Shown here piece after piece: positions 1 through 64,000 of a stretch of 64,000 nucleotides of DNA (its first letter is position 1; every line of letters begins with the position of its first letter). The position numbers and the translations under genes are program-made. The stretch covers positions 2,112,001 through 2,176,000 of the forward strand of contig OY762911.1 in assembly GCA_963666565.1 (NCBI GenBank). Reading direction: 5' to 3'. The DNA comes from Thermoanaerobaculia bacterium (lineage in GTDB: Bacteria > Acidobacteriota > Thermoanaerobaculia > Multivoradales > Multivoraceae). Under the pieces are notes generated by a model that did not search any database, was not told the origin of the DNA, and was given only the letters and a program-made list of their open reading frames with translations.

Positions 1-3000
1 CCCAGCGGAACGCCCGGCCGCCGCAGTGACCTCCGCGTTCGATGCCATGCACGGCGACCGGCATCTGGAACCGGTAGTCCTCGTCGTCCGAGATCTGGGA
101 CTGGTGCATGAGATCCACGTCGCACACGGCGAGCGTGCGGAGCGCTCCGGCGCCGAGCAGGGACGCGGGCGCCCCGGGATCGCACTGCCGCACGGCCTGG
201 TTCTCGACGGAGACCTCGAAGGCCGGCATCTCCTCCCGGTCCTCGCCGGCCGACCGCAGGAAGCGGCGGGCGACGAAGCGGTGCCCGTTGGCATAGATCA
301 GGTTGCCGGGTACGTACTCCCGCAGCGCCATGCCGGTCGGGCGGGGCAGGTTGAAGGCGAGCGCTCCCGAGTGCCAGAAGGGGACCTCGGCCATCGCCTG
401 GACGGACCCCGTTTCGAGCCCGTAGCCGGGGAGGAAGCCGTGGGCCGCCAGCACGTTGAAGGTGTTCGCGTCGTCCTGGCCCTGGGCGTCGCGGCGGCTC
501 GGGCGCGCCTGCCCCTTGAGCCGTTTGACCAGCCGGTCGCAGCGGCGGAACAGGGCGTCGTCTTCCGGGTCGAGCGCGCCGTGCCGGCGGCGGGTCTCGT
601 GCAGCCTCTCCATCTGCGCTCGCGCCCAGTCCAGCCGGCGGCGCAGGGACCGGGCCGCGTCCTCCAGGCCGAAGACGAACTCGTCGATGCAGCGGCCGAG
701 CGCGTCGGTGGCGACGGCCGCGGCGTCCGCCTCCGGCCAGCCTTGGCCGAAGGCGGCCTCGGCTTCGGCTAGCAGTGCCCCGCGATGCCGGCGGACGACG
801 TCAGCGAGCGGCCCGAAGTCGAACGGGGCGGCGCGCACGGAACCTCCATCGAACAGCCAGGACGAGACGCGGCGCGGCAGGCAGCCTTCGAGCGCGGCCC
901 GGATCCGCTCCCGCTCGGCGGGGTCGTCGCCGTCGTCGGCCTCTTGGCGGGTAAGCCGCTGGAGCCCGGTGAGCACGCATGCGTTGACGTGTTTGCGGAC
1001 CATCACGTCGTTGCTCAGGTTGAAGGCGGGCGGGTCGACCCGGCCGGCGAGCAGCTTCTCGGGCTCCGCGAAGTAGGCGCGGTCGTGCGACACGGGCCGG
1101 CAGTAGGTGAGATCGACCGCCATCCGGTGCCGCCGGCCGGCGCGGCCCGCGCGCTGCCAGTAGTTGGCCGGCAGCGGCGGCACGTTGCGCATGAGCACGG
1201 CGTCCAGCGAGCCGATGTCGACGCCGAGTTCGAGGGTCGCGGTGCAGACGAAGCAGTTCACCGCGTCGCTCCCGCCCTTGAACAGGTTCTCCAGGCGTTC
1301 CCGTTGCTGGTGGGGGACCATCGCCGTGTGCTCTTCGGGGCGCAGCATGGAGTAGCCGCCGTCCAGGAGCTGCAGGTCGTAGTCGTCCGGGTCTTCGCGC
1401 AGCCACTCGAGCGTGCCGTTGCACCGCCAGGCGGGGCAGCGCTCGTGCGGCGTCCGGCGGACGGTGCGGGCGCGGCAGCTCCGGCAGCGGTAGACGCCGT
1501 GGTGTGGCGACAGTTCGAGGCGGTCGCCGTCGACCTGGCAGACGCCGCTCGCGTTCGGCAGCGGCCGCCCGTGGGCGCCGACGAGCCGGACCGGCCGGAG
1601 CAGTCCGCGCTCCGTGAGCATCCCGAACAGGCTCCGCAGCAGGTCCTCCGTCTGCTCCGGCTCGGCGCCCCACTTGGCCGCCATCTGCTTCATCGTCGTC
1701 TGGCCGCCGTCGCTCAGCCACTGGAGGACCCGGTCCGGCGAGTCGCCAGGGCCGCGCTGCAGCTTGACGCCCCTCGGCCCGCCGAATCGCCGGAGGTACC
1801 CGTGCTGCCTCTCCAGGTCGCCGGCGAGGCGGAACTTGGTGAACGTCAGGTACTCCCCGTCGTGGAGGATCTTCCGTCGGCGCACGTAGTCGAGCGCGGC
1901 GGCGACGCCCTCCCGCATGGACTCCGGCGGCAGCCCGAGCCGGTTCGCCCAGTCCCGGATCCACGGAAGCGAGGCGTCCAGCCCGGCGTAGTCGACCTTC
2001 ATCCGGCCCCACGGCTCGAGACCCAGAGGCTGCCGGGCGGACTCCGCGACCTCCTGCAGCACCTGCATCCGCAGGAACTTCAGGCGCTCGTCGCGGTGGC
2101 GGCGACCGGCCGCCTCCGGGCGGGCCACCACCCACACCTCGGGGATCAGCGCGCGCGAGAGCGCCTCGTTCTTCTCCAGGGCGTCGTCCAGGTACCAGGT
2201 CAGGTCGCCGACCGAGCGGCAGCCGCCGGGGCCGAGCCCGTCCGCCATCAGCGACCGCAGCCGGAACCGGCGCGCGTGGTCCTTCATCCAGCCGGCCTGG
2301 AAGGCGGCGTCCTGGCGGTTGTCGCAGAACACGAGCAGGCGCGGGCGGGCCGAGTGGTGGACCATGTCCTGGGCTAGGACGTGGACGTCGGCGGCGTTGC
2401 TGGCGCGAACCGATCGCGCTGGCTCGCGGTAGCGGCCGCCGCCGGCGCGGTGGCCCGGTGTGCTGCATGAGAGGCAACTCGTCAGGACGCCGGGGCGTTC
2501 GCGGTTCTGCCGCACCGCGTGGAGCCGGACGCGGGGGTCGGGAGCGCCGCAGCCGAGGCAGGCGCCGCCGGCTCGTTCGTGCGCGGCGCCGCAGTGCCGG
2601 CAGAGGTGGACGGGCGCGGTGCGGCGCTCGAGGACGCTTGGGGCTTCGCCGGTCCCGGCGCCGCGGCCGGGTGCCGGGCCGCCGCCGTTGGTGCTCCCGT
2701 CGCGGCGGCCGGATCCCGTGCCGTGCCCCTTCTCGTCTTCGCCGTCCTCCTCGTCGCCGCCGATGAGCCGGTCGACCAGAACCGCCCTCCTGCCCCCGAG
2801 CGCCTCGTCCAGCGGGGGCCAGAAGACGCCGCGGTCGCTCGGTTCGCCGCCGCCGGGGCGGCGTCCGTCGAAGGAGAAGTCCTGGAGATGGGCCTCGAAG
2901 TAGTGCTGCCCGCAGGTCGTGCAGGTCAGAACCGGCAGACGGGCCGTTTGCAGCGCTTCGTCTTCGGGAACCTGGGCTGCGCTCTCGCGCGCCGCACGCG

Positions 3001-4690
3001 AACCGCTCCGAACGCCCATCGGCCGCCCGGACGCCATGCGCTCATCCTGCCCGCTTCCGGTCTTCCCGGTCGCTTCGGCACTGGCGGTGCCGGCGGCCTC
3101 GCCATGCTCGATCTCGTCTTCCGCCGCCAGCCACAGCCGCGGTTCGCCGGTCTCGTCCGGGAACGAAACGACCGCGCCGGGGATTCCGCGCACGAAGCCG
3201 TGGACCACGGGCCGCAGCAGGGGCCGCCCCTTGCTGCGGGCCGCCGCGGCCAGGGTCAACCAGGCCAGGATCTCGGCCTCCGCGATCTCCCGGCCGATGG
3301 CTTCCCGGAGTTCCGCCGGCAGTTCGTGCAGCGGCCGCGGCCGGTGAAGCGCCTCGTTCAGCCGGTAGACGATCTCGCTCCGTGCCAGGGCTTCGTACAG
3401 CGCCTCGGGCCACGCGCCGGCGGCGAGCTCGTCGCCTGCGAGCGCCCGGTACGCGGCCCGAACCGCGTCGCCGGGTCCATCCGGGTCGTCCTCGACCGCC
3501 TCGACGCAGGCGGCGAGAAGGCCGGCCGCGTCTTCCGGCCCAGTGGCTGCCTCTTCAGGCCCGGCGCCGCGGCCGCCGCTCGCGGACGGAGCGCCAGCCG
3601 CCGCGGCGGCGCCCATCTCTTGGGCTGCCGCGTCATGCCGCCGCCGCGCCTCGCTCCAGACCTCCGGCTCGTAGTCCTCGCCGACCGTCTCCACCGACTC
3701 CTCCGGCACGCCGAAGAACCGCGATGCGAACGCGCGGGCCGCGCCGGGCCGCTCGGGGTCGACGATCGTCGCCGAGGTGGCGACGCAGACCGTGTCCGCG
3801 GCCCGGCGGCCGCAGAACGCGCGCAGCCGGCGAACGAGGCACGCCGTCTCGGCGCCCATCGCGCCGGTGAACGTGTGCGCCTCGTCGAACACGAGAAAGT
3901 CGAGCCGGGCGCCGTGGAACAGCTCGGCGTCCCGCTGCCGGGTGAGCAGCAGTTCCAGTTGCTTCACGTTCGTCAGCAGGATGCGCGGCTGCCCGCCGGG
4001 GGAGCGCATCGCTTCGCGCGAGCATGCTTCCTCCGGCGGAAACACGGACTCGCCGCTCTTCGCGGCCTGCACCTCGGCGAGCCTCGCCTCGTAGTCGGCC
4101 CGCGACGCGCCCCGCGGCAGGCGGATGCCGGCGACGCCGCTCTCGTTCTCCGGCGTCTTGCCGACGTACATCCCGAACGAGACGCCCGTGCCCGCCAGCA
4201 GCGAGCGCAGCCGCATCAACTGGTCCTCGGCCAGCGCGTTCATCGGGTAGACGATCACCGCGCTGATGCCGGACGGCGCGCCCTCGTCCCGCAGCTTCAG
4301 GCAGCGGCTGACGACGGGGTAGAGGAAGCACTCCGTCTTGCCCGAGCCGGTACCGGTCGAGACCAGCGTCGAGCACCCCGCGGCGATGGCGCGGATGGCC
4401 TGCTCCTGGTGCCGGTAGAGCGCCTCGATGTCCTCTGGAATCCGCTGCTCCAGGTGCGGATGCAGCAGCCCCTCGGCCGCCAGGTCCGCCACCGGCGAGC
4501 CCGTCCGAAACGGCCGCGAGAGACTGACGAACGGCCCCCGCAGCAACGGCGACCGCCGCGCCTCGTCGAGCGAGAGGAGTTCCCGCATCTGCCCGTTCAA
4601 CCGCGGATCCGCGAACGGATAGGCCCGCAACTGGTAACGGAGGAAGCTCTGGAGGACCTTCTCCGTGAAGACGACGGGGTTCAGCGCCAT
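1..4690 (-). CDS. Large DEAD/DEAH-box SF2 helicase, YprA/DUF1998-type, DISARM-related; 3' end runs off the window
   Basis: Absent from the ORF track, presumably because no stop lies in the window. Segments translated by hand from ATG at 4690: MALNPVVFTEKVLQSFLRYQ; Q-motif LYRHQEQAI; Walker A STGTGSGKTE; motif Ia VYPMNALAEDQ; DEAH (VFDEAHTFTG); LVFCDNRQDAA; TATLELGVDIG; motif VI YWQRAGRAGR; several CxxC pairs (CTTC, CRHC, CLSC, CRSC). Confidence 0.9.
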   Translation of the reverse strand, partial: MALNPVVFTEKVLQSFLRYQLRAYPFADPRLNGQMRELLSLDEARRSPLLRGPFVSLSRPFRTGSPVADLAAEGLLHPHLEQRIPEDIEALYRHQEQAIRAIAAGCSTLVSTGTGSGKTECFLYPVVSRCLKLRDEGAPSGISAVIVYPMNALAEDQLMRLRSLLAGTGVSFGMYVGKTPENESGVAGIRLPRGASRADYEARLAEVQAAKSGESVFPPEEACSREAMRSPGGQPRILLTNVKQLELLLTRQRDAELFHGARLDFLVFDEAHTFTGAMGAETACLVRRLRAFCGRRAADTVCVATSATIVDPERPGAARAFASRFFGVPEESVETVGEDYEPEVWSEARRRHDAAAQEMGAAAAAGAPSASGGRGAGPEEAATGPEDAAGLLAACVEAVEDDPDGPGDAVRAAYRALAGDELAAGAWPEALYEALARSEIVYRLNEALHRPRPLHELPAELREAIGREIAEAEILAWLTLAAAARSKGRPLLRPVVHGFVRGIPGAVVSFPDETGEPRLWLAAEDEIEHGEAAGTASAEATGKTGSGQDERMASGRPMGVRSGSRAARESAAQVPEDEALQTARLPVLTCTTCGQHYFEAHLQDFSFDGRRPGGGEPSDRGVFWPPLDEALGGRRAVLVDRLIGGDEEDGEDEKGHGTGSGRRDGSTNGGGPAPGRGAGTGEAPSVLERRTAPVHLCRHCGAAHERAGGACLGCGAPDPRVRLHAVRQNRERPGVLTSCLSCSTPGHRAGGGRYREPARSVRASNAADVHVLAQDMVHHSARPRLLVFCDNRQDAAFQAGWMKDHARRFRLRSLMADGLGPGGCRSVGDLTWYLDDALEKNEALSRALIPEVWVVARPEAAGRRHRDERLKFLRMQVLQEVAESARQPLGLEPWGRMKVDYAGLDASLPWIRDWANRLGLPPESMREGVAAALDYVRRRKILHDGEYLTFTKFRLAGDLERQHGYLRRFGGPRGVKLQRGPGDSPDRVLQWLSDGGQTTMKQMAAKWGAEPEQTEDLLRSLFGMLTERGLLRPVRLVGAHGRPLPNASGVCQVDGDRLELSPHHGVYRCRSCRARTVRRTPHERCPAWRCNGTLEWLREDPDDYDLQLLDGGYSMLRPEEHTAMVPHQQRERLENLFKGGSDAVNCFVCTATLELGVDIGSLDAVLMRNVPPLPANYWQRAGRAGRRHRMAVDLTYCRPVSHDRAYFAEPEKLLAGRVDPPAFNLSNDVMVRKHVNACVLTGLQRLTRQEADDGDDPAERERIRAALEGCLPRRVSSWLFDGGSVRAAPFDFGPLADVVRRHRGALLAEAEAAFGQGWPEADAAAVATDALGRCIDEFVFGLEDAARSLRRRLDWARAQMERLHETRRRHGALDPEDDALFRRCDRLVKRLKGQARPSRRDAQGQDDANTFNVLAAHGFLPGYGLETGSVQAMAEVPFWHSGALAFNLPRPTGMALREYVPGNLIYANGHRFVARRFLRSAGEDREEMPAFEVSVENQAVRQCDPGAPASLLGAGALRTLAVCDVDLMHQSQISDDEDYRFQMPVAVHGIERGGHCGGRAFRW

Positions 4691-4825
4691 GAAGTCGGCA
4701 AGGCTACCGCCTTGGGTCTCGTCGTTTCGCCGACGTCGAGCGTCCCGGGTCGGATTGACTGGTGCCTGCCGTGGTACGTCCCTGGCGGCCATATGCTCGG
4801 AGACCGGCCACGCCAGAGGAGTGCC

Positions 4826-5068
4826 ATGAACAAGGAACCGGACTACAGAGGGGTCGCCAAGGTGTTCTGGAGCGGAGGCAGCCAGGCGGTGAGGCTTCCG
4901 GCGGCGTGCCGGTTCGAGACCTCCGAGGTGGACGTCATCAAGGAGGGAGACCGGCTCACGCTGCTTCCGCGCGGGAAGAACTGGGGCGCGTACTTCGATT
5001 CCAAGTCCCGCGGGAGCCTTCCGGCGCGCAGCCAGTCGCCACTTGAGGAGCGGGACCGTCTCCGCTGA
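4826..5068 (+). CDS. AbrB/SpoVT-fold VapB-like antitoxin (80 aa)
   Basis: RBS GAGGAG before ATG 4826; AKVFWSGGSQAVRLPAACRFETSEVDVIKEGDRLTLLP is the classic VapB/VagC N-terminus. It is the real C-terminal part of the spurious 2519..5068 ORF. Confidence 0.85.
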   Translation: MNKEPDYRGVAKVFWSGGSQAVRLPAACRFETSEVDVIKEGDRLTLLPRGKNWGAYFDSKSRGSLPARSQSPLEERDRLR

Positions 5069-5080
5069 TTCCGTTCTCGG

Positions 5081-5578
5081 TCAGGTACGTGACGGCGTCA
5101 GCCGTCGTGAGCAACGGCGGCGGTGGAGGAAGTCGTTTCGACGCGCCGGCGCCTCCTTGGCCGGGAACGCGCTACGCCGGTGGCCGGGGATCTCCGGCAG
5201 GAACCGGAGGTCCTCGAAGTCGGTCTTGAGATTCTCGTCGTGAGCGACGATCACGAGTGCGTCCGACGCTGCCGCCAGCGCGAGCATGGGCTTGTCCTTC
5301 TCTCCGGAACGCGTCTCCACGTCGCGCAGGCGATCCTCTTCGCGCCGGACGAGTTGGTCTTCGATCAGAAGCGCAAGGCCGTTCTGGCTGTAGCGCCGAA
5401 AGAGAGCGGAGACGTCGGAGTCCCGCTCGAGCTCCCGACCGGCGCGACCGTAGGTCGAGAATGCGACGCGCCCGTGGCCATCGCCGATCCAGCGTCGAAG
5501 CTGTTGGCCCGCCGATTCGGGAGACGCCTGCTTGAACACATCGAACGCACTCGCGTCGAACACCACCCGAGTACACAT
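5081..5578 (-). CDS. PIN-domain-like nuclease (165 aa)
   Basis: PIN-like acidic tetrad: VVFDAS...GRELE...EKDKPMLALA...VAHDENL. Starts 9 nt after the stop of the ATPase gene. Confidence 0.65.
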   Translation of the reverse strand: MCTRVVFDASAFDVFKQASPESAGQQLRRWIGDGHGRVAFSTYGRAGRELERDSDVSALFRRYSQNGLALLIEDQLVRREEDRLRDVETRSGEKDKPMLALAAASDALVIVAHDENLKTDFEDLRFLPEIPGHRRSAFPAKEAPARRNDFLHRRRCSRRLTPSRT

Positions 5579-5587
5579 GGACGGCGC

Positions 5588-6886
5588 CTACCGGCGAAAA
5601 CCGAGGAGCCGCTCGGTTTCGTCGAGGAAGAAGTGCCGGAATCCTGGCGGCGCGTCGCCCAGGTTCGCCTGCCTGTCGACCCGGATGCCGTGCAACTCGG
5701 TGGACATCCGGTCGTCGGCTCTCTCGAAGTAGACGATTCCGAGATCGTCCGGGTCAACTTCCCCCGACATGACGGCGATGCGAAACCAGTCGGGGACGTG
5801 ATCGCTGTGCGACTCGACCAGAACCCGGCCTCCGCGTGAGGCGATCGACCGAACCAATGCCGCTTGAGCTCGCGGATGCAGGTGGGCTTCCGGCTGCTGC
5901 AGGAGGATTGTTGCCTCCTCCGGCGCCGAGGCGATCGCTTGGAGCAACGGCAGCGCACTCTGGATGCCGAAGCCGACATGGACCAGGTTGTAGGGTTCAC
6001 CCGAAGCGTTGGCCCAGACTTCGTAGTGACCCAACGCTCCCCGCCGCACCTCCAGGTCGCTGAAGATCCCCAACTTCCTGCCCAGTTCGCGGATCTCCTC
6101 CAGCGTGTGTGCGTCTACGTTCCGACCGAACGGGTTCGACCCATAGGCGGGCCTGCGTTCCCATCCGTCCGGGTCGTTGTTCGCGATGACCAACGCGCGT
6201 TCGGGGGTACGCAAAGGAACGTTCCGGCGAAAGAAGTTGACGAATCCGGCAAACATTCTGTCCGATTCCGGCGTCGGGTCGCCCGTCTGCTTTCGCCGGA
6301 GCGTGAGATTTCCGTCATATGGCAGATGGCCTCGCATCACGGACCGTGACAGCCAGGTGCTGGGCTGCGCATAGGAAACGGACGACTGCGCGAAGTCGAA
6401 CTCGAAGCCCGGTCCGACGACGCGCCAGGTTTCGTCGTCTTCGGAGGAGGATCGGTCGACGCGAATGACCTTGAAAGCTGGCCCGTCTTCGCCGTCCGTC
6501 GCGAAACGGAGCTCCAGCTCGCGCTCTCGTGGTTCGCCGTTGGCGCCCCTGTCGTACGTGACGCGGATCCGGTCGTAGTGGTGGTCCCGCAACGTGGCTT
6601 CGAGAGAAAACGTCGCCGACCCGGAGCGGGCCATGGCCGCGAAGGAGTCCATCCAGAACGGAGGCCGGGCGAAGTGGTTCTCGTCGTCCAAGTCGTCCCA
6701 GGTGGAGCGTTCCCGATCCCACTTCTGCAGGTTCGCCACATGCGCAAGCCCCTGCAGGCATCCGAGAAAGGTCGACTTGCCCGCGCTGTTTTCGCCCACG
6801 AGCACCGTGATGCGGGGCAGTTCAGCCTGATGGGTGCCCGCGAAGCAGCGGACGTCGGTCAGAGAGAGCTGGGTCAGTGCGCTCAT
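5588..6886 (-). CDS. ABC-type (AAA_21/DUF3696-like) ATPase (432 aa)
   Basis: True start MSALTQLSLTDVRCF at 6886, ATGA overlap with the upstream E1 stop; Walker A GENSAGKST; signature-like HVGFGIQSALP; Walker B/D-loop ILLQQPEAHLHP; H-loop VESHSDH; DUF3696-like tail PPGFRHFF. Confidence 0.85.
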   Translation of the reverse strand: MSALTQLSLTDVRCFAGTHQAELPRITVLVGENSAGKSTFLGCLQGLAHVANLQKWDRERSTWDDLDDENHFARPPFWMDSFAAMARSGSATFSLEATLRDHHYDRIRVTYDRGANGEPRERELELRFATDGEDGPAFKVIRVDRSSSEDDETWRVVGPGFEFDFAQSSVSYAQPSTWLSRSVMRGHLPYDGNLTLRRKQTGDPTPESDRMFAGFVNFFRRNVPLRTPERALVIANNDPDGWERRPAYGSNPFGRNVDAHTLEEIRELGRKLGIFSDLEVRRGALGHYEVWANASGEPYNLVHVGFGIQSALPLLQAIASAPEEATILLQQPEAHLHPRAQAALVRSIASRGGRVLVESHSDHVPDWFRIAVMSGEVDPDDLGIVYFERADDRMSTELHGIRVDRQANLGDAPPGFRHFFLDETERLLGFRR

Positions 6887-8361
6887 GGTCCGGAAGGTCC
6901 CGTGAGTCTTCGCAGGAACCGTTGCAGCCGTATCACGAGCCCGGGAGCGCCGGAGGCCGGCGCTTCCGCCCCAGGCTGGGCCTGTTCGTCCAGGAACGGG
7001 TACACCGCCCGGTCCCCCAGTGCCGTTCGGGCCTCTACTTCGCACCGTTCGCGGCACCGCTCGTCCGCGACGCCGAGCGTCCCCGGCACGTAGCTGTAGT
7101 GGAGCTTGCCCGCGTCCTGCGGCCACCAGTCGTCGCCGACCACCATGCGCAGCATCTCCAGGGTCATCAGGCTGGCGAGGTTGGCGCTGAACGGGAACAC
7201 GTTCTGGTTCGTCGGCTTGCCGCCAGCCATCCTGGCGAGGTAGGCGGGGTCGTCCAGGGAGCCGTCCCGCTCGAGCACGACGTCCGACGTCGTGTACTGT
7301 CCGTCGCAGCGCAGGCAACGGCGTTCCGGCCCCGAGCGGACCACGCTCCAGGTCGCCTGGCCGAGCGTGCCGTCCTTCTTCGTGTCGACGAAGACCCCTC
7401 CGAAGACGACGGGAATACAGTGGGCGTAGGCGATGTGGTTCATCAGGTCCTTCGGCAGGGGGCGGTCGACGCAGGAGAACAGGATGTCGCAGTCGAGCGC
7501 GGCGGAGAAACAGTCGCGCTGCTGCAGCCAGCCGGCGTGGGCGTCCACCCGGAACCCGGCGGCCGTCGCCGAGCGGCGCAACCCGTCGGCGGCGAGTTCC
7601 ACCTTGAGCCGACCCACGTCGTTCTCGCCAGCGTACAGGAGGCGGTCGAGGTTGTGCGCCTCCACTCGGTCGGCATCCACGAGGACGACGCGCTCGACGC
7701 CGATGCGCGCCAGCGTCTCCGCCACCAGGCAGCCCACGCTGCCCAGTCCCACGACGCCGACTCGCAGGCGCGCCAGGTCGGCCTGGCGGGCGGCGCCCCA
7801 GGTGTCGATGGTCCGCCTCAGGGCGCGGCGCCGCTCCGGCGGGGGCGCCAGTTCGTCGTTGCAGGTGAGCCTCATGCGACGACCGACAACGCGCACCTTT
7901 CGGCACCACGTTCGCTCGAATCCGCTGGCGGTCCGATCCCAGAAACGCGCGCTCCAGGCCTCGTCCGTGCCGAGGGTGAGCCCCACGAGGGGCAGGTGGG
8001 TCGCTCGCGCCGGCGCGGCGATGCGGTCGCGTTCGGCGCTCACGTCCTCCCGGCTCATTCCCTGCCAGCCGGGGCTGGGGTGGCTGTGGAGGAAGGCCAG
8101 CCCCGCCTCTTTCTCGCAGGCCAGGCGCACGGCGCGCGACAGGTAGTCGGCTTCGAAGCTCGCGCCGCCGTGGAGCGCTCGTTCTCCTTTCCGCGGGAGG
8201 ATCAACTCCGAGACCAGCGCCGTCGTCCGGCTCGCGCCCCGGCTGGGATTCCAGAGCGCGAAGCAGAGGTCCTCCTGCCTCCTCCCCGCGCGCAAGTGGG
8301 CCAGCAGGTGCTTGCAGGCGGCTTCGTGAACCGGTTCGGCGAGCGCGGCTTCGAAGTTCAC
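6883..8361 (-). CDS. JAB/MPN+ peptidase fused to ThiF/E1 activating enzyme (BubCD-like, 492 aa)
   Basis: GTG start at 8361 overlaps the E2 stop (GTGA). JAB motif E(QEDLCFA)...HSHP...MSRED; E1 motifs GVVGLGSVG, VDADRVEAHNLDR, SCVD, RCLRC and C-terminal CRERC. Confidence 0.9.
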   Translation of the reverse strand: MNFEAALAEPVHEAACKHLLAHLRAGRRQEDLCFALWNPSRGASRTTALVSELILPRKGERALHGGASFEADYLSRAVRLACEKEAGLAFLHSHPSPGWQGMSREDVSAERDRIAAPARATHLPLVGLTLGTDEAWSARFWDRTASGFERTWCRKVRVVGRRMRLTCNDELAPPPERRRALRRTIDTWGAARQADLARLRVGVVGLGSVGCLVAETLARIGVERVVLVDADRVEAHNLDRLLYAGENDVGRLKVELAADGLRRSATAAGFRVDAHAGWLQQRDCFSAALDCDILFSCVDRPLPKDLMNHIAYAHCIPVVFGGVFVDTKKDGTLGQATWSVVRSGPERRCLRCDGQYTTSDVVLERDGSLDDPAYLARMAGGKPTNQNVFPFSANLASLMTLEMLRMVVGDDWWPQDAGKLHYSYVPGTLGVADERCRERCEVEARTALGDRAVYPFLDEQAQPGAEAPASGAPGLVIRLQRFLRRLTGPSGP

Positions 8362-8732
8362 AGTTGCTCCAGAACGCGCAGGAGGTGGCGCCTGACGTAG
8401 GTTCGCATGTTCTTCTGGGACGGCTCCAGCGTGTCCCAGAAGTCGCTTGGAGGGAAGCTGAACGCCCACCACCGGGCGCCTTCGAACTCGTGCTCCGAGT
8501 GCTTCGTAAAATGCGTGCCTTCCAGGTTGCGAAAGTGAATGAAGTGCGGCGGATACTCCGGGTAGGCATCTTCCTGGAAGCTCAGCCCGATAAGAAGCGT
8601 CCGTCCCTTGAAACGACCGTTCTCGACGTGGAAGGGAAAGATGACTCCCGCTTCCCCGGCGCCGTTCCAGGACTCGACGACGCGGGCTTCGAATCCGAGT
8701 TCCCTCAGTTCGCGGGCGACCTCTTCAAGCAC
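8358..8732 (-). CDS. Prokaryotic E2/UBC-like protein (124 aa) with no cysteine
   Basis: YPEYPPHFIHF resembles the E2 YPxxPP motif; WWAFSFPP places a Ser where E2 family E proteins have their WSR-type Ser; lies between Ubl and E1 genes. Confidence 0.7.
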   Translation of the reverse strand: MLEEVARELRELGFEARVVESWNGAGEAGVIFPFHVENGRFKGRTLLIGLSFQEDAYPEYPPHFIHFRNLEGTHFTKHSEHEFEGARWWAFSFPPSDFWDTLEPSQKNMRTYVRRHLLRVLEQL

Positions 8733-8736
8733 GGGC

Positions 8737-9195
8737 TCAGGCGACAGGCGTTCGTCCGGCGTGAAGCGCCACGAACTGGTCGCCGTCCGCGATCGGCACT
8801 TCGTCGCCGAGGTTCTCGTACCGGGCTCCGGTGCGGACGTTGTCCAGGTAGTAGCTCTCCAGCTCGCTCGTGTCGATCGCGGCCTCCGAACCGGCCCGCC
8901 GCAGGATCTCCTCCAGCGTCAACGGCGTCTTCGCCGTCACCTGGCGCTCGCCGTTCACGGTGTACCGGATCCGCGTCCCCACGGGATCCGGCGGCGCCTG
9001 CCCTGGCCTGGCCCCGAACGCGTCGCCGTCCCGCAGGTCGACCTCGGCGGCCGGGTCGGTCCACTTCTCTCCGGTTTCCACGCGCACGAGCACGGCGCCC
9101 GTCGAGTCGATGCCCGCCTGCTCCAGGAGCCACGCGACCGTGACCGGACTCCGCGGAGACGTGAACCTGCGGTCGTTGATCGTGAAGCGGTACAT
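8737..9195 (-). CDS. Multi-ubiquitin (two beta-grasp domain) Ubl protein (152 aa)
   Basis: ATG 9195 with GAGG upstream. Two similar repeats, YRFTINDRR...VDLRDGDAF and IRYTVNGER...VPIADGDQF; C-terminus LHAGRTPVA. Stop lies 4 nt before the E2 start. Confidence 0.8.
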   Translation of the reverse strand: MYRFTINDRRFTSPRSPVTVAWLLEQAGIDSTGAVLVRVETGEKWTDPAAEVDLRDGDAFGARPGQAPPDPVGTRIRYTVNGERQVTAKTPLTLEEILRRAGSEAAIDTSELESYYLDNVRTGARYENLGDEVPIADGDQFVALHAGRTPVA

Positions 9196-9394
9196 GCTGG
9201 CTGTCGCCTCGATTCTGGCGGCCTGTACTTCGTCGGCCGTGAGTGGCCCGTTGGGCTGACGCGACTCTTCTTCGACTGGCCGTCGTTCTGCGGCGAGACT
9301 ATACCGGCCGTGAGGCCGGGGGCCGGACATCTCAGGCCTTCCGCCGCGGGCGGGAGCCGACTGGCGCCGTGGGCTTGCGCTGTAGATTCCGGCC

Positions 9395-9919
9395 ATGCCG
9401 TCCGAGCGCAAGATCCTCGTCATCGCCGGGCCGAACGGGGCCGGGAAGACCACCTTCGCCAGGGAGTACCTGCCGTTCGAGCCGGCGTGTCCGATCTTCG
9501 TCAACGCCGACCTGATCGCGGCGGGCGTCTCGCCGTTGAACCCGGAAGCGGCGGCGTTCCGGGCTGGCCGCCTGATGCTGGAGGAGATCGACCGCCACGC
9601 GAGGCAAGGCAGGAGCTTCGCCTTCGAGACGACCCTGGCCGGGCTCGGCTACGTGCGGAGGATCCGGCGCTGGCGGAGATCGGGCTACGTCGTCAAGCTG
9701 ATCTACCTGCCCCTCGCGACGCCCGAGGAAGCGCTCAGCCGCGTGGAGCAGCGAGTGAAGCAGGGCGGCCATCGGATTCCTGAAGATCTCGTCCGGCGGC
9801 GCTTCGACAGGAGCGTGGCGAACTTCCGGAAGGTCTACCGCGATCTCGTAGACTTCTGGGTAGTCGTTGACCGGCGAGGTCGCAGATTGGTCGTTGTCGG
9901 GGAGGGAGCAAACCAGTGA
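9395..9919 (+). CDS. Zeta-toxin-like/AAA_33 P-loop kinase (174 aa)
   Basis: IAGPNGAGKTT, FVNADLIA, SFAFETTL, RVKQGGHRIPED motifs. Confidence 0.85.
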   Translation: MPSERKILVIAGPNGAGKTTFAREYLPFEPACPIFVNADLIAAGVSPLNPEAAAFRAGRLMLEEIDRHARQGRSFAFETTLAGLGYVRRIRRWRRSGYVVKLIYLPLATPEEALSRVEQRVKQGGHRIPEDLVRRRFDRSVANFRKVYRDLVDFWVVVDRRGRRLVVVGEGANQ

Positions 9920-10119
9920 GCGCGGAGAAAGAACAGCGTCCCGTGCTGAAGCTCGACGATCCCGACATCCAGGCGGTGCCTGCGGCGCTGGAACGCGCGG
10001 TCCGCCGCGCACACAGGGATGCGCACCGGCACGGCACCGGCGTTCTCGTGGTCGAGGACGGCAAGATGGTGGAGGTTCCCCCCGATCCGGCGCTGTACGA
10101 AGACGACAGGGCTCCGTAG
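9916..10119 (+). CDS. Small partner protein of the zeta-like ATPase (67 aa)
   Basis: GTGA overlap with the upstream gene; ALERAVRRAHRDAHRHGTGVLVVEDGKMVEVPP resembles the small proteins that usually follow this ATPase family. Confidence 0.65.
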   Translation: MSAEKEQRPVLKLDDPDIQAVPAALERAVRRAHRDAHRHGTGVLVVEDGKMVEVPPDPALYEDDRAP

Positions 10120-10172
10120 GCCGCCTCGCCTCGCCCGACCCGAGGCGCGGTGTTCCCCTGGAAGCGATTCAG

Positions 10173-10403
10173 ATGAAGCTGACCCTCACAGTGGATCGGG
10201 AAATCCTCCGGCGAGCCAGACTACGAGCGCTTCGGGAGCAGACGTCAGTGAATGCGGTGCTTCGGGGCCATCTCAAGGCGTACGCTGCGGTCGAATCGCG
10301 GCGATGCCGCGAGGCTGTCGACCGTCTCTTGAGGCTCTCACGAACCGCTGGCGCTGGCCGCGGAGCTGCCGCATGGACTCGCGACGAGCTCCACGAGCGG
10401 TGA
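10173..10403 (+). CDS. Ribbon-helix-helix (CopG/DUF6364-like) antitoxin (76 aa)
   Basis: MKLTLTVDREILRRARLRALREQTSVNAVLRGHL...WTRDELHER, typical of RHH antitoxins that precede PIN toxins. Confidence 0.75.
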   Translation: MKLTLTVDREILRRARLRALREQTSVNAVLRGHLKAYAAVESRRCREAVDRLLRLSRTAGAGRGAAAWTRDELHER

Positions 10404-10430
10404 GCGGGACTTGACGCTAAGGAGGGACGC

Positions 10431-11612
10431 ATGGCGCAGTTCACGGTCGCGGAATGGAAGTGCATCGAGGACGAACTGACGGCGAACCCCGGGAGGTACG
10501 GGTTTCCAGACAGGGTCTACGGCTCCGTCCTTCTGGGGTCGTTCAACGTCAGGAAGCTCGGGGCGGCGAAAGGCCGGAACAAGCGGACCTGGGAGTTCCT
10601 GGCCCGCATCTGCAAGCAGTTCGACCTCATCGCGATCCAGGAGGTGATGGACGATCTCGGCGGGATGCGCCGGTTGATGGAACTCTTGGGCCCGGACTTC
10701 GAGATGATCGTGTCGGACAAGACGGGCACCTTTCCCGGAGAGCCGGGTCTCGGAGAGCGGCTGGCCTTCGTCTACAACCGGCGTGTCGTCGTTCGCACCG
10801 AGGTTGCGACGGACATCACCTTCGACCGTTCAAAGATCCTCTCGACCCTGATCGCCAACCGCGACGACGTGCACGAGGCGCTCGACCCCATGGTCGCGTA
10901 CGAGAAGAAGCTCGCGTCTTGGCAGCGACACCGGCGGGGAAGACGGCCGCGGCGGCCGAAACTCAAGCTGCCGACCTTTCTGGCGTTCATCCGCGCTCCG
11001 TTCTGCGTGAGCTTCGAGGTTCCCGGACATCCGGGAACCGAGCCGTACCGGTTCATGGGCGTGAACGCTCACCTGTACTTCGGCAACTACATCGACGACC
11101 GGCGCCAGGAGTTCGACGCGCTGATGGACTGGATCGTGAGCCGCGTCGACGAGAACGACGCGACGTACTACCCGAACTTCTTCCTGTTCGGCGACCTGAA
11201 CCTGGACTACGACAACCCGGCCAAGGACCGCGACCGAGTGGAGCGACACCTGAAGCGCTTCGACGGGGAGAGCGCCGAAGGAGTGCGGGTCAACTTCCCG
11301 TTCCTCGACCCGCATCCCGGCCGCGAAACCGTGTTCCGAACGAACGCGCGCATGACCGAGACGTTCGATCAGATCGGCCTGTTCTTCCGGGACCAGAGGT
11401 TCCCGCCGTGCGACGTGAACGAAGACATGGGCAGCCGCCCGGAGGGACCGGACTACGGCGTCTTCGACTTCGTCGACCTCTTCGCGCAGGCCGTCTTGAA
11501 GAAGCCGTTCGCCGATCTGCAGAAGCAGGAGAAGACGGACCTCGTGAAGAGGTTCGAGCACAAGGTGAGCGATCACCTGCCGATTTGGATCCGGCTGCCA
11601 CTCCCGCGCTAG
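10431..11612 (+). CDS. Endonuclease/exonuclease/phosphatase (EEP, DNase I-like) family protein (393 aa)
   Basis: Strong RBS AAGGAGG; SFNVRKLG, DLIAIQEV, NAHLYFG, FGDLN, FDQI, VSDHLPIW catalytic motifs. Confidence 0.9.
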   Translation: MAQFTVAEWKCIEDELTANPGRYGFPDRVYGSVLLGSFNVRKLGAAKGRNKRTWEFLARICKQFDLIAIQEVMDDLGGMRRLMELLGPDFEMIVSDKTGTFPGEPGLGERLAFVYNRRVVVRTEVATDITFDRSKILSTLIANRDDVHEALDPMVAYEKKLASWQRHRRGRRPRRPKLKLPTFLAFIRAPFCVSFEVPGHPGTEPYRFMGVNAHLYFGNYIDDRRQEFDALMDWIVSRVDENDATYYPNFFLFGDLNLDYDNPAKDRDRVERHLKRFDGESAEGVRVNFPFLDPHPGRETVFRTNARMTETFDQIGLFFRDQRFPPCDVNEDMGSRPEGPDYGVFDFVDLFAQAVLKKPFADLQKQEKTDLVKRFEHKVSDHLPIWIRLPLPR

Positions 11613-11721
11613 ATACACGAAGACCCATGCTGCAGCGTGGGCCTCGCAACGAGGGGTGGACCTGCGGCCTGCGAGCAGGTCGGCGGCGCCGCTGCGTTCC
11701 GTACGCCGGGCTGCCGTCGGT

Positions 11722-13818
11722 CTAACTGAATTGAGGGAGCCCAGCGTCGGCATTGGCCAGAGCGACGTCTTCAAACAGCCGTCGCCACGGTTCCCGAGCG
11801 GGCTCCGCCTGTCTGCTGTAGGGAACGTCCAGGTCCGGGTAGACCGCGCTCAATCGACCTCCCCAAAGTCCCTCGTTCTGTCGGGCTTCCTGCCGAAGCT
11901 TGGCGCGATCCCCGGGGGCAGCGAACGGGTAACCGAGCCACTTGTTCCAATGCCGATGTTGGGGGAACTCGGACCGCACTCGCGAGAACTCTTCCCGGTC
12001 GGGTCCGTGGCCGTTGATGCTTCTCGACAGCGCCAACAGCCGCGCGCTGTACGATGCCGGTCGTACGCTGAGCCACGAGTCCAGGCTCTCGTCTCGTTGC
12101 GGCGATGCGCCCGTCCGGCAGGCCACTACGAGCTCGAGCTCAGAGGTCGGCGGCGCCTGCGCGGCCCGGTCGCGAAGAACCGAGGCTTCGCTGGGCGGTG
12201 AGAAGTAGCGCTCCATGAGTTCCGTGCGGTTCCTCAGCGACGCGAGAACAGAACGGACTTGCGGCCCCATCTCCGGCTCAATCGCACGGTGTTGGAAGCC
12301 CACCGTGCGGAAGAACTGCTCGTCGTCGATGACCTTTCGAATCCGGTTCGCCAAGGGATCGTCGGTGTGGCGCATCGCCCTCTTCGATACCGCACTGCTC
12401 CACCGTTTCGTTCCCAGTAGGCGCGGCTCGATCACGTCGTTGGGGAAGTCCCGCGAAGTCTCTTTGAGCAAGTTCTCCGCCAATGTCAGCCGTTCTCTGT
12501 TTGCGAGCGCGACGATCAGCGCCGTTCTAGGCACCAGATTGTCGGGGAACCGCCGTACTGTCTCCCATCTGACATCGAGGGAAGTCTCGACGGCGCCCAC
12601 GGCCGCCAGGACCTTAGCCCAGAGGTCCCAGACGTACGAGTTACTGTTCTCGGCCTGCAGCGACTGAAGCGTCCAGTTGAGGATTTCCGTCAACTGCGCG
12701 CCGGACGGACTCTTGCGGAGCAGTCGGTCGCACAGATTGTGGGTGGTACGAACCGCGTAGTAGCTGTGGTGCGCGTAGCGGGCGTAGTTCCAGTGCCGGG
12801 TGAGCAGGGCACGCGCCTTGCGCCAGAGGCCATCGTCCAGGGCTTCGGCCGCATCCACCGCAAGAACCACCTCATCGAGCTCTGCTTTCCGTGGCAAGTA
12901 TGCGGATCGTCGCGCGGCCCGCGGCCGGTTCCCACGAGCAGGTACGTTGCGGCCAAGCCCGGTCTCGGGGACACACTGGCGTGGAAGGGCCAAGCGGAGC
13001 CAGTCGTTGTGCGCCACTGACCGGTGGCGCCCGAATCCGTGGAGGCTGCCCAATGCGCTCGCCCAGGTTTGCTTCCAGTGACTGTGATGCCGGGGATACA
13101 GGACAGTCAAAGTCGAGACGTGGCGCCGGAACTCGGCTCGCAGTTCGGAGGAATCCGTGCCGCGCTGCGACGACAAAGCGGCGAACCTCGCCAACGCCGT
13201 AGCGACCAGTCGCTCGGGCTGTACCTTGGTCGGGTCCGGGATCTTGCGGAGCCCGAGCAGCCCGATCTCGAGGCCGTCTTGCCAGTACGGGCCGGCCCAG
13301 GCCGCCTCCTCGCAAGAGGCGAACCACCTCGCCGCCAGCCGCTCGTCACGCTGGTGCTGCGCCAGGGCGAGGTCGAACTGCCGAAGGAGGTCGATGTCGT
13401 CGGGCCAGCGCAGGCTTCGAAACCGGTTGTCCCAAATGGCCACGTCGTCGATCAGGCGCGCCGGGGACGACGACAAGGGCAGGCGTGCGACCACGGCCAA
13501 CGCGTCGGAGAATTCGGCCACGTACGCTCGCGTACCGAAACGAGCGATTCGATCCGGTGGCCAGGTGCTGCGCTCTTCCAGCCACTCGATCAGCGCACCG
13601 TCGATGGTCTCCACCAGCGCATCGCGGCGAGAGCGCAACGCCTGCTGTGCTAGGAGGTCGGCAAGAAAGTCGGCCGGCTCGGCTAGCTGAAACGCGCCGC
13701 GCGCACCCCTGCCTTCCAGCAGGCTCGAGATGGCTGTGCCGGGATCGGACGACAGTGCTTCGGCCCAGGCCGCGAAGGTGCCGTCCGGACGGCGAGTCGA
13801 GTTTTCTTTGGCGACCAT
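11722..13818 (-). CDS. Hypothetical helical/TPR-like protein (698 aa)
   Basis: Long ORF with natural composition; start MVAKENS at 13818, 2 nt after the upstream stop; helical-repeat-like segment YVWDLWAKVLAAVG...WETVRRFPDNLVPRTALIVAL...AENLLKETSRDFPND. Confidence 0.7.
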   Translation of the reverse strand: MVAKENSTRRPDGTFAAWAEALSSDPGTAISSLLEGRGARGAFQLAEPADFLADLLAQQALRSRRDALVETIDGALIEWLEERSTWPPDRIARFGTRAYVAEFSDALAVVARLPLSSSPARLIDDVAIWDNRFRSLRWPDDIDLLRQFDLALAQHQRDERLAARWFASCEEAAWAGPYWQDGLEIGLLGLRKIPDPTKVQPERLVATALARFAALSSQRGTDSSELRAEFRRHVSTLTVLYPRHHSHWKQTWASALGSLHGFGRHRSVAHNDWLRLALPRQCVPETGLGRNVPARGNRPRAARRSAYLPRKAELDEVVLAVDAAEALDDGLWRKARALLTRHWNYARYAHHSYYAVRTTHNLCDRLLRKSPSGAQLTEILNWTLQSLQAENSNSYVWDLWAKVLAAVGAVETSLDVRWETVRRFPDNLVPRTALIVALANRERLTLAENLLKETSRDFPNDVIEPRLLGTKRWSSAVSKRAMRHTDDPLANRIRKVIDDEQFFRTVGFQHRAIEPEMGPQVRSVLASLRNRTELMERYFSPPSEASVLRDRAAQAPPTSELELVVACRTGASPQRDESLDSWLSVRPASYSARLLALSRSINGHGPDREEFSRVRSEFPQHRHWNKWLGYPFAAPGDRAKLRQEARQNEGLWGGRLSAVYPDLDVPYSRQAEPAREPWRRLFEDVALANADAGLPQFS

Positions 13819-13820
13819 CG

Positions 13821-14783
13821 CTATGCCACGCAATCTGCCCCGTAGTCGGCGTTGCCCGGCGTACGGCGGAGGCACCGCAGATGCGTGTCCCTGAGCTGGT
13901 TGATTGCCGCGGGGTTCGAGTCCCGGCTTTCGCTCAACGTGCCCACCGCGACCCAGTGCTCGGGCCGATAGTCCATCCTGGCATGAATGAGCTCCGCTGC
14001 CAGATGAGTGCAATCCGATTCGGGCGCGAGTCCTACGGCGTGACCGACGTTCGAGAGCTTCGGAGCGCTGAAGTACGTGTTCGACATCGGAAGATCCAGC
14101 ACCGTCGGCGCGGCAAACACCGTGGCGCGTGGTTCAACTTCGGAGTAGACGTCCAGGACTTCCTGGACGCTGTACTTGAACAACGCCAAGGTCAGAGACT
14201 CCCCAGTGAAGTGGTGCGCGAGTCCGCATCGCTCGGAGAACACCCGGGGCCAGTCGGTACGGTGCTCCAGATCGGGGAACTCTGCGGCGAACGCGACGAA
14301 CCGAGGTCGCCCGTCAGCGAACTGCCGGTTGAGGAACCGCGTGAAGGCGGCAAGGGCGTCGTCGGTCGGCGAAGGAGTGCCGGTAGCCGTTGGGCCGGCG
14401 GGACGCTTGGCATGCCGGTTCGAGATCCACTGGCGGAGTCGGTCCACGCTGAGGGCTCCGGCAGCGTAGTCGTTGAGCGGTTTGTCTATCCGCTCGGCGC
14501 GGTAGAGTTCCTGGTTGGCTTCAAGGTGTGGCCTGAGCGCATCGCCAGGATCGAACGCGGCGCTCAGGGGGTGTCTGCGGCGCACGTCTACCTTGACGTA
14601 GCGGCGGTGCGCTGTACGCCAATCGTCCCAATTGGCCGGTCGGTCCATGCGGGCCTCGTAGACCGCTTGGCGGGGTGGGGAGACGCGTTCCTCCAGACAG
14701 AGGTTCGCCCACTCGGCGGCGGCTTCCTGCTCCGCGGGTACGGTCGCCATCAGGTCTGACAGGGCGGTGTCGGCGAAGTTCAT
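13821..14783 (-). CDS. Hypothetical protein (320 aa), possibly a divergent ADP-ribosyltransferase-like fold
   Basis: Natural composition; coupled to the downstream gene. The fold guess rests only on the spacing of LYRAE, RPRFVAF and AELIH and is weak. Confidence 0.7.
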   Translation of the reverse strand: MNFADTALSDLMATVPAEQEAAAEWANLCLEERVSPPRQAVYEARMDRPANWDDWRTAHRRYVKVDVRRRHPLSAAFDPGDALRPHLEANQELYRAERIDKPLNDYAAGALSVDRLRQWISNRHAKRPAGPTATGTPSPTDDALAAFTRFLNRQFADGRPRFVAFAAEFPDLEHRTDWPRVFSERCGLAHHFTGESLTLALFKYSVQEVLDVYSEVEPRATVFAAPTVLDLPMSNTYFSAPKLSNVGHAVGLAPESDCTHLAAELIHARMDYRPEHWVAVGTLSESRDSNPAAINQLRDTHLRCLRRTPGNADYGADCVA

Positions 14784-14875
14784 CGGGGAATCCGTGGCGC
14801 GTCCGCCTTTCGGATGGGGAGTCTACGTCAGGCTCGCTCCTCAGGTTGCCGGCTGATCGCTCTGCCAGCGGCCGA

Positions 14876-15343
14876 CTACTCCTCACGGAGGGCCGCCAGC
14901 CACTCGGCCGAGGACGTGAAGTAGCGGCCCTCGGGCGATTCGGCCTTGTCCCTGAGTCCCTCGGAGATCAGGAGGGCCCAACGGACTTCCTGCATCGTGC
15001 CGACGATCCGGGTGTACAGGTTGTCCAAGCGGTCGAGTGCCTCGAAGACGCCGTGCGAAGGGGGGTGCCGGCGTCGACGAAGGCGCGGCGCGAGTGCCTT
15101 AGCTGCTCCTGACGGCGCTTGAAACAGACCTCGGCCTGTTCGAGGGCAGGCGCGACTTCGCCGTCGGGGTCGGGTCTCCCCGGAGGCGAGCCTCTCGATC
15201 GCCTTCGCCAGCGTGTTGCCCGCCCAGTCGATCACGGAGAGGAGGTTGTCATACTGCTGGCACAGCCCGTTCGTGAGGGGGTCGAGCAGGCCGTCGGCCG
15301 CCCGTGACGACTCCTTCGCCCGAGCCACCGCCTCCTCCGCCAT
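14876..15343 (-). pseudogene. Hypothetical gene with two apparently compensating frameshifts
   Basis: N- and C-terminal thirds read as normal protein. The middle (about 15175-15060) is Arg/Pro junk in frame but reads DPDGEVAPALEQAEVCFKRRQEQLRHSRRAFVDAG in a shifted frame, ending at a G6 run (15060-15065). Confidence 0.5.
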
Positions 15344-15446
15344 CGGCCCAGTGGGCGACCTGATGCGCGCCGCTGTGCCGGGGAGAATCGCCCGACTCGG
15401 CGCCGCTACCGAGGCCGCTGAGAGTGCTAGCCTCGGCTGCGGCACG

Positions 15447-15585
15447 ATGGCTACGAGAACCGCATTCGACGTCTTCCGCGGCTGCGGCGGCCTGACTCTC
15501 GGACCGAAGCAGGCGGGCTTCCGCGTGGTCGGCGCCGTCGACATCGACCGGCTCGCACTCGCGGCGTACGAGTCGCGCGTTCAGC
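15447..15585 (+). pseudogene. N-terminal remnant of a C5-cytosine DNA methyltransferase
   Basis: MATRTAFDVFRGCGGLTLGPKQAGFRVVGAVDIDRLALAAY corresponds to Dcm motifs I-II (FxGxGG...); no PCQ/ENV motifs follow. Confidence 0.75.
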
Positions 15586-15667
15586 ATGCACGTGCGCAAG
15601 TGGTGCGCCGGTGCGGAGACCGGCTTCGCTCTCAGGATAGACGACCTCACGAAGCCCTGCGACGAGG

Positions 15668-16513
15668 TTGAGCACGTTGTCACTGGCGGCACGACCGGCA
15701 CGGCGCCAGCCGACCTGGGCGCTCATGGCGAAGACCGCAAGGCAGATCGAGACTGCCGGGGACGATCCCGAAACCCTGCGGGCGCTCCTGGGCCACCTCC
15801 GGGATTGGAAGGTGCTGGAGAGCCGGGCGACTCTCGAAGTCGTCCGCGGCCGCCTGGAGATCGTCGAGAAGTTCCGGCGCATGATCGCGAGCGACGCACC
15901 GGAGACCGCGCCGCGGGTGGGCACCGACAACATCTGCGATCTGCTGGCCGGCTATCCCTGGTTGCTCAATCCCGAGTGGCAGGCACTGTCCGAAGAGAAG
16001 GCCGTCTCGACTCAGCTCCGCGAGTGGATTTCGGAGGACGTCGAGGATGAAGACGAGTGGCTGCGATACGAGTATCTGGCGCTCAGCGACGAGCGGCGGT
16101 TGGTTGTCGTGGACATCAAGCGTCCGGGCTCGGCAGTGACGTTGGACGAGCTTCAGCGACTCGAGCGCTACAAGGAGCGTCTGGCCTTCGTCGGCGGGAA
16201 GGAGATCAGCATGCTGATGGTGTGCGGTCCCAACCTGAACGTGACTCCGGAGATCGAGCGAACGTGGGCCCGGAGGAGCGACGGAGAGATTCTCCGCTGG
16301 AGCAGCCTGTGTGATCGGGCCAAGGCGCACTACGAGCACTACCGCGCCATCCTGGAGAGGCACGTCGACGATCCCTTCTTCGCTCGGAAGGAAGAGGAAG
16401 TCCGGCGGACCCGACGGGTGTTGGAGAGCGGTACGGCCTGTCGAGGCCCGGATGCTCGGGCACGTGGCCTCGGCTCGGAGGATGTCGCGTCGGGGAACGA
16501 CGGAAAGAACTGA
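15668..16513 (+). pseudogene. C-terminal remnant of a GHKL/MORC-ATPase-associated PD-(D/E)xK restriction-type nuclease
   Basis: LLAGYPWLLNPEW...LVVVDIKRPG...ELQRLERY resembles the nuclease tail of ATPase-REase fusions; no ATPase N-terminus, weak TTG start, adjacent to the dcm remnant. Confidence 0.55.
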
Positions 16514-17125
16514 AGGCCCGGCAGACTGCTACTCGACTCGCGCTGTCAGTGCCGGGCGCCTCAAGGTGGGCGGCCACCGCCACGGGCGCTCCCTGATGTC
16601 GCGCAGGGCCATGGGCTCGCCGTTCCGGACCGGCATGGATTCTTCGCCGGTGATCACGATCTCCGCTTCTTCCAGGCGTTCGATCAGCTCGCGGGCGGGG
16701 TCCGGGCCCATTGGGCACCGAGGGGAGACGCGTGCAACGACCGGCTGCGGGGATGGTCGAACTACACGCCCCGGTCGTCCATGCTGACGGTGAAGTCGCC
16801 CTCGTAGAGCAGGCGGTGGAGCTCGCGGCAGAGGGGCTCGAGGATCAAGAGCTTCGTTTCGCCGCTATCGGCCCTGTGAACGACGTGATGCGCGTCGCAG
16901 TGCCGGGAAAACCACCCAGGAGGCGTCAACCTCATTGCGGAACACTAGGGCGCGGCGGGTCGGCGTCGGGATGGTGCGGGTCTTGCGGCCGACGCGGAGG
17001 ATCCGGCCGGAGTTGTGCTGCATATCGACCTTGCCGGCGCCGCACGCGATGCGCCGGGCCGTCTCATCGCTGACCGGGACGTGGGAGTCGCCGAGCTAGG
17101 CACCGTGGAGGGACGGACCTTCGGA
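16400..17125. repeat. Copy A of a diverged segment: 3' end of the REase gene plus a minus-strand DUF222/HNH remnant
   Basis: Shares blocks with 20285-20967 and 22570-22635, e.g. GCTCGGGCACGTGGCCTCGGC, GGATGTCGCGT, CTGCTACTCG, GCTTCTTCCAGGCGTTCGA, TTCGTTTCGCCGCTATCGGCC, TCGACCTTGCC. Ends approximate. Confidence 0.75.
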
Positions 17126-17454
17126 CCGCGACGAGGTCGACGGCGCTGGGTGTAGAACGTGCCGGCGCTCTTACGCCAATGCCGGCGGATTGGCTCAGAG
17201 CACTGCCGGAAAGAGCCGTCCTGCCCATGAGAGCGGATCAAAGCCGAGTTCCGTGTCGCGATCGTGTGGTACTCTCCACATATGCGCAACTTCGGCTCCG
17301 CTTGCGGAACGGCGTGGATCAAGCTATGGGAGTCGGAGGCAGAGTCGCGGACGGCTCTACTGACCGGCGCCGACGACGCGAACGGAGTGAAGCAGTGACC
17401 GAGCGCTCTGCTTCCATGCAGACCATGAGACGTTCCCCTGACAATGACCTAACG

Positions 17455-17626
17455 AGGCTTCGCCTCAGACCGACGAGCATGTTCGCGGCGGTGGTCGGCC
17501 TCGGCCTTGGCGTCGATCGGACTCCGGTCGCTGCTTCAGCTGCGGAGTGAATCCGCCGTATTGTCGCTCTGCGGCGAAGGTGGCCTTAAGCTGGCCGGTG
17601 AGAAGCCCATCGACCGGAGTCCGCTG
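17455..17626 (+). promoter_or_regulatory. Structured 5' leader of the element; a 13-bp stem sequesters the RBS
   Basis: CGGACTCCGGTCG (17518-17530) is the perfect complement of CGACCGGAGTCCG (17611-17623), which contains the GGAG RBS; extra hairpins GAGGC-TTC-GCCTC and GCGGA-GTGAA-TCCGC. Confidence 0.55.
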
Positions 17627-19228
17627 ATGAAGGTAGCACGCACGGCAGCCGAGGTTCTTGAGGAGCATGTGTCGTTGACGCTGGAGTGCGTCGATCGGAT
17701 GTACCTCAACGTCTACGTACCGGTGCTTCAGCGTGGCGCGGGCGCGGCCTGGTTCTTCCGGGAGGTGCGGGGCGCGCAGGTGCCGTCGTCGGTGCTGATG
17801 GCGCCGATGACGAGGCGGTTCGTGGCCGCGATCAAGGGCTACGCGCGGCAGCATCGGATCGACATCGTCCCGTTTCGGCGCGGCGAGCGCAAGGACGACC
17901 GCACCCGCGAGTACCTTCGCCGGTGGCATGGAGGCGAGGGGGTGCTGTACGTCGGCAAGGCGCAGGAGAAGGCTCGGGTGCTGCGTACCGAGCGTCGTTA
18001 CGACTCGGCGACCGACGCGGGCTATCCGTGGCTGGTGCACTCGACGGCGATGGTCAACCAGTACTACTTCTACGTGTTCGACGACGACTTCGGTCCGTTC
18101 TTCCTGAAGTTCTGCTCGTACTTCCCCTACAACGCCAAGCTGTGCATCAACGGACACGAGTACCTCAAGCGCCAGTTGAGCAAGCGGGGGATCGAGTACG
18201 AGGCGCTGGACAACGGCATCCTGCGCTGCTCGGACCCGGAGGCGATGCAGCGGCTCGCCGACGGCCTCGACGCGGACAAGATCGACGCGCTGCTGCGCAA
18301 GTGGCTGGCTCGCCTGCCGCATCCGTTCTCCGCCGGCGACCGGCGGCGGGGCATCCGCTACGCCGTCTCGATCCTCCAGGCCGAATTCGCCCTGACCCAG
18401 GTCTTCGACCGCCCGGTGCAGGGTCGGGTCTTCTTCGAGGAGGTGCTGCGCGAGCACCTCGACATGGGACGGCCCGAGCACGTGCAGTTGATCTTCAAGC
18501 GCCGCGTCACGCGACGCACCCCCTCGCGGTATCGCACCCGCGTCATTACCGACGGGGTCTCCCCGTCGCTGCACGTCGACTACAAGCACTCGCGCATCAA
18601 GCAGTACCACAAGGAAGGGCGCGCCCTGCGCACCGAGACGGTGATCAACGACACCTACGACTTCGATGTCGGTCGTTTGCTGAGAAACCTCGATGACCTC
18701 AAGAAGGTCGGCTTCGCCGCCAACCGACGCCTGCTCGGCGTCCAAACTCTCAGCCACGACTGTCTGCTCGGAGCCGAAACGCTCGACGATCTGCACCGTC
18801 CGCGGTGCATCTCGGGTCAGCGCGCTTCGGCGCTTCGCTTCGGAGACCGCAGGGTGCAGAGTCTCTTCGCCGCCCTGCTGCGCTTCAGCCTCCTGCCCAA
18901 CGGCTTCCGCAACCGCGACCTGCGGCCCGCGGTCGCCAGTCTGTGCGGACTCACGCCGGACCGCTACGGACCCTCCCGCATGACCTACGACCTGCGCCGA
19001 CTGCGACTGCGGGGAATCGTCGAACGGGTTCCGCGCACCCACCGCTACCGGATCACCGACTGGGGACTGCGCGTAGCGTTCGCCTACCACCGGACCCACG
19101 CCCGAGTGCTCGGCCCCGTCATGTCCGCCACCCTCGACCCGGAAGCCAACGCCCGGCTACGAAGAACCGTCGCCAGCTACGACCGCGAGGTCCAAAGAGC
19201 TTGGCGAGGACAGCGACTCGCAGCCTGA
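17627..19228 (+). CDS. Putative transposase/replication-initiator-like protein with C-terminal winged HTH (533 aa)
   Basis: ATG 17627 with GGAG RBS. No DDE pattern recognised; RIKQYHKEGRALRTETVIN resembles the YxK...RxE core of Rep_trans/phage gII-X initiators; tail GFRNRDLR...MTYDLRRLRLRGIVERVPRTHRYRIT is wHTH-like. Confidence 0.7.
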   Translation: MKVARTAAEVLEEHVSLTLECVDRMYLNVYVPVLQRGAGAAWFFREVRGAQVPSSVLMAPMTRRFVAAIKGYARQHRIDIVPFRRGERKDDRTREYLRRWHGGEGVLYVGKAQEKARVLRTERRYDSATDAGYPWLVHSTAMVNQYYFYVFDDDFGPFFLKFCSYFPYNAKLCINGHEYLKRQLSKRGIEYEALDNGILRCSDPEAMQRLADGLDADKIDALLRKWLARLPHPFSAGDRRRGIRYAVSILQAEFALTQVFDRPVQGRVFFEEVLREHLDMGRPEHVQLIFKRRVTRRTPSRYRTRVITDGVSPSLHVDYKHSRIKQYHKEGRALRTETVINDTYDFDVGRLLRNLDDLKKVGFAANRRLLGVQTLSHDCLLGAETLDDLHRPRCISGQRASALRFGDRRVQSLFAALLRFSLLPNGFRNRDLRPAVASLCGLTPDRYGPSRMTYDLRRLRLRGIVERVPRTHRYRITDWGLRVAFAYHRTHARVLGPVMSATLDPEANARLRRTVASYDREVQRAWRGQRLAA

Positions 19229-19389
19229 GGCCGACCTCCGTCACGCCGAATCGACACGGACACCCCGAACCAAACTTGACTCAACTGTTAAGACGCCCCT
19301 TGTTCAAGGAGTCTAGGGAAGTTCGCGGTTTGTGGGGCCGCCCGGGAGCGTCGGAACGAGGAAGCAGCTTGCAGGTCGTGACGACTGGG

Positions 19390-20286
19390 ATGAAAATGTC
19401 GTACTATGTCATTCGGGGCGACTTTCATCTCTTTTACCGGTCGTCGAGGCACGTTGGCTCGCGGCCCGACGGTGACTCAGTCTGGTTTAGGCCGAAGAAC
19501 GTCGCCCGCTTGAAGCGCCTCAGGGGACGTAGCGCTCATCGGAATGCCGGAGGGTTTACCCAACTACGGTTTGAGGGGATCGACGCATTAGAGTTGCACT
19601 ACAGAGGAAGCAACCACCAGGTCGCGCGGAATTCCATTGGTGCCCGAGACGAGATCCTGACACTGGTTGGATTTGGTAACGTCACGTACGCTCCACACGT
19701 ACGCGGAAAGATCGATACCAGTGTGCGGTCTGCGGCCTGTCACCCTCGAAGCGGCTATATTGTGGCCCGTAACGTGGATGTGTTCGGGCGACCAGTGGCT
19801 TTTGCCTTTGTGGGCCGGACGCAATACCGGGACGGTGCGAGAGTCTTCCTTGATACTCCTCTAGTCAACAGGAGCCTCAACGCCCGACTGATGGAAGGCG
19901 GACATGTGTATCCAAGCTTCTACACGACCCTTCCCGCCAACCTTAGAAATCGACTGCAGCGCATCGCGCTCACAGCCCGGAACAAGGGACTAGGGCTATG
20001 GCCCTCCGACGCTACGAACGGTAACCCTCTTGTCCGGGGCTTGGCGGACCTTGAGTCGATTGCCATCTGGCCTAAGCTCTACCGGCGGCTATTCGCCTAC
20101 TTTCAATCCGGCAAGGGGAGCTTGACGGGGTTTGATCGCTGGCTACGGGCAGATCCCAAGAGAGACGACGAATTGCGGATTGGCAGCCAAGCACGCGTCG
20201 GGAGAATTCACGACGTCGTGACTGTCAATCAGAATCGTATCACCATGAACTTCGACCCGGCTGACCTCGTGATCGTGCCGCGTTAG
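19390..20286 (+). CDS. Thermonuclease (SNase)-like protein (298 aa)
   Basis: RPDGDSVWF, LRFEGIDALELHY, DVFGRPVAF, SLNARLMEGG, ARNKGLGLW are SNase motifs; visibly lower GC than the host genes. Confidence 0.8.
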   Translation: MKMSYYVIRGDFHLFYRSSRHVGSRPDGDSVWFRPKNVARLKRLRGRSAHRNAGGFTQLRFEGIDALELHYRGSNHQVARNSIGARDEILTLVGFGNVTYAPHVRGKIDTSVRSAACHPRSGYIVARNVDVFGRPVAFAFVGRTQYRDGARVFLDTPLVNRSLNARLMEGGHVYPSFYTTLPANLRNRLQRIALTARNKGLGLWPSDATNGNPLVRGLADLESIAIWPKLYRRLFAYFQSGKGSLTGFDRWLRADPKRDDELRIGSQARVGRIHDVVTVNQNRITMNFDPADLVIVPR

Positions 20287-20967
20287 TCTGGCCGGCAGAC
20301 GCGAAGTCGTGCTGGAAAGCGGTAACAGCCTATGGAGGCTCGGGCACGTGGCCTCGGCCCACCGGATGTCGCGTTGAAGGACGACGCGAGGAACTGAGGG
20401 CCCCGTCAGGCTGCTACTCGGCTTGGGCCGCCCGCGACGGACTCCTTTCCCGCGCCACCGCCGCCTCAAGGCGCGGTGCGGCCCGCCACAGGCACTCCAT
20501 GACGGAGCGCAGGTCCATCGGCTTGCCGTCCCAAGCCCGGCATCGACTCTTTGCCGGCGATCAGGATGCCCGCTTCTTCCAGGCGTTCGACCAGTTCGCC
20601 GACGGGGTTCGGGCCCATCTGGGGGTGGCGAGGACACTCGTGCAGCGGCCGGCCGCGGGGATGTGCGAACCGCACGCGCCCCGGTCGTCCATGCGGACTG
20701 TGAAGAGGCCTTAGTGGAGTAGGCGATGGCTTCGGCTGCAGAGGGGCAGCAGGTTCCACAGGTTCGTTTCGCCGCTATCGGCCAGTGAACGAGGAAATGC
20801 GCGTCGCTGTGCCGGGAAAGAGCGGTCCGGAAAGCGGCACCCTTGGTCGCGGAGCTCCCTGGCGCGGAAGTTGGGCGGCCCGATGGCGCGCTCTTTCGGC
20901 CAACGCCGGGGATCCGGCCGGCGCCGTGTGGCATCTCGACCTTGCCCGCGTCGAAGGCGGTGCGCCG
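20285..20967. repeat. Copy B of the diverged REase-tail/HNH-remnant segment, interrupted by IS3 copy 1 and continuing at about 22570-22635
   Basis: Minus strand reads ELRDQGCRFP...ADSGETNLWNLLPLCSRSHRLLH, a decayed HNH motif of the DUF222 type; alignable by eye to 16400-17125. Confidence 0.75.
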
Positions 20968-21007
20968 CGGAACCTGTCAACGAGTTTGACACAGGGGCTT
21001 CTCGGAT

Positions 21008-22006
21008 TTACTGAGCCATCTCCGATGCTTCGGGGCTCGGCTTGTTGATCCAGACGGCCTGAGGCAGGGGTTGGTGCATCGGCTCGCCGCCGACGAATCG
21101 TTCCGGGTGGCGTCTCCAGGCGGCGCTCAGCGCTCGCTGGCGCTGTTCGATCGCGGCTTGGGCCCGGCCGTAGTGGACGGTCTCCGGAGTCAGCATGGCG
21201 ATGCCGGCATGCCGGTGCTCGGTGTTGTACCAAGGGAAGAAGGACCTGCAGTAGCCGGTCGCCGCGTCCTGGTCGGGGAAGCGGTCGGGAAAGCCGGGGT
21301 GGTACTTCAGGGTCTTGAACTGGGCTTCGGAGAAGGGGTTGTCGTCGCTGACGCGAGGTCGGCCCAGGGATCGGTTCACGCCGAGGCGGGCGAGCAGTTG
21401 GGCGGTACCCTGGCTGGTCATGGGCGCGCCCCGGTCGGAGTGCAGGGTGAGCACCGAGGGTTTCACGCCGTGCTTGAGGCAGGTCTCCTCGATGAGCCTC
21501 TGGGCGAGCGCGGCATTCTCGCGGTCGGCAACCATCCAGCCGACCGCGTAGCGGCTGAAAAGGTCGAGCAGGACGTAGAGGTAGTAGTAGCTCCAGGGCC
21601 GCGGGCCGAGCAGCCTGGTGATGTCCCACGACCACACCTGGTTGGGCGCGGTGGCGACCAACTCCGGCTTGGCGTAGGGCGGGTGGACCCGCTGGTTGCG
21701 ACGGTCCTTCACCTCCCCGTTCGCGCCCAGGATGCGGTACATCGTGCGTTCCGAGCACAGGTACCGGCCCTCGTCCAGCAGCGTCGCCACCACCTCCGCC
21801 GGCGAGCGATCCACGAACCGGGGAGACGCGAGCGTCGCCTCGACCCGCTCCCGCTCGATCTCGCTCAGCGCCCGGGCGGGCGCGGGTCGGGGCAGCTGGC
21901 GCCCGGGAGCGGGCCTCGCTCGACGGTAGAAGGTCGATCGCGACACGCCCAGCGCCCGGCACGCCGGCGCGACGCCGACCTTGCTTGCCAGGGACCGGGC
22001 CGCCAT
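21008..22006 (-). CDS. IS3-family transposase OrfB (DDE integrase core)
   Basis: WSWDIT, LHSDRG, DNPFSEAQFKTLK; ATG overlaps the orfA stop (TGATG); slippery G-GGA-AAA at 22054-22060. Confidence 0.92.
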   Translation of the reverse strand: MAARSLASKVGVAPACRALGVSRSTFYRRARPAPGRQLPRPAPARALSEIERERVEATLASPRFVDRSPAEVVATLLDEGRYLCSERTMYRILGANGEVKDRRNQRVHPPYAKPELVATAPNQVWSWDITRLLGPRPWSYYYLYVLLDLFSRYAVGWMVADRENAALAQRLIEETCLKHGVKPSVLTLHSDRGAPMTSQGTAQLLARLGVNRSLGRPRVSDDNPFSEAQFKTLKYHPGFPDRFPDQDAATGYCRSFFPWYNTEHRHAGIAMLTPETVHYGRAQAAIEQRQRALSAAWRRHPERFVGGEPMHQPLPQAVWINKPSPEASEMAQ

Positions 22007-22491
22007 CAGCAGTCCTTCCCGTCTTCGAGGCTGAATCCCAGCAGCCCTGCAACTTTTCCCTGCACGTCCAGGATCGTGTGGGCGGCGGCGAGCTCCCTCT
22101 CCAGCCGCTTCACCTTGGCCTCCAGCCGCTTCACCTTCGGCGCCAGAGGGTTGGCCTCGGTCGGCTTGCGGCCCCGCTTCTTCGGCCGCAGACCGGAAAG
22201 CGCGCCCTCTCGCCGCGCCTTGCGCCAGTTGGCCAGGTGCGAGCTGTACAGACCCTCTCGCCGAAGCAGACGGCCCACTTCGCCGCGGTCCGTGCATCGG
22301 TCCGCCTCCTCCAGAATCCGCAGACGGTACTCCGCCGTGAACTGCCGTCTGGTCGGCTTCGCCACGACCTCCGGGTCGGGAACACCCCCCGCGGGCGACG
22401 CGCCGGCCCCGGGGGCCTCGTCGCTCCGCTCCTCACCCCCCGGGGCCGGGAGCTCCGGGCCACCCCAACGTCTCTGCTCTCGTCTCGCCAT
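22006..22491 (-). CDS. IS3-family transposase OrfA (HTH plus leucine zipper)
   Basis: GGAGG RBS; RRQFTAEYRLRILEEAD...LLRREGLYSSHLANWRK. Confidence 0.9.
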   Translation of the reverse strand: MARREQRRWGGPELPAPGGEERSDEAPGAGASPAGGVPDPEVVAKPTRRQFTAEYRLRILEEADRCTDRGEVGRLLRREGLYSSHLANWRKARREGALSGLRPKKRGRKPTEANPLAPKVKRLEAKVKRLERELAAAHTILDVQGKVAGLLGFSLEDGKDC

Positions 22492-22913
22492 CGATCCTCC
22501 TTGCCAACGTGTGCCCTCCACTATTCAACGGGATCCCCGCTGTGTCACGTACGTTGGCAGAGAGGGCCGCGCGATCTTGGCGATGACGGGAAGCCGGAGT
22601 CGCGGAGGCAGCACCAAAGGGGGTCGCCTTGCTCGTTTCCCTCCAAGTCCTGAGCGCCGAGAGAAGACCGGGTGAGGACGCCACCGGATCGGCCCAGCCC
22701 GACAATGCGACTTGGCCGATACAATCCCCGCATGGAAGAAGGGACGGTCGCAGTGACGCCGATCGCCACAGTTGCATCGGCAGTAACCGTGGTTGCTGCC
22801 GCTCCGGCGGGATGGAACACGTCCCGCCCTCAACCGGAACTGGCGCCTGCCGGCGAGCAACCGTCGGGCTGCTGACCTGAACCTCCGCACGCTAGATCGA
22901 AGAGCAAGAGTCC

Positions 22914-24080
22914 ATGACTAGCAAGCCGACAAGACTCCTGGAGCAAGCGCACGCCGAGTTGGACGTCCTTTGGCGAGCGGGGAAGCCGGGCCTCCGCGCG
23001 GCAGAGGCGGCCTTTCGCGGTGAGATGGACGAGTACTGGGGGCCGGCGTTTGAGCGCTTTGAGGAGCTCTTCTACTTCTACGTGGACATCGCGGAGATGC
23101 TGAGCCGGCAGTGCCACAACGAGAACGGACTGTGGGCAATCGACCTTACCTCCGGCGTTCCGCCTCCGGGCGGCTGGCTGAGTCAAGCGGTTCATGTAAC
23201 CAACATGAAGACGGTGAGGACTTCATTAGCGGCGCTCCAGTTGGCGAAGGCGGGGATGTGCAACGATGCCTATGCTCTCTGCCGAGTGCTCTACGAAGTG
23301 TATCTTGTAAGGGGATTCATCGTACAGCATATGGACGCCCTGCTGGTCGCTCAGCGGTACTTCGATCACGTCGCGGTGACTGAAGAGCGCACCAAGAGGT
23401 CCATGGAACCTTGGCTGTCTGAAGAAGAACGCGCCTCGATCCGGGACGAAAGGAACGACCCGGGGAGCGGGATCAACAGACTGAAGCAGAAGTACGGAAG
23501 TGAGTGGACGTACTTCCGTAAGGACTATGGCTGGGCGTTCCCAAACCGGGAGGATCGTAACGGTACCATTGTGGCGAGCCCGAACCTGGAGGATCTCGCG
23601 CGCTTCGTGACGAAAAGCGGCGGCCACCACTACGTCTACAGGAAGGCCAGTCAGCAGCTGCATGCTAGCGTCGCAGGGACGCTAGGTTTTGGTTCCTGGG
23701 ACGAAGTTCCAATAGCGCCTGTACTTCGTGGCGTAGACACGATACTCCGCTACGTGGCGCCATGGATCCGAGACGCCGGCTTCACCAGCTTGGAGGTGAT
23801 GGCTAGAGATGACGAACAGGCGCTGGGACTGGAGGAAGCCGATCAGGCCTGCGTCGATCTTCTGGCGAAACTCACCGATGAGCTTGATGATGCGGTGGAA
23901 GACTGTCGAAGACGGGTGAGAGAGCGACAGAAGAGCGACTTGGGGAAGCGTGACAACATGTATGAGACCCTTCGAAGGGAGAAGCTCCTCGGGATCCGAA
24001 GAGGCCAGGATGACGGCACGGAGAGCGGCTGGGAAGCCCTTAGCGAGTCTCTCAGAAGGGGTGAGGGAGGCCCTTCCTGA
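22914..24080 (+). CDS. Hypothetical protein, DUF5677/HEPN-like (388 aa)
   Basis: AYALCRVLYE...YGWA...LEDLARFV...YRKASQQLHA pattern; lower GC. Confidence 0.65.
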   Translation: MTSKPTRLLEQAHAELDVLWRAGKPGLRAAEAAFRGEMDEYWGPAFERFEELFYFYVDIAEMLSRQCHNENGLWAIDLTSGVPPPGGWLSQAVHVTNMKTVRTSLAALQLAKAGMCNDAYALCRVLYEVYLVRGFIVQHMDALLVAQRYFDHVAVTEERTKRSMEPWLSEEERASIRDERNDPGSGINRLKQKYGSEWTYFRKDYGWAFPNREDRNGTIVASPNLEDLARFVTKSGGHHYVYRKASQQLHASVAGTLGFGSWDEVPIAPVLRGVDTILRYVAPWIRDAGFTSLEVMARDDEQALGLEEADQACVDLLAKLTDELDDAVEDCRRRVRERQKSDLGKRDNMYETLRREKLLGIRRGQDDGTESGWEALSESLRRGEGGPS

Positions 24081-24152
24081 ATGCGCCCAGGCCGGCTCGT
24101 GCGTTGGACGTTCGGAACCTGTCAACGAGTTTGACACAGGGGCTTCTCGGAT

Positions 24153-25151
24153 TTACTGAGCCATCTCCGATGCTTCGGGGCTCGGCTTGTTGATCCAGAC
24201 GGCCTGAGGCAGGGGTTGGTGCATCGGCTCGCCGCCGACGAATCGTTCCGGGTGGCGTCTCCAGGCGGCGCTCAGCGCTCGCTGGCGCTGTTCGATCGCG
24301 GCTTGGGCCCGGCCGTAGTGGACGGTCTCCGGAGTCAGCATGGCGATGCCGGCATGCCGGTGCTCGGTGTTGTACCAGGGGAAGAAGGACCTGCAGTAGC
24401 CGGTCGCCGCGTCCTGGTCGGGGAAGCGGTCGGGAAAGCCGGGGTGGTACTTCAGGGTCTTGAACTGGGCTTCGGAGAAGGGGTTGTCGTCGCTGACGCG
24501 AGGTCGGCCCAGGGATCGGTTCACGCCGAGGCGGGCGAGCAGTTGGGCGGTACCCTGGCTGGTCATGGGCGCGCCCCGGTCGGAGTGCAGGGTGAGCACC
24601 GAGGGTTTCACGCCGTGCTTGAGGCAGGTCTCCTCGATGAGCCTCTGGGCGAGCGCGGCATTCTCGCGGTCGGCAACCATCCAGCCGACCGCGTAGCGGC
24701 TGAAAAGGTCGAGCAGGACGTAGAGGTAGTAGTAGCTCCAGGGCCGCGGGCCGAGCAGCCTGGTGATGTCCCACGACCACACCTGGTTGGGCGCGGTGGC
24801 GACCAACTCCGGCTTGGCGTAGGGCGGGTGGACCCGCTGGTTGCGACGGTCCTTCACCTCCCCGTTCGCGCCCAGGATGCGGTACATGGTGCGTTCCGAG
24901 CACAGGTACCGGCCCTCGTCCAGCAGCGTCGCCACCACCTCCGCCGGCGAGCGATCCACGAACCGGGGAGACGCGAGCGTCGCCTGGACCCGCTCCCGCT
25001 CGATCTCGCTCAGCGCCCGGGCGGGCGCGGGTCGGGGCAGCTGGCGCCCGGGAGCGGGCCTCGCCCTACGGTAGAACGTCGATCGCGACACGCCCAGCGC
25101 CCGGCACGCCGGCGCGACGCCGACCTTGCTTGCCAGGGACCGGGCCGCCAT
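24153..25151 (-). CDS. IS3-family transposase OrfB
   Basis: Same DDE motifs as copy 1; one visible amino-acid difference (RVEATL vs RVQATL). Confidence 0.92.
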   Translation of the reverse strand: MAARSLASKVGVAPACRALGVSRSTFYRRARPAPGRQLPRPAPARALSEIERERVQATLASPRFVDRSPAEVVATLLDEGRYLCSERTMYRILGANGEVKDRRNQRVHPPYAKPELVATAPNQVWSWDITRLLGPRPWSYYYLYVLLDLFSRYAVGWMVADRENAALAQRLIEETCLKHGVKPSVLTLHSDRGAPMTSQGTAQLLARLGVNRSLGRPRVSDDNPFSEAQFKTLKYHPGFPDRFPDQDAATGYCRSFFPWYNTEHRHAGIAMLTPETVHYGRAQAAIEQRQRALSAAWRRHPERFVGGEPMHQPLPQAVWINKPSPEASEMAQ

Positions 25152-25636
25152 CAGCAGTCCTTCCCGTCTTCGAGGCTGAATCCCAGCAGCCCTGCAACTT
25201 TTCCCTGCACGTCCAGGATCGTGTGGGCGGCGGCGAGCTCCCTCTCCAGCCGCTTCACCTTGGCCTCCAGCCGCTTCACCTTCGGCGCCAGAGGGTTGGC
25301 CTCGGTCGGCTTGCGGCCCCGCTTCTTCGGCCGCAGACCGGAAAGCGCGCCCTCTCGCCGCGCCTTGCGCCAGTTGGCCAAGTGCGAGCTGTACAGACCC
25401 TCTCGCCGAAGCAGCCGGCCCACTTCGCCGCGGTCCGTGCATCGGTCCGCCTCCTCCAGAATCCGAAGCCGGTACTCCGCCGTGAACTGCCGTCTGGTCG
25501 GTTTCGCCACGACCTCCGGGTCGGGAACACCCCCCGCGGGCGACGCGCCGGCCCCGGGGGCCTCGTCGCTCCGCTCCTCACCCCCCGGGGCCGGGAGCTC
25601 CGGGCCACCCCAACGTCTCTGCTCTCGTCTCGCCAT
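25151..25636 (-). CDS. IS3-family transposase OrfA
   Basis: Protein identical to copy 1 in the ORF track. Confidence 0.9.
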   Translation of the reverse strand: MARREQRRWGGPELPAPGGEERSDEAPGAGASPAGGVPDPEVVAKPTRRQFTAEYRLRILEEADRCTDRGEVGRLLRREGLYSSHLANWRKARREGALSGLRPKKRGRKPTEANPLAPKVKRLEAKVKRLERELAAAHTILDVQGKVAGLLGFSLEDGKDC

Positions 25637-25779
25637 CGATCCTCCTTGCCAACGTGTGCCCTCCACTATTCAACGGGATGCCCGCTGTGTCACGTACGTT
25701 GGCAGAGAGGGGTTCTCGGGGCACGTCGGGAGGACGGGCAAAGGCGTGTTACCACGTCGAGCCGACCGCTCGTCGGGCC

Positions 25780-26706
25780 TCACTCCCTTCGGTCTCGATC
25801 GGCGGCTCTGTAGGGATCGTTCAAGAAGGACTCGGTGATGGCCCAATTCCACTGATTCCTTGCTTCGCCGACCAAGGGAGACAGCTTGAGTGCCTCACCT
25901 AACTGGGCTGGTGAGACGATGGTCGTTCCCAAGTTCCCGAACGGTCCTTTGCGCTGTCGAGCTTTCTCCAGAATCTCTCGATCGACAGTCAGAAAGTAGT
26001 CGATGCCGAACTGGTCTGCCTGGAAGATGTGCCACGCGTCTTGATCTGACTTGCCCTGGAGGACGCTCTCGATCTCCCTGTAACGGGGGAACCGGCTCTT
26101 CGCCCTCTTCAAGCCTTTCCTCAGCGTTGTTCTGCTGTTCGGATACAGGCCGTATGGGTCGACTTCATCCCAACCCTCGAAGCTCTTGAGGACTGTCGTC
26201 GTGTTCGATGGAGGTGTGTTGGGCTTTGGGTAGGAGTCAAGCGTTCTGAATTGGACATTGTTGAATGCGTTGTAGTCTCCGAGTCTTGGGCCACGGTAGT
26301 AACGGCCGGACTTCTGATACGTCTGCTCAAGGAATAGTGCGTGTGACTCGTAGAGGCTGATGAGGCCTTTCCGTGCGAGAGCGCCGATGCCGATAAGCCA
26401 GTCCGTGTGGGAGGTCACGTCTGGGTTCACGCCGCGCCTGACTAGCGGAATAGTGGTTTCTTCGTCGCCGGGCCAGCTTGACGACACATGGAGGTGTGTT
26501 CGCGTGTGCGTTAAGGCGCACTGGCCTCGCACCGAGTTGTCGACGAGAATTCTCATCGGATCACGGTCTATCAACTCACGACGAGCGCGAGCAGTGATCT
26601 CTGTTTCTATGCGGACTGCGAGTTCCGCACGAGGGTCTAGGTCTGGAGCGGGAGAACTACGACGGGGCGGGGTTCGCTTCCAGAGCTTCGTGAGAGTGGC
26701 GAGCAT
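25780..26706 (-). CDS. Hypothetical protein with an expanded PIN-like domain (308 aa)
   Basis: RILVDNSV...SDQDAWHIFQADQFGIDYFLTVDREIL...IVSPAQL matches PIN N- and C-terminal motifs; low GC. Confidence 0.6.
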   Translation of the reverse strand: MLATLTKLWKRTPPRRSSPAPDLDPRAELAVRIETEITARARRELIDRDPMRILVDNSVRGQCALTHTRTHLHVSSSWPGDEETTIPLVRRGVNPDVTSHTDWLIGIGALARKGLISLYESHALFLEQTYQKSGRYYRGPRLGDYNAFNNVQFRTLDSYPKPNTPPSNTTTVLKSFEGWDEVDPYGLYPNSRTTLRKGLKRAKSRFPRYREIESVLQGKSDQDAWHIFQADQFGIDYFLTVDREILEKARQRKGPFGNLGTTIVSPAQLGEALKLSPLVGEARNQWNWAITESFLNDPYRAADRDRRE

Positions 26707-27182
26707 GGCGTCTCATCCGTATCCACGGGCTTCGGGCGGAATCCCGTTGGCGGGGGTTGGCGCGTGCCGAGGACCTGTCGCGGCTGGTTGGTCGGCGGTG
26801 CAGGGCCAGCGGGGCAGAGAGTACAGGATTGTGCGGGAGAAGGGAGGATCGTTGAGGGTCCGCTTGGCGGAGCGTCCGGGGCAAGGGGCTCGGCGGCTAG
26901 CGGAGTAGGTGGTGTCGCGCGCGCAGCGGATACGTGCTTGCGGTTTTACCGGTGCAACTGGGCGGCGTCGGTAGCGTGATGGACCGAAGGACCGGAGAGC
27001 GGTCGGGAGGAGAGTGGGCTGGTGCGGATTCTCGTGGCGGGGGAAAGCGGTGGGTGCGGAGTGAGCCCGCTTTGGTTCCGCTGTGTTCGGCGGTCGCGAT
27101 TCGAGGCGCTGCGGGCCGGCGGAGGCAGAGCCCTCTTGTGGAACAGGAGTGGGTGGGGAGTTGCCCCAACGGAAGCGGAGTG

Positions 27183-30100
27183 TCAGTCGAAGAGGTCGGA
27201 CTGGCCGGTGTCTTTCGCGTTGCGGGTCTTGCTGGCTTCGTCGGTGGGTGCGAGCCAGTCGTCGAAGCGGTGGAGGTCTTCGGCCACCTGGGACGTGGGG
27301 ATCTGGGGGCGGTCGGGGGGCCGGTCTTGGTGGCGCTGGTCGAGGTCGGCGCGAAGTCTACGGTAGCCATGCTCGCCGAGGAGGTTGCGGGCGTGGAGAT
27401 GGGTTTCGGCGCGGGCCTCTTCGGGGGGCTGGGCGAGTTGCCAGTCGTAGAAGCGGGGGCCGAGTTCGGCGGCGACGGGCTGGTGCGTGGTGGCGCGGTC
27501 GTCGTGACCGAGGTTGTAGTCGGCGAGGCGGAGGGTCTCGGGGAGGAGCCAGCCTTCGCCGTGGTTCTGGCTCATGAATGTCTGGATGCCGGCTTCGACG
27601 TCTCCGGCTGCGGTTTCGATGTGACGTTGGAGGTCTGCGAAGGCGACCTGGGCCAGGACGGTGTGGCGAAGCTCGGGGGACTTGTCTCGATCGACTCGCC
27701 AGAATCCCCTCGTGTCCAAGCGGTTCTGGTGGGATGACAGGGTCTTGATGCTCTCGCATGGCAGGTCGGTGTTGTGCAGAAGATGACGCAGGTCCGCGGC
27801 GTCGCATCCGAAAAGAGTGGTCGCGATTGCGTCGGCGATTGCGCGGAGGCGCAGCCGTTCTGCTGGGCACAGTGCGTCGCATGCGTTCAGGGGCCCCTGC
27901 TCCAAGCGGAGGGGTGCATACACCTTGGGGAACAGGTTGATCCGATTCGTGATCATCGCGAGAGCCTCGACGGTCCGTCTCCGGCCGTTGCTCTCCGGGG
28001 GGAGGGCGGTCTCCTGGAGAAGGTGCCAGGTGAGCGCGGCAGCGCCGAGCCGCCGCCGCGCCAGCCAGTCGAAGATGAAGCTGTTCAAGAGCGTTGCGGC
28101 CGCCGGGGTGTTGCTGGCTTTCAACTCGGCTTGAGCAGTGCTGAGAATGGGAACCTTGTGACCGCACGGAAACGGAGGTAGAACGGCACCGATGAACGAG
28201 CGGGCATCGGTGCTCCGGGACACCTCGCGATAGCCGATCTTCGCGTCTCTCGTTCTGAGTTCCTTCAGTGCGGTCTGGCTGTCCACAAGGTACTGCGGGT
28301 TCCAGACCAGCCTGCTCGGCGTGTTGTAGTCCCAGCTGGCTCGCAGTCCCGTGCCGCTCAGCCAGCCTCGGGCGCTTGGCATGAACGGTTGGATCATGAT
28401 TCCTTGGTACAGGGGCAAGGCCATGTCCTTGATGTCTGCCTCGCCGATCCATGCGTCGGCTTCTCTCGACAGGATGATGCCTTCGGGGATGGCGACCCTG
28501 GGCACTGGCAGCCGGTCGTAGGGCGCCTGGGCGCGGCGAACGTGCCAGTTCGTCTCTTGGAGGTCGCCGGGAGCGAGGAGGTGGCCATGGACGAACCGGC
28601 GTTCGGCTTGGCGGCGCTCCGGGCTGGCGTCGGAGTCGGGGAGCCAGTCTTCCAACTCGATGGCTGCGGGCTGAGGGCGGCCCGGGTCGATGCCGAGATC
28701 GGCCCACAGTCCTTCGATGGGTCGCCAGTTGCCGAGGAGCCAGCGGCTGTATTCGTCGGGTCGGTAGCCCATCGCTTCCCTTTGCGGGCGCGGGCGAAAG
28801 AGCGCGGAATCGCTCGTCATATTGAAGTGGCCTTGGGCGAAGCGGATGCCCCAGCCGTCGGGGCCTTCGTCGCCCAAGAGGACGGAGTTCGCGTAGATCT
28901 TCTCGAGGATCTCCAGGTCGCGCCGTGACTCGATCTCCAAGATCGCGCGGCTCGTCGGGCTGAACTGGCGAACTTGTTCGCGGCTGTAGAGGACGGCTAT
29001 GTCGTCCGCCCGCTCCCAGTCGATCAGGTCTCGGCGCATGAAGGTGGCGCGGATCGCTGATGTCTCGCCGCCCTTCTCGATGATGACCGGGTTGAACTTG
29101 AAGCGGCTGTCGATCGGGAAGAGCTTCGCCCGATTCTCGAAGCTGAACAGCCACTCCCAGCGGCAGCGATCAAGAAACAACTCCCGGAGGGGCTGGGTGC
29201 CTTGGTCGGAGTAGAGACCTGCCGGGACGATGAAGCCGAGCCGGCCTCCGCCGGCAAGCAGGGCGTGAGCGGCTTCCAGGAACAACTTGTAGGTGTAGGC
29301 CTTCCCCTTTCCGCGGTGGACGTAGGGGTGTTCCGGGTCGCTGAAGCCGGTTGTGCGGCGTCGAGCCTCGCGCCAGCGCTCATGGAGGTGCGCGTTCGGG
29401 CGGCGACGGGCGAGGGCGAATCGGTCGGCACTCGTGTCGCTTGTGTCCGGGTCGCCGAAGGGCCTGCCCGCGAGCTTCATCCAGTTGGAGAAACTGGCAA
29501 AGCGGCCGTTGTAGTCGAGCCAGTCGCTCTCGGTGGCGGCCGTCTTGAAGTAGCCGGTCTGGTGTCGCAGCGCTTTCTGCTTTCCGTAGGACCGGTAGAG
29601 CGGGTCGATGTTCGAGAAGTACTCCATCGAACTCGGTTGAAGGGTCTCCCACGGCGGGTTGCCCAGCATCGCGTCGAAGCCGGCGCTAGGCGCGCGGAAC
29701 ACGTCCGGGAACTCCAGTTCCCAGTGGAAGAAGCGCATCTCGGCGGCGACGCGGGCGGCCGCGGCGCGGGTTTCGGGCGGCGGGTCGGCAAAGGTGGTGG
29801 GCAGGGGCGCGGAGTCCAGTTCGTCGGCGGGCCAGAACCAGCAGGCGCACCACAGGTCCATCGCCTGCTTGAGGGAGCGCCACTCTCTGGAGCCGCGCAG
29901 TTCTTCGCGGTAGAGGCGGGCGCGGGCGGCGGAGTCCTGGATCGGCAGGCGGTGCATGCGCTCCAGGGACTCGAGCGCCTGGCGGTGGACGGCGGCCGCC
30001 CGGTCGAGCAGGTCCTCGTGGAACAGGGTGCGGCCCTCCAGGACGTGGCGGAGGTCCGGGGTCAGTTCGTCCTTGACGAAGGCCTTGATCGCCCTGGTCC

Positions 30101-32750
30101 GCGCGCCCTTGGCGTGGTGGACGCCGTTCGAGTGGGTCTTGTCGCCGCCTTCGCGGTTCTTCCAGGCCATCGCGGGGTAGTGCTGGAACTGGTCGAACCA
30201 GGCGCCGACGAGGGAGTTGCCGCAGCGGATCTTGTGGTCGAGGAAGGAGAAGGGGAGGTCGCGGTCCATCGTCTCGATCCACAGGGAGAGCTGGCAGAGG
30301 GAGACGGCGAGCGGGTCGAGATCGACGCCGTAGATGCAGCGTTCGACGACGTAGCGGCGGAGCACGGCCTTGAGGCGCGGCTCGAAGTCGGGGGCGGCGG
30401 GCGGGCAGGGGATGAGTTCGTCGCCGGGGCGTTCGAGGGCGTCTCCGCCCAGGCCGAGGAGGCGGACCAGGGCGCGGCTGCCGTGTTCTTCGATTCGCTT
30501 GTGATGCTGAACGGAGGCGTAGAGGGCGTCGGTAAGGAAGCGCAGCGCGGCGAGAGGGAAGCTGCCGGAGCCGCAGGCGGGGTCGCAGACCTTGAGGCTC
30601 AGGATGTCTTCGGGCGGCTTGGGGGTCCACTCGGCGGCGGGGGCGTCGCGGTCGGGCTGGCCGCCCTTGCCGGCCGGCGGGTCCCAGGCGAGGGGGCGCA
30701 GGGTGCGCTGGACGGTGGGGACGGTGAGGCCGGGGCGGGTGTAGAAGCTGCCGGAGCCCTTGCGGGTGCCGCCCCAGCGGACGAGGTACCACTCGCCGGG
30801 AAGGACGACGCGGCTGACAAGGCTGGCGGCGCGTTTGGCGAGTTCCTGTTCGTGGGCCTGCTGGCCGAAGAGGGACGCGGACTGCGATCTGGAGCGGCGG
30901 GGCTTCTTGACGAGGCCGGCGGCGAGGGCGGCGTGGCGGGCCCAGGTTTCGGCGCGGGTGCGGGTGGTTTGGCGGGGGTCCTGGGTGGGGTCGCCGGGGT
31001 GCGGCTCGGGCTCGTCGCTTCGCGACTTCGCGTCCGATGCGGACCGGAAGGTCCGCGCACCCAGAGAATGGGCGTCGGTGTCGGTGGTGTTCTCTACTGG
31101 GGTTGCGGGTGTGTCGTTGCGGGCGGGTGCGGATTCGGCGGCGCCGGTCTTCTTGAAGGCGGCGAAGAGGCTGCGGAGGGCCTTGTCGTCCATGGCCTCC
31201 AGGCGGGACAGGGGCAGGGCGGGTTGTTCGCCGACGGCGAGGAAGATGACCGGGTCGTCGCTGGGGGCGGTCTTCAGTTCGTAGTCGAGCAGGCCCTCGT
31301 AGAGGACGCCGATGTACTCGGTGGAGAGGTCGGAGAAGTTGACGGGCGCGGACACCAGGTGGCTGGCCTTGCCCTGGCGGATGCGGACGTGGGTTCGGGT
31401 GAGGCGTTCCAGGAGGTCGTGGACCTGGGCGTCGGACAGCACTTCCTCGCGCAGGCAGGCGGTCTCGAACGTGGCCAGCGCCCTGGAGAGGCCGTCGCCC
31501 TCGCCGGCCGAGCCGGCAGCGAGCGGGTCGCCGCCGCCGGTGCCGGGCGCGCCGCGTGCGAAGTCGCCGTTGTCGCCGGGCGAGGCGGACGCGGGAGCGC
31601 CGCCATCGGCGCCGGTCGAGCCGGGCGCGAACAGGTCGCCGCCGTAGGCGGGCACGGGCAGTTCGGGGTGATGCGATCCTTCGCGCACCAGCTTGAACAG
31701 GGCCAGCAGCCGCGGCCAGGCGCCGTGGCTGTGAGCCTGCAGGCGGCCGGAGGCGGCGCGGCGCTTGAGCGCTTCGTGCAGGCCGCCCAGGCCGTAGCCG
31801 GCGTCGTACACGGCATCGTCCCGCGGCAGGAGTCCCCGCGCCTCGGCGAACAGGATGACGACGAGCCGCATGACGACGCGGCAGGCGGCGCGGTAGATGT
31901 CGGCGGGATCGACGGCCGCGCAGTCGCGCTTCAGCGCTTCGCCGTGGCCCTGGATCAGCAGTTCGACGGCCTCGCGCACCCGCTCGCCGAGCGACTCGGA
32001 GAGTTCGGACTGGCCCTTGCGGCTGTCGCGGACCGCGCGCAGCAGCGGCGGCTCGGCACCGTCTTCGTCCGGCGTCCACAGGGACGGCCGGATCAGGGTG
32101 GCCAGCGCTCGCAGCGCGGGCGTTGGCGCGCCGTCGGCGAACCAGAGGTCGGCGTCCCACTCGCACCAGGCGTCGAAGTCGAGGCCGGCGAACAGCAGCC
32201 GCCACTGGCGCCCGTTCGTGACCAGGGCGAGGCGCTCGGGGCCGGCGCGCAGCCAGCCGAGCACGCGGCTCGTCTCGCGCCGGCCGCGGCCGATGCCGAC
32301 GCGCTTGTCGGCCGTGACGAAGACGGGCAGAGCGGCACCGTTCGGGCCGAGCCAGAGCTGGCGCGGGCGGACGCTCTCGCCGGTGAGGGCGCGACGGCGC
32401 CAGTCGGCTGGGACGCGGGCGCCGCGCAGCCACGAGCCGGCGGTGGGGCTGCGGCCGGAGCCGCCATCGCCGCCGTCGCCGCCGTCCTTCCCGAAGCCGC
32501 CCTCGTTCTCGAAGCTGCCCTGGTGCCCGAAGCCGCAGAGGCGTTCCAGCACGAAGGCGACGAAGTCCGGCGCTTCGCGGCGCAGCCGGGCGGAGTCCGC
32601 GCCGCGCAGCAGTTCGGAGCGCCGCCGGAGTTCGCTCTGCAGCCAGGCGCCGGGTGGGGGAGGCGCCGGCAGGGCGGCGATCTCGCTCTGCCGCTGCGCG
32701 TCGAGCAGCAGGCCGCCGTGGCGCAGGTCGTTCCAGCCCGGCAGGCTCAC
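27183..32750 (-). CDS. Giant Eco57I/type IIG-like N6-adenine DNA methyltransferase (DrmMI-like, 1855 aa)
   Basis: GTG 32750 overlaps the SNF2 stop (GTGA); LVTNGRQWRL, IGVLYEGLL, RKGSGSFYT (motif X), VCDPACGSGSF (motif I), IYGVDLDP, FFHWELEFPDVF, GFDAMLGNPPW (motif IV). Confidence 0.92.
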   Translation of the reverse strand: MSLPGWNDLRHGGLLLDAQRQSEIAALPAPPPPGAWLQSELRRRSELLRGADSARLRREAPDFVAFVLERLCGFGHQGSFENEGGFGKDGGDGGDGGSGRSPTAGSWLRGARVPADWRRRALTGESVRPRQLWLGPNGAALPVFVTADKRVGIGRGRRETSRVLGWLRAGPERLALVTNGRQWRLLFAGLDFDAWCEWDADLWFADGAPTPALRALATLIRPSLWTPDEDGAEPPLLRAVRDSRKGQSELSESLGERVREAVELLIQGHGEALKRDCAAVDPADIYRAACRVVMRLVVILFAEARGLLPRDDAVYDAGYGLGGLHEALKRRAASGRLQAHSHGAWPRLLALFKLVREGSHHPELPVPAYGGDLFAPGSTGADGGAPASASPGDNGDFARGAPGTGGGDPLAAGSAGEGDGLSRALATFETACLREEVLSDAQVHDLLERLTRTHVRIRQGKASHLVSAPVNFSDLSTEYIGVLYEGLLDYELKTAPSDDPVIFLAVGEQPALPLSRLEAMDDKALRSLFAAFKKTGAAESAPARNDTPATPVENTTDTDAHSLGARTFRSASDAKSRSDEPEPHPGDPTQDPRQTTRTRAETWARHAALAAGLVKKPRRSRSQSASLFGQQAHEQELAKRAASLVSRVVLPGEWYLVRWGGTRKGSGSFYTRPGLTVPTVQRTLRPLAWDPPAGKGGQPDRDAPAAEWTPKPPEDILSLKVCDPACGSGSFPLAALRFLTDALYASVQHHKRIEEHGSRALVRLLGLGGDALERPGDELIPCPPAAPDFEPRLKAVLRRYVVERCIYGVDLDPLAVSLCQLSLWIETMDRDLPFSFLDHKIRCGNSLVGAWFDQFQHYPAMAWKNREGGDKTHSNGVHHAKGARTRAIKAFVKDELTPDLRHVLEGRTLFHEDLLDRAAAVHRQALESLERMHRLPIQDSAARARLYREELRGSREWRSLKQAMDLWCACWFWPADELDSAPLPTTFADPPPETRAAAARVAAEMRFFHWELEFPDVFRAPSAGFDAMLGNPPWETLQPSSMEYFSNIDPLYRSYGKQKALRHQTGYFKTAATESDWLDYNGRFASFSNWMKLAGRPFGDPDTSDTSADRFALARRRPNAHLHERWREARRRTTGFSDPEHPYVHRGKGKAYTYKLFLEAAHALLAGGGRLGFIVPAGLYSDQGTQPLRELFLDRCRWEWLFSFENRAKLFPIDSRFKFNPVIIEKGGETSAIRATFMRRDLIDWERADDIAVLYSREQVRQFSPTSRAILEIESRRDLEILEKIYANSVLLGDEGPDGWGIRFAQGHFNMTSDSALFRPRPQREAMGYRPDEYSRWLLGNWRPIEGLWADLGIDPGRPQPAAIELEDWLPDSDASPERRQAERRFVHGHLLAPGDLQETNWHVRRAQAPYDRLPVPRVAIPEGIILSREADAWIGEADIKDMALPLYQGIMIQPFMPSARGWLSGTGLRASWDYNTPSRLVWNPQYLVDSQTALKELRTRDAKIGYREVSRSTDARSFIGAVLPPFPCGHKVPILSTAQAELKASNTPAAATLLNSFIFDWLARRRLGAAALTWHLLQETALPPESNGRRRTVEALAMITNRINLFPKVYAPLRLEQGPLNACDALCPAERLRLRAIADAIATTLFGCDAADLRHLLHNTDLPCESIKTLSSHQNRLDTRGFWRVDRDKSPELRHTVLAQVAFADLQRHIETAAGDVEAGIQTFMSQNHGEGWLLPETLRLADYNLGHDDRATTHQPVAAELGPRFYDWQLAQPPEEARAETHLHARNLLGEHGYRRLRADLDQRHQDRPPDRPQIPTSQVAEDLHRFDDWLAPTDEASKTRNAKDTGQSDLFD
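31009..31064. repeat. REP-like palindrome inserted in frame inside the methyltransferase gene
   Basis: GCGGACC-GGAA-GGTCCGC-GCACCCAG (31039-31064) has the architecture of the intergenic GCGGGTC-AGAA-GACCCGC-GCACCCAG repeats; 31009-31026 is the exact reverse complement of 54235-54252. Confidence 0.7.
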
Positions 32751-35700
32751 GGCAGCCGCACCTCGGCGGTCACCGGGAACGCCTGCGCTTCGCCGGCGAG
32801 GGCGTGCCGCTTCGGGAGCAGGTGCTCGACGATCCGCTTGCGCTCCCGCTCCAGTTGCTCGCGCGCCTCCTCGTAGTGGCGGCGGCGGCGCTCGATCTCG
32901 CGCTCCTTCTCCTGGATCGAGTCGGCTATCCGGTCGAGGTCGCGGCGCTGGTCGAAGAGACGGCCCTGCGCGAGCGAGCGGCGGAGCGTCTCGATCTCGC
33001 GCCCGAGCCGCTTGACGCTCTGCTTCTCGATCAGCTCGGAGACCTCGCCCTGGCGACTGCGGTAGCGCTCGTTCGCGTCCTGCCGGGCCCTGTCGCCGTC
33101 GGCGCGCAACTGTGCGCGGAGCGAGCCGGTCAGTTCCCGGGCGTGGCGGGTGACCGCGGCTTCCAGGTCGGGCTCGACGTGGAGGAAGATCTCCCGCGCC
33201 CGTTCCCGTTCGGCCCGCGTCGGCGCCGGCGCCGACGGGCCGGTCGGTCCCTGCGCTGCCGGGCCGGCTGGCGCGCCGTGTGCGCTTTGCGCCAGGCGGC
33301 GGGCCGGCACGTGCGCCAGGGGCGCCTCCAGGGCGCCGCCTCTCACCGGAAGGGTCAGCGTCCGCACCCAGTGGTGGAAGGTCTCGCGCAGTTCGTTGAC
33401 CGCCAGTTCCTCCAGGCTGAGGAGGATGAGGGCGTCCAGGCCGCGCGGCACGCCGCCCCGCCGGACGGTCCAGCGCGGCGCTTCGGAGGATCCCGGCAGG
33501 CGGCGCAGGGTCAGGGTCCGCAGGGCGCGTTCGATCAACGGATGGGCCAGATGCAGCAGGGCGACTTCGGGGCGCGGCGAGAACACGGCGCGGCCGCCGA
33601 TTCGCTGCAGCAGGGAGTCCGCGTCGAAGGCGAGGCGTCGGGCGGGGCCGGTCGCGCCGCCGGGCGCCGGAATCCGCAGCGATTCGTCGATCGTGTCGCG
33701 CCAGCCGGGGAGGTCGGGGTGCAGAAGCCGCCAGAAGTCGCCGGCGCCGTTCGTCTCGCCGGCGGCGGGGCCTGGAACGCGGTCGAGTTGCGGCCGGCCG
33801 GCGCCGGGCGTCGTTGCCATCGCCGTCTCCAGCGTCTGCCTGAGGGCGGCCGGGTGGAAGTCGATCTCGCGAGCGAGTTGCCGGAGCAGGGCGCCCGGTT
33901 CGCCGTTGGACCGGCGTCCTGAGCCGGATGCGGCCGGGATGCCCGCGCTTGCGGCGTCGGAGGCGCCGCTGGCGGTTGCCGGGCCGTTGGCGCGCTCGGG
34001 GTCGGACGCGCTGCCGGAGCTTCCGGTCCCGGCGGCGCCGAAGAGGCCGGGGATTCCCTGGTCGCGGACGCGCTCCCGTTCCCGCGTGAGCCCGTGTTCC
34101 AGCTCGAACTCGACTCTCGCCGGATCCGCGCCCTCGACCAGCCGCCGGTGGGCGGCGGTGTCGAACAGTTCGTTCACCGATCCGAGGTCCTCGCGGATCT
34201 CGTTCGCCTTGCCGATGACGTAGTCGAGGAACTTCAGGTCCGGATCGTCGTCGCTCAGGAAGTGGTGCACGGTCACGTCGCGGGCCTGGCCGTAGCGGTC
34301 GAGGCGGCCGTTGCGCTGCTCCAGCCGGGAGGGGTTCCACGGGCAGTCGTAGTGCAGGAGATAGCGCGCGCTCCGGTGCAGGTTCAGTCCCTCCGACGCG
34401 GCGTCGGTTGCCACCAGGATGCGCACGGCGGAGTCGGGGTCGTTGAAGGCCTCGCGGACGCGGTCGCGCGCGGCGTCGTCCATGCCGCCCTTGCCGCCGG
34501 AACCGAACAGGGTCAACACGCGGGGTCCGGAGTCGCCGCCGGCGGCGTGGCCGGACGACTCGTACCGTTCCCGCAGCCGGCGCTCGAGGTAGTCGAGGGT
34601 CGTCTTGTACTCGGTGAAGACGACGAGACGTTCGTCGTCGCGGAAGGCTGGCGCTTCGCCGGGCGCGCCTGGGAGCGACGTCGCCGGTCCGGCCGTGCGG
34701 GAGGTGCGCGGCGCGTGGTCGGGCGCGCCGGGCAGAAGCAGGCGCCGCTCGACCAGGTCGGTCAGGGCGTCGAAGCGGGCGTCGACCGTCGGGTCCTGTT
34801 CGACCGCGGGCGGGCCGCCGGCAGCGAAGCCGAGATCGGCCAGAGCGGCGTCGATGGCGGTCATCTCGGCTTCCACCGAGTCCGCAACATTGCGCAGCCA
34901 GCCACCGACGACGCCGGCCGCCGTGCCGGTGCGCTGCTCGGTCTCGCGGTCGTCGGAGGTCTCGCGCTCGACGGAGCGCTTCGCCGCCGCGACATCCGCG
35001 TCCGTTGCGGCGTCCGCGGCCTGCCCGGCGCGCGCGTAGCCGTCGCGGGTCCGTCGCCAGGAATCGGCGAAGGCGGTCGGGCAGGAGAGCAGGCGCTTGC
35101 CGAGGATCTCGATCGCGAAGGTGCCTGCCCGCTCGCCGGCGTCGCCGGCCGCGATGGCGCCGCGGACCGCGGTGCGGAAGGCGTCGAAGGCGGCGGACAG
35201 AGCGTCCTCCCGCCGGTCGCGGTGGAGCAGCAGGGGCGCCGGCGGCTTGCGCTCGCAGAAGCGGGGCGAAGCGCTCCGGCGGTTCAGTTCGCGCTTGAGA
35301 CGGCGGACGACGAGCTGGCCGGCTCGGCGCCGCTGGACGTCGGTCAGTTCGTCGGTCTGGCTGAACCGCACGGGGTCGAGAATCTCCAGCAGGCCGGTGA
35401 ACGAGCGCGTGTGGCCGTTGTGCGGCGTGGCCGAGAGGAAGATCCGGTGCTCGAAGCACGGGGCGATGCGGCGCAGCATGTGGCACAGCTCGCTGTCGTC
35501 GCCGAAGGGCGAGGGCATCAGGTTGTGGCACTCGTCGACGATCAGGAGGTCCCAAGGCAGGTGAGGCGAGTCGTCGCGGGTGCGGCTGGCGGAAAGGAAC
35601 TGCTCCTGGATGTCGGGCTGGCGCAGGTAGTGGTACGAGGCGACGATGCGGCTGAACGAGCGCCAGGGGTTCGCGTCGATGCCCAGGTCGCGGCGCAGGC

Positions 35701-36376
35701 TCTCGGTGCGTGTGCGGTCGACAACCTCGAACGGCAGCGCGAACTTGTCGCGGAGCTCGTCCCGCCACTGCAGGCGCAGCGCCGCCGGCGCCAGCACGAG
35801 CACCCGGCGGATGCGCCGGCGCAGCAGGAGCTCCTTGAGGATGAGGCCCGCTTCGACCGTCTTGCCGAGGCCGACGTCGTCGGCGATCAGCAGGTTGACG
35901 CGGGGCATTTGCAGTGCCCGCAGGAGCGGTTCGAGCTGGTAGTCCTCGACCCGGATGCCGCTGTGCAGGGGGCTCGACACCGGCTGGCGGTCGAGCGGGC
36001 CCTCGCCGTCCGGGTCGAGGTACGGCATGAGCGCCGTCCAGCGCGCGGCCCGCAGCAGGGCGTCGAAGTCCTCGCCCGGCATCGGCTCGCCGTCGCGGAC
36101 CCGGGGCAGCCGGCTCGGTTCGAGCAGTTCGCGCCCCGGTTCGAGTTCCCAGAGGAGGCGCTCGCTGTGCGGCGCGTCGTGGTCCTTGTAGTCGACCTGC
36201 ACGAGGTGCAGCCGACCCGCGTCGTCGCCGTGGGGATTGTCGTACGGACTGACCGAAGCCACGATGCCGCGCCGGTTGCGAACCCTGGCCAGCATGCCGA
36301 CGCGGGGGATGGATGGCGGTGCTGGCGACGGCAGGTGCTCGCTCGCTTCCTGGCCGTCAGGCGTTGCGCAGGACAT
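32747..36376 (-). CDS. drmD: SNF2-family helicase, DISARM DrmD-like (1209 aa)
   Basis: EDYQLEPL, MPRVNLLIADDVGLGKTVEAG, IVDECH, LSATPHNG, VVFTEYKTT, ATDAASEGLNL, WNPSRLEQRNGRLDRYGQ; C-terminal coiled coil. Exact start uncertain. Confidence 0.9.
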   Translation of the reverse strand: MSCATPDGQEASEHLPSPAPPSIPRVGMLARVRNRRGIVASVSPYDNPHGDDAGRLHLVQVDYKDHDAPHSERLLWELEPGRELLEPSRLPRVRDGEPMPGEDFDALLRAARWTALMPYLDPDGEGPLDRQPVSSPLHSGIRVEDYQLEPLLRALQMPRVNLLIADDVGLGKTVEAGLILKELLLRRRIRRVLVLAPAALRLQWRDELRDKFALPFEVVDRTRTESLRRDLGIDANPWRSFSRIVASYHYLRQPDIQEQFLSASRTRDDSPHLPWDLLIVDECHNLMPSPFGDDSELCHMLRRIAPCFEHRIFLSATPHNGHTRSFTGLLEILDPVRFSQTDELTDVQRRRAGQLVVRRLKRELNRRSASPRFCERKPPAPLLLHRDRREDALSAAFDAFRTAVRGAIAAGDAGERAGTFAIEILGKRLLSCPTAFADSWRRTRDGYARAGQAADAATDADVAAAKRSVERETSDDRETEQRTGTAAGVVGGWLRNVADSVEAEMTAIDAALADLGFAAGGPPAVEQDPTVDARFDALTDLVERRLLLPGAPDHAPRTSRTAGPATSLPGAPGEAPAFRDDERLVVFTEYKTTLDYLERRLRERYESSGHAAGGDSGPRVLTLFGSGGKGGMDDAARDRVREAFNDPDSAVRILVATDAASEGLNLHRSARYLLHYDCPWNPSRLEQRNGRLDRYGQARDVTVHHFLSDDDPDLKFLDYVIGKANEIREDLGSVNELFDTAAHRRLVEGADPARVEFELEHGLTRERERVRDQGIPGLFGAAGTGSSGSASDPERANGPATASGASDAASAGIPAASGSGRRSNGEPGALLRQLAREIDFHPAALRQTLETAMATTPGAGRPQLDRVPGPAAGETNGAGDFWRLLHPDLPGWRDTIDESLRIPAPGGATGPARRLAFDADSLLQRIGGRAVFSPRPEVALLHLAHPLIERALRTLTLRRLPGSSEAPRWTVRRGGVPRGLDALILLSLEELAVNELRETFHHWVRTLTLPVRGGALEAPLAHVPARRLAQSAHGAPAGPAAQGPTGPSAPAPTRAERERAREIFLHVEPDLEAAVTRHARELTGSLRAQLRADGDRARQDANERYRSRQGEVSELIEKQSVKRLGREIETLRRSLAQGRLFDQRRDLDRIADSIQEKEREIERRRRHYEEAREQLERERKRIVEHLLPKRHALAGEAQAFPVTAEVRLP

Positions 36377-36641
36377 GGCCGGCGCCGGGCATCACGTCGT
36401 CTATCCCCTTGCCGGTGGCCTGGAGGTATAGGGCGTCGGGGCACAGTTCCACGTCATCCCCCCACACGATGGCGCCGTGCTCGGCTACGCGAACCGCTTT
36501 GAAGACGTCCGCGGCGTCCCAGCAGCGGAAGACGCCCCTTCCGGCAAGGCGGGAGAGGTCGACGACTCCCTCCGCACCGTCGGAGAAGCGGAGCCAGAGC
36601 CTGAAGCCGCTGCGCGGTCTGACTTCGATTGGTCGAGTCAT
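36357..36641 (-). CDS. DUF2442 domain protein (antitoxin-like, 94 aa)
   Basis: FRLWLRFSDGAEGVVDL...GAIVWGDDVELCPDALY. Confidence 0.85.
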   Translation of the reverse strand: MTRPIEVRPRSGFRLWLRFSDGAEGVVDLSRLAGRGVFRCWDAADVFKAVRVAEHGAIVWGDDVELCPDALYLQATGKGIDDVMPGAGHVLRNA

Positions 36642-36672
36642 CGGTTGAGCGTCGCGATCCTATCGCCCGCGT

Positions 36673-38778
36673 TCAGCGCGCGGCTCGCCGGCCGAAGACG
36701 GCCACGCCGGTCGCCAGCACCGCCGCGGCGGCGTACGGCAGTGCCAGCAAGCGGATCATCACGGGCACGTGCGCCATCGTGTGGGCGAAGAAGACGGCGT
36801 ACCAGGCCGGGACGGACCAGCCGGCGGCGAGGATGCCGGCCCAGCGCCAGGGGTCTTCCAGGTTCCGCCAGCGGGGGAGGAGCCAGGCCGTGGCGGCGAT
36901 CAGCGCACCGGCCGCGGCACCGATCAGGACGAGGGCGACGACCGGCGAACCGAGACCGACCGTGCCGAGGTTGTCCCAGACCCTATCGAGGAACCGTTCC
37001 ACGGTGGGCCTGCCGGAGTAGAAGCCATCGATGTCCGGGTGAATCGAACTGCGGGGCGCGCCGTAGAGCCGGTGCGTCAACTGGTCCCAGAACTTGAACA
37101 GCACCGGTTCCCGGAACACGAACTCGGCGATGACGACGCGGAGCAGGAAGACGGCGCTCAGGCAGCCGACGTAGGCGCCGGCGCAGCGCAGCAGGAGGTC
37201 CCGCCGCCAGGCGCCGCGGTCCGCGACCAAGCCGCCGGCCGGGGACGGCGCCGCGGCGAGGACGAGAAGAACGCAGAGCAGGCCGATGGGCGCGCTGCCG
37301 AAGAGCAGCTCGTGCCAGGCGATCGCGGCGCCGAACCCGGCGAACAGGAGAACCTGGCGAGCCGGCGGCCAGTTCGCGACCCGAAGCGCCGGCACGGCGA
37401 TCAGCAGCGCGAGAGTCAGTACGTTCGAGGCCCCGGTGGTGAAGCTCCCGGCACGTCGCCCCAGGTCGAGGAAGAGGAACAGGCAGACAAAGAGCGCGCC
37501 GAGAGCCGCCGCCTGGAAGAGGTCCTCGCGCCAGCGCGCCGAGCTTTGCCTGGTGAACAGGAACGCCGCGCGCGCGACCGCGCCGGCGAACCCGAGCGCG
37601 AGGAGTCCGAAGGTCAGCGCCCGCAACGTGCGCCTCAGCCCGTCCACGCCGAGCGGCGGCAGCAGCCACTGCAGCATGACCCGCTGGCCGGCCCAGTACT
37701 GGTGGTAGAAGACGGTCAGGTAGTCCGAGTCGTCGACGGCGCCTTCGTCCAGGCGTTGCCGGAGCGCGTCGCAGGGGCGCTGGGGCCGGGTGTAGCGGTA
37801 CACGCGGCGGGGCGAGACGGTGCGTTCGAGCGTCGTGCCGCCGCGGTCGAGCGCCATCAGGCTCAGCAGGCAGTCGTTGAAGCGTTCGGCGGAGTCCTCG
37901 AGCGTGCGTTCCGGGTGGGCGTACGACGCGCGCAACGCCTCGGCCGCCGGTTCCGGATCGCCGCGGACGGCGAGCCAGTTCAGGCCCAGGAAGACGGCGG
38001 TGGCGAGCAGCGTCACGGCGGCGACGATGACCGCGGCCTGGAACGCGCCGAGGCGGCCGGCGCTTCCGGCGGCGGGCGACCAGAGCAACGTGCGCAGGAT
38101 GCGCAGGCCGTCGCGGAAGGCCCGCAGTTTGCTGGTCGATCCTTCGGGCCGGGCGAAGTAGGGGCAGTCGATCTCGTCCCAAGCCAGGCCGGCGGACGCC
38201 GCGAACAGGGTCATCTCGGTCTCGACCTCGAAGCCGTCCGAGCGCGCCGGGAACGACTCGACGAAGCGGCGCGAGAAGGCCCGGTAGCCCGAGAGCAGGT
38301 CGCGCACCCGGCGGCCGCAGCGCCAGCGGGCCAGGGCGCTGAACAGCCGGTTGCCGGCGCGCCGGAGCGGCGTGTAGGCGCCGGACACCGTGCTCCGGCG
38401 GGCGGCGACCACCATGTCGAGGTAGCGGTCGGACAGGGTCGAAACGAGACGGCCCACGCTGCGGGCGTCGTAGGTGCCGTCGCCGTCGGCCATCACGTAG
38501 ACGTCGGCGTCCACCTCGCGGAACAGGCGGCGGATGGCCCGGCCCTTGCCGCGTCGTTCCTCGACGATCACCGTCGCGCCCGCCTCCCGGGCCAGTTCCG
38601 CAGTCCGGTCGTCGGATCCGTTGTCGCAGACGTAGACCCGGGCGTTCGGCAGGGCGACCCGGAACTGCGACACGACGGCGCCGATCGTCGCCTCCTCGTT
38701 GAGGCACGGCAGCAGGACGGCGACCCGCCCGACGGGCCTGCTCGAGCGGACCTTCGCGCTGGATGATGCGGGGCTCAC
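36673..38778 (-). CDS. GT2 (DPM1/GtrB-like) glycosyltransferase fused to a multi-pass membrane domain (701 aa)
   Basis: VLLPCLNEE, VCDNGSDD, RRGKG, MADGDGTY, DLLSGYRAFSR, GFEVETEM, then about 10 hydrophobic segments. Confidence 0.85.
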   Translation of the reverse strand: MSPASSSAKVRSSRPVGRVAVLLPCLNEEATIGAVVSQFRVALPNARVYVCDNGSDDRTAELAREAGATVIVEERRGKGRAIRRLFREVDADVYVMADGDGTYDARSVGRLVSTLSDRYLDMVVAARRSTVSGAYTPLRRAGNRLFSALARWRCGRRVRDLLSGYRAFSRRFVESFPARSDGFEVETEMTLFAASAGLAWDEIDCPYFARPEGSTSKLRAFRDGLRILRTLLWSPAAGSAGRLGAFQAAVIVAAVTLLATAVFLGLNWLAVRGDPEPAAEALRASYAHPERTLEDSAERFNDCLLSLMALDRGGTTLERTVSPRRVYRYTRPQRPCDALRQRLDEGAVDDSDYLTVFYHQYWAGQRVMLQWLLPPLGVDGLRRTLRALTFGLLALGFAGAVARAAFLFTRQSSARWREDLFQAAALGALFVCLFLFLDLGRRAGSFTTGASNVLTLALLIAVPALRVANWPPARQVLLFAGFGAAIAWHELLFGSAPIGLLCVLLVLAAAPSPAGGLVADRGAWRRDLLLRCAGAYVGCLSAVFLLRVVIAEFVFREPVLFKFWDQLTHRLYGAPRSSIHPDIDGFYSGRPTVERFLDRVWDNLGTVGLGSPVVALVLIGAAAGALIAATAWLLPRWRNLEDPWRWAGILAAGWSVPAWYAVFFAHTMAHVPVMIRLLALPYAAAAVLATGVAVFGRRAAR

Positions 38779-38792
38779 ATCGCGCCGGCGGC

Positions 38793-40253
38793 TCAGGGTG
38801 CGTCGCTGCCGCTCTCCGTCGCCGCGCCGCCCGCGGCCTCGGCCGGCCCGAACGCGAACAGGTGCTCCCGGCCGCGAATGTAGAGCCGGTCGCCGGCGAT
38901 GGCGGGGGTCGCCCAGACCGGCTCGCCGACGGAGAAGCTGCCGAGGACCTCGTGCTCCCGGCCGGCCCGGAAGACCGCCGCGTCGCCGTCGGTGTTGACC
39001 ATCAGGATGCGGCCGCCGCCGCCGACCATGGAGGCGGAGTAGCGGCCGCGGATGGGCAGCCGCCCGCCTTCGTAGACGATCTCGCCGGTGCGTGCGTCGA
39101 GGCAGGTGATCACGCCGCCGTCGTTCGTCAGGTAGAGCAGGCCGTCGTAGAGCAGGTTGGAGGGCACGTAGCCGGTGCCCTTGCGGTAGGTCCAGACCCG
39201 GGAGTCGTTGCCGCCGGCGAGGTCGCCGCGGCCTTCGTCGGCCGCCTGGGCCTGGGCGCGCTCGAAATCCCGCGAGTCGTCGCTGCCGGTCAGGTCGCCG
39301 CGGCTGTCGAGCCGGATCGCGAAGGAGATCTTCGCCGGGTAGCCGGAGGTGAAGACGGCGAGGTCATCGACCGTCATCGGGATGTGGATCGCGTTGTTCT
39401 CCAGGCCCCTGGCGCGCCAGAGCTCGCTGCCGTCCGCCGGGTCGTAGGCGATGACGTACTCGTTGCCGCTCGTGAGCAACTGCTTGCCGCCGTCGTGCTC
39501 GACGACGACCGGCGTCGCCCAGCTTGCCTGCACCGGCCGCTCGCGCTTCCAGACCTCCTCGCCGGTCAGCGCGTCGAGCGCGACGATGAAGGAGTCGTCG
39601 CCGCTGTCCTCGTCGGCCAGGATGACGAGCAGGCCGTCCACGAGCACCGGCGAGGTGCCGACGCCGAGGCCGACGGTCTTGATGTCGCCGATGTCGCGCT
39701 CCCAGACCGGCTCGCCGTCGAGCGTGTATGCGTAGACGCCCTCGGAACCGAAGTACGCGTAAACCCGCTCGCCGTCTGTCACCGGAGTCGGCGAGGCGTA
39801 GGACGACTCGGAGTGGCGGTCGTCGTAGACCCGGCCTTCATAGGCCACGTGGGACCAGAGCAGGTCGCCGTGCTCGGCGTCGAGCGCGATCGTCTTCATC
39901 GTGTGGTGGCGGTTACCGTCGGTGGCCTGCGGGTGAACGAACGGCCGGCCCGCGACGGTGTGCTCGGGCGGCCCGGCGCCGGGAATCACGTCGCCGACAA
40001 TTGCCGTGGTCAGGAACACCTTGCCGTCGGAAACGACGGGCGAAGAATGGCCGCGGCCCTCGATCTTCGCCTTCCAGAGGAGGTGGCGGTCGAGGTCGAG
40101 GTCGGCCGCCGGGCCGGGGCCGGAACGGGCGATGCCGCTGCCATCCGCGCCGCGGAAGCCGGGCCAGTCGTTGGATTCGGCCGCCCCGGCGTGAGCGGCA
40201 AACGAGACCGCGAGGATCAGGGCCGCGGCCGGAGCGCGTGGGTTCAGGTACAT
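38793..40253 (-). CDS. PQQ-binding-like beta-propeller repeat protein with signal peptide (486 aa)
   Basis: Start MYLNPRAPAAALILAVSFAAHAGA with GGAG RBS; DWPGFRG, GHSSPVV, YASPTPVTDG, VWATPAIAGDRLYIR. Confidence 0.9.
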   Translation of the reverse strand: MYLNPRAPAAALILAVSFAAHAGAAESNDWPGFRGADGSGIARSGPGPAADLDLDRHLLWKAKIEGRGHSSPVVSDGKVFLTTAIVGDVIPGAGPPEHTVAGRPFVHPQATDGNRHHTMKTIALDAEHGDLLWSHVAYEGRVYDDRHSESSYASPTPVTDGERVYAYFGSEGVYAYTLDGEPVWERDIGDIKTVGLGVGTSPVLVDGLLVILADEDSGDDSFIVALDALTGEEVWKRERPVQASWATPVVVEHDGGKQLLTSGNEYVIAYDPADGSELWRARGLENNAIHIPMTVDDLAVFTSGYPAKISFAIRLDSRGDLTGSDDSRDFERAQAQAADEGRGDLAGGNDSRVWTYRKGTGYVPSNLLYDGLLYLTNDGGVITCLDARTGEIVYEGGRLPIRGRYSASMVGGGGRILMVNTDGDAAVFRAGREHEVLGSFSVGEPVWATPAIAGDRLYIRGREHLFAFGPAEAAGGAATESGSDAP

Positions 40254-40311
40254 CGTGAGTCTCCTTGCTGCGGTCGGCAGCGTGGCGCTGCGTTGTCGCG
40301 AGGGGAACTGA

Positions 40312-40516
40312 CTTTCTGCTGGGTGCGCGGGTCTTCTGACCCGCTGGCGGCGTAGCCGGCCAGGAAGTGGCGCCGGCCGCCAGGCCGGCACCGCTCGGGC
40401 CGGCGCCTCGGTCGGCGCGGTCGCCGGCCTGCGCCCGGCGGCCCTGTTTTCCGGCCTGCACCGCTTCGCGGCGCCGCCCGCGGGCGGGTCAGAAGACCCG
40501 CGCACCCAGCAGAAAG
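40312..40516. repeat. Inverted pair of REP-like palindromes (REPIN-like)
   Basis: CTTTCTGCTGGGTGCGCGGGTCTTCTGACCCGC (40312-40344) and its exact reverse complement (40484-40516) in an intergenic gap. Confidence 0.9.
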
Positions 40517-40548
40517 CCACCTCCGGCTACGGTCAGTTCCTTGCAAGC

Positions 40549-43500
40549 TCATGGCGTCTTGATCGGGTCGGCGGGACGGCCGGGGAGGGTCCGCGGATCT
40601 TCCGCGAGCTTCTCGAGCAGGAGCTCGACGGCTTTCGCGAGTTGCGGGTCCCGGCCCTCGAGGATGTCGCGGGGCAGGTTCGTGACCTCGATGTCCGGGT
40701 CGACGCCGTAGCCCTCGATCACCCAGTTGCCCTCCGGGTCGGCGGAGCCGGCCTCGGGCACGTTGACGGAACCGCCGTCGATCAGCGGCGCCCGGCCGTA
40801 GATGCCGACCACGCCGCCCCAGCTCCTCTTGCCGACGATCGGTCCCAGCCCGGCGCGGCGGAACTGGTACGCGAACTGGTCGCCGTCCGAGGCGGTGTCC
40901 TCGTCGATCACGCAGACGAGGTGGCCGTGGAAGACGCCGCCGGGCGACGTGTCGACGGAGTCCCGGTTGCGCTCGAAGTCGAGCATCAGCGTCTCGCGCC
41001 GCAACCGCTCGATGATCATCGGCGACACGTTGCCGCCGCCGTTCGAGCGGACGTCGACCACCATGGCGTCCTTGCGGACTTGGCCGTAGTACCACTTGAT
41101 CCACTCGCGGATGCCGCTCGCCGACATGTCGGGGATGTGGAGGTAGCCGATCCGGCCGCCGCCGAGTTCCTCGACGATCCGGCGGCTGCGTTCGGTCCAG
41201 GCGAGGTAGATCAGGGCGTCCTCGCTCGCGATCGGATCGACGAGGACGTTCCTCGCCTCGCCGCGGTCGGGGCTCGAACCGACGGTCAGCTCCAGCGGTC
41301 CCCGCCCGGCCTCGCGCAGGAGCTGAAACGGGTTCGTGTCCGGGGTCAGCTCGCGGCCCTGGATCGCGAACAGGTAGTCGCCCGCATCGATGCCGACGCC
41401 GATCTCGGTGAGCGGCGAGCGGTAGCGGGGCTCCTCGTTCTGGCCTTCGAAGATCCGGGCGATCCGGTAGCGGCCGGCGTCCTCGTCGAGCTCGAAGCGG
41501 GCGCCGAGCAGGGCGGCGCGCGGCCGGTCCGGCGCCTCGTAGTCGCCGCCGCTGACGTAGGCGTGGGACACGTTCAGCTCGGCGACCATCTCGCTCATCA
41601 GGTAGTTCAGGTCGCTGCGGTGCCCGACGTGGGCGAGCAGCGGGCGGTACTGCTCGCGCAGCGCCTTCCAGTCGTAGCCGTGCATGTTCGGGGCGTAGAA
41701 GAAGTCCCGGAAGCGTCGCCAGACCTCGTCGAAGATCTGGGCCCACTCCTCGTCCGGCACGCGGTCGACCGTCAGGCCGGCCAGGGAGAGGGTCTTCGCT
41801 TCGCCGCCGCCGACGTCGAGGAGCCGGAAGCTGCCGCGCTCGCTGACCAGCAGTTTCTTCCGGTCGCCCGAAAGCACCAGGCCGCCGATGCCCCTGGCCA
41901 GACTCTTGCTCTCTCGCTCCTTCAGGTCGTAGGAGAAGACCTCGGTCTGCACGTCGGAGGACCGGCCCAGGTAGCCGGCGCCGCCGCGGACGTAGAGCAG
42001 CTTGCCTTCGGCCGCGCCCAGGCCGAAGTAGTTGTCCGCGTCGACCGGGACGCGGGCGACGCGCTGCGCGATGCCGTCGAGGTCGATCCGGTCGCGGTCC
42101 TTGTCGTCTGCGTCGCTGTCGCCATCGTCGCCGTTCGTGCCGCTCTTGCCGCCGTCACCGTCGTCGTCGCCGTTCTTGCCGTTCGCGCCGGCGTCTCCTT
42201 CGTCTTCGCTGCCCTCCTCGCCGTCGTCCTCGCCTTCATCGTCCTCCTCGATCTCGACTTCGTCGCTTCGCGGCGGGAAGGGATGCGCCGTGTCCTCGCG
42301 CAGCGCGAGCGCGTAGATGTACGTCTCGCGGTCGGCGGCGTAGTTGTACTCGAAGCTGCCGATCTGGGGCTGGAACTGCCGGTCCGAGAGGAAGTAGAGG
42401 TAGTCGCCGCCCGGGTCGAAGACGGGGAAGAAGTCGTTCCACATCTCGGACGTCACGCGGGTGAGCGTCCGGCTCTCGACCTCGAACAGGTGGATCGAGC
42501 CGAAGGTGTTCTCGTCGCCGAGTTCGACCGCCAGGTAGTCGCCGTTCGGCGACCAGTCGTAGCTGGTGCCGAAGGGCCGGGAGTCGTCGGCGACCTCGAT
42601 GATCTCGCGCGGCCCGGTCGCCGCGCCGTCGCCACTCCGGTCGCCGGCGTCGACGATACCGAGCCGGCCCTGCTGGTCGATGAAGGCGATGCGGTCGCTG
42701 CCGGGCGACCACAGCAGGTTGTTGTAGTGGCGTCCGACGCTGCCCTCGGTGAGTTGCACCGGTTCGCCGTTGCCGTCCTGGGCGACCGCCCAGATCTCGG
42801 TTTCTCCGCTGCGATCGGAGGTGAAGGCGATCCGCCGGCCATCGGGCGACCAGGCGGGGTCGCGGTCGTTGGCGCCGGAGCTATGGGTCAGGTTGCGGGT
42901 CGGTCCGTGCTCGATCGGCACGCTGAAGATGTCGCCGCGGGCGGAGAAGGCCGCGCGCTTCGCCTTCGGGCTGAGCGAGTAGCCGGAGACCCGGTTCGCG
43001 GCGGAGACCCGGCTCGGCCGGCGGGCGAGCTGGTCCGTCGGCACGTGGACCGGGACCGGGCGCGCGCTGCCGGAGGCAAGGTCGAAGATCTCCAGCGAGC
43101 CGGCCTTCTCGTAGACGATGCGCCGGTTCGCCTTGTCGGCGCTGGGCCAGCGGATGTCCCAGCGGTCCTCGCGGGTGAGCTGGGCGAGGTCGCCCGAGGC
43201 GGTGTCGTACGCGTAGAGGTTCAGCGTGCCGTCCCGGTCGGACGAGAAGTAGATCGTGTCGCCGATCCACATCGGGTCCCGGTCGGAGCGCTTGTGGTCC
43301 GTGACCTGGATGGACTCCAGGCTGTCGATGTCGAGGATCCAGAGATCCTGCGCCCAGCCGCCCTCGTAGCGCTTCCAGTGCCGGAAGTCCCGGGTCACCG
43401 GCGAGTAGACGACGCGCTTGCCGTTGGGCGAGAGATCGCCGCCGCCCGACTCGGGCATCGGCAGCGCCCGCGGCAGGCCGCCGGAGACAGGGGCGAGGAA

Positions 43501-43971
43501 CAGCTTCGTATCGCCCAGGTCCCAGCCGTCGCGCAACGAACGGAACAGGACCTCCGAGCCGTCAGGCGACCAGCCGTAGACCTGGTAGTCGTAGCCCCAG
43601 CGCGGCGCCAGCGGCCCGGCGGCCGGGTAAAAGGTCAGTTGTCGGGGCGCGCCGCCGGCGGTCGGCACGACGTAGACCTGCTCGTCGCCGTCGTACTGTC
43701 CGGTGAAGGCGATCCACTGGCCGTCGGGCGAGAACTTGGCGAACAGCTCCAGGCCCGGGTGCGACGTGAGGCGGGTCGCCGTGCCGCCGGAGGCAGGCGC
43801 CAGCCAGATGTCGCCGGCGTAGGTGAAGGCGAAGCGGTCGCCGGACAGGTCCGGGAAGCGGAGGAGCCTGGTCGGCTCGCCGGACTGGGCGAAGGCGGGC
43901 GCGGCGAGCGACGCGACGGCCAGGGCCGTGGCGCACAGTCGGACGCGCGGGATGGGACGTTGGACGATCAT
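40549..43971 (-). CDS. Tricorn protease homolog (S41 family, 1140 aa)
   Basis: Signal peptide, PD40/beta-propeller repeats, [32 protein letters not shown] (catalytic Ser), [16 protein letters not shown]. Confidence 0.95.
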
Positions 43972-44254
43972 GGGTTCCTCCCGTCGCGGGGCGGCGCTCC
44001 GAAGCGGCGGCGCGGCGGCATTGTCTCACGTCCGCGGCGAAGCGCCGCCGACTGGGGGGGCCGCTCACTGGGAGCGCCTCACACCGGGTGCGTCGGCGTC
44101 CCCGCCGGCATCCGGCGCGATAGCGCCGGAATCCGTGGCGCATTCGGTAAGCTGCCGCCGCTTCGCGGGACCGGGTCGACCCGCGTGGCGGATGGGCAGG
44201 TTGCAGAACGAGGATCGAGAAGCCGGCCGGGCGCCGGCGCCGGGAGAAGGCAGC

Positions 44255-45826
<1,572 letters not shown>

Positions 45827-45838
45827 ACCGGGTCTCTG

Positions 45839-46101
45839 CCGGGTGCGCGGGTCTTCTGACCCGCTCAAGGGCGAAGCCGCGGAAGCGGCGCAGCCCGGAC
45901 AATTAGGCCGCCGGCCGAAGGCCGGCGACGCCACTGACGCCGCCTTCGGCGGCAGCGGGTCAGAAGACCCGCGCACCCAGCGATTGACGCCGCCTTCGGC
46001 GGCAGCGGGTCAGAAGACCCGCGCACCCAGCGATTGACGCCGCCTTCGGCGGCAGCGGGTCGGAAGACCCGCGCACCCAGCGGGAAGACCCGCGCACCCG
46101 G
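45839..46101. repeat. REP-like cluster: one reverse unit, three about 50-bp tandem units and a partial unit
   Basis: TGACGCCGCCTTCGGCGGCAGCGGGTC(A/G)GAAGACCCGCGCACCCAG repeated with 50-nt period ending at 45980, 46030 and 46080; inverted copy at 45839-45864. Confidence 0.92.
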
Positions 46102-46137
46102 TCGGGCCGGCGCCATCGCTGCGTTACGCTCGCGGCA

Positions 46138-47478
46138 ATGCAGCACGCGATCGATCTGGACGCGCTGCGAGGGGAGGTCGGCGCCGCGGCCGGGCCGATG
46201 GCGAACGCGGTTTCTGCCTGCGTTCACTGCGGTTTCTGCCTGCCGGCGTGCCCGACCTACATCGAGCTCGGCGAGGAGATGGATTCGCCGCGCGGGCGCA
46301 TCGTGCTGATGAAGGAGGTCCTCGAGGGCGGCCTCGACCTGGAGGAGGCGCTGGAGCACGTCGACCCGTGTCTCGGCTGCATGTCGTGCGTGACGGCCTG
46401 CCCGTCGGGCGTCGAGTACGGCGAACTGCTGGTGCCCTTCCGCGAACTGGCCGAGGGCGGCCGCAGCCGTTCGCGGTTCGACCGCTTCTGGCGCGGCCTG
46501 ATGCTCGACACGTTGGCGAGTCCGTCCAGGCTGCGCTGGATGCTCCGCCTCGGCCGGCTCGCGGCGCCGTTTCGGGCGCTCCTGCCGGCCCGGCTGGCCG
46601 CACCGCTCGACCTGTTGCCGCGGTCGGCGGACAGCGCCGAGCCCGGCTTCGGCGTCCGCGCGCTCGACGCCGGACGCGCGGTCGGCACGCAAACCGTCTT
46701 TCCGGCGGTGGGCGAGCGGCGGGCACGGGTCGCTCTCCTCGCCGGCTGCGCGCAGCAGGTCCTGGCGCCCCGCATCCACCGCGCGACGGTCGACGTGCTG
46801 ACGCGCTCCGGCGTCGAGGTCGTCGTTCCGAAGGAGGACATCTGCTGCGGTTCGCTGGCCTTCCACGCCGGCGACGCGCCGCGGGCGCGGGCTGCAGCCG
46901 GTTCGCTCCTCCGCGCGGTCGGGCCGGACGGACTCCTGCCGGACGTCGACGCGGTGCTCACAAACGCCGCCGGCTGCGGTTCCGGGCTCAGGGAGTACGG
47001 CCTCCTGTTCGCCGGTCGTCCCGAAGAGGAATCGGCGCGGGCCCTGGCAGCGAAGGTGCGCGACGTCTCCACGTTCCTCGCCGGGCTCGATGCGCCGGCG
47101 CCGCCGCCCCCGCCCGAGCCGCTCCGGGTCGTCTACCACGACGCCTGCCACCTCGCGCACGCCCAGAAGGAACGGACCGCGCCCCGCCGGCTGCTCGCGC
47201 AGGTCCCGGGCGTGACCCTGGTGGAGCCGCGCAACTGGGAGATCTGCTGCGGCTCGGCGGGGATCTACAACCTGGAAGAGCCGGAACTCGCGGCCCGGCT
47301 GGGACGGCGCAAGGCCATGGCGCTGCTGGAGGGCGAACCGGACGTCATCGCCACCGGCAACATCGGCTGCCTGACCCAGATCGAGAGCCACCTCCGGCGC
47401 TTGGGCAGCACGGTCCCGGTGCGGCACACGATGGAGATCCTCGCCTTGGCGGGCGGGACGCCTCGGCCGCGCCCGTGA
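46138..47478 (+). CDS. glcF: Glycolate oxidase iron-sulfur subunit
   Basis: CVHCGFCLPACPTY, DSPRGRI, CLGCMSCVTACPSGV, CCG domains, YHDACHLAH, CCGSAGIYN. Confidence 0.9.
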   Translation: MQHAIDLDALRGEVGAAAGPMANAVSACVHCGFCLPACPTYIELGEEMDSPRGRIVLMKEVLEGGLDLEEALEHVDPCLGCMSCVTACPSGVEYGELLVPFRELAEGGRSRSRFDRFWRGLMLDTLASPSRLRWMLRLGRLAAPFRALLPARLAAPLDLLPRSADSAEPGFGVRALDAGRAVGTQTVFPAVGERRARVALLAGCAQQVLAPRIHRATVDVLTRSGVEVVVPKEDICCGSLAFHAGDAPRARAAAGSLLRAVGPDGLLPDVDAVLTNAAGCGSGLREYGLLFAGRPEEESARALAAKVRDVSTFLAGLDAPAPPPPPEPLRVVYHDACHLAHAQKERTAPRRLLAQVPGVTLVEPRNWEICCGSAGIYNLEEPELAARLGRRKAMALLEGEPDVIATGNIGCLTQIESHLRRLGSTVPVRHTMEILALAGGTPRPRP

Positions 47479-47554
47479 GCGGCACCGTTGCGACCGTCGC
47501 GGGTCGGGTATCCTCCGCCCGCCCGAAGTTGACGCCGCCCCGAGGACCGCTCGC

Positions 47555-48619
47555 ATGACCCCACCGACCCGCATCGGCATCATGGGCTTCGGCCTGCTTG
47601 GCCGCAGCCTGTTTCGTCTCTCTCTGGACCGGCCCGACATCGAGATCGGGGCCGTGGCCGACGTCGCGGACGCCGACATGCTGCGGTACCTGCTCCAGTT
47701 CTCGACCTTGCCGTGGCGGTTCGACGGTGAAGTGGCGCTGGACGACGGTAGTCTGAGCGTCAACGGCTTCAGCGCGCCCGTCGTTCGCGCCGGCAGCGCG
47801 GGGGAAGCGCCCTGGGGAGACTTGGGCGTCACGACCGTCGTGGACTTCCGGGACACGTCGCCGACGCGCGAGGAGCTCGAAGGCCACCTTGCTGCCGGCG
47901 CCGAGCGGGTCGTCCTGTGCGCCCCGCCCGGCGGGGAGCTGGACAGGACCGTGGTGGTAGGCCTGAACGACGACCGGATCGAACCGTCCGACCGCATCGT
48001 CTCCGCCGGCTCGTTCACCGCGCACTGCGCCGGCCCGCTGTTGCACATCCTCGACGGGGCGTTCGGCGTCGAACAGGCGTTCATCAGTTCCGTGCGCGCC
48101 TACGGGGCCGGTTCGCGGCTCGCCGACGTGCCGGCGCCGGAGCTCCGCAAGGGGCGGGCCGCCGGGGAGAACATCATCCCCGCCGCGACGGGCGCCGCGG
48201 AGGAACTCGCGGCCGTGCTGCCCGACCTCGGCGGCAGGCTCTCGGCCTCGGCGATGGACGTGCCGGTGTCGAATGGCTCGGTTGTCGATCTGGTGTGCTG
48301 GCACCGCGATGCGGTGACGGTCGACTCGGTCAACGACGCGGTGGCGACGGCCGCCGGCGGCGAGTGGACCGGGCGCATCCGCTTCGAACGGGAGGCGATC
48401 GTCTCGGCGGACACGGCGGGAAGCCGGGCGACCTGCATCTTCGACTCGCAGGCGACGATGGCCCTGGGCGACCGCGTCTCGAAGACGATCGCCTGGTTCG
48501 ACACCGGCTGGGGCTACCTGCACCGGCTGGTGGAACTCGTCGCCGCGCTCGAATGCGGGGTTACGGCCGGATGCTGTTGTGGCGCAGGAACCGCGGCCGC
48601 CGAAGGAGGCGCCTCATGA
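47555..48619 (+). CDS. GAPDH paralog lacking catalytic residues (354 aa)
   Basis: GAPDH fold (GIMGFGLLGR, GRAAGENIIPAATGAA, VPVSNGSVVDL, WFDTGWGY), but VSAGSFTAHC replaces NASCTTNC and SSVRAY replaces TTVHAY. Confidence 0.85.
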   Translation: MTPPTRIGIMGFGLLGRSLFRLSLDRPDIEIGAVADVADADMLRYLLQFSTLPWRFDGEVALDDGSLSVNGFSAPVVRAGSAGEAPWGDLGVTTVVDFRDTSPTREELEGHLAAGAERVVLCAPPGGELDRTVVVGLNDDRIEPSDRIVSAGSFTAHCAGPLLHILDGAFGVEQAFISSVRAYGAGSRLADVPAPELRKGRAAGENIIPAATGAAEELAAVLPDLGGRLSASAMDVPVSNGSVVDLVCWHRDAVTVDSVNDAVATAAGGEWTGRIRFEREAIVSADTAGSRATCIFDSQATMALGDRVSKTIAWFDTGWGYLHRLVELVAALECGVTAGCCCGAGTAAAEGGAS

Positions 48620-48710
48620 TCCGCGTCGGTATCACTCCGGGGTTGCGGGGCCGCATGCGGCCGCCTGCGGCCGCTCGCCTCGAAACGGCACTGGCCCAGG
48701 GGGACGGCTC

Positions 48711-49727
48711 ATGATCCGCGTCGGCATCAACGGATTCGGCCGCATCGGCCGCAGCGTCTTTCGCATCCTCGCCGGCCGGCCGAACGTGGAGGTCGCCGGC
48801 ATCAACGACCTGTTCGACGCGGACCGCCTCGCGTACCTGCTGCGCTACGACACGGTGCAGGGCGTCTTCGACCAGGACGTCGAGGTGACGGCGAACGGTC
48901 TCCGCGTCGGCGGCCGGGACATCCGGCTCACCGCCGAGCGCGATCCGTCGCGGCTGCCTTGGAACGATCTCGGCGTCGACGTCGCGGTCGAGTCGACCGG
49001 CGTGTTCCGGACCCGCGCCCAGGTGGCCCAGCACCTCGACGCCGGCGCTCCGCGCGTGGTCCTCACGGTGCCGGCCAAGGACGAGATCGACGCGACGATC
49101 GTGCTCGGAGTGAACGACGACGATCTCGGTCCCGAACACCGCGTCGTCTCCAACGCCTCCTGCACGACGAACTGCCTGGCGCCCCTGGCGAAGACCCTGG
49201 ACGACGCGTTCGGCTTCGAGGAGGGCTTCATCACCACCGTCCACGCCTACACGAACGGCCAGCGCCTGGTCGACGCGCCGCACAGCGACCCGCGCCGCAG
49301 CCGCTCGGCGACCGCGAACATCATCCCGACGACCACCGGCGCCGCGCGCGCCGTCGGCCAGGTGTTGCCGCACCTGAACGGCAAGCTCGACGGCATGGCG
49401 ATGCGGGTGCCGGTGGCGGACGGTTCGATCGTCGACCTGACCTGCCGCCTGCGCGGCGCCCCCTCGGCGGAGGACGTGAACGCGGCCGCTGCCGAGGCCG
49501 CGGGCTCGAACCTTGCCGGTGTCCTCCAGTACTCGGAAGACCCCCTCGTCTCCAGCGACATCCTCGGCAATCCCCACTCGTCGATCTTCGACGCCCCCCT
49601 GACCCGTGCGACGCCGGCTGCGGGCGGCGGCGCGTACGTCCGCGTCGTCTCGTGGTACGACAACGAGTGGGGCTACTCGAACCGGGTCGCGGACCTGATC
49701 GAGCGGCTCGCCCAGTTCGAGTCCTGA
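48711..49727 (+). CDS. gap: Type I glyceraldehyde-3-phosphate dehydrogenase (338 aa)
   Basis: MIRVGINGFGRIGR, ESTGVF, SNASCTTNCLAP, TTVHAYT, WYDNEWGYSNR. Confidence 0.97.
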   Translation: MIRVGINGFGRIGRSVFRILAGRPNVEVAGINDLFDADRLAYLLRYDTVQGVFDQDVEVTANGLRVGGRDIRLTAERDPSRLPWNDLGVDVAVESTGVFRTRAQVAQHLDAGAPRVVLTVPAKDEIDATIVLGVNDDDLGPEHRVVSNASCTTNCLAPLAKTLDDAFGFEEGFITTVHAYTNGQRLVDAPHSDPRRSRSATANIIPTTTGAARAVGQVLPHLNGKLDGMAMRVPVADGSIVDLTCRLRGAPSAEDVNAAAAEAAGSNLAGVLQYSEDPLVSSDILGNPHSSIFDAPLTRATPAAGGGAYVRVVSWYDNEWGYSNRVADLIERLAQFES

Positions 49728-49752
49728 GACCGGCAGAGGCGGGGACCGGATC

Positions 49753-51204
49753 GTGCAGCGTCGAGCCAAGATCGTCGCCACGATCGGCCCGGCCAGTTCG
49801 AGCGCCAGGACGCTGGCGCGGCTGATCCGGGCGGGGGTGAACGTCGTTCGGCTGAACCAGTCGCACGGCACCCGGGAGGAGCACCGCCGGCTGATCCGCC
49901 GGGTGCGCGAGGTCAGCGAGGAGGCCGGCCGGTCGGTGGGCGTGATGGTCGACCTGATGGGCCCTCGCCACCGGCTCGACCACTTCGAGGGCGCCCGGAT
50001 GCTGAAGGAGGGCGACGTCGTCAGCCTCGGGGCGGACGACGAATCCGATCTGCGGCTCCACCGCGACATGGTGGAGCACGTCGAACCGGGAGAGCGCATC
50101 CTGATCGACGACGGCCGGGTGCAGTTGGAGGTGCGGTCGAAGCAGCGGGGCGGGATCGAGGCGGAGGTCCAGATCGGCGGCGCTGTTTCGAGCCGGAAGG
50201 GCGTCAACCTCCCCGACAGCCGCTTGCCGTTCCGCATTTCGGAAAAGGACCTCGGCGACATCCGGATGGCGGTCGAGGAGGACGCGGACTTCCTGGCGGC
50301 GAGCTACATCGGCACGCCGGCGGACGTGGTCCAGGTACGGGAAGCGTCGCGCGAGGCGGGCCGGCCGCTGCAGATCATCGCCAAGCTCGAACGGCGGCGG
50401 GCGCTGGACCACCTCGACGAGATCGCGCTCGAGTCCGACGGGGTGATGGTGGCGCGCGGCGACTTGGGGGTCGAGATCCCCCTGCACCAGGTTCCGGTGG
50501 TCCAGAAGCGGATCATCGAGACCGGTTGGCGGCTCGCCCGTCCGGTGATCGTCGCGACCCAGATGCTGGAGTCGATGGTCGAGCACCCGCGCCCCACGCG
50601 CGCGGAGTCCTCGGACGTGGCGAACGCCGTGTTCGACGGCGCGGACGCGATGATGCTCTCCGGCGAGAGCGCGACCGGCCGTTATCCGCTCGAGGCGGTG
50701 CAGACGATGCACCGGATCATCACCGAGTCGGAGCGCTACAACCTCTCCAAGCACGCCTCCCAGCCGGTCGGCTTCCACACGATGGAGGTGGGCCCCTACG
50801 ACATCGAACCGCCGCACCGGCCGGGGACCCTGGAGATTCCGGAGACGGTCTCCGCCGCGGCCATCCTGTCGGCGCGCCACCTGACCGCGCAGGGCATCGT
50901 CGTTCTGAGCCAGGGCGGCTTCACGGCCCGCCAGGTCGCCTGCCGGCGGCCCTCGACGCCGGTGTTCGCGTTCACCCGCGAACCGCGGTCGATGCGGGAG
51001 CTCCAGCTCGTCTGGGGCGTCCACTCCGTGAAGATGGACCAGGAAGTCCACCACCACGACGAGGTCGTGGCGATGGTCGACCGGCAACTGCTCGCTGGCA
51101 GCCTGGCTTTGCCCGGCGACACGATCGTCCTGCTGATGGGCGACCCGATCCAGGACCGGCCGCCGACGAACCTGATGCGGATTCACCGGGTACGACCGCA
51201 GTAG
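49753..51204 (+). CDS. pyk: Pyruvate kinase
   Basis: KIVATIGPAS, RLNQSHG, KGVNLP, IIAKLE, MVARGDLGVE, ATQMLESM, PTRAESSDVANA, MLSGESA. Confidence 0.97.
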   Translation: MQRRAKIVATIGPASSSARTLARLIRAGVNVVRLNQSHGTREEHRRLIRRVREVSEEAGRSVGVMVDLMGPRHRLDHFEGARMLKEGDVVSLGADDESDLRLHRDMVEHVEPGERILIDDGRVQLEVRSKQRGGIEAEVQIGGAVSSRKGVNLPDSRLPFRISEKDLGDIRMAVEEDADFLAASYIGTPADVVQVREASREAGRPLQIIAKLERRRALDHLDEIALESDGVMVARGDLGVEIPLHQVPVVQKRIIETGWRLARPVIVATQMLESMVEHPRPTRAESSDVANAVFDGADAMMLSGESATGRYPLEAVQTMHRIITESERYNLSKHASQPVGFHTMEVGPYDIEPPHRPGTLEIPETVSAAAILSARHLTAQGIVVLSQGGFTARQVACRRPSTPVFAFTREPRSMRELQLVWGVHSVKMDQEVHHHDEVVAMVDRQLLAGSLALPGDTIVLLMGDPIQDRPPTNLMRIHRVRPQ

Positions 51205-51318
51205 CCGCCGGCATACCCGCACTGGGTGCGCGGGTCTGCCATCCGGGCGCCCGATGACGGGCGCACGGACTGGTTCACGGGTGGCGCGGGCCGCGCCACC
51301 CGGGTGGCCGACCCGCCG

Positions 51319-51400
51319 CTGGGTGCGCGGGTCTTCCGACCCGCCGCTGGGTGCGCGGGTCTTCCGACCCGCCGCTGGGTGCGCGGGTCTTCTGACCCGC
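51319..51400. repeat. Three tandem 28-bp REP-like units, with a degenerate unit at 51222
   Basis: CTGGGTGCGCGGGTCTTC(C/T)GACCCGC(CG) starting at 51319, 51347 and 51375. Confidence 0.92.
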
Positions 51401-51470
51401 CTCTGCCGCAGGCGGCCGGAAGACGCGCCGCGAAGCGGCGACCACAGGCATGGCGCTACGATCACGCCCC

Positions 51471-52649
51471 ATGACCGACAGCGACCTCCACGTCTCCATC
51501 GAGAACGACTACGCCTTCCTCCGCGACCCGGTCCGGCGCATCTGCGAGCAGTTCCCGGGCGAGTACTGGCGGCGGCTCGACGCCGCCGCCGAGTACCCGA
51601 CGGAGTTCGTCCAGGCCCTGACCGAGCACGAGTATCTCGGCTGCCTGATTCCGGAGGAGTACGGCGGTTCCGGCCTGCCGCTGCGGGCCGCCTCCGTCGT
51701 GCTGGAGACGATCCACTCCAGCGGCTGCAACGCGGCCGCCTGCCACGCCCAGATGTACACGATGGGCACGGTGCTTCGCCACGGCAGCGACGAACAGAAG
51801 CAGCGGTATCTACCGAAGATCGCGAGTGGCGAGCTGCGCCTGCAGGCGTTCGGCGTGACCGAGCCGGTGACGGGCTCGGACACCACCCAGCTCAGGACGA
51901 CCGCCGTCCGCGACGGCGACACCTACGTCGTCAACGGCCAGAAGATCTGGACCAGCCGGGCGCTGCACTCGGACCTGATGATCCTGCTCGCCCGGACGAC
52001 GCCGGCGGACCAGGTGGAGAAGCGCTCACGCGGCCTGTCCGTGTTTCTCGTCGACCTCCGCGAGACCCGCGGCGCCGGCCTGGAGATCCAGCCGATCGAC
52101 ACGATGATCAACCACGGCACGACCCAGGTCTTCTTCGACAACCTGCGCATTCCAGCCAGCAGCCGGATCGGCGAGGAGGGCCACGGCTTCAGGTACATCC
52201 TGAGCGGCATGAACGCGGAGCGCATCCTGCTCGCCTCCGAGGCGATCGGCGACGCCCGCTACTTCATCCGGCGCGCCGTCGAGTACGCCAACGAGCGCGA
52301 GGTCTTCGGCAGGCCGATCGGCCAGAACCAGGGCATCCAGTTCCCGATCGCGCGCGCCCACGCCGAAACCGACGCGGCGGAGATGATCGTCCGCAAGGCC
52401 GCAGCCCTCTACGACGCCGGCCGTGAATGCGGCGCCGAAGCGAACAGCGCCAAGCTCCTCGCCTCCGAAGCCGCCTGGAAGGCCGGCGACACCTGCTTCC
52501 AGACCTTCGGCGGCTTCGCCTTCGCCACCGAGTACGACATCGAACGCAAGTGGCGCGAATGCCGCCTCTTCCAGACGGCACCCATTTCGACGAACCTCGT
52601 GCTCACGTACCTGGCCCAGCACGTCCTCGGACTGCCGCGCAGCTACTGA
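51471..52649 (+). CDS. Acyl-CoA dehydrogenase family protein
   Basis: IPEEYGGSG, AFGVTEPVTGSD, VNGQKIWTS, IGEEGHGF, MNAERI, REVFGRPIGQNQGIQF, QTFGGFAFATEYDIER. Confidence 0.95.
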   Translation: MTDSDLHVSIENDYAFLRDPVRRICEQFPGEYWRRLDAAAEYPTEFVQALTEHEYLGCLIPEEYGGSGLPLRAASVVLETIHSSGCNAAACHAQMYTMGTVLRHGSDEQKQRYLPKIASGELRLQAFGVTEPVTGSDTTQLRTTAVRDGDTYVVNGQKIWTSRALHSDLMILLARTTPADQVEKRSRGLSVFLVDLRETRGAGLEIQPIDTMINHGTTQVFFDNLRIPASSRIGEEGHGFRYILSGMNAERILLASEAIGDARYFIRRAVEYANEREVFGRPIGQNQGIQFPIARAHAETDAAEMIVRKAAALYDAGRECGAEANSAKLLASEAAWKAGDTCFQTFGGFAFATEYDIERKWRECRLFQTAPISTNLVLTYLAQHVLGLPRSY

Positions 52650-52734
52650 GGCCGAGCCCGCCGCGGGACGCGGCTGCGCCGCGTCCCGGACGGCGGCGGG
52701 CACGACGTGGCGGCGGCTCGTCGGATGAGTGCCG

Positions 52735-52912
52735 CCAGCCGAGGGGCCGGGGGGAGGTTCCCATCGGCCGCTCGCGCTTTTCGGGCTCAGGGGGAGATTG
52801 CGCTCGCTTCGGTCGGCTGCGCTTCACGTCGGCGTCGGTCCATGGCAGGGCGTCGACCGTCGCTTGCCTCCAGCCCGCTGGGACCCTCCCCCCGGCCCCT
52901 CGGCAGGCTGGA
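52735..52912. repeat. About 180-bp self-complementary (MITE/REPIN-like) element, copy 1
   Basis: Arms GCCGAGGGGCCGGGGGGAGG and CCTCCCCCCGGCCCCTCGGC; 52799-52912 is the reverse complement of about 54015-54128 with few mismatches. Confidence 0.8.
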
Positions 52913-53377
52913 AGTCGTCGGGTTCCGAAGGGCGGCAACCCGCTGGAGCACGGACCAACAGGAGTCGTCGTTCAAGAGTCGCAGGTAGCGGTCGTTCGCC
53001 CGGTTCTGGGCGATAGCGCCCGTTTCCCAGCGCTTGATCGTGGCCTCGCCGAGTCCGGTGATTTCGGCGAACGAGGCGCGGCTCAATCCGTGGCGTTCGC
53101 GAATCGCTCGAATCTCCCACGGTGTCAACAGGCCGAGGTGGCGGTAGACCGCCTCGGTCCGAACGCGTTCGCCGACTTCATCGATGAAGTCGAAGTCGCA
53201 GGCCTTGCAGTGCCTCACCGGGTGTCGAACGTGGAGGTCCACCGCGGCTCTACCTGAGCCGTACGTGAGCGTGTCGTCCACGATTGTCGTGGTCGTCGGC
53301 CGCTCGCAGTACGGACAGGTCAGTTCATCGAGGGCCGCGGAGTCGATCCGGCCTTCGTCGCTGTTCTGCGTCTTCAT
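52787..53377 (-). CDS. MqsA-like antitoxin (Zn finger plus XRE HTH); C-terminus runs into the repeat
   Basis: CPYC...CKAC, LLTPWEIRAIRERHGLSRASFAEITGLGEATIKRWETGAIAQ; ATGA overlap with the upstream gene. Confidence 0.88.
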   Translation of the reverse strand: MKTQNSDEGRIDSAALDELTCPYCERPTTTTIVDDTLTYGSGRAAVDLHVRHPVRHCKACDFDFIDEVGERVRTEAVYRHLGLLTPWEIRAIRERHGLSRASFAEITGLGEATIKRWETGAIAQNRANDRYLRLLNDDSCWSVLQRVAALRNPTTSSLPRGRGEGPSGLEASDGRRPAMDRRRREAQPTEASAISP

Positions 53378-53787
53378 GAGTGGCCTCTCTCGCTTGTGTC
53401 GGTTCGCTGGCTGGGCGGGTCGGCGAGGTGGAAACTGCGGCCGACGATCTTGCTCGCCGTGAGTTCGAGCTTGACGTAGAGCTTGGGAGAGTTCGGGCTG
53501 ATTTCAAGCTTCATGACGTAGCCCGTGGCACCCGCGGGCCGGTCCATCTCGATCATCTCCACATGCTCTCCCTGTTCAAGTCTGCTCGCGATGAACTCCC
53601 AAGCCGAGACGTCGGTGAACTGCATGTCGAAGGGCGCTTCCGGGTTGGGCACCGTGAACGGGATCCAGCGACTGGGCCGCTTTGGGGGCGTACCCAGCCT
53701 TCGGGTCCGTGGGCTCTCTGCCAAGCGGACAAGCAGTCTCCTCGTGTCGTCGTCGATCCCGCCCTGGGTTCTCGCGCCAGCCATCAT
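53374..53787 (-). CDS. Putative MqsR/RelE-like toxin (137 aa)
   Basis: Directly upstream of and overlapping the MqsA-like gene; YVMKLE...LYVKLEL...IVGRSFH matches the YxK...SFH end of MqsR-type RNases. Confidence 0.7.
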   Translation of the reverse strand: MMAGARTQGGIDDDTRRLLVRLAESPRTRRLGTPPKRPSRWIPFTVPNPEAPFDMQFTDVSAWEFIASRLEQGEHVEMIEMDRPAGATGYVMKLEISPNSPKLYVKLELTASKIVGRSFHLADPPSQRTDTSERGHS

Positions 53788-53810
53788 GCTCTCTCAGGCT
53801 GGCCTTCGCA

Positions 53811-53826
53811 GGGATCATATGATCCC
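53811..53826. promoter_or_regulatory. Perfect 16-bp palindrome, candidate antitoxin operator
   Basis: GGGATCATATGATCCC, 24-39 nt upstream of the toxin start. Confidence 0.6.
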
Positions 53827-54014
53827 GCGGGCTCGCCCGGCAAGCCGGTCTGGGGATTTGTCGGAGTCCACATGATCTCGCCCGGCTGACCCGCTGCCGG
53901 TCTGTCGACCTGCGATGGAAGAAGAAGTGCGCGGCGTCAGAGCGGGCGCCTACTGACATAGACGAAGAACGTACCCGCGTTTCGGTTCCGAGCGGACGGT
54001 CAGGGCCGCCGCCG

Positions 54015-54195
54015 TCCAGCCTGCGGAGAGGCCGGGGGGAGGGTCCAGCGGGCTGGAGGCAAGCGACGTCCGACGTCGCTACGTTCAACCGACGTCGACG
54101 TGAAGCGCAGCCGACCGAAGCGAGCGCGTCCTTCCCATCCACCCAGAGAGCGCGAGCGTCCGCTGGGACCCTCCCCCCGGCCTCTCCGCAGGCGG
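54015..54195. repeat. About 180-bp self-complementary element, copy 2, inverted relative to copy 1
   Basis: Arms GCCTGCGGAGAGGCCGGGGGGAGGGTCC and GGACCCTCCCCCCGGCCTCTCCGCAGGC; core GACGTGAAGCGCAGCCGACCGAAGCGAGCGC shared with copy 1. Confidence 0.85.
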
Positions 54196-54270
54196 GTCCC
54201 AGCCTCGGCCGCCACAACGCGTCCCAAGGCGCGAGTCGCGAAGCGACGAGCCTACGAAGCGACGAGCCTG

Positions 54271-55113
54271 CTAGGCCCGATCCCGGGCCGCCGCCAGCGC
54301 TCGCTTGCCGTAGACCTTGCCGACGTGGACGCGGTAGTCGCCGCTGGCGAAGATGTCGCCGATGGGGTCTTCGGCTTCCAGGCCGGAGGCCGCGGCGGCG
54401 ATGGCGTCGTCGGAGAGGTCGCTGCCGACGAGGCTCGAGACGTCGACCGCGGTCGGCGTGGCGGAGACGCCGCCGACGACCAGGCCGGCGGCGGTGCAGC
54501 GGCCGTCCTGGACGGTGACGGAGGCCGCGGCGCCGACGACCGCGTAGCCGGAGGCGGGGTGCTCGAACTTGAGGTAGGCGGCGCCGGCGCCCGGGGCCGG
54601 GACGTCGACGTGGGTGAGGATCTCGTCCTCGCCGACGTCGGTCATCAGCAGGTCCTGGAAGAAGTCGACCGCGGCGACGGAGCGGGCGCCGGAGGGCGAC
54701 TGCAGGTGGACGGTGGCGCCGAGCAGGACGAGCACGGGCGGCAGGTCGGAGCCGGGGTCGGCGTGGGCGATGTTGCCGCCGATCGTGCCGCGGTTGCGGA
54801 CCTGGGCGTCGCCGATGTGGCCGGCCGCTTCGGCGAGCACCGGGCAGTGGGCGGCCAGCACGTCGGAAGCCGCGATCTCGGCGTGAGTGGTCAGCGAGCC
54901 GACGCGGACCGAGCCGTTCGCCTCGGAGATGCCCCTGAGCTCGTCGAGGCGGCCGATGTCGATGACGACGGGCGGCTGCGCGAGCCGCAACTTCATCATC
55001 GGGATCAGGCTGTGGCCGCCGGCCATCAGCTTCGCGTCCTCGTGCTCCTGCAGCAGGCCGAGGGCTTCATCGACCGATCCGGCGCGACGGTAATCGAATT
55101 GGGCTGGGTACAT
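54271..55113 (-). CDS. coxM: Carbon monoxide dehydrogenase-like medium (FAD) subunit
   Basis: MYPAQFDYRR, MAGGHSLIPMMKLRLA, QVRNRGTIGGNIAHADPGSD. Confidence 0.92.
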   Translation of the reverse strand: MYPAQFDYRRAGSVDEALGLLQEHEDAKLMAGGHSLIPMMKLRLAQPPVVIDIGRLDELRGISEANGSVRVGSLTTHAEIAASDVLAAHCPVLAEAAGHIGDAQVRNRGTIGGNIAHADPGSDLPPVLVLLGATVHLQSPSGARSVAAVDFFQDLLMTDVGEDEILTHVDVPAPGAGAAYLKFEHPASGYAVVGAAASVTVQDGRCTAAGLVVGGVSATPTAVDVSSLVGSDLSDDAIAAAASGLEAEDPIGDIFASGDYRVHVGKVYGKRALAAARDRA

Positions 55114-55254
55114 GTCGGTGCTCCTGATTCGGCAGCTTCGGTTGTTCGGCTGCGGGATTCTAGAAGACTGCGCGTCGGAACGATGCTGAATCGAGGTCGG
55201 TCGCTCGGTCTTCGAGGGCGGTAGGCGTTTGGGTGGCCTGGACGGACGAGGTGG

Positions 55255-57606
55255 TTAGCTGTTGACGGCCCGCCACACCTTCTCGGGCGTGAGCGGCATG
55301 TCGATGTGGTCGATCCCGAACGGCGCGAGCGCGTCGACCACGGCGTTGACCACCGCGGCCGGCGAGGCGATCGCGCCGGCCTCGCCGACGCCCTTGACGC
55401 CCAGCGGGTTGTGCGGGCAGGGAGTCGTCGTGCGGTCGAGCTCGAACGGGATCAGGTTGTGGATCTTGGGCACGGCGTAGTCCATCAGCGAGCCGGACAC
55501 GAGCTGGCCGCTCTCGTCGTAGACCGCGTTCTCCCACAGCGCCTGGCCGATGCCCTGGGCCAGACCCCCGTGGAGCTGGCCGTCGACGATCATCGGGTTG
55601 ATCACGTTGCCGACGTCGTCGACCGCCGCGTAGCGCAGCAGTTCGATCGAGCCGGTCTCCGTGTCGACCTCGACCACGCAGACGTGGGTGCCGAAGGGGT
55701 AGGTGAAGTTCGCCGGGTCGTAGAAGCTGGTGGCCGAGAGGCCGGGCTCCAGGTCGTCCGGGTAGTTGTGGGCCAGGTAGGCCTGGAGCGCCACGTCGCC
55801 GAGAGCGAGCGCGCGGTCCGGCGAGCCAGCCACGCGGAAACTGCCGTCCTCGTACTCCAGGTCCTCGGCGGACGCTTCGAGCAGGTGGGCGGCGATCTTC
55901 TTGCCCTTCTCGATGATCTTCTCGACGCTCCGCACGATCGCCGAACCGCCCACGGCGGCGCTGCGGCTGCCGTAGGTGCCCATCCCGAACTGGACGAGGT
56001 CCGTGTCGCCGTGGATCACCTCGACCGCGTCCGGGTCGATGCCCAGCTTGTCGGCGACGATCTGCGAGAAGGTCGTCTCGTGGCCCTGGCCGTGCGACGA
56101 GGAGCCGGTGTAGACGGTGACGGAGGCGGTCGGGTGGACGCGCACGTCGGCGCTCTCCCACTGGCCGGCCTGCGCGCCGAGCGAGCCGACGACCGCCGAC
56201 GGTGCCAGCCCGCACGCCTCGATGTAGGACGAGAAGCCGATGCCGATCTGCCGCCGGCCGGCGCCGTTGCCGCGGCGCGACGCCTGCTCGCTTCGCAGGT
56301 CGTCGTAGCCGATCATCTCCAGAGCCCGGTCCATCGCCGGCCCGTAGTTGCCGGAGTCGTAGGCCAGGGCGACCTGCGTCTGGTACGGGAAGGCGTCCGG
56401 CGGCACGAAGTTGCGCCGCCGCACCTCGACCGGACCCAGGCCGGTGGCCTCGCCGGCGAGATGCATCAGCCGCTCGACGACGTAGGTGGCCTCGGGCCGG
56501 CCGGCGCCGCGGTAGGCGTCGACCGGGGCCGTGTGGGTGAAGACGCCGGTGACGTGGCAGTGGATCGCCGGGATGTCGTACTGGCCGGACATCAGCGTGC
56601 CGTACAGGTAGGTCGGCACCGCCGGCGCGAAGGTCGAGAGGTAGGCGCCCATCGCGGCCTTCGTGTCGACGCGGAGCGCGGCGATGCGGCCGTCCGCGTC
56701 GAGCGCGAGTTCGCAGTGGCTCGAGTGGTCGCGGCCGTGGGCGTCGGTGAGGTTCGTCTCGGTGCGCGTGGCCGTCCACTTGACTGGCCGGTCGAGCTTC
56801 ATCGAGCAGAGGCCGACGATCGCCTCGTCGGCGTAGTGATGGATCTTGCTGCCGAAGCCGCCTCCCACTTCGGGGGCGACGATCCGCACCTTGTGCTCGG
56901 GCATGCCGAGCGACGCGAGCGTCATCAGCAGCCGGTGGACGTGCGGGTTCTGGCTCGTCATGTGGATCGTCATCTCGCCCGTCGACGAGTCGTACGAGGC
57001 GAGCACCGCGCGCGGCTCGATCGCGTGCGGGATCAGGCGGTTGTTGCGGAGGTCGAGTTCGACCGTGTGCGCGGCCTGCGCGAAGGCGGCGTCCACGGCC
57101 TCCCGGTCGCCGATCTCCCAGTCGAAGGCGACGTTGCCGGGCGCTTCCTCGTGGACTGCGGGCGCGCCGTCCTCGAGAGCGGCGACCACGTCGGCTACGG
57201 CGTCGAGCGGCTCGTAGTCGACGGCCACGCGGTCGGCGGCGTCGCGGGCGACGTAGCGATCCTCTGCGACGACGACGGCCACCGCGTCGCCGACGTGGCG
57301 GACCGTGTCGGCGGCGATCATCGGGTGGGCCGGCTGCTTCAGGTCGGGCAGCAGCCAGCCGACGGGGACCACGCCGGGAATGCCGGCGGCCGCCACGTCG
57401 CGCGCCGTGAGCACGGCGAGAACGCCGGGCAGGGCTTCGGCGGCGGAGGCGTCGATCCCGCGGATACGGGCGTGGGCGTAGGGACTGCGCACGATCGCGG
57501 CGTGCGCCATGCCTTCGACCTTCAGGTCGTCGGTGTACTTGCCGCGGCCGGTAATGAGCGCCGGGTCCTCCCGGCGCTTGATCGAGGTGCCGAGGACGCC
57601 CGCCAT
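55255..57606 (-). CDS. coxL: Molybdenum hydroxylase large subunit, form II CoxL-like
   Basis: [19 protein letters not shown], active-site AYRGAGR (form II, not AYxCSFR), [22 protein letters not shown]. Confidence 0.92.
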
Positions 57607-57607
57607 G

Positions 57608-58075
57608 TCAGCTCATCCTCTCGGCGGCGTACTTCACGGCCTCCACGATGTTGTGGTAGCCGGTGCAGCGGCAGATGTTGCCCTTGAGGCCCTCGCGGAT
57701 CTCCTCGTCGTTCGGGCTCGGGTTCTGCGCCAGCAAGTAGTTCGCGGAGAGGATCATGCCCGGCGTGCAGTAGCCGCACTGCAGGCCGTGCTTCTCCCAG
57801 AAGCCCTCCTGGAGCGGATGCAGCTCGCCGTTTTGGGCCAGTCCCTCGATCGTGGTCACCGAGGCGCCGTCGGCCTGCGCCGCGAGCATCGTGCAGGACT
57901 TGACCGCGTTGCCGTCGACCAGCACCGTGCAGGCGCCGCAGAGACTCGTCTCGCAGCCGATGTTGGCGCCGGTCAGGCCCAGGTCCTCGCGGAGGAAGTG
58001 GACCAGCAGGCGCCGCGGCTCGACCGCCGCCTGAACCGGCTTTCCGTTGACTTCGAGTTGAATGGACACGGTCAT
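57608..58075 (-). CDS. coxS: Carbon monoxide dehydrogenase-like small (2Fe-2S) subunit
   Basis: [11 protein letters not shown]...[21 protein letters not shown]. Confidence 0.95.
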
Positions 58076-58106
58076 CGGTGGTTCTCTCCTTCCAGATTGG
58101 GGGACG

Positions 58107-58694
58107 TCAGGAACAGGCTCGGAGCGAGATGGCGATGGCCGCCAGCACGACCAGCGCGCCGCCGGCCAGGTACGGCCAGAGTTCCCTGGCCAGTCCGGCG
58201 GCGAAGCGGCCGGCGAAGGCGGCCTGGGAGGGGGCCTCGGCGGCCGCCGCGGCCCGCGCCGCGAGCTGCGTCTCCAGGCCCTGCAGGCCTTGGCGGGTCA
58301 GCACTTTGGCCGAACTGTCGAGAAGCCGCTGGCCGACGGCGGCGATCCGGCCGCCGACCTGGGCGTCGATCTCGTAGTGGAGCAGGGTGCCGCCGCCGTC
58401 GGCGTCCTCCAGGCGGAGCGAACCCTTGCCGTTGACGAAACCGGGGGCGCCCTTGCCGTCCATCTTCAGGTCGTAGCCGTTCGGCGGATCGAGGTCGAGC
58501 AGTTCGACCCCGCCCTCGAACACGCCCTGCACGGGCCCGACCTTCATCTTCAGCTTGCCGCGGAACCGGTTGTCGCCGACCGGGGCCATGTCCTCGCAAC
58601 CCGGCAGCGTGCGCGACAGGACCTCCGGGTCGAGGATCGCTTCCCAGACGGTCTCGCGCGGCACGGCGAGGGGGTGCGAGCCCTTGATCTTCAC
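58107..58694 (-). CDS. coxG: CoxG (SRPBCC fold) with C-terminal membrane anchor
   Basis: [41 protein letters not shown], hydrophobic tail. Confidence 0.9.
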
Positions 58695-58792
58695 GTTCCG
58701 CGGCGGCTGCGTCGCCCGATGCGGGGCGAACCGGGATGGAGTGTGGGCGCGACGGTCGGCATGACGCGGGAACTGCGAGATCTACCACAGAG

Positions 58793-59848
58793 TCAGGCCC
58801 GGACGTAGCGGACCGCCGGGTCCTGCTCGGACTCCAGTTCGCCGACGTTCTCGGCCACGAGTTCGCCGCGCTGGTAGAGGTACTCGACGTGCGCTCCGGC
58901 TTCTTCCAGGGCGAGCAGCACGGTGTAGCCGCGGACGGCGCCGAAGAGCCGGCGGCTGATGTCGGCGGTGGTCTGCGGCGCTTGGCAGGTGTCGAGGATG
59001 ACGTCCAGCCGCCGGTCGTGAGACTCGCGGATCTCGCCGACTCGCGCGGTCACGTTCTCGATCGGCTCCTCGTGGCCGCCCAGGCCGACGCTTACGCCGT
59101 CCAGCTTCTCGACCTTGCCCAGCGCATCGAGGTAGTGGCCGAGGCCCATGTTCAGCGTCAGCGACTCGGGCGACTGGTGAGGCGTGATCCGCGCCAGCAC
59201 ATGGTCGGCGGTCAGGAGGATGTCGTCGACCCGCAGGCACACCTGGCCCGGGCAGTGGCCCGGGACGTGCAGGACCTCAAGGCCGAGATCCCCGCCGTCG
59301 GCGTCCGGCACGGGTTGACCCTCGTCCAGCAGGAACTGCACCGGCACCGATCCGTAGCGCGCCTTGGGCGCCGTGTACATCGTCATCAACTGCTCGCGCT
59401 TGCCTTCCGACAGACCGGCGCGATGCAGGAACACCCGGAGCTGCTGCGAGGCGACGACGACCCGCTCCTCGTAGTGGGTCAGCACGCGCCGGTCGAGCAC
59501 ATGGATTCCGACCGGCGCCTCCGTGTGGCGGCGCACGAACTGCAGGCCGCCGAAGTGGTCCATGTGCCCGTGCGTGATCAGGATGACGTCGATGTCCGCC
59601 AAGCCGATGCGGGCGCCGAAGCGGTCCCCGATCGACTCCAGGCCCCGCACCAGGTTCTCGTTGGAGAAGTCCATGCCCGAACCGCAATCCACCAGCGTGC
59701 GCCGGGCACCGTCGTCGATCACGTACACGTTGCCGAAGAAGTTCGGGAACACCTCGAAGTTCAGCGCATACACGACCCGCCCGACCGCGCTCACAAAGCG
59801 CCGCGGCGACTCCAACTGCTTCTTCGCGCTCGATGTACCTGCCCGCAT
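58793..59848 (-). CDS. MBL-fold metallo-hydrolase
   Basis: LVDCG, THGHMDHFGG, PGHCPG, ADH, GGH. Confidence 0.9.
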   Translation of the reverse strand: MRAGTSSAKKQLESPRRFVSAVGRVVYALNFEVFPNFFGNVYVIDDGARRTLVDCGSGMDFSNENLVRGLESIGDRFGARIGLADIDVILITHGHMDHFGGLQFVRRHTEAPVGIHVLDRRVLTHYEERVVVASQQLRVFLHRAGLSEGKREQLMTMYTAPKARYGSVPVQFLLDEGQPVPDADGGDLGLEVLHVPGHCPGQVCLRVDDILLTADHVLARITPHQSPESLTLNMGLGHYLDALGKVEKLDGVSVGLGGHEEPIENVTARVGEIRESHDRRLDVILDTCQAPQTTADISRRLFGAVRGYTVLLALEEAGAHVEYLYQRGELVAENVGELESEQDPAVRYVRA

Positions 59849-59892
59849 GAAACCCCTCCCGTGAACTCGCGCAGCCTAGCCCGATGTGTTCA

Positions 59893-60065
59893 GCCTTCGC
59901 CGAGGGCCGGGGGGCGGTATCCCTGCGGACTCGGAGCGAGCGACTCCCGGCGACCCCCCATTGACCGACGACGAACCGGAGCGAGCGGAGCGAGCGCCAG
60001 CTTCCCCTTTTCCGGAGGAGCGCGAGCGGCCGCTGGGAGACCGCCCCCCGGCCCTCCGCGAAGGC
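59893..60065. repeat. Degenerate third copy of the about 180-bp palindromic element
   Basis: Arms GCCTTCGCCGAGGGCCGGGGGGCGGT and ACCGCCCCCCGGCCCTCCGCGAAGGC; internal GAGCGCGAGCG..CGCTGGGA shared with 54147-54168. Confidence 0.65.
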
Positions 60066-60094
60066 GGGTGCCCGCCCCCGGGCCGGCCCCGCCG

Positions 60095-60610
60095 TCAGTT
60101 CGTCAGCGCCGAAACCAGCGAGTCGACCGCCCGGTCGGCGATCTCCGCCATCTCGTCGTCGTTGCGGTCCTGGATCGGGTGCCGCACGTAGACGACCTCC
60201 GGCGAGGAACCGAGCGACTTCGACTGGGACTCGGCGGCGTCCTGGAACTCGCACGAGGCGACGAACACGGACGGCAGCCCCATCTCCTCCAACTGGGTCG
60301 TGTCGTGCACACTGCACGACGTGCAGGACCCTCAGTCGGCGAGCGCTTCGATCACCGCGTCGCAACGCTGGGCGATCTCGGCGCGCAGGTCGGCCGGGGC
60401 CACCTTGGAGAAGGTGGGCTTGGTGAAGCGCAGGACGTTGGCGCCCCGGCTGGCGATCCGCTCCTCGACGCGGTCGAGGAAGACATCGCCGCGCGCCTTG
60501 GAGATGTCGAGCAAGGCGATCGTCTTGCCGCCGATGGCGTCGAGGCGCGGCGCCGCGGTGCGGGCGGCCGGCGTGGCCTCGTTCGTCGGGTCGATCAGAG
60601 TCTGGACCAT
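60095..60610 (-). CDS. UGSC-family selenoprotein (171 aa; in-frame UGA at 60332-60334 read as Sec93)
   Basis: Track ORFs 60332..60610 and 60095..60310 are in the same frame; read-through gives VIEALAD-U-GSCTSCSVHDTTQLEEMGLPSV; hairpin 11 nt after the UGA. Confidence 0.85.
60302..60320 (-). promoter_or_regulatory. Candidate bacterial SECIS hairpin
   Basis: Minus strand TGA-GGGTCCTGCAC-GTCGTGCA-GTG-TGCACGAC: perfect 8-bp stem with a G/U-containing loop, starting 11 nt after UGA. Confidence 0.7.
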
Positions 60611-60667
60611 GGGTGTCTCCTCAGTGAGTCCCCGAACGATACATGACGGCTGGTAGGGTCGCCGGCC

Positions 60668-62125
60668 ATGACCGCGACATCGTCAGCCGCCGCTCCTGCT
60701 CCGCCGGGCTTCGACCAGGGCCTGGTCGCGGTGGTCAAGAAGGACTGCCCGACGTGCCTGATGGTCGAGCCGGTCCTGGCGGAGGTCCGCCGCCATCGCC
60801 CGGTCCTCGTTCTGACCCAGGACGACCCGGCATTCCCGTCCGCCGGAGATCCCGTTCACGACGCGGACCTGACCCTGTCGCACCGCCTGGGCATCGAGAT
60901 CGTGCCGACCCTGCTGGCGCGGGACGGCGGCGCCACCTCGGCCACCGCGATCGGCTGGAACCGCGAACAGTGGCGGGACGTGACCGGCATCGGCGAGCTG
61001 GGCGCCGACCTGCCGCCGAGCCGTCCGGGCTGCGGCGCGCTGAACGTCGAGCCGCCGCACGTCGAGCGGCTCGCCGCCCTCTTCGCCGGCGGCAGCGCGC
61101 GCCGGGTCGAGCTCGGCGATCAGGAGGACGACGTCGAGGCCTGCTTCGCCCGCGGCTGGACGGACGGCCTGCCGGTCGTGCCGCCGGTGCCGGAGCGGGT
61201 CGAGCGGATGCTCGCCGGTACCCGCCGCGACCGCGCCGAGGTCCTGGGGCGCGTGGCGCCGGACTACGGCGAGTGCACGGTCGAGAAGGTTGCGGTCAAC
61301 GCCGTGATGGCGGGCTGCCGGCCGGAGTACATGCCGGTCGTCCTGGCCGCCGTCGAGGCGGCGCTGACCGAGGAGTTCAACTGGCACGGCCTGGCGGCCA
61401 CGACCTACTTCGCCGGCCCGGTCGTCGTCGTCAACGGTCCGGTGACGTCCGCCCTCGGCATGAACGCGAAGATGAACGTGCTGGGCCAGGGCAACCGGGC
61501 GAACTCGACGATCGGCCGCGCCCTGCAGCTCGTGCTGCGCAACGTCGGCGGCGCCCGGCCGGGCGAGGTCGATCGGGCGACGCTCGGCAACCCCGGCAAG
61601 CTCGGCTTCTGCTTCCCCGAGCGGGAGGAGGACTCGCCGTGGACCTCCCTGGCCACGGAGCGCGGCGTTCCCGAGGGGGAGTCCGCCGTGACGCTGTTCG
61701 CCGGAGAGGGGCCGCGCGGCGTGGTGGACCAGTTGTCCCGCCAGCCGGAGTCGCTGGCCCGCTCTCTCGCCTCGGCGCTGCTGGCGGTCGCTCACCAGAA
61801 GCTGGTCGTCGGCTTCGATGCCATGCTCGTCGTGGGCTTCGAGCACGGCAACGTGTTCCGTCGCGCGGGCTGGGACAAGACCAGGTTGCGCCAGGCGCTC
61901 GACGCGGCCCTCGTCCGTTCCGGCGCGAGTCTGGTGCGCGGCGCGGGCGCCATCGCCGAGGGCCTCCCGGAGAAGATGGCCAGCGCCCAGGTCCCGAAGT
62001 TCCGGCCCGGCGGGCTGCAGATCGTCCACGCCGGCGGCAACGCGGGCCTGTTCTCCGCCGTCATCGGCGGTTGGGTGAGCGGTCCGGTCGGCAGCCAGCC
62101 GGTCACCCGGGTCGTGGGGGACTGA
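60668..62125 (+). CDS. Thioredoxin-like (CPTC) domain fused to the domain that usually accompanies UGSC proteins (485 aa)
   Basis: VVKKDCPTC...IEIVPTL; GWTDGLPVVPP..ERVERML, TVEKVAVNAVMAGCRPEY, GNRANSTIGRALQL, ATLGNPGK. Confidence 0.8.
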   Translation: MTATSSAAAPAPPGFDQGLVAVVKKDCPTCLMVEPVLAEVRRHRPVLVLTQDDPAFPSAGDPVHDADLTLSHRLGIEIVPTLLARDGGATSATAIGWNREQWRDVTGIGELGADLPPSRPGCGALNVEPPHVERLAALFAGGSARRVELGDQEDDVEACFARGWTDGLPVVPPVPERVERMLAGTRRDRAEVLGRVAPDYGECTVEKVAVNAVMAGCRPEYMPVVLAAVEAALTEEFNWHGLAATTYFAGPVVVVNGPVTSALGMNAKMNVLGQGNRANSTIGRALQLVLRNVGGARPGEVDRATLGNPGKLGFCFPEREEDSPWTSLATERGVPEGESAVTLFAGEGPRGVVDQLSRQPESLARSLASALLAVAHQKLVVGFDAMLVVGFEHGNVFRRAGWDKTRLRQALDAALVRSGASLVRGAGAIAEGLPEKMASAQVPKFRPGGLQIVHAGGNAGLFSAVIGGWVSGPVGSQPVTRVVGD

Positions 62126-62295
62126 GGCGGCCGCCTCCGCGCCGCGCGCGGTTGCGTTCCCGGCGGGTGGACTCCTAGAATCAAGGGTCCGATCATGAAA
62201 CCAGGCGCCCGCCGCCGGATCGCGCGAGACGGTCGGAATGGCGCGCCGCTTCGACGCCCCGAGGTCGCTGGACGATGGACGATGGAGAACCCGAC

Positions 62296-63657
62296 GTGAA
62301 CGACTTCCGTACTCGAACCTTTGCGCTGCTGGGAGGGCTGTGCCTGCTGGTCACCGCGAGCTGCGGCCCCGAAGTTCCGACCGTCAACTTCTCGGTCATC
62401 CTGCCGATGACCGGCCCGGCGGGGATCTACGGCGAGGAGATCGCCAACGGGGTCCAGTTGCGACACGATCGCCTCCTGAACGGAGACGAGGAACTCCCTT
62501 ACAACGTCGTCATCGAGGTGATCGACACCGAAGGCGAACCCCAGCAGGCCGCGTCGGCGCTCGACGCCGCCTTCTCGACCTCGCTGGCGGCCATCGGCGG
62601 CGCCACGAGCGGCGAGGCTCTCGCGATGGTGCCGGTCGCCGACGACGCGGGGCGCGTCCTCGTTTCTCCGTCCGCCTCGAGCCCCGAGCTGAGCGGCGCG
62701 TCGGAGTACTTCTACCGCCTGTTCCCCAGCGCGGAGATCGAGGCGTCGACGATGGCGACCTTCCTTCGCGACCGGGTGAACGTCCAGCGGCTCGCCCTGG
62801 TCGTGGAGGACTCGGCCTTCGGCACGTCGCTGGCCGACTCGGTCGAAGCGGTGTGGGGCACCGAACTGGCCGGCCGGGCGACCTTCACTCCCGCCTCGGA
62901 TCAGAACGCGATGGTGGAGGAGGCCATGAGCTTCGAGGCGGACGGGATCTACGTCGCGGCTTCCGGGGCGGCGCTGGCCGAGGCGATCCAGGCGTTGCGG
63001 CTTGCGGGTTTCGAGGGCCGCGACAAGCGACTGGCGACGAGTTCGTCTCTGAGCATCGAGGCGGTGCTCGACGCCGCCGGACCCGCGGCGAACGGCGTCT
63101 ATCTGACGGCGCCCGTGTTCGACGTCGAGAGTCCGGACGAACCGACGGCTTCCTTCGTCGCGAGCTACCGTGAGAAGTTCACGGATCCGGCCGCCTGGAC
63201 CGCCTACCAGGAGGCAGTGGCGGAGGACGAGCGCGCAAGGACCGCGCTGGAGGGCATGGACCTCGGCAATCCGGGCCTCGCGGCAGCGAGGACGGAAGCC
63301 GAAGCGGCGGTGGAGGCCCTGGCGGCGGCGGGGGATGCGCTGAATACGCCGAGCTACTACGCCGGCCTCGGTTACGACTCGATGGGGGTACTGATTGCCG
63401 CCCTTTCCCAGCTTGAGGCGATCAACGTGCCGAGCGATTTCCTCAAGGGCATGCGGGCCATTCGGGAACTTCCGGGAGTCACCGGCAATGTCCAGTTCCG
63501 CGAGACCGGCGACGTGCAGAAGTTCACCCGCATCTACGAGATCGTCGACGGCAAGGCGGTCGACTTCGAGAAGTACTGGGAAGCGATTCGCCAGGCACGG
63601 CTGCAGGAACTGGAGAGACTCCAGCAGCAGATCGAGCGGATGAACCGGAACCAGTAG
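62296..63657 (+). CDS. LivK/LivJ-like ABC transporter substrate-binding lipoprotein
   Basis: GTG start with GGAG RBS; lipobox VTAS-C; LPMTGPAGIYG, IDTEGEP, IGGATS, SPSASSPELS, YFYRLFPS, GYDS, PGVTGNVQF. Confidence 0.88.
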   Translation: MNDFRTRTFALLGGLCLLVTASCGPEVPTVNFSVILPMTGPAGIYGEEIANGVQLRHDRLLNGDEELPYNVVIEVIDTEGEPQQAASALDAAFSTSLAAIGGATSGEALAMVPVADDAGRVLVSPSASSPELSGASEYFYRLFPSAEIEASTMATFLRDRVNVQRLALVVEDSAFGTSLADSVEAVWGTELAGRATFTPASDQNAMVEEAMSFEADGIYVAASGAALAEAIQALRLAGFEGRDKRLATSSSLSIEAVLDAAGPAANGVYLTAPVFDVESPDEPTASFVASYREKFTDPAAWTAYQEAVAEDERARTALEGMDLGNPGLAAARTEAEAAVEALAAAGDALNTPSYYAGLGYDSMGVLIAALSQLEAINVPSDFLKGMRAIRELPGVTGNVQFRETGDVQKFTRIYEIVDGKAVDFEKYWEAIRQARLQELERLQQQIERMNRNQ

Positions 63658-63753
63658 CGGTTCGACGGTCCGGCGCCGGTCGCTATACTGGCCCACCGAA
63701 CCTACCGAACGGTCGGCAGAGAGCCCATCCCGTCAACCAGGAGAACCGTTCCC

Positions 63754-64000
63754 ATGTCCGGAATCGTCCGCTACGGCAGCTACGTACCCTTCAACCGCAT
63801 CCAGCGGTCGGCAATGGGCTTCGGCCGCGGCGAGCGCGCTGCCGCCAGCTACGACGAAGACTCCGCCTCGATGGCGGTCGAAGCCTCGCGCGAGGCGCTG
63901 CGCGAACTGCCGGAAGGCGCCGAAGTCGACACGGTGGCCTTCGCCTCGACCAGCGCTCCCTACTCGGAGAAGCTGAACGCGGCCACCCTGCAGGCGGCGA
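63754..64000 (+). CDS. HMG-CoA synthase-like/thiolase-fold protein, 5' part only
   Basis: AGGAG RBS; MSGIVRYGSYVPFNRIQR...ERAAASYDEDSASMAVEA...FASTSAPYSEK; runs off the window. Confidence 0.8.
   Translation, partial: MSGIVRYGSYVPFNRIQRSAMGFGRGERAAASYDEDSASMAVEASREALRELPEGAEVDTVAFASTSAPYSEKLNAATLQAA

Follow-up and report, generated by a model that had tools for sequence, protein, structure and literature searches.

A ubiquitin-like (Ubl) conjugation cassette related to the bacterial Bub pathways is directly followed, in the 64,000-nucleotide window that we analysed (the whole stretch of Thermoanaerobaculia DNA presented above), by an ABC ATPase gene and a PIN-domain gene on the same strand. 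We consider it probable, at roughly 0.6, that these five genes form one horizontally mobile operon encoding a single conflict system, most likely directed against phages, in which the tagging state gates the nuclease. The genes are, in their order of reading:

8737..9195, minus strand: BubA-like Ubl, 152 amino acids, assigned from ESM Atlas features and the alignment of its relatives
8358..8732, minus strand: BubB-like E2, 124 amino acids, assigned from its fold match
6883..8361, minus strand: BubCD-like JAB/JAMM-E1 fusion (JAB-E1), 492 amino acids, assigned from its ThiF domain and JAMM residues
5588..6886, minus strand: NsnB-like ABC ATPase of the AAA_21/OLD-ABC kind, 432 amino acids, assigned from Pfam and PADLOC
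5081..5578, minus strand: PIN-domain protein, 165 amino acids, assigned from its fold and acidic residues

The sequence-only reading had described five same-strand open reading frames joined by a 4-nt gap, a GTGA and an ATGA overlap and a 9-nt gap, and all junctions read as it claimed. The TGA stop codon of the Ubl gene is separated from the GTG start of the E2 gene by the four nucleotides GCCC; the GTG start of JAB-E1 overlaps the stop codon of E2 in a GTGA (CTGTGAAC); the E1 and ATPase genes overlap by ATGA (CCATGAGC); and nine nucleotides (GCGCCGTCC) lie between the TAG of the ATPase gene and the ATG of the PIN gene. Third-position GC values of 0.91 (Ubl), 0.77 (E2), 0.89 (JAB-E1), 0.80 (ATPase) and 0.78 (PIN) fit real genes in surrounding DNA with a GC content of roughly 0.64–0.75. 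A MazE-like open reading frame at 4829–5068 is encoded on the strand opposite to the cassette and is not conserved with it.

The first three genes resemble Type I Bub operons, which consist of BubA and BubB (or a fused BubAB), BubCD and BubE and were formerly known as 6E.1/DUF6527 (10.1101/2024.11.21.623953, PMC11601596). JAB-E1 carries a single ThiF domain (residues 183–410, E = 6.1e-33) behind a fused JAB domain, which is the Bub arrangement of a JAB/JAMM peptidase N-terminal to a single-domain, homodimer-type E1. Its closest solved relative is Citrobacter BubCD (8.2e-17), to which it aligns by profile in one colinear stretch (66–330, 1.4e-22), and the E1 domain also gave weak matches to the E1-E2 models of PADLOC. 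Invariant among 27 JAB-E1 sequences are the JAMM residues E30, H92, H94, S103 and D106, the nucleotide loop G205-x-G207-S-V-G210, the cysteines C349, C352, C436 and C440 and the tyrosines Y356 and Y374. The E2 protein, in turn, contains no cysteine among its 124 residues and has an invariant serine, as is characteristic of Bub E2s. Residues conserved throughout 26 sequences comprise F52-Q53, Y57-x-E59-Y60-P61-P62-H63-F64, W88, S92, P94-P95 and W99-D100. Searches of Pfam, PADLOC and NCBIfam returned no match for this protein; the Pfam model Prok-E2_E, which misses it, does match the E2 of a more distant E1-bearing locus from the same phylum (L173). Its AlphaFold2 model (pLDDT 94, pTM 0.88) nevertheless has Citrobacter BubB (9eav_D) as its top structural match (Z 9.4, rmsd 3.3 Å over 112 residues), while other E2s and UEVs scored Z 7.1 or lower. 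Judged by its place in the modelled fold, S92 would be the equivalent of BubB S333, even though the context of the conserved serine is S-x-P-P-x-D-F-W-D here and S-x-H in the description of Type I.

The sequence-only reading had named the cassette a Bil or Bub type, and the cysteine-free E2 and the JAB-E1 fusion uphold the latter half of that assignment. Bil operons (BilABCD) likewise combine Ubl, E2, JAB and E1 functions, and their anti-phage role has been shown, but they encode a separate JAB, an E1 with tandem adenylation and catalytic-cysteine domains and a cysteine-bearing E2 (10.1101/2024.11.21.623953); the fused single-domain E1 and the E2 devoid of cysteine thus led us to reject this type.

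The Ubl itself is probably of the Multi-ubiquitin type known from Type I Bub, although its Pfam Multi_ubiq match (E = 0.0012, 19.4 bits) falls under the 24.5-bit cut-off. All 30 of its feature matches in the ESM Atlas were to Multi_ubiq clusters (score 0.92), a profile search of solved structures gave no match, and two beta-grasp halves are predicted, BubA having one to three such domains. Its start position is common to 14 relatives, and the protein ends in HAGRTPVA directly before the stop codon, with G147, T149, V151 and A152 invariant. A terminal alanine in place of the glycine of Type I suggests a Ubl of an unusual kind. Among the 65 related loci that have the motif G-x-T-P-V-A, it forms the exact end of the Ubl in 39, is followed by 2–13 variable residues in 19, and is read through into E2 as a fused open reading frame in the remaining seven. 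This distribution of exact ends, short tails and fusions mirrors the cleavage of BubAB by BubCD (10.1101/2024.11.21.623953), and the coexistence of separate and fused Ubl and E2 genes is itself a Type I trait, both forms being present in Table S1 of that preprint.

What sets the cassette apart from Type I Bub is that the place of BubE behind the E1 gene is taken by the genes of an ABC ATPase and a PIN nuclease. The BubE domain DUF6527 (PF20137) was not matched anywhere in the whole 97%-complete genome, whereas a positive control genome did match. BubE was also absent from the cassette and its flanks, and around 74 related loci no further flanking gene is conserved. According to the available text of the Bub preprint, including Table S1, every catalogued Bub operon has BubE (10.1101/2024.11.21.623953); as the catalogue took only operons with DUF6527, a BubE-less variant was excluded by construction. 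Bub pathways have been shown biochemically to conjugate their Ubl through oxygen esters (same preprint). The first module could be pictured as a Type-I-Bub-like tagging pathway operating in the absence of BubE, in which the E1 domain would adenylate the alanine that ends the Ubl (...G-x-TPVA) and the Ubl would reach its target via oxygen esters, first on Y356 or Y374 of the E1 domain and then on S92 of E2. The fused JAB peptidase would trim precursors or Ubl-E2 fusions after TPVA and, with BubE missing, may also take the tag off.

The ATPase matched Pfam AAA_21 (1.5e-17) and AAA_15 (7.4e-12); DUF3696, which had also been proposed for this protein, was not detected by Pfam at E ≤ 0.1. The nearest PADLOC model of the ATPase is NsnB of the Menshen system (1.2e-38, two stretches including 294–420), a protein with DUF3696 at its C-terminus, ahead of PDC-M55A (1e-20), and weak matches to GajA and PtuA were found as well. 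The Walker A motif is G31-E-N-S-A-G-K37-S-T, and conserved columns from 38 sequences include a G-x-G signature. At the Walker B position, L-L-Q330-Q331-P-E stands in place of D-E; this QQPE motif is common to stand-alone relatives of the ATPase, more distant ones having ENPE. Menshen NsnB combines a G-x-G signature with a non-canonical Walker B motif too, with EN where QQ is found here (PMC12065111), and we infer that hydrolysis would be impaired by the exchange of DE for QQ.

The assignment of the last gene to PIN nucleases was borne out by its fold and by its acidic residues. In 58 sequences D8, D95 and D120 never change, and at least 90% of them retain E49 and D114. Its AlphaFold2 model (pLDDT 95.1, pTM 0.89) had VapC toxins as top Foldseek matches (6a7v, 2.9e-3), and nearly all of the best 30 rows from VIA-align were named PIN-domain or VapC proteins, led by 1y82 (Z 8.6) and VapC21 5sv2 (Z 8.5). 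The window's own protein matches no Pfam family at E ≤ 0.1, but 14 of 18 sampled relatives match Pfam PIN or PIN_3 at E ≤ 0.01, six of the 18 also passing the cut-off of PF01850. The PIN core is followed by a conserved tail some 40 residues long (R135, P139, F150, C156) and by no C-terminal nuclease domain, and the N-terminal M1-C2 is invariant. Given its conserved acidic residues, the protein is probably an active RNase. In this respect the pair departs from Menshen, where a small protein with a PIN-like N-domain, NsnC, likewise follows the ATPase gene but has PIN-like domains that lack the acidic residues and are called inactive, together with a C-terminal nuclease domain (PMC12065111). A further difference is that the tagging cassette occupies the place of the Menshen sensor gene NsnA (ParB-DUF262); no NsnA-type partner was conserved around the ATPase-PIN pair in the 74 loci or present among the scanned flanking genes of the window.

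As an ABC/OLD-type ATPase paired with a nuclease effector, the two genes also resemble PARIS (AriA with the Toprim protein AriB), Septu and Gabija, to which the sequence-only reading had likened them. The ATPase-nuclease pairing holds, but its nearest kin are NsnB and NsnC. Matches to the AriA models (8.3e-18 and 1.1e-14) are far weaker than that to NsnB and the effector is a PIN protein instead of a Toprim/DUF4435 one, which excludes PARIS; more generally, PARIS, Septu and Gabija use Toprim or HNH effectors and contain no Ubl-conjugation genes. By analogy with the Menshen model, in which an ATPase holds a PIN-like domain (PMC12065111), the second module would be a Menshen/PARIS-like effector encoded by two genes, whose ABC ATPase may bind and restrain the catalytically intact PIN RNase until a trigger leads to RNA cleavage and growth arrest.

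The conservation of the whole arrangement provides strong evidence that the two modules belong together. From two JAB-E1 peptide patterns we picked 74 loci, which form a single orthologous JAB-E1 clade (at least 53% identical); the following counts apply to this clade and not to other Bub clades. HMM searches detected JAB-E1 in all 74, the ATPase in 73, E2 in 72, and the Ubl and the PIN protein in 70 each. The complete set of five was detected, with its order kept, in 65 loci assigned to at least seven phylum-level labels; contig ends truncate three of the other nine. The flank survey revealed no sixth gene conserved in eight or more of the 74 loci. A 4-nt overlap joins E2 to E1 in 69 of 72 loci. 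At the boundary between the modules, 50 of 72 loci have overlapping E1 and ATPase genes, and in 60 of 72 the two genes are no more than 15 nt apart. Such an arrangement is far beyond chance, and pairwise identity is correlated among the five proteins (r 0.73–0.89, 58 loci). In the ATPase tree, the 73 Bub-linked proteins are monophyletic with moderate support (0.765) and sister to seven stand-alone QQPE ATPases (support 0.997); being one clade, they have kept their link to the cassette since a single origin. Thus, the earlier proposal that the two modules act as one system gains strong support from the synteny, the boundary overlaps, the ATPase monophyly and the missing BubE, and its own test, whether an ATPase-PIN pair follows the Ubl cassette in other genomes, came out in its favour. 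The view that the five-gene combination is new also stands, as no description of it was found in the searched literature.

The same data bear on an alternative that we regard as unlikely, namely that a BubE-less Bub cassette and an ATPase-PIN abortive-infection pair are independent defences that were fused once and have travelled together ever since with no cross-talk. Each module does occur by itself. In L079, L080 and L083 an ATPase-PIN pair of this family has unrelated neighbours (aminotransferase, permease, RtcB). Conversely, DUF6527 directly follows the E1 gene in two distant E1 relatives from the same phylum (L170 and L174), and tagging cassettes with neither the ATPase-PIN pair nor BubE are seen too (L175; a second, divergent Ubl/E2 and JAB-E1 cassette in genome G332). 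In another locus (L004) the pair is inverted and much more diverged from the window (ATPase 54%, PIN 34% identity) than are the tagging genes (E1 83%, E2 85%), which indicates that the partnership tolerates module exchange. Defence genes moreover commonly cluster, and others flank 10 of the 17 loci that were sampled (a raw count that has no random-locus baseline), with 15 of 99 sampled flank open reading frames matching PADLOC at E ≤ 1e-15, including Avs4, type I, II and III restriction-modification, DrmMI and Cas7e. Against mere co-travel, however, speak the five genes kept in order under at least seven phylum-level labels with no other conserved neighbour, the start/stop overlaps at the module boundary and the single clade of the Bub-linked ATPases; and, as far as the available Bub literature goes, BubE is missing precisely in the clade that has the ATPase-PIN pair.

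If the five genes do act as one system, the most likely coupling would make the tagging state either a signal read by the ATPase or a switch on the ATPase-PIN complex, such that the nuclease fires only if tagging reports infection. A more specific version, which we put forward tentatively, is that the alanine-ended Ubl, attached to a phage or host protein or to the ATPase-PIN complex, serves as a mark that the ABC ATPase decodes, thereby freeing the PIN RNase. The sequence-only reading had proposed that Ubl conjugation might control or target an ATPase-gated PIN RNase. The ATPase and PIN alignments contain no invariant lysine except the Walker A residue K37, which leaves a fixed acceptor lysine in the effector unsupported; C2 of the PIN protein, an invariant cysteine at its N-terminus, would be one speculative acceptor. 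The direction of the coupling could also be reversed. In this improbable variant, the Ubl pathway would tag phage proteins as Bil does, and the ATPase-PIN pair would guard it, killing the cell as a backup when tagging fails or is inhibited, e.g., by a phage inhibitor or deconjugase. Precedents exist in the Bil systems, which tag a phage tail protein (10.1101/2024.11.21.623953), and in ABC ATPases such as AriA of PARIS, which are described as sensors of a phage trigger that release a nuclease (PMC12065111), and a stand-alone ATPase-PIN pair would be a complete sensor-effector by itself. No sequence feature separates such a guard from the preferred coupling, though, and the Bub preprint, in its available part, describes the targets and biological role of Bub pathways as not yet known (10.1101/2024.11.21.623953).

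Type II CBASS offers a partial parallel to the preferred reading in that, in the available accounts, Cap2/Cap3 (and the machinery of related E1-E2-primed effectors) provide a Ubl-like conjugation encoded with the immune effector that it is thought to regulate. CBASS, in contrast, has no separate Ubl and conjugates the enzyme through its own C-terminus; its E2 forms a fusion with E1, and its effector answers to a nucleotide signal. In eukaryotic innate immunity, ubiquitin marks are decoded as signals. If the tentative version given above, with the ATPase decoding the tag, is true, no bacterial immune pathway before it would have used a Ubl mark as a signal to a downstream effector, and the orphan Bub family would gain its first biological output. 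The range of ATPase-nuclease defences is likewise broadened by a tagging cassette in place of the Menshen DNA sensor. The clade can be regarded as a natural experiment: it lacks the protease that usually removes the tag, and translational coupling ties its tagging genes to a putatively ATPase-gated RNase. As an RNase has an easy readout (RNA cleavage, growth arrest), the role of bacterial Ubl tagging becomes directly testable, and the operon could show what such systems are for.

A role outside immunity strikes us as very improbable: the operon would then serve mobile DNA as an addiction or stabilisation module, or be an RNA-turnover switch linked to stress or host association in uncultured, possibly invertebrate-associated bacteria. 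PIN proteins are classic toxins of toxin-antitoxin systems, as the VapC matches recall, but the cassette has no VapB-type or other conserved antitoxin-like gene, and the partner of the PIN protein is an ABC ATPase. Bub operons published to date have not protected E. coli from phages, and links to DNA-damage regulators are described for many of them (10.1101/2024.11.21.623953); against this, the nearest ATPase model comes from a validated anti-phage system (PMC12065111) and the flanks often hold defence genes. Every one of the 74 loci stems from a metagenome-assembled genome, and the names of several of these genomes were presumably coined for sponge-associated lineages.

Whatever its role, the cassette is patchy and mobile, and its spread at 53–85% identity over at least seven phylum-level uncultured groups points to strong selection and frequent transfer. 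Within the phylum sample, full-length JAB-E1 was found in 7 of 401 genomes, and in the genus in 3 of 10.

The five genes form a conserved, translationally coupled unit whose parts are recognizable by their folds and conserved catalytic residues. In the window, the Ubl, E2 and JAB-E1 genes (the tagging cassette) are followed by the ATPase and PIN genes (the effector module):

8737-9195, minus strand: Ubl (BubA-like), 152 aa
8358-8732, minus strand: E2-like protein (BubB-like), 124 aa
6883-8361, minus strand: JAB-E1 fusion (BubCD-like), 492 aa
5588-6886, minus strand: ABC-type ATPase (NsnB-like), 432 aa
5081-5578, minus strand: PIN protein, 165 aa

The window sequence gave the same junctions as first read, namely a 4-nt gap between Ubl and E2, a GTGA overlap between E2 and JAB-E1, an ATGA overlap between JAB-E1 and the ATPase, and a 9-nt gap before the PIN gene. 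The chosen reading frames are backed by a third-position GC of 0.77-0.91 in the five frames. Overall GC was 0.73-0.75 at the left of the cassette (window 1-4000; scan of 1-20000) and fell to 0.64-0.69 over the cassette itself and its right-hand neighbours, a drop that is consistent with an acquired island. A promoter and terminator scan returned no promoter-like site and a single terminator-like site, inside the PIN gene, which was fewer than in shuffled sequences. None of the five proteins matched a specific NCBIfam family.

To determine how far this arrangement is conserved, one genome per prokaryotic species was scanned with two JAB-E1 peptide patterns, which yielded 74 loci (L003-L076) with JAB-E1 identities of 53-85%; as these loci represent one orthologous clade chosen through JAB-E1, all counts describe that clade only. 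Every locus came from a metagenome-assembled genome, and the labels include Acidobacteriota groups, Gemmatimonadota, Latescibacterota, Binatia, Spirochaetia, Rhodothermales, and Alpha- and Gammaproteobacteria. Several of the genome names, such as Poriferihabitans and Palauibacter, were presumably coined for sponge-associated lineages. No RNA dataset is listed that contains the stretch, and a run with the label sponge metagenome reaches a share of 0.07, which carries no information on habitat. The viral contig collection contained no relative detectable with the JAB-E1 patterns. Protein profiles found JAB-E1 in all 74 loci, E2 in 72 and Ubl in 70, while the ATPase and PIN genes, whose frequency beside JAB-E1 homologs the sequence-only reading had left to be counted, were present in 73/74 and 70/74, respectively. 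That reading had also considered that the ATPase-PIN pair might never occur with a Ubl cassette in other genomes; the opposite was found, with all five genes together in 65 of the 74 loci (tblastn gave the same picture). Of the nine incomplete loci, L014, L033 and L076 were cut at contig ends, L071 was without ATPase and PIN, L029 had a truncated ATPase and no PIN, L006 had no detectable PIN, L044 and L068 were without Ubl, and L072 was rearranged. Of 72 loci, 69 preserved the 4-nt overlap between E2 and E1; the E1 and ATPase genes overlapped by 4 nt in 32/72 loci and by 1 nt in 18/72, and were at most 15 nt apart in 60/72. Moreover, the pairwise identities of the five proteins co-varied (r 0.73-0.89; 58 loci).

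Some loci deviated in other ways. In L072, an open frame (10124-11146, plus strand) fuses the N-terminal two thirds of PIN with a C-terminal portion of the ATPase; this locus, which also lacks E2 and part of JAB-E1, is apparently a copy that has decayed or been rearranged. Three individual loci have the operon interrupted by insertions of roughly 1.3-1.9 kb, each at a different junction: L049 between Ubl (5683-6147) and E2 (7621), L053 between the end of E1 (9452) and the ATPase (10787), and L025, where a PIN-like match lies at 12600-12932. No flanking ORF family recurred in eight or more of the 74 loci as a possible sixth gene, a search in which long genes cut by locus ends could be missed. 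The DEAD/DEAH helicase directly downstream of the PIN gene (window 2-4792, minus strand, >1597 aa, running off the window) was rejected as a sixth component, as it was near the cassette in only 8/74 loci and on either side. It adjoins the cassette in seven close relatives (72-79% identical) and in L034 (56%), which we read as lineage-specific synteny outside the system.

The tagging proteins resemble those of Bub systems. The JAB-E1 protein carries a ThiF domain (Pfam, 6.1e-33) and, behind its N-terminus, a JAMM site in which E30, H92, H94, S103 and D106 did not vary among 27 relatives. Its best solved relative was Citrobacter BubCD, at 8.2e-17 with the single sequence and at 1.4e-22 with the family profile, in one colinear stretch through both domains. 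This alignment ends at residue 330-335, short of Y356 and Y374, two invariant E1 tyrosines after the CxxC motif, either of which is a candidate for the catalytic tyrosine. The E2 had no match in Pfam, PADLOC or NCBIfam, and sequence searches of solved structures returned nothing meaningful for it, the Ubl or the PIN protein. Its AlphaFold2 model was confident (pLDDT 94), and among 48,161 representative chains compared with VIA-align its best structural match was Citrobacter BubB (Z 9.4, rmsd 3.3 Å, 112/124 residues), followed by eukaryotic E2s and UEV domains (Z≤7.1). Foldseek gave no match at E≤0.001 for either the E2 or the PIN model; the fold assignments are therefore based on VIA-align and, for PIN, also on Pfam matches of relatives. 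The E2 contains no cysteine, and S92 was invariant in 26 sequences. This fits the Bub mechanism described by Ye et al. (10.1101/2024.11.21.623953), in which the Ubl forms an oxyester with a tyrosine of E1 and then with a serine of E2.

The Ubl itself is predicted to be a Multi_ubiq-type protein, based on a sub-threshold Pfam match and on Atlas features (30/30 matches), and its end, G-x-T-P-V-A, was almost invariant. Among the 65 loci bearing this motif, the Ubl gene ends right at the alanine in 39, carries 2-13 further variable residues in 19 and runs in frame into E2 in seven, giving fused ORFs; such a combination of exact ends, short tails and fusions is what one expects of a processing site. 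According to the same preprint (10.1101/2024.11.21.623953), Citrobacter BubCD cleaves BubAB. The alanine of TPVA is most likely the mature, activatable end, which the fused JAB peptidase would expose where needed, and the window's Ubl would require no processing.

The second module resembles Menshen, the anti-phage system NsnA-NsnB-NsnC. The ATPase matches AAA_21 and AAA_15 in Pfam, and its best PADLOC model was Menshen NsnB (1.2e-38). Walker A is intact, while the Walker B position reads L-L-Q-Q-P-E across the family instead of the canonical D-E. According to the Menshen paper (PMC12065111), NsnB shares the G-x-G signature motif with the window's ATPase but has E-N at the place of Q-Q. The window's PIN protein had no Pfam match of its own, although the Pfam PIN cut-off was passed by 6 of 18 sampled relatives. 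Its model was confident (pLDDT 95.1), nearly all of its top 30 structural matches bore PIN-domain or VapC names (best Z 8.6), and its best Foldseek match was VapC11 (2.9e-3). The PIN fold is assigned because the confident model, the structural matches and the Pfam matches of relatives agree. An alignment of 58 sequences showed no variation at D8, D95 and D120 and very little at E49 and D114; conservation extended to M1-C2 and to R135, P139, F150 and C156 in a C-terminal tail. NsnC is described in that paper as carrying "inactive PIN" domains (PMC12065111), whereas the window's PIN has kept its acidic residues and, judged by these, looks catalytically competent.

BubE, the DUF6527 protease of Type I Bub operons, is present in every catalogued Bub operon, in a catalogue built from DUF6527-containing operons (Table S1, PMC11601596). 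The five-gene clade has lost it, and DUF6527 had zero matches in the window's whole genome. Across 401 sampled genomes of the phylum, the weaker E1 matches belonged to Bub operons of the usual kind, in which DUF6527 follows E1 immediately in two loci (L170, L174) and a Prok-E2_E protein is present in another (L173). Full-length relatives of the window's JAB-E1 occurred in 7/401 genomes of the phylum and 3/10 of the genus, which indicates that the cassette is accessory and mobile. One phylum genome, G332, has the five-gene operon and a second, divergent Ubl/E2 and JAB-E1 cassette. This cassette (L175, G332:C1:1578000-1591000, about 5193-7351, plus strand; JAB-E1 profile E ~1e-121 to 1e-126) has neither BubE/DUF6527 nor ATPase-PIN; next to it lie a divergently oriented gene for an HTH and peptidase M78 (IrrE-like) protein and one for a DDE transposase, with metabolic genes downstream.

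When the ATPase alignment was used to scan metagenomes, 80 loci were kept. Scored with the five protein profiles, they comprised two further five-gene operons (L077, L078) and eight loci (L079-L084, L087, L100) that have an ATPase of the QQPE type with a PIN of the window's family behind it but no tagging genes. Two QQPE ATPases (L085, L093) were at contig edges; the other 68 loci had an ATPase profile match only, with no PIN of the window's family adjoining, and the five of these inspected had ENPE, as in NsnB. Where upstream DNA was available, the neighbours of the stand-alone pairs were unrelated (an aminotransferase, a permease and RtcB). When the ATPase tree was rooted on the ENPE group, the 73 ATPases linked to Bub genes fell into one clade (support 0.765), whose sister was a group of seven stand-alone ATPases (support 0.997). 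The fusion of the two modules thus has a single origin: a self-sufficient ATPase-PIN module joined a Bub-like cassette once, and the product was kept. The L004 ATPase also belongs to the Bub-linked clade; in this close relative the ATPase-PIN pair is inverted (9513-11320, minus strand) and convergent with the tagging genes, and identity to the window is 54% for the ATPase and 34% for PIN versus 83-85% for E1 and E2, as if a module had been exchanged within the family.

We class the operon as a Type-I-Bub-like pathway that lacks BubE and is hard-wired to an ATPase-PIN effector resembling Menshen. The sequence-only reading took this five-gene combination for a candidate new system, and a search of largely open-access full-text literature returned no account linking a Bub-type cassette with an ATPase and a PIN nuclease. 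The Bub literature found in that search consisted of the two Corbett preprints. Bub Table S1 (PMC11601596) does not contain the words ATPase, nuclease, PIN, Acidobacteria or sponge, and the word ubiquitin occurs neither in the Menshen paper (PMC12065111) nor in the nuclease-NTPase preprint. By analogy with the Bub literature, E1 would adenylate the terminal alanine of the Ubl, which would then pass through a tyrosine ester and a serine ester to its target, with JAB trimming precursors and perhaps also removing the tag. As in the Menshen and PARIS literature, the ATPase would keep the PIN RNase inactive until a trigger arrives, whereupon the released RNase would cleave RNA and growth would stop. 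We favour tagging as a signal or switch for the ATPase-PIN complex; the alternatives are a guard arrangement between the two modules and their mere co-travel. Prediction of a 1:1 ATPase-PIN complex gave 0.60, 0.19 and 0.33 against 0.25 for the control, which speaks neither for nor against binding. Besides the Walker A lysine, the ATPase and PIN alignments contained no invariant lysine, which argues against a fixed lysine acceptor there. Speculatively, the invariant N-terminal cysteine of PIN could accept the Ubl; this cysteine is also present in stand-alone ATPase-PIN pairs.

Defence-type genes were also found around the cassette. PADLOC matches at E≤1e-15 were obtained for 15 of 99 flanking ORFs of at least 180 aa, in 10 of 17 sampled loci (a raw count, with no random-locus control), and included Avs4, type I/II/III restriction-modification, DrmMI/type IIG, a HEC-01A ATPase, mad3, PDC candidates and Cas7e. 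In the window, the flanks comprise the DEAD/DEAH helicase, a MazE-like ORF, a zeta-toxin-like kinase and an EEP-family nuclease. The MazE/AbrB-type antitoxin-like ORF (4829-5068, plus strand, 79 aa; Pfam MazE_antitoxin, 7e-06) ends 13 nt before the end of the PIN gene on the opposite strand and has no toxin gene behind it. It resembles the remnant of an orphan antitoxin, and its place beside the cassette is not conserved. On the other side, the zeta-toxin/AAA_33-like kinase gene (9395-9919, plus strand; Zeta_toxin, 7.6e-11) is divergent from the Ubl gene and overlapped by a 67-aa ORF without family (9916-10119, plus strand), and an endonuclease/exonuclease/phosphatase-family protein of 393 aa (3.7e-06) is encoded at 10431-11612 (plus strand). 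Within the same region of low GC, these three genes may make up a further unit of toxin or defence type.

Follow-up and report, generated by a model that had tools for sequence, protein, structure and literature searches.

A CTAG-inserting mobile element of an undescribed bacterial family, with a candidate transposase that may resemble Rep_trans replication initiators

The described system nearest to the element reported here comprises the Rep_trans enzymes (PF02486; pT181 RepC, pC221 RepD, and pSTK1 RepSTK1) and the MOBT relaxases (RelSt3, Tn916 Orf20, and ICEBs1 NicK). Rep_trans enzymes are dimers that nick single strands in a Mn/Mg-dependent reaction and form a 5'-phosphotyrosine link; to our knowledge, rolling-circle plasmid replication initiators of Rep-like type do not mobilise transposons. 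The family is described, in the portions of two papers available to us, as a ten-strand sheet with the catalytic tyrosine on a strand, a motif III of YxKxxE, a motif IV of W/LxRxE, and three acidic residues, each on its own strand (PMC6499999; PMC5714925). In its accessible portion, the 2017 review gives the family roles in the replication of plasmids and phages and in conjugal transfer; transposition is not listed there (PMC5714925).

The window (the whole stretch of DNA analysed, 64,000 nucleotides of a Thermoanaerobaculia bacterium) carries a repeat unit with the following features.

17449 to 19316, + strand: whole repeat unit of 1,868 bp, common to six genomic copies
17449 to 17452, + strand: left tetranucleotide CTAA, its CTA equal to the first three bases of the target CTAG
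17449 to 17477, + strand: left-end block CTAR-CGAGGC-nnn-GCCTC-AGACCGACGAG (42 aligned left ends and multi-copy sets)
17454 to 17466, + strand: potential 5-bp hairpin GAGGC-TTC-GCCTC (DNA fold), beginning 1 nt past the left tetranucleotide
17627 to 19228, + strand: putative transposase gene, 533 aa (stop-free ORF; homologues start at the same Met)
17627 to 18676, + strand: predicted catalytic region, about residues 1-350 (alignments, models, and fold searches)
18605 to 18607, + strand: codon of Tyr327, candidate catalytic nucleophile, in a Y-x-K on model strand 322-329
18971 to 19132, + strand: C-terminal winged helix-turn-helix, about residues 449-502 (weak Pfam, PDB-profile, and PHROG hits; MarR-family structures)
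19272 to 19283, + strand: right-end conserved box AAACTTGACTCA (alignment of 42 right ends)
19304 to 19308, + strand: right-end conserved TCAAG (42 right ends), 4-5 nt ahead of the terminal CTAG
19313 to 19316, + strand: right tetranucleotide CTAG, the junction with the target (six-locus comparison and empty sites)

The 4.79-Mb genome contains six copies of the element, near-identical, at unrelated sites, and with sharp common boundaries. Gap-free comparison of the six loci, along with BLAST, places the start of their common DNA at 17449 (CTAACGAGG...) and its stop at 19316 (...GGAGTCTAG); the span of 17449-19315 proposed in the initial annotation is exact if the end is taken as CTA and is one base short of the block common to the copies. 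In assemblies of four public runs the contigs break at 17449 and 19316, and read depth inside the element in these runs is about 6x; these contigs, which by their nature would not reveal a circular junction, contain none. The intact 533-aa ORF recognised earlier is indeed free of stops; it is the sole gene of the element, 86% of which it occupies, and the frame is open in all six copies, with a protein that is identical in five and 98% identical in the remaining one. Three copies lie in each orientation relative to the direction of replication, a number too small to be informative. A promoter scan found none, and an Rfam scan of the element (E<=1) returned no credible family and one chance match to a snoRNA. 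On balance, and jointly with the reading of its protein as a transposase, we consider it probable that the window copy, like its five counterparts, is an autonomous insertion sequence belonging to a very large bacterial family that has escaped annotation.

Clean empty sites for two of the copies, found in sister species, show that insertion is at CTAG. The copy at G000:4483696-4485563 reads ...aagctc-CTAA-[core]-CTAG-actc where genome G043 has the empty ...AAGCTC-CTAG-ACTC, and the copy at 2432165-2434032 shows the identical pattern against genomes G004 and G020. The occupied form is flank-CTAA-[core]-CTAG-flank with no duplication otherwise, and relative to an unoccupied CTAG the insertion adds a net 1,864 bp. 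Since the empty sites have G at the corresponding position, the fourth base (A) of the left CTAA is borne by the element. CTA was correctly placed at both ends by the initial annotation (it is found in six of six copies), and the ...CTA-G... sequence that it expected on removal of the element equals the two real empty sites. It had also allowed for a single-copy, syntenic gene with no empty sites; six copies and two clean empty sites were found instead. One further copy has paralogous empty sites only; the window copy and the one at 2.19 Mb lack an orthologous flank in 30 genomes of the genus, and the orthologous empty sites of the 130-kb copy fall 6 nt short of the predicted length. A flanking duplication of 6, 3, or 2 bp beyond CTA fits the copy at 130 kb only, not the other five, and was rejected.

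Family-wide, 70 independent left junctions read CTAA (39), CTAG (24), or otherwise (7). Adenine occurs at -4 in 46 and at -5 in 40 of these 70, against a background of 19%, and this preference has no mirror in the right flank. The preferred target is AANNN-CTAG-YG, with CTA left on both sides of the insert and nothing else duplicated. A weak hairpin formed by the flanks, suggested earlier as the target, is peculiar to the window copy and absent at the other five sites; the target is CTAG, A-rich 4-5 nt upstream.

The two ends of the element are dissimilar over their whole conserved length (alignments of 42 each), and direct reading reveals no terminal inverted repeats, as had been noted. The left-end block is nearly invariant across phyla and is presumed to be the recognition and cleavage site of the transposase. 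Its potential hairpin keeps the stem and varies the loop: 99.5% of cells are paired in the 42 sequences, compared with 20-54% when the pairing is slid, and a single compensatory change among the aligned ends is joined by additional compensatory stem variants in miniature copies. The right end follows the pattern AAACTTGACTCA...TCAAG-n4-5-CTAG, again nearly invariant across phyla in the 42 right ends, and its TCAAG is the reverse complement of CTTGA within the AAACTTGACTCA box. No consensus secondary structure is predicted at the right end among these 42 sequences, and the predicted folding of neither end is better than that of shuffles. Miniature derivatives of 121-181 bp that keep both ends also exist (one of them, L030, has CCGG at both ends), as do head-to-tail copies or right-end remnants with one common CTAG.

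No known transposase family accounts for the protein, in agreement with the initial annotation. Searches of Pfam and NCBIfam with the 533-aa sequence gave no match: not to DDE, rve, or other transposase models, not to HUH Y1 (Y1_Tnp) or HUH Y2 Rep domains, and not to serine, tyrosine, or DEDD recombinase domains. A Pfam scan of 31 homologues likewise matched no transposase family and gave weak winged-helix hits only, and searches of PHROGs, of the PDB by sequence and profile, and of the ESM Atlas returned weak winged-helix hits or nothing. The C-terminal winged helix recognised earlier is supported by weak hits, from Pfam and from PDB profiles, around residues 445-520 and by MarR-type structures that match the model (probability 0.94-0.99); it is presumably the domain that binds the conserved end boxes. 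The residues invariant in homologue alignments (D23, R24, E114, Y147, D152, E253, K325, Y327, K329, R335, E337, and D345) all fall in the 350-aa region outside the helix-turn-helix. Tyr327, within the segment KQYHKEGRALRTE (residues 325-337), is invariant in 31 of 31 sequences. Six invariant acidic residues beside an invariant Tyr-x-Lys suggest, from conservation, a metal-dependent nuclease chemistry.

AlphaFold models are confident (pLDDT 87.3 and 89.3) and predict two lobes of five long strands each, forming a sheet with helices, followed by a helical linker and the winged helix. In a PDB fold search with the catalytic region, chains A-D of 4CIJ (RepSTK1, a Rep_trans protein) took ranks 1-4 (E 9e-4 to 3e-3, probability 0.82-0.95, all other hits being at or below 0.47), and with the full model 4CIJ chains took ranks 2-5; 4CIJ is the sole consistent PDB match to this region. 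The resemblance to 4CIJ is weak, with TM values of 0.26-0.33 (by target length) and an rmsd of 9-14 A, and fold searches also returned TBP-like and ARO/CYC double-lobed sheets; RNase H-fold structures were not among the hits listed. In the model Y327-x-K329 lies on the ninth strand (322-329), with glutamate at Y+3 where Rep_trans motif III has Y+5. A/L-L-R335-T-E337 lies on the tenth (333-340), its resemblance to motif IV being judged by eye. D23-R24, E114, and D152 occupy separate strands of the N-lobe, RxD is absent, and motifs N', I (RxD), and II have no mapped counterpart in the protein.

Set beside the Rep_trans features given in those papers (PMC6499999; PMC5714925), the model offers possible counterparts in a two-lobed ten-strand sheet, an invariant strand tyrosine in Y-x-K followed by a strand with hydrophobic-R-x-E, and a number of invariant acidic residues that lie on different strands; as in the MOBT relaxases described there, it has an extra helix-turn-helix DNA-binding domain. 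This domain is C-terminal in the element protein, whereas it is N-terminal in the known system, and the protein is larger (533 aa versus about 270-400). The loop between the tyrosine strand and the R-x-E strand is far shorter than in RepC, and the gene belongs to a 1.9-kb chromosomal element that occurs in several copies, has two defined ends, and targets CTAG, instead of lying at a plasmid origin or an ICE oriT. Sequence and profile similarity to Rep_trans is lacking: PF02486 matches neither the protein nor the 31 homologues and was not found in the genome, and when the family profile was compared by hhalign with a pT181 RepC fragment or with a 9-sequence Rep_trans alignment the probability was 0.1%, the comparison profile being shallow because all 120 RepC relatives are at least 86% identical. 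The Rep_trans-like catalytic tyrosine proposed in the initial annotation is partly supported: 4CIJ heads the structural hits and the KQY tyrosine is invariant on a strand in Y-x-K, but the TM values are low, and Pfam and both profile comparisons are negative. The best available reading of the models is that the catalytic region most resembles the Rep_trans rolling-circle initiators and MOBT relaxases.

In its DNA the element recalls other transposons. It resembles IS200/IS605 in its unlike ends without inverted repeats, a potential hairpin beside the presumed left cleavage site, insertion by a specific short sequence with exact empty sites and no conventional duplication, and, if the proposal made here is correct, a tyrosine-plus-metal chemistry. 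Unlike the HUH Y1 TnpA of that group, its protein is about four times larger, has a winged helix, and is without HUH/Y1_Tnp; the element also differs in having no conserved right-end hairpin, in the trinucleotide CTA that flanks both ends, and in showing no replication-orientation bias, albeit with only six copies. Helitrons terminate in CTRR, frequently CTAG, and carry a subterminal hairpin on the 3' side. With them and with IS91 and ISCR the element shares the lack of inverted repeats and of target duplication and a conserved junction tetranucleotide, and its head-to-tail arrays are compatible with read-through; unlike them it has no HUH/Y2 motif or helicase, both ends are sharp in all copies, and one-ended capture of flanks was not seen.

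This DNA pattern would be explained equally well by a conservative site-specific recombinase, in which a double-stranded circle recombines through its junction core (TA or CTA in CTAA) with the CTAG core of the target, as in IS607 (serine) or IS110 (DEDD): exact empty sites, a core on both sides, and unlike ends are all expected. CCGG at both ends of the miniature L030 is the covariation that would arise if circle and target cores must match, and the target itself looks like the junction predicted between right and left ends (AA, then CTAG, then YG comparable to the CG that starts the left end). We nevertheless regard a recombinase as unlikely. The target preference is asymmetric, the top structural match is a single-strand nickase, the invariant acidic residues and Tyr-x-Lys point toward a metal-dependent nuclease, and serine, tyrosine, and DEDD recombinase domains were all undetected; with respect to IS110/IS1111 in particular, Pfam finds no DEDD transposase and Rfam no credible RNA family in the element.

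A DDE enzyme is distinctly improbable, although IS630/Tc1-mariner elements duplicate TA, IS630 itself at CTAG, and C-TA-G with TA on either side, the classic IS630 pattern, is like the TA (or CTA) that flanks the insert here. Such an element, moving by cut-and-paste or copy-out with a highly divergent RNase H-fold transposase, could take D23, D152, and E253 as its triad, and CCGG at both L030 ends resembles a true target duplication. Against this, the ends here are unlike over their conserved length and devoid of terminal inverted repeats, the protein matches neither DDE nor rve nor any other transposase model, and its predicted fold is an antiparallel sheet of ten strands, with no RNase H-fold structure among the fold-search hits listed. 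That the ORF encodes a passenger or regulatory protein that binds DNA, with the repeat mobilised in trans by another enzyme, seems very improbable indeed: the winged helix is the sole part with sequence-level matches and a distant plasmid homologue is annotated as a regulator, but the ORF fills most of an element with no other gene, is intact in every copy, accompanies the same ends across phyla, and has its invariant residues outside the helix-turn-helix, while ORF-less miniatures retain both ends, as expected of non-autonomous derivatives.

The explanation that we favour, with moderate confidence, is an autonomous insertion sequence that moves by nicking and joining at CTAG with a Rep_trans-like tyrosine nuclease. 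Tyr327, assisted by K329, would cut a single strand at CTA↓R in the target and at each end of the element, forming a covalent phosphotyrosine link, with invariant acidic residues (D23, E114 or D152, and E337 being the candidates) binding a metal and the winged helix bound to the conserved end boxes. The intermediate would be a circle, probably single-stranded, with a junction reading ...GGAGT-CTAA-CGAGG..., and the outcome would be like the "peel and paste" of IS200/IS605 or the rolling-circle transposition of IS91 with a different enzyme fold. Against this, the CCGG at either end of L030 is more in keeping with a short core that is duplicated or shared than with a fixed CTA borne by the element, and the 6-nt shortfall at the empty sites of the 130-kb copy also counts against it; no nick or strand bias was observed. 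We give an even chance to the broader proposition of an additional mechanistic class of prokaryotic transposon, distinct from the DDE, DEDD, HUH, serine, and tyrosine-recombinase types and spread over at least eight bacterial phyla yet wholly unannotated, in which a Rep_trans-type nuclease with a TBP-like two-lobed beta saddle and its tyrosine on a strand, recruited from rolling-circle replication or conjugation, carries out seamless single-strand cutting and joining at CTA↓G. If the enzyme is of Rep_trans type, plasmid replication initiators and conjugative relaxases would be linked to transposition, and a new enzyme class would be added to the transposase catalogue. With its short, asymmetric, defined ends, its single protein, and a 4-bp site at which insertion is exact, the system is readily testable, and it could be of interest as a DNA-insertion tool.

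The family is large, with more than 11,000 protein clusters at 50% identity, and 11,019 representatives, in public data. It is patchily distributed, occurring in 2 of the genus's 24 other genomes and, across the phylum, in 18 of 301; the protein tree contains sister pairs across phyla, and the ORF is associated with the same ends across phyla. The annotated homologues encountered are labelled "hypothetical", except for the distant plasmid homologue (H17, "ArsR family transcriptional regulator"); annotation pipelines consequently overlook a common insertion sequence together with its miniatures and the gene disruption that they bring about. Literature searches returned no description of the element family. 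The claim that this is a mobile element outside the annotated IS families is upheld by the six copies, the empty sites, the miniatures, the patchy spread, and the lack of a transposase match, and the best reading is of an insertion sequence of an undescribed family whose transposase is a metal-dependent tyrosine nuclease, acting by the mechanism that we infer above.

The surroundings of the window copy had been described as decayed; in the part of them that was covered, five neighbouring ORFs have no match in Pfam, and an IS3-type transposase lies nearby at 21008-22297. CTAG is strongly depleted in the host genome, occurring at 10% of expectation, so that elements targeting it are restricted to few sites.

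The window element is a real, intact insertion sequence belonging to an undescribed and very widespread family. Its single ORF reads without interruption and encodes a presumed transposase of 533 aa (P0001); a longer, TTG-initiated frame is not needed, since homologues share the start methionine of P0001.

Features of the window
17449-19316, + strand: the element
17627-19228, + strand: gene for P0001, 533 aa, uninterrupted (ORF reading)
21008-22297, - strand: IS3-family transposase gene (rve, rve_3, and HTH_32 matches), 1.7 kb downstream of the element

A search of the 4.79-Mb single-contig genome (G000) found six places coding for P0001, all six with open frames; five of the proteins are 100% identical and one 98%. 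In a gap-free comparison, the DNA common to the six loci runs from CTAACGAGG (window 17449) to ...GGAGTCTAG (window 19316), and the flanking DNA is unrelated among the copies. The initial annotation, which had placed the element at 17449-19315 with CTA at both ends, was therefore correct, because six-locus identity begins at 17449 and stops at 19316. In four public runs, which come from three samples of one study, contigs end exactly at these two positions, and depth inside the element is about six times that of the flanks. Sets of multiple copies in G034 and in eight further genomes fix the same boundaries.

Insertion is site-specific at CTAG, with exact empty sites and no duplication past CTA. 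The flanks of all six copies were compared with 30 other genomes of the genus, and two comparisons were clean. For the copy at G000:4483696-4485563, the empty site in G043 reads ...GCGCAAGCTC-CTAG-ACTCGCC... and the occupied site ...gtgcaagctc-CTAA-[CGAGG...GGAGT]-CTAG-actcacc...; for the copy at 2432165-2434032, the empty site in G004 and G020 reads ...GACTA(T/C)CA-CTAG-CGC... and the occupied site ...gactacca-CTAA-[...]-CTAG-agcagg.... In both the target is CTAG, the net gain is 1,864 bp, CTA lies on either side of the insert, and the A following the left CTA is element-borne. No orthologous flank of the window copy or of the 2.19-Mb copy was found among these 30 genomes. For the 3.15-Mb copy, the nearest paralogues show CCGG precisely at the predicted CTAG position, and the lengths agree. 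The gene that this copy disrupts belongs to a multi-copy family (G000:3152255-3152976; about 10 paralogues, e.g., at 3068111, 4346778, and 1749021), the paralogues having 86-89% identity over 722 bp.

The orthologous empty sites of the 130-kb copy (G000:130132-132000, L001 left flank) in G041 and G003 are 6 nt shorter than predicted and contain CTAGTC once, not twice; duplication of CTAGTC must have preceded or accompanied this insertion. Tandem 6-nt duplications of the form NCTAGN also occur at CTAG target sites where no element is present, as in G005 (L140, approximately 1785-1800: CTAGCACTAG), the corresponding position in G004 and G020 holding one CTAG; such a duplication could have arisen as a footprint or by slippage. 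In G000, CTAG, CTAA, and TTAG reach 6-10% of the count that base composition predicts (CTAG 1,299 times, 10% of expectation), so possible target sites are scarce.

The two ends of the element are dissimilar, and each is remarkably conserved among the 42 sequences aligned for each end.

Conserved ends of the element
Left end (alignment A2): CTA(A/G)-CGAGGC-nnn-GCCTC-AGACCGACGAG
Right end (alignment A3): AAACTTGACTCA, about 19 variable nt, TCAAG, 4-5 nt, CTAG

The left block contains a potential 5-bp hairpin, one base past the tetranucleotide, in which 99.5% of the cells of A2 are paired (versus 20-54% when the pairing is slid). Covariation is minimal because the stem hardly varies; A2 shows a single compensatory change, and the miniature copies add a few others. 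Consensus structure prediction gave no consensus fold for the right end. The left tetranucleotide is CTAA at 39, CTAG at 24, and another sequence at 7 of 70 independent junctions, and A is enriched upstream, at -5 (40/70) and -4 (46/70), over a background of 19%. The right flanks favor a pyrimidine at +1 (37/55) and G at +2 (29/55), and show no mirror-image TT. The preferred target, AANNN-CTAG-YG, thus lacks symmetry; it is similar to the junction predicted when the right end of the element meets the left. In a Terriglobia genome, one locus (L075) is 99.9% identical to two others (L076 and L077), the only two differing positions being terminal: base 4 of the tetranucleotide at the left end, which is G or A, and base 5 before the right CTAG. 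This hints that termini change during transposition.

Non-autonomous derivatives exist: genomes of the genus contain elements of 121-181 bp in which the left end is joined to the right end and nothing else is kept (seven loci examined, two being one locus in two genomes). One of these (L030) has CCGG, not CTAG, at both ends. Similar pieces occur in G000 at 1761758, 989237, 3781719, 3924046, 4451247, and elsewhere, and the interiors of the miniature derivatives (L028-L035; G000) hold GC-rich palindromic repeats typical of the REP-like sequences of G000. Head-to-tail arrangements with a single common CTAG are recurrent: a full tandem of the element in G034, a 67-bp right-end remnant adjoining a full copy in a gammaproteobacterium, another such remnant at L115, and miniature copies in tandem at L033.

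Residues 1-440 of P0001 have no explanatory Pfam, NCBIfam, PHROG, or PDB sequence match; weak winged-helix matches at the C-terminus are the only ones at sequence level. Polar residues invariant in alignments down to 27% identity are D23, R24, E114, Y147, D152, Y165, N175, N196, Q251, E253, K325, Y327, K329, R335, E337, and D345. The AlphaFold2 models are confident, with a pLDDT of 87.3 and pTM of 0.76 for the full-length protein (89.3 and 0.85 for residues 1-400).

Predicted structure of P0001 (residues)
15-30, 105-125, 132-152, 156-163, 170-175: first five long strands, followed by a helical insert
246-260, 304-309, 312-319, 322-329, 333-340: second five strands
About 449-502: winged helix, preceded by a helical region, forming the C-terminal part

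In the model, the ninth long strand carries the invariant Y327-x-K329 and the tenth R335-x-E337, and D23, E114, D152, and E253 lie on four different strands. The full-length model matched no PDB chain at E ≤ 1e-3; an ARO/CYC di-domain protein came first (probability 0.57), followed at ranks 2-5 by the four chains of 4CIJ, the structure of the Rep_trans initiator RepSTK1 (E 1.9e-3 to 5.4e-3, probability 0.72-0.82, TM by target 0.27-0.28), and MarR-type regulators matched the C-terminus. With residues 1-400 the 4CIJ chains took ranks 1-4 (E 9.2e-4 to 2.8e-3, probability 0.82-0.95, TM 0.26-0.33, rmsd 9-14 Å), all other matches having a probability of at most 0.47. Against predicted viral structures, the top matches were unnamed proteins (best E 1.5e-6) and TBP-like and VETF-like proteins, with an inovirus G2P replication protein at rank 35. 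The predicted fold is therefore a two-lobed beta saddle, whose nearest solved protein is a Rep_trans nickase, at a level of match that suggests homology, short of proof.

Excerpts of two papers (PMC6499999, PMC5714925) describe Rep_trans proteins as having a central sheet of 2x5 strands and motifs N' (D), I (RxD), II (T/SxY/ExG), III (YxKxxE), and IV (W/LxRxE). The catalytic Tyr is strand-borne (on beta-9 in the model of RelSt3), and the metal is bound by three acidic residues, each from a different strand; mutants of the Tyr, of the Lys at Tyr+2, and of the three acidic residues lose nicking. On the features in those excerpts, the P0001 model fits the 2x5 sheet, the strand-borne Y-x-K, and R-x-E on the following strand, and it has candidate acidic residues on separate strands; motifs N', I, and II could not be mapped, and motif III has its E at a shifted position. 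The initial annotation's guess of a Rep_trans protein agrees best with the predicted fold, to which 4CIJ is nearest, though the structural similarity is weak. At sequence level, a genome search found no PF02486 (Rep_trans) in G000, and hhalign of the P0001 family gave a probability of 0.1% both with RepC and with a Rep_trans alignment that was shallow (9 rows). Because sequence methods see nothing, P0001 is not filed as a member of PF02486; most likely it works like one.

The transposase is probably a Rep_trans-like tyrosine nuclease, which, with a metal ion, would cut one strand at CTA/R (slash marking the cut) at both ends and in the target, with rejoining via a circular intermediate, by a peel-and-paste or perhaps a rolling-circle route. 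A less likely alternative, which accounts for the DNA pattern equally well and is favored by the CCGG-flanked miniature copy, is that a double-stranded circle recombines through a short common core. A DDE mechanism is unlikely, given the dissimilar ends and the predicted fold. Among the articles listed by full-text literature searches, there was no published description of such an element or its end motifs.

Of 24 other genomes in the genus, 2 encode a P0001-like protein; in a sample of 301 Acidobacteriota genomes, 18 do, a figure that includes G000 and one unpublished genome. Searches showed a very large family. A word-index search gave at least 8,000 candidates at E ≤ 1e-3 (8,000/8,000 scored), and 0 of 120 among the matches listed had a Pfam domain or a name beyond "hypothetical protein." An exhaustive search found 11,019 representatives at 50% identity, 1,236 with E ≤ 1e-30. 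Plasmids contributed 27 matching records; among the matches listed with annotation, the names are "hypothetical" or "uncharacterized" protein, except for one distant match called "ArsR family regulator." Scanning each species through a single genome confirmed at least 586 loci, and the 80 taken further come from Acidobacteriota, Pseudomonadota, Myxococcota, Verrucomicrobiota, Chloroflexota, Planctomycetota, Gemmatimonadota, Actinomycetota, Cyanobacteriota, and Spirochaetota. A tree of P0001 and 25 of these 80 (full-length ORF, expected start; one chosen row dropped as too short) contains well-supported cross-phylum sister pairs, such as Vicinamibacterales with Pseudomonadales (100/100), with the caveat that the genomes are metagenome bins. 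A relative with 83-85% identity has two copies in a sister species (G023:C1:2886196-2887790 and 4009522-4011116; L007 and L011), both with the protein split in two frames (residues 1-360 and 359-533) by what looks like a common frameshift; the pair may have decayed, or the shift may be programmed.

The surroundings of the window copy are an accumulation zone for mobile DNA. The segments at window 16557-17106 and 20426-20725, on either side of the element, are repeated at many places in most genomes of the genus (67-74% identity), and other mobile or repetitive units may enclose the copy or lie on either side of it. Immediately upstream of the 4.48-Mb copy is a repeat of about 140 bp (L005:537-680; G000:4483510-4483653) that is very abundant in G000 and the genus, with more than 250 matches in 31 genomes.
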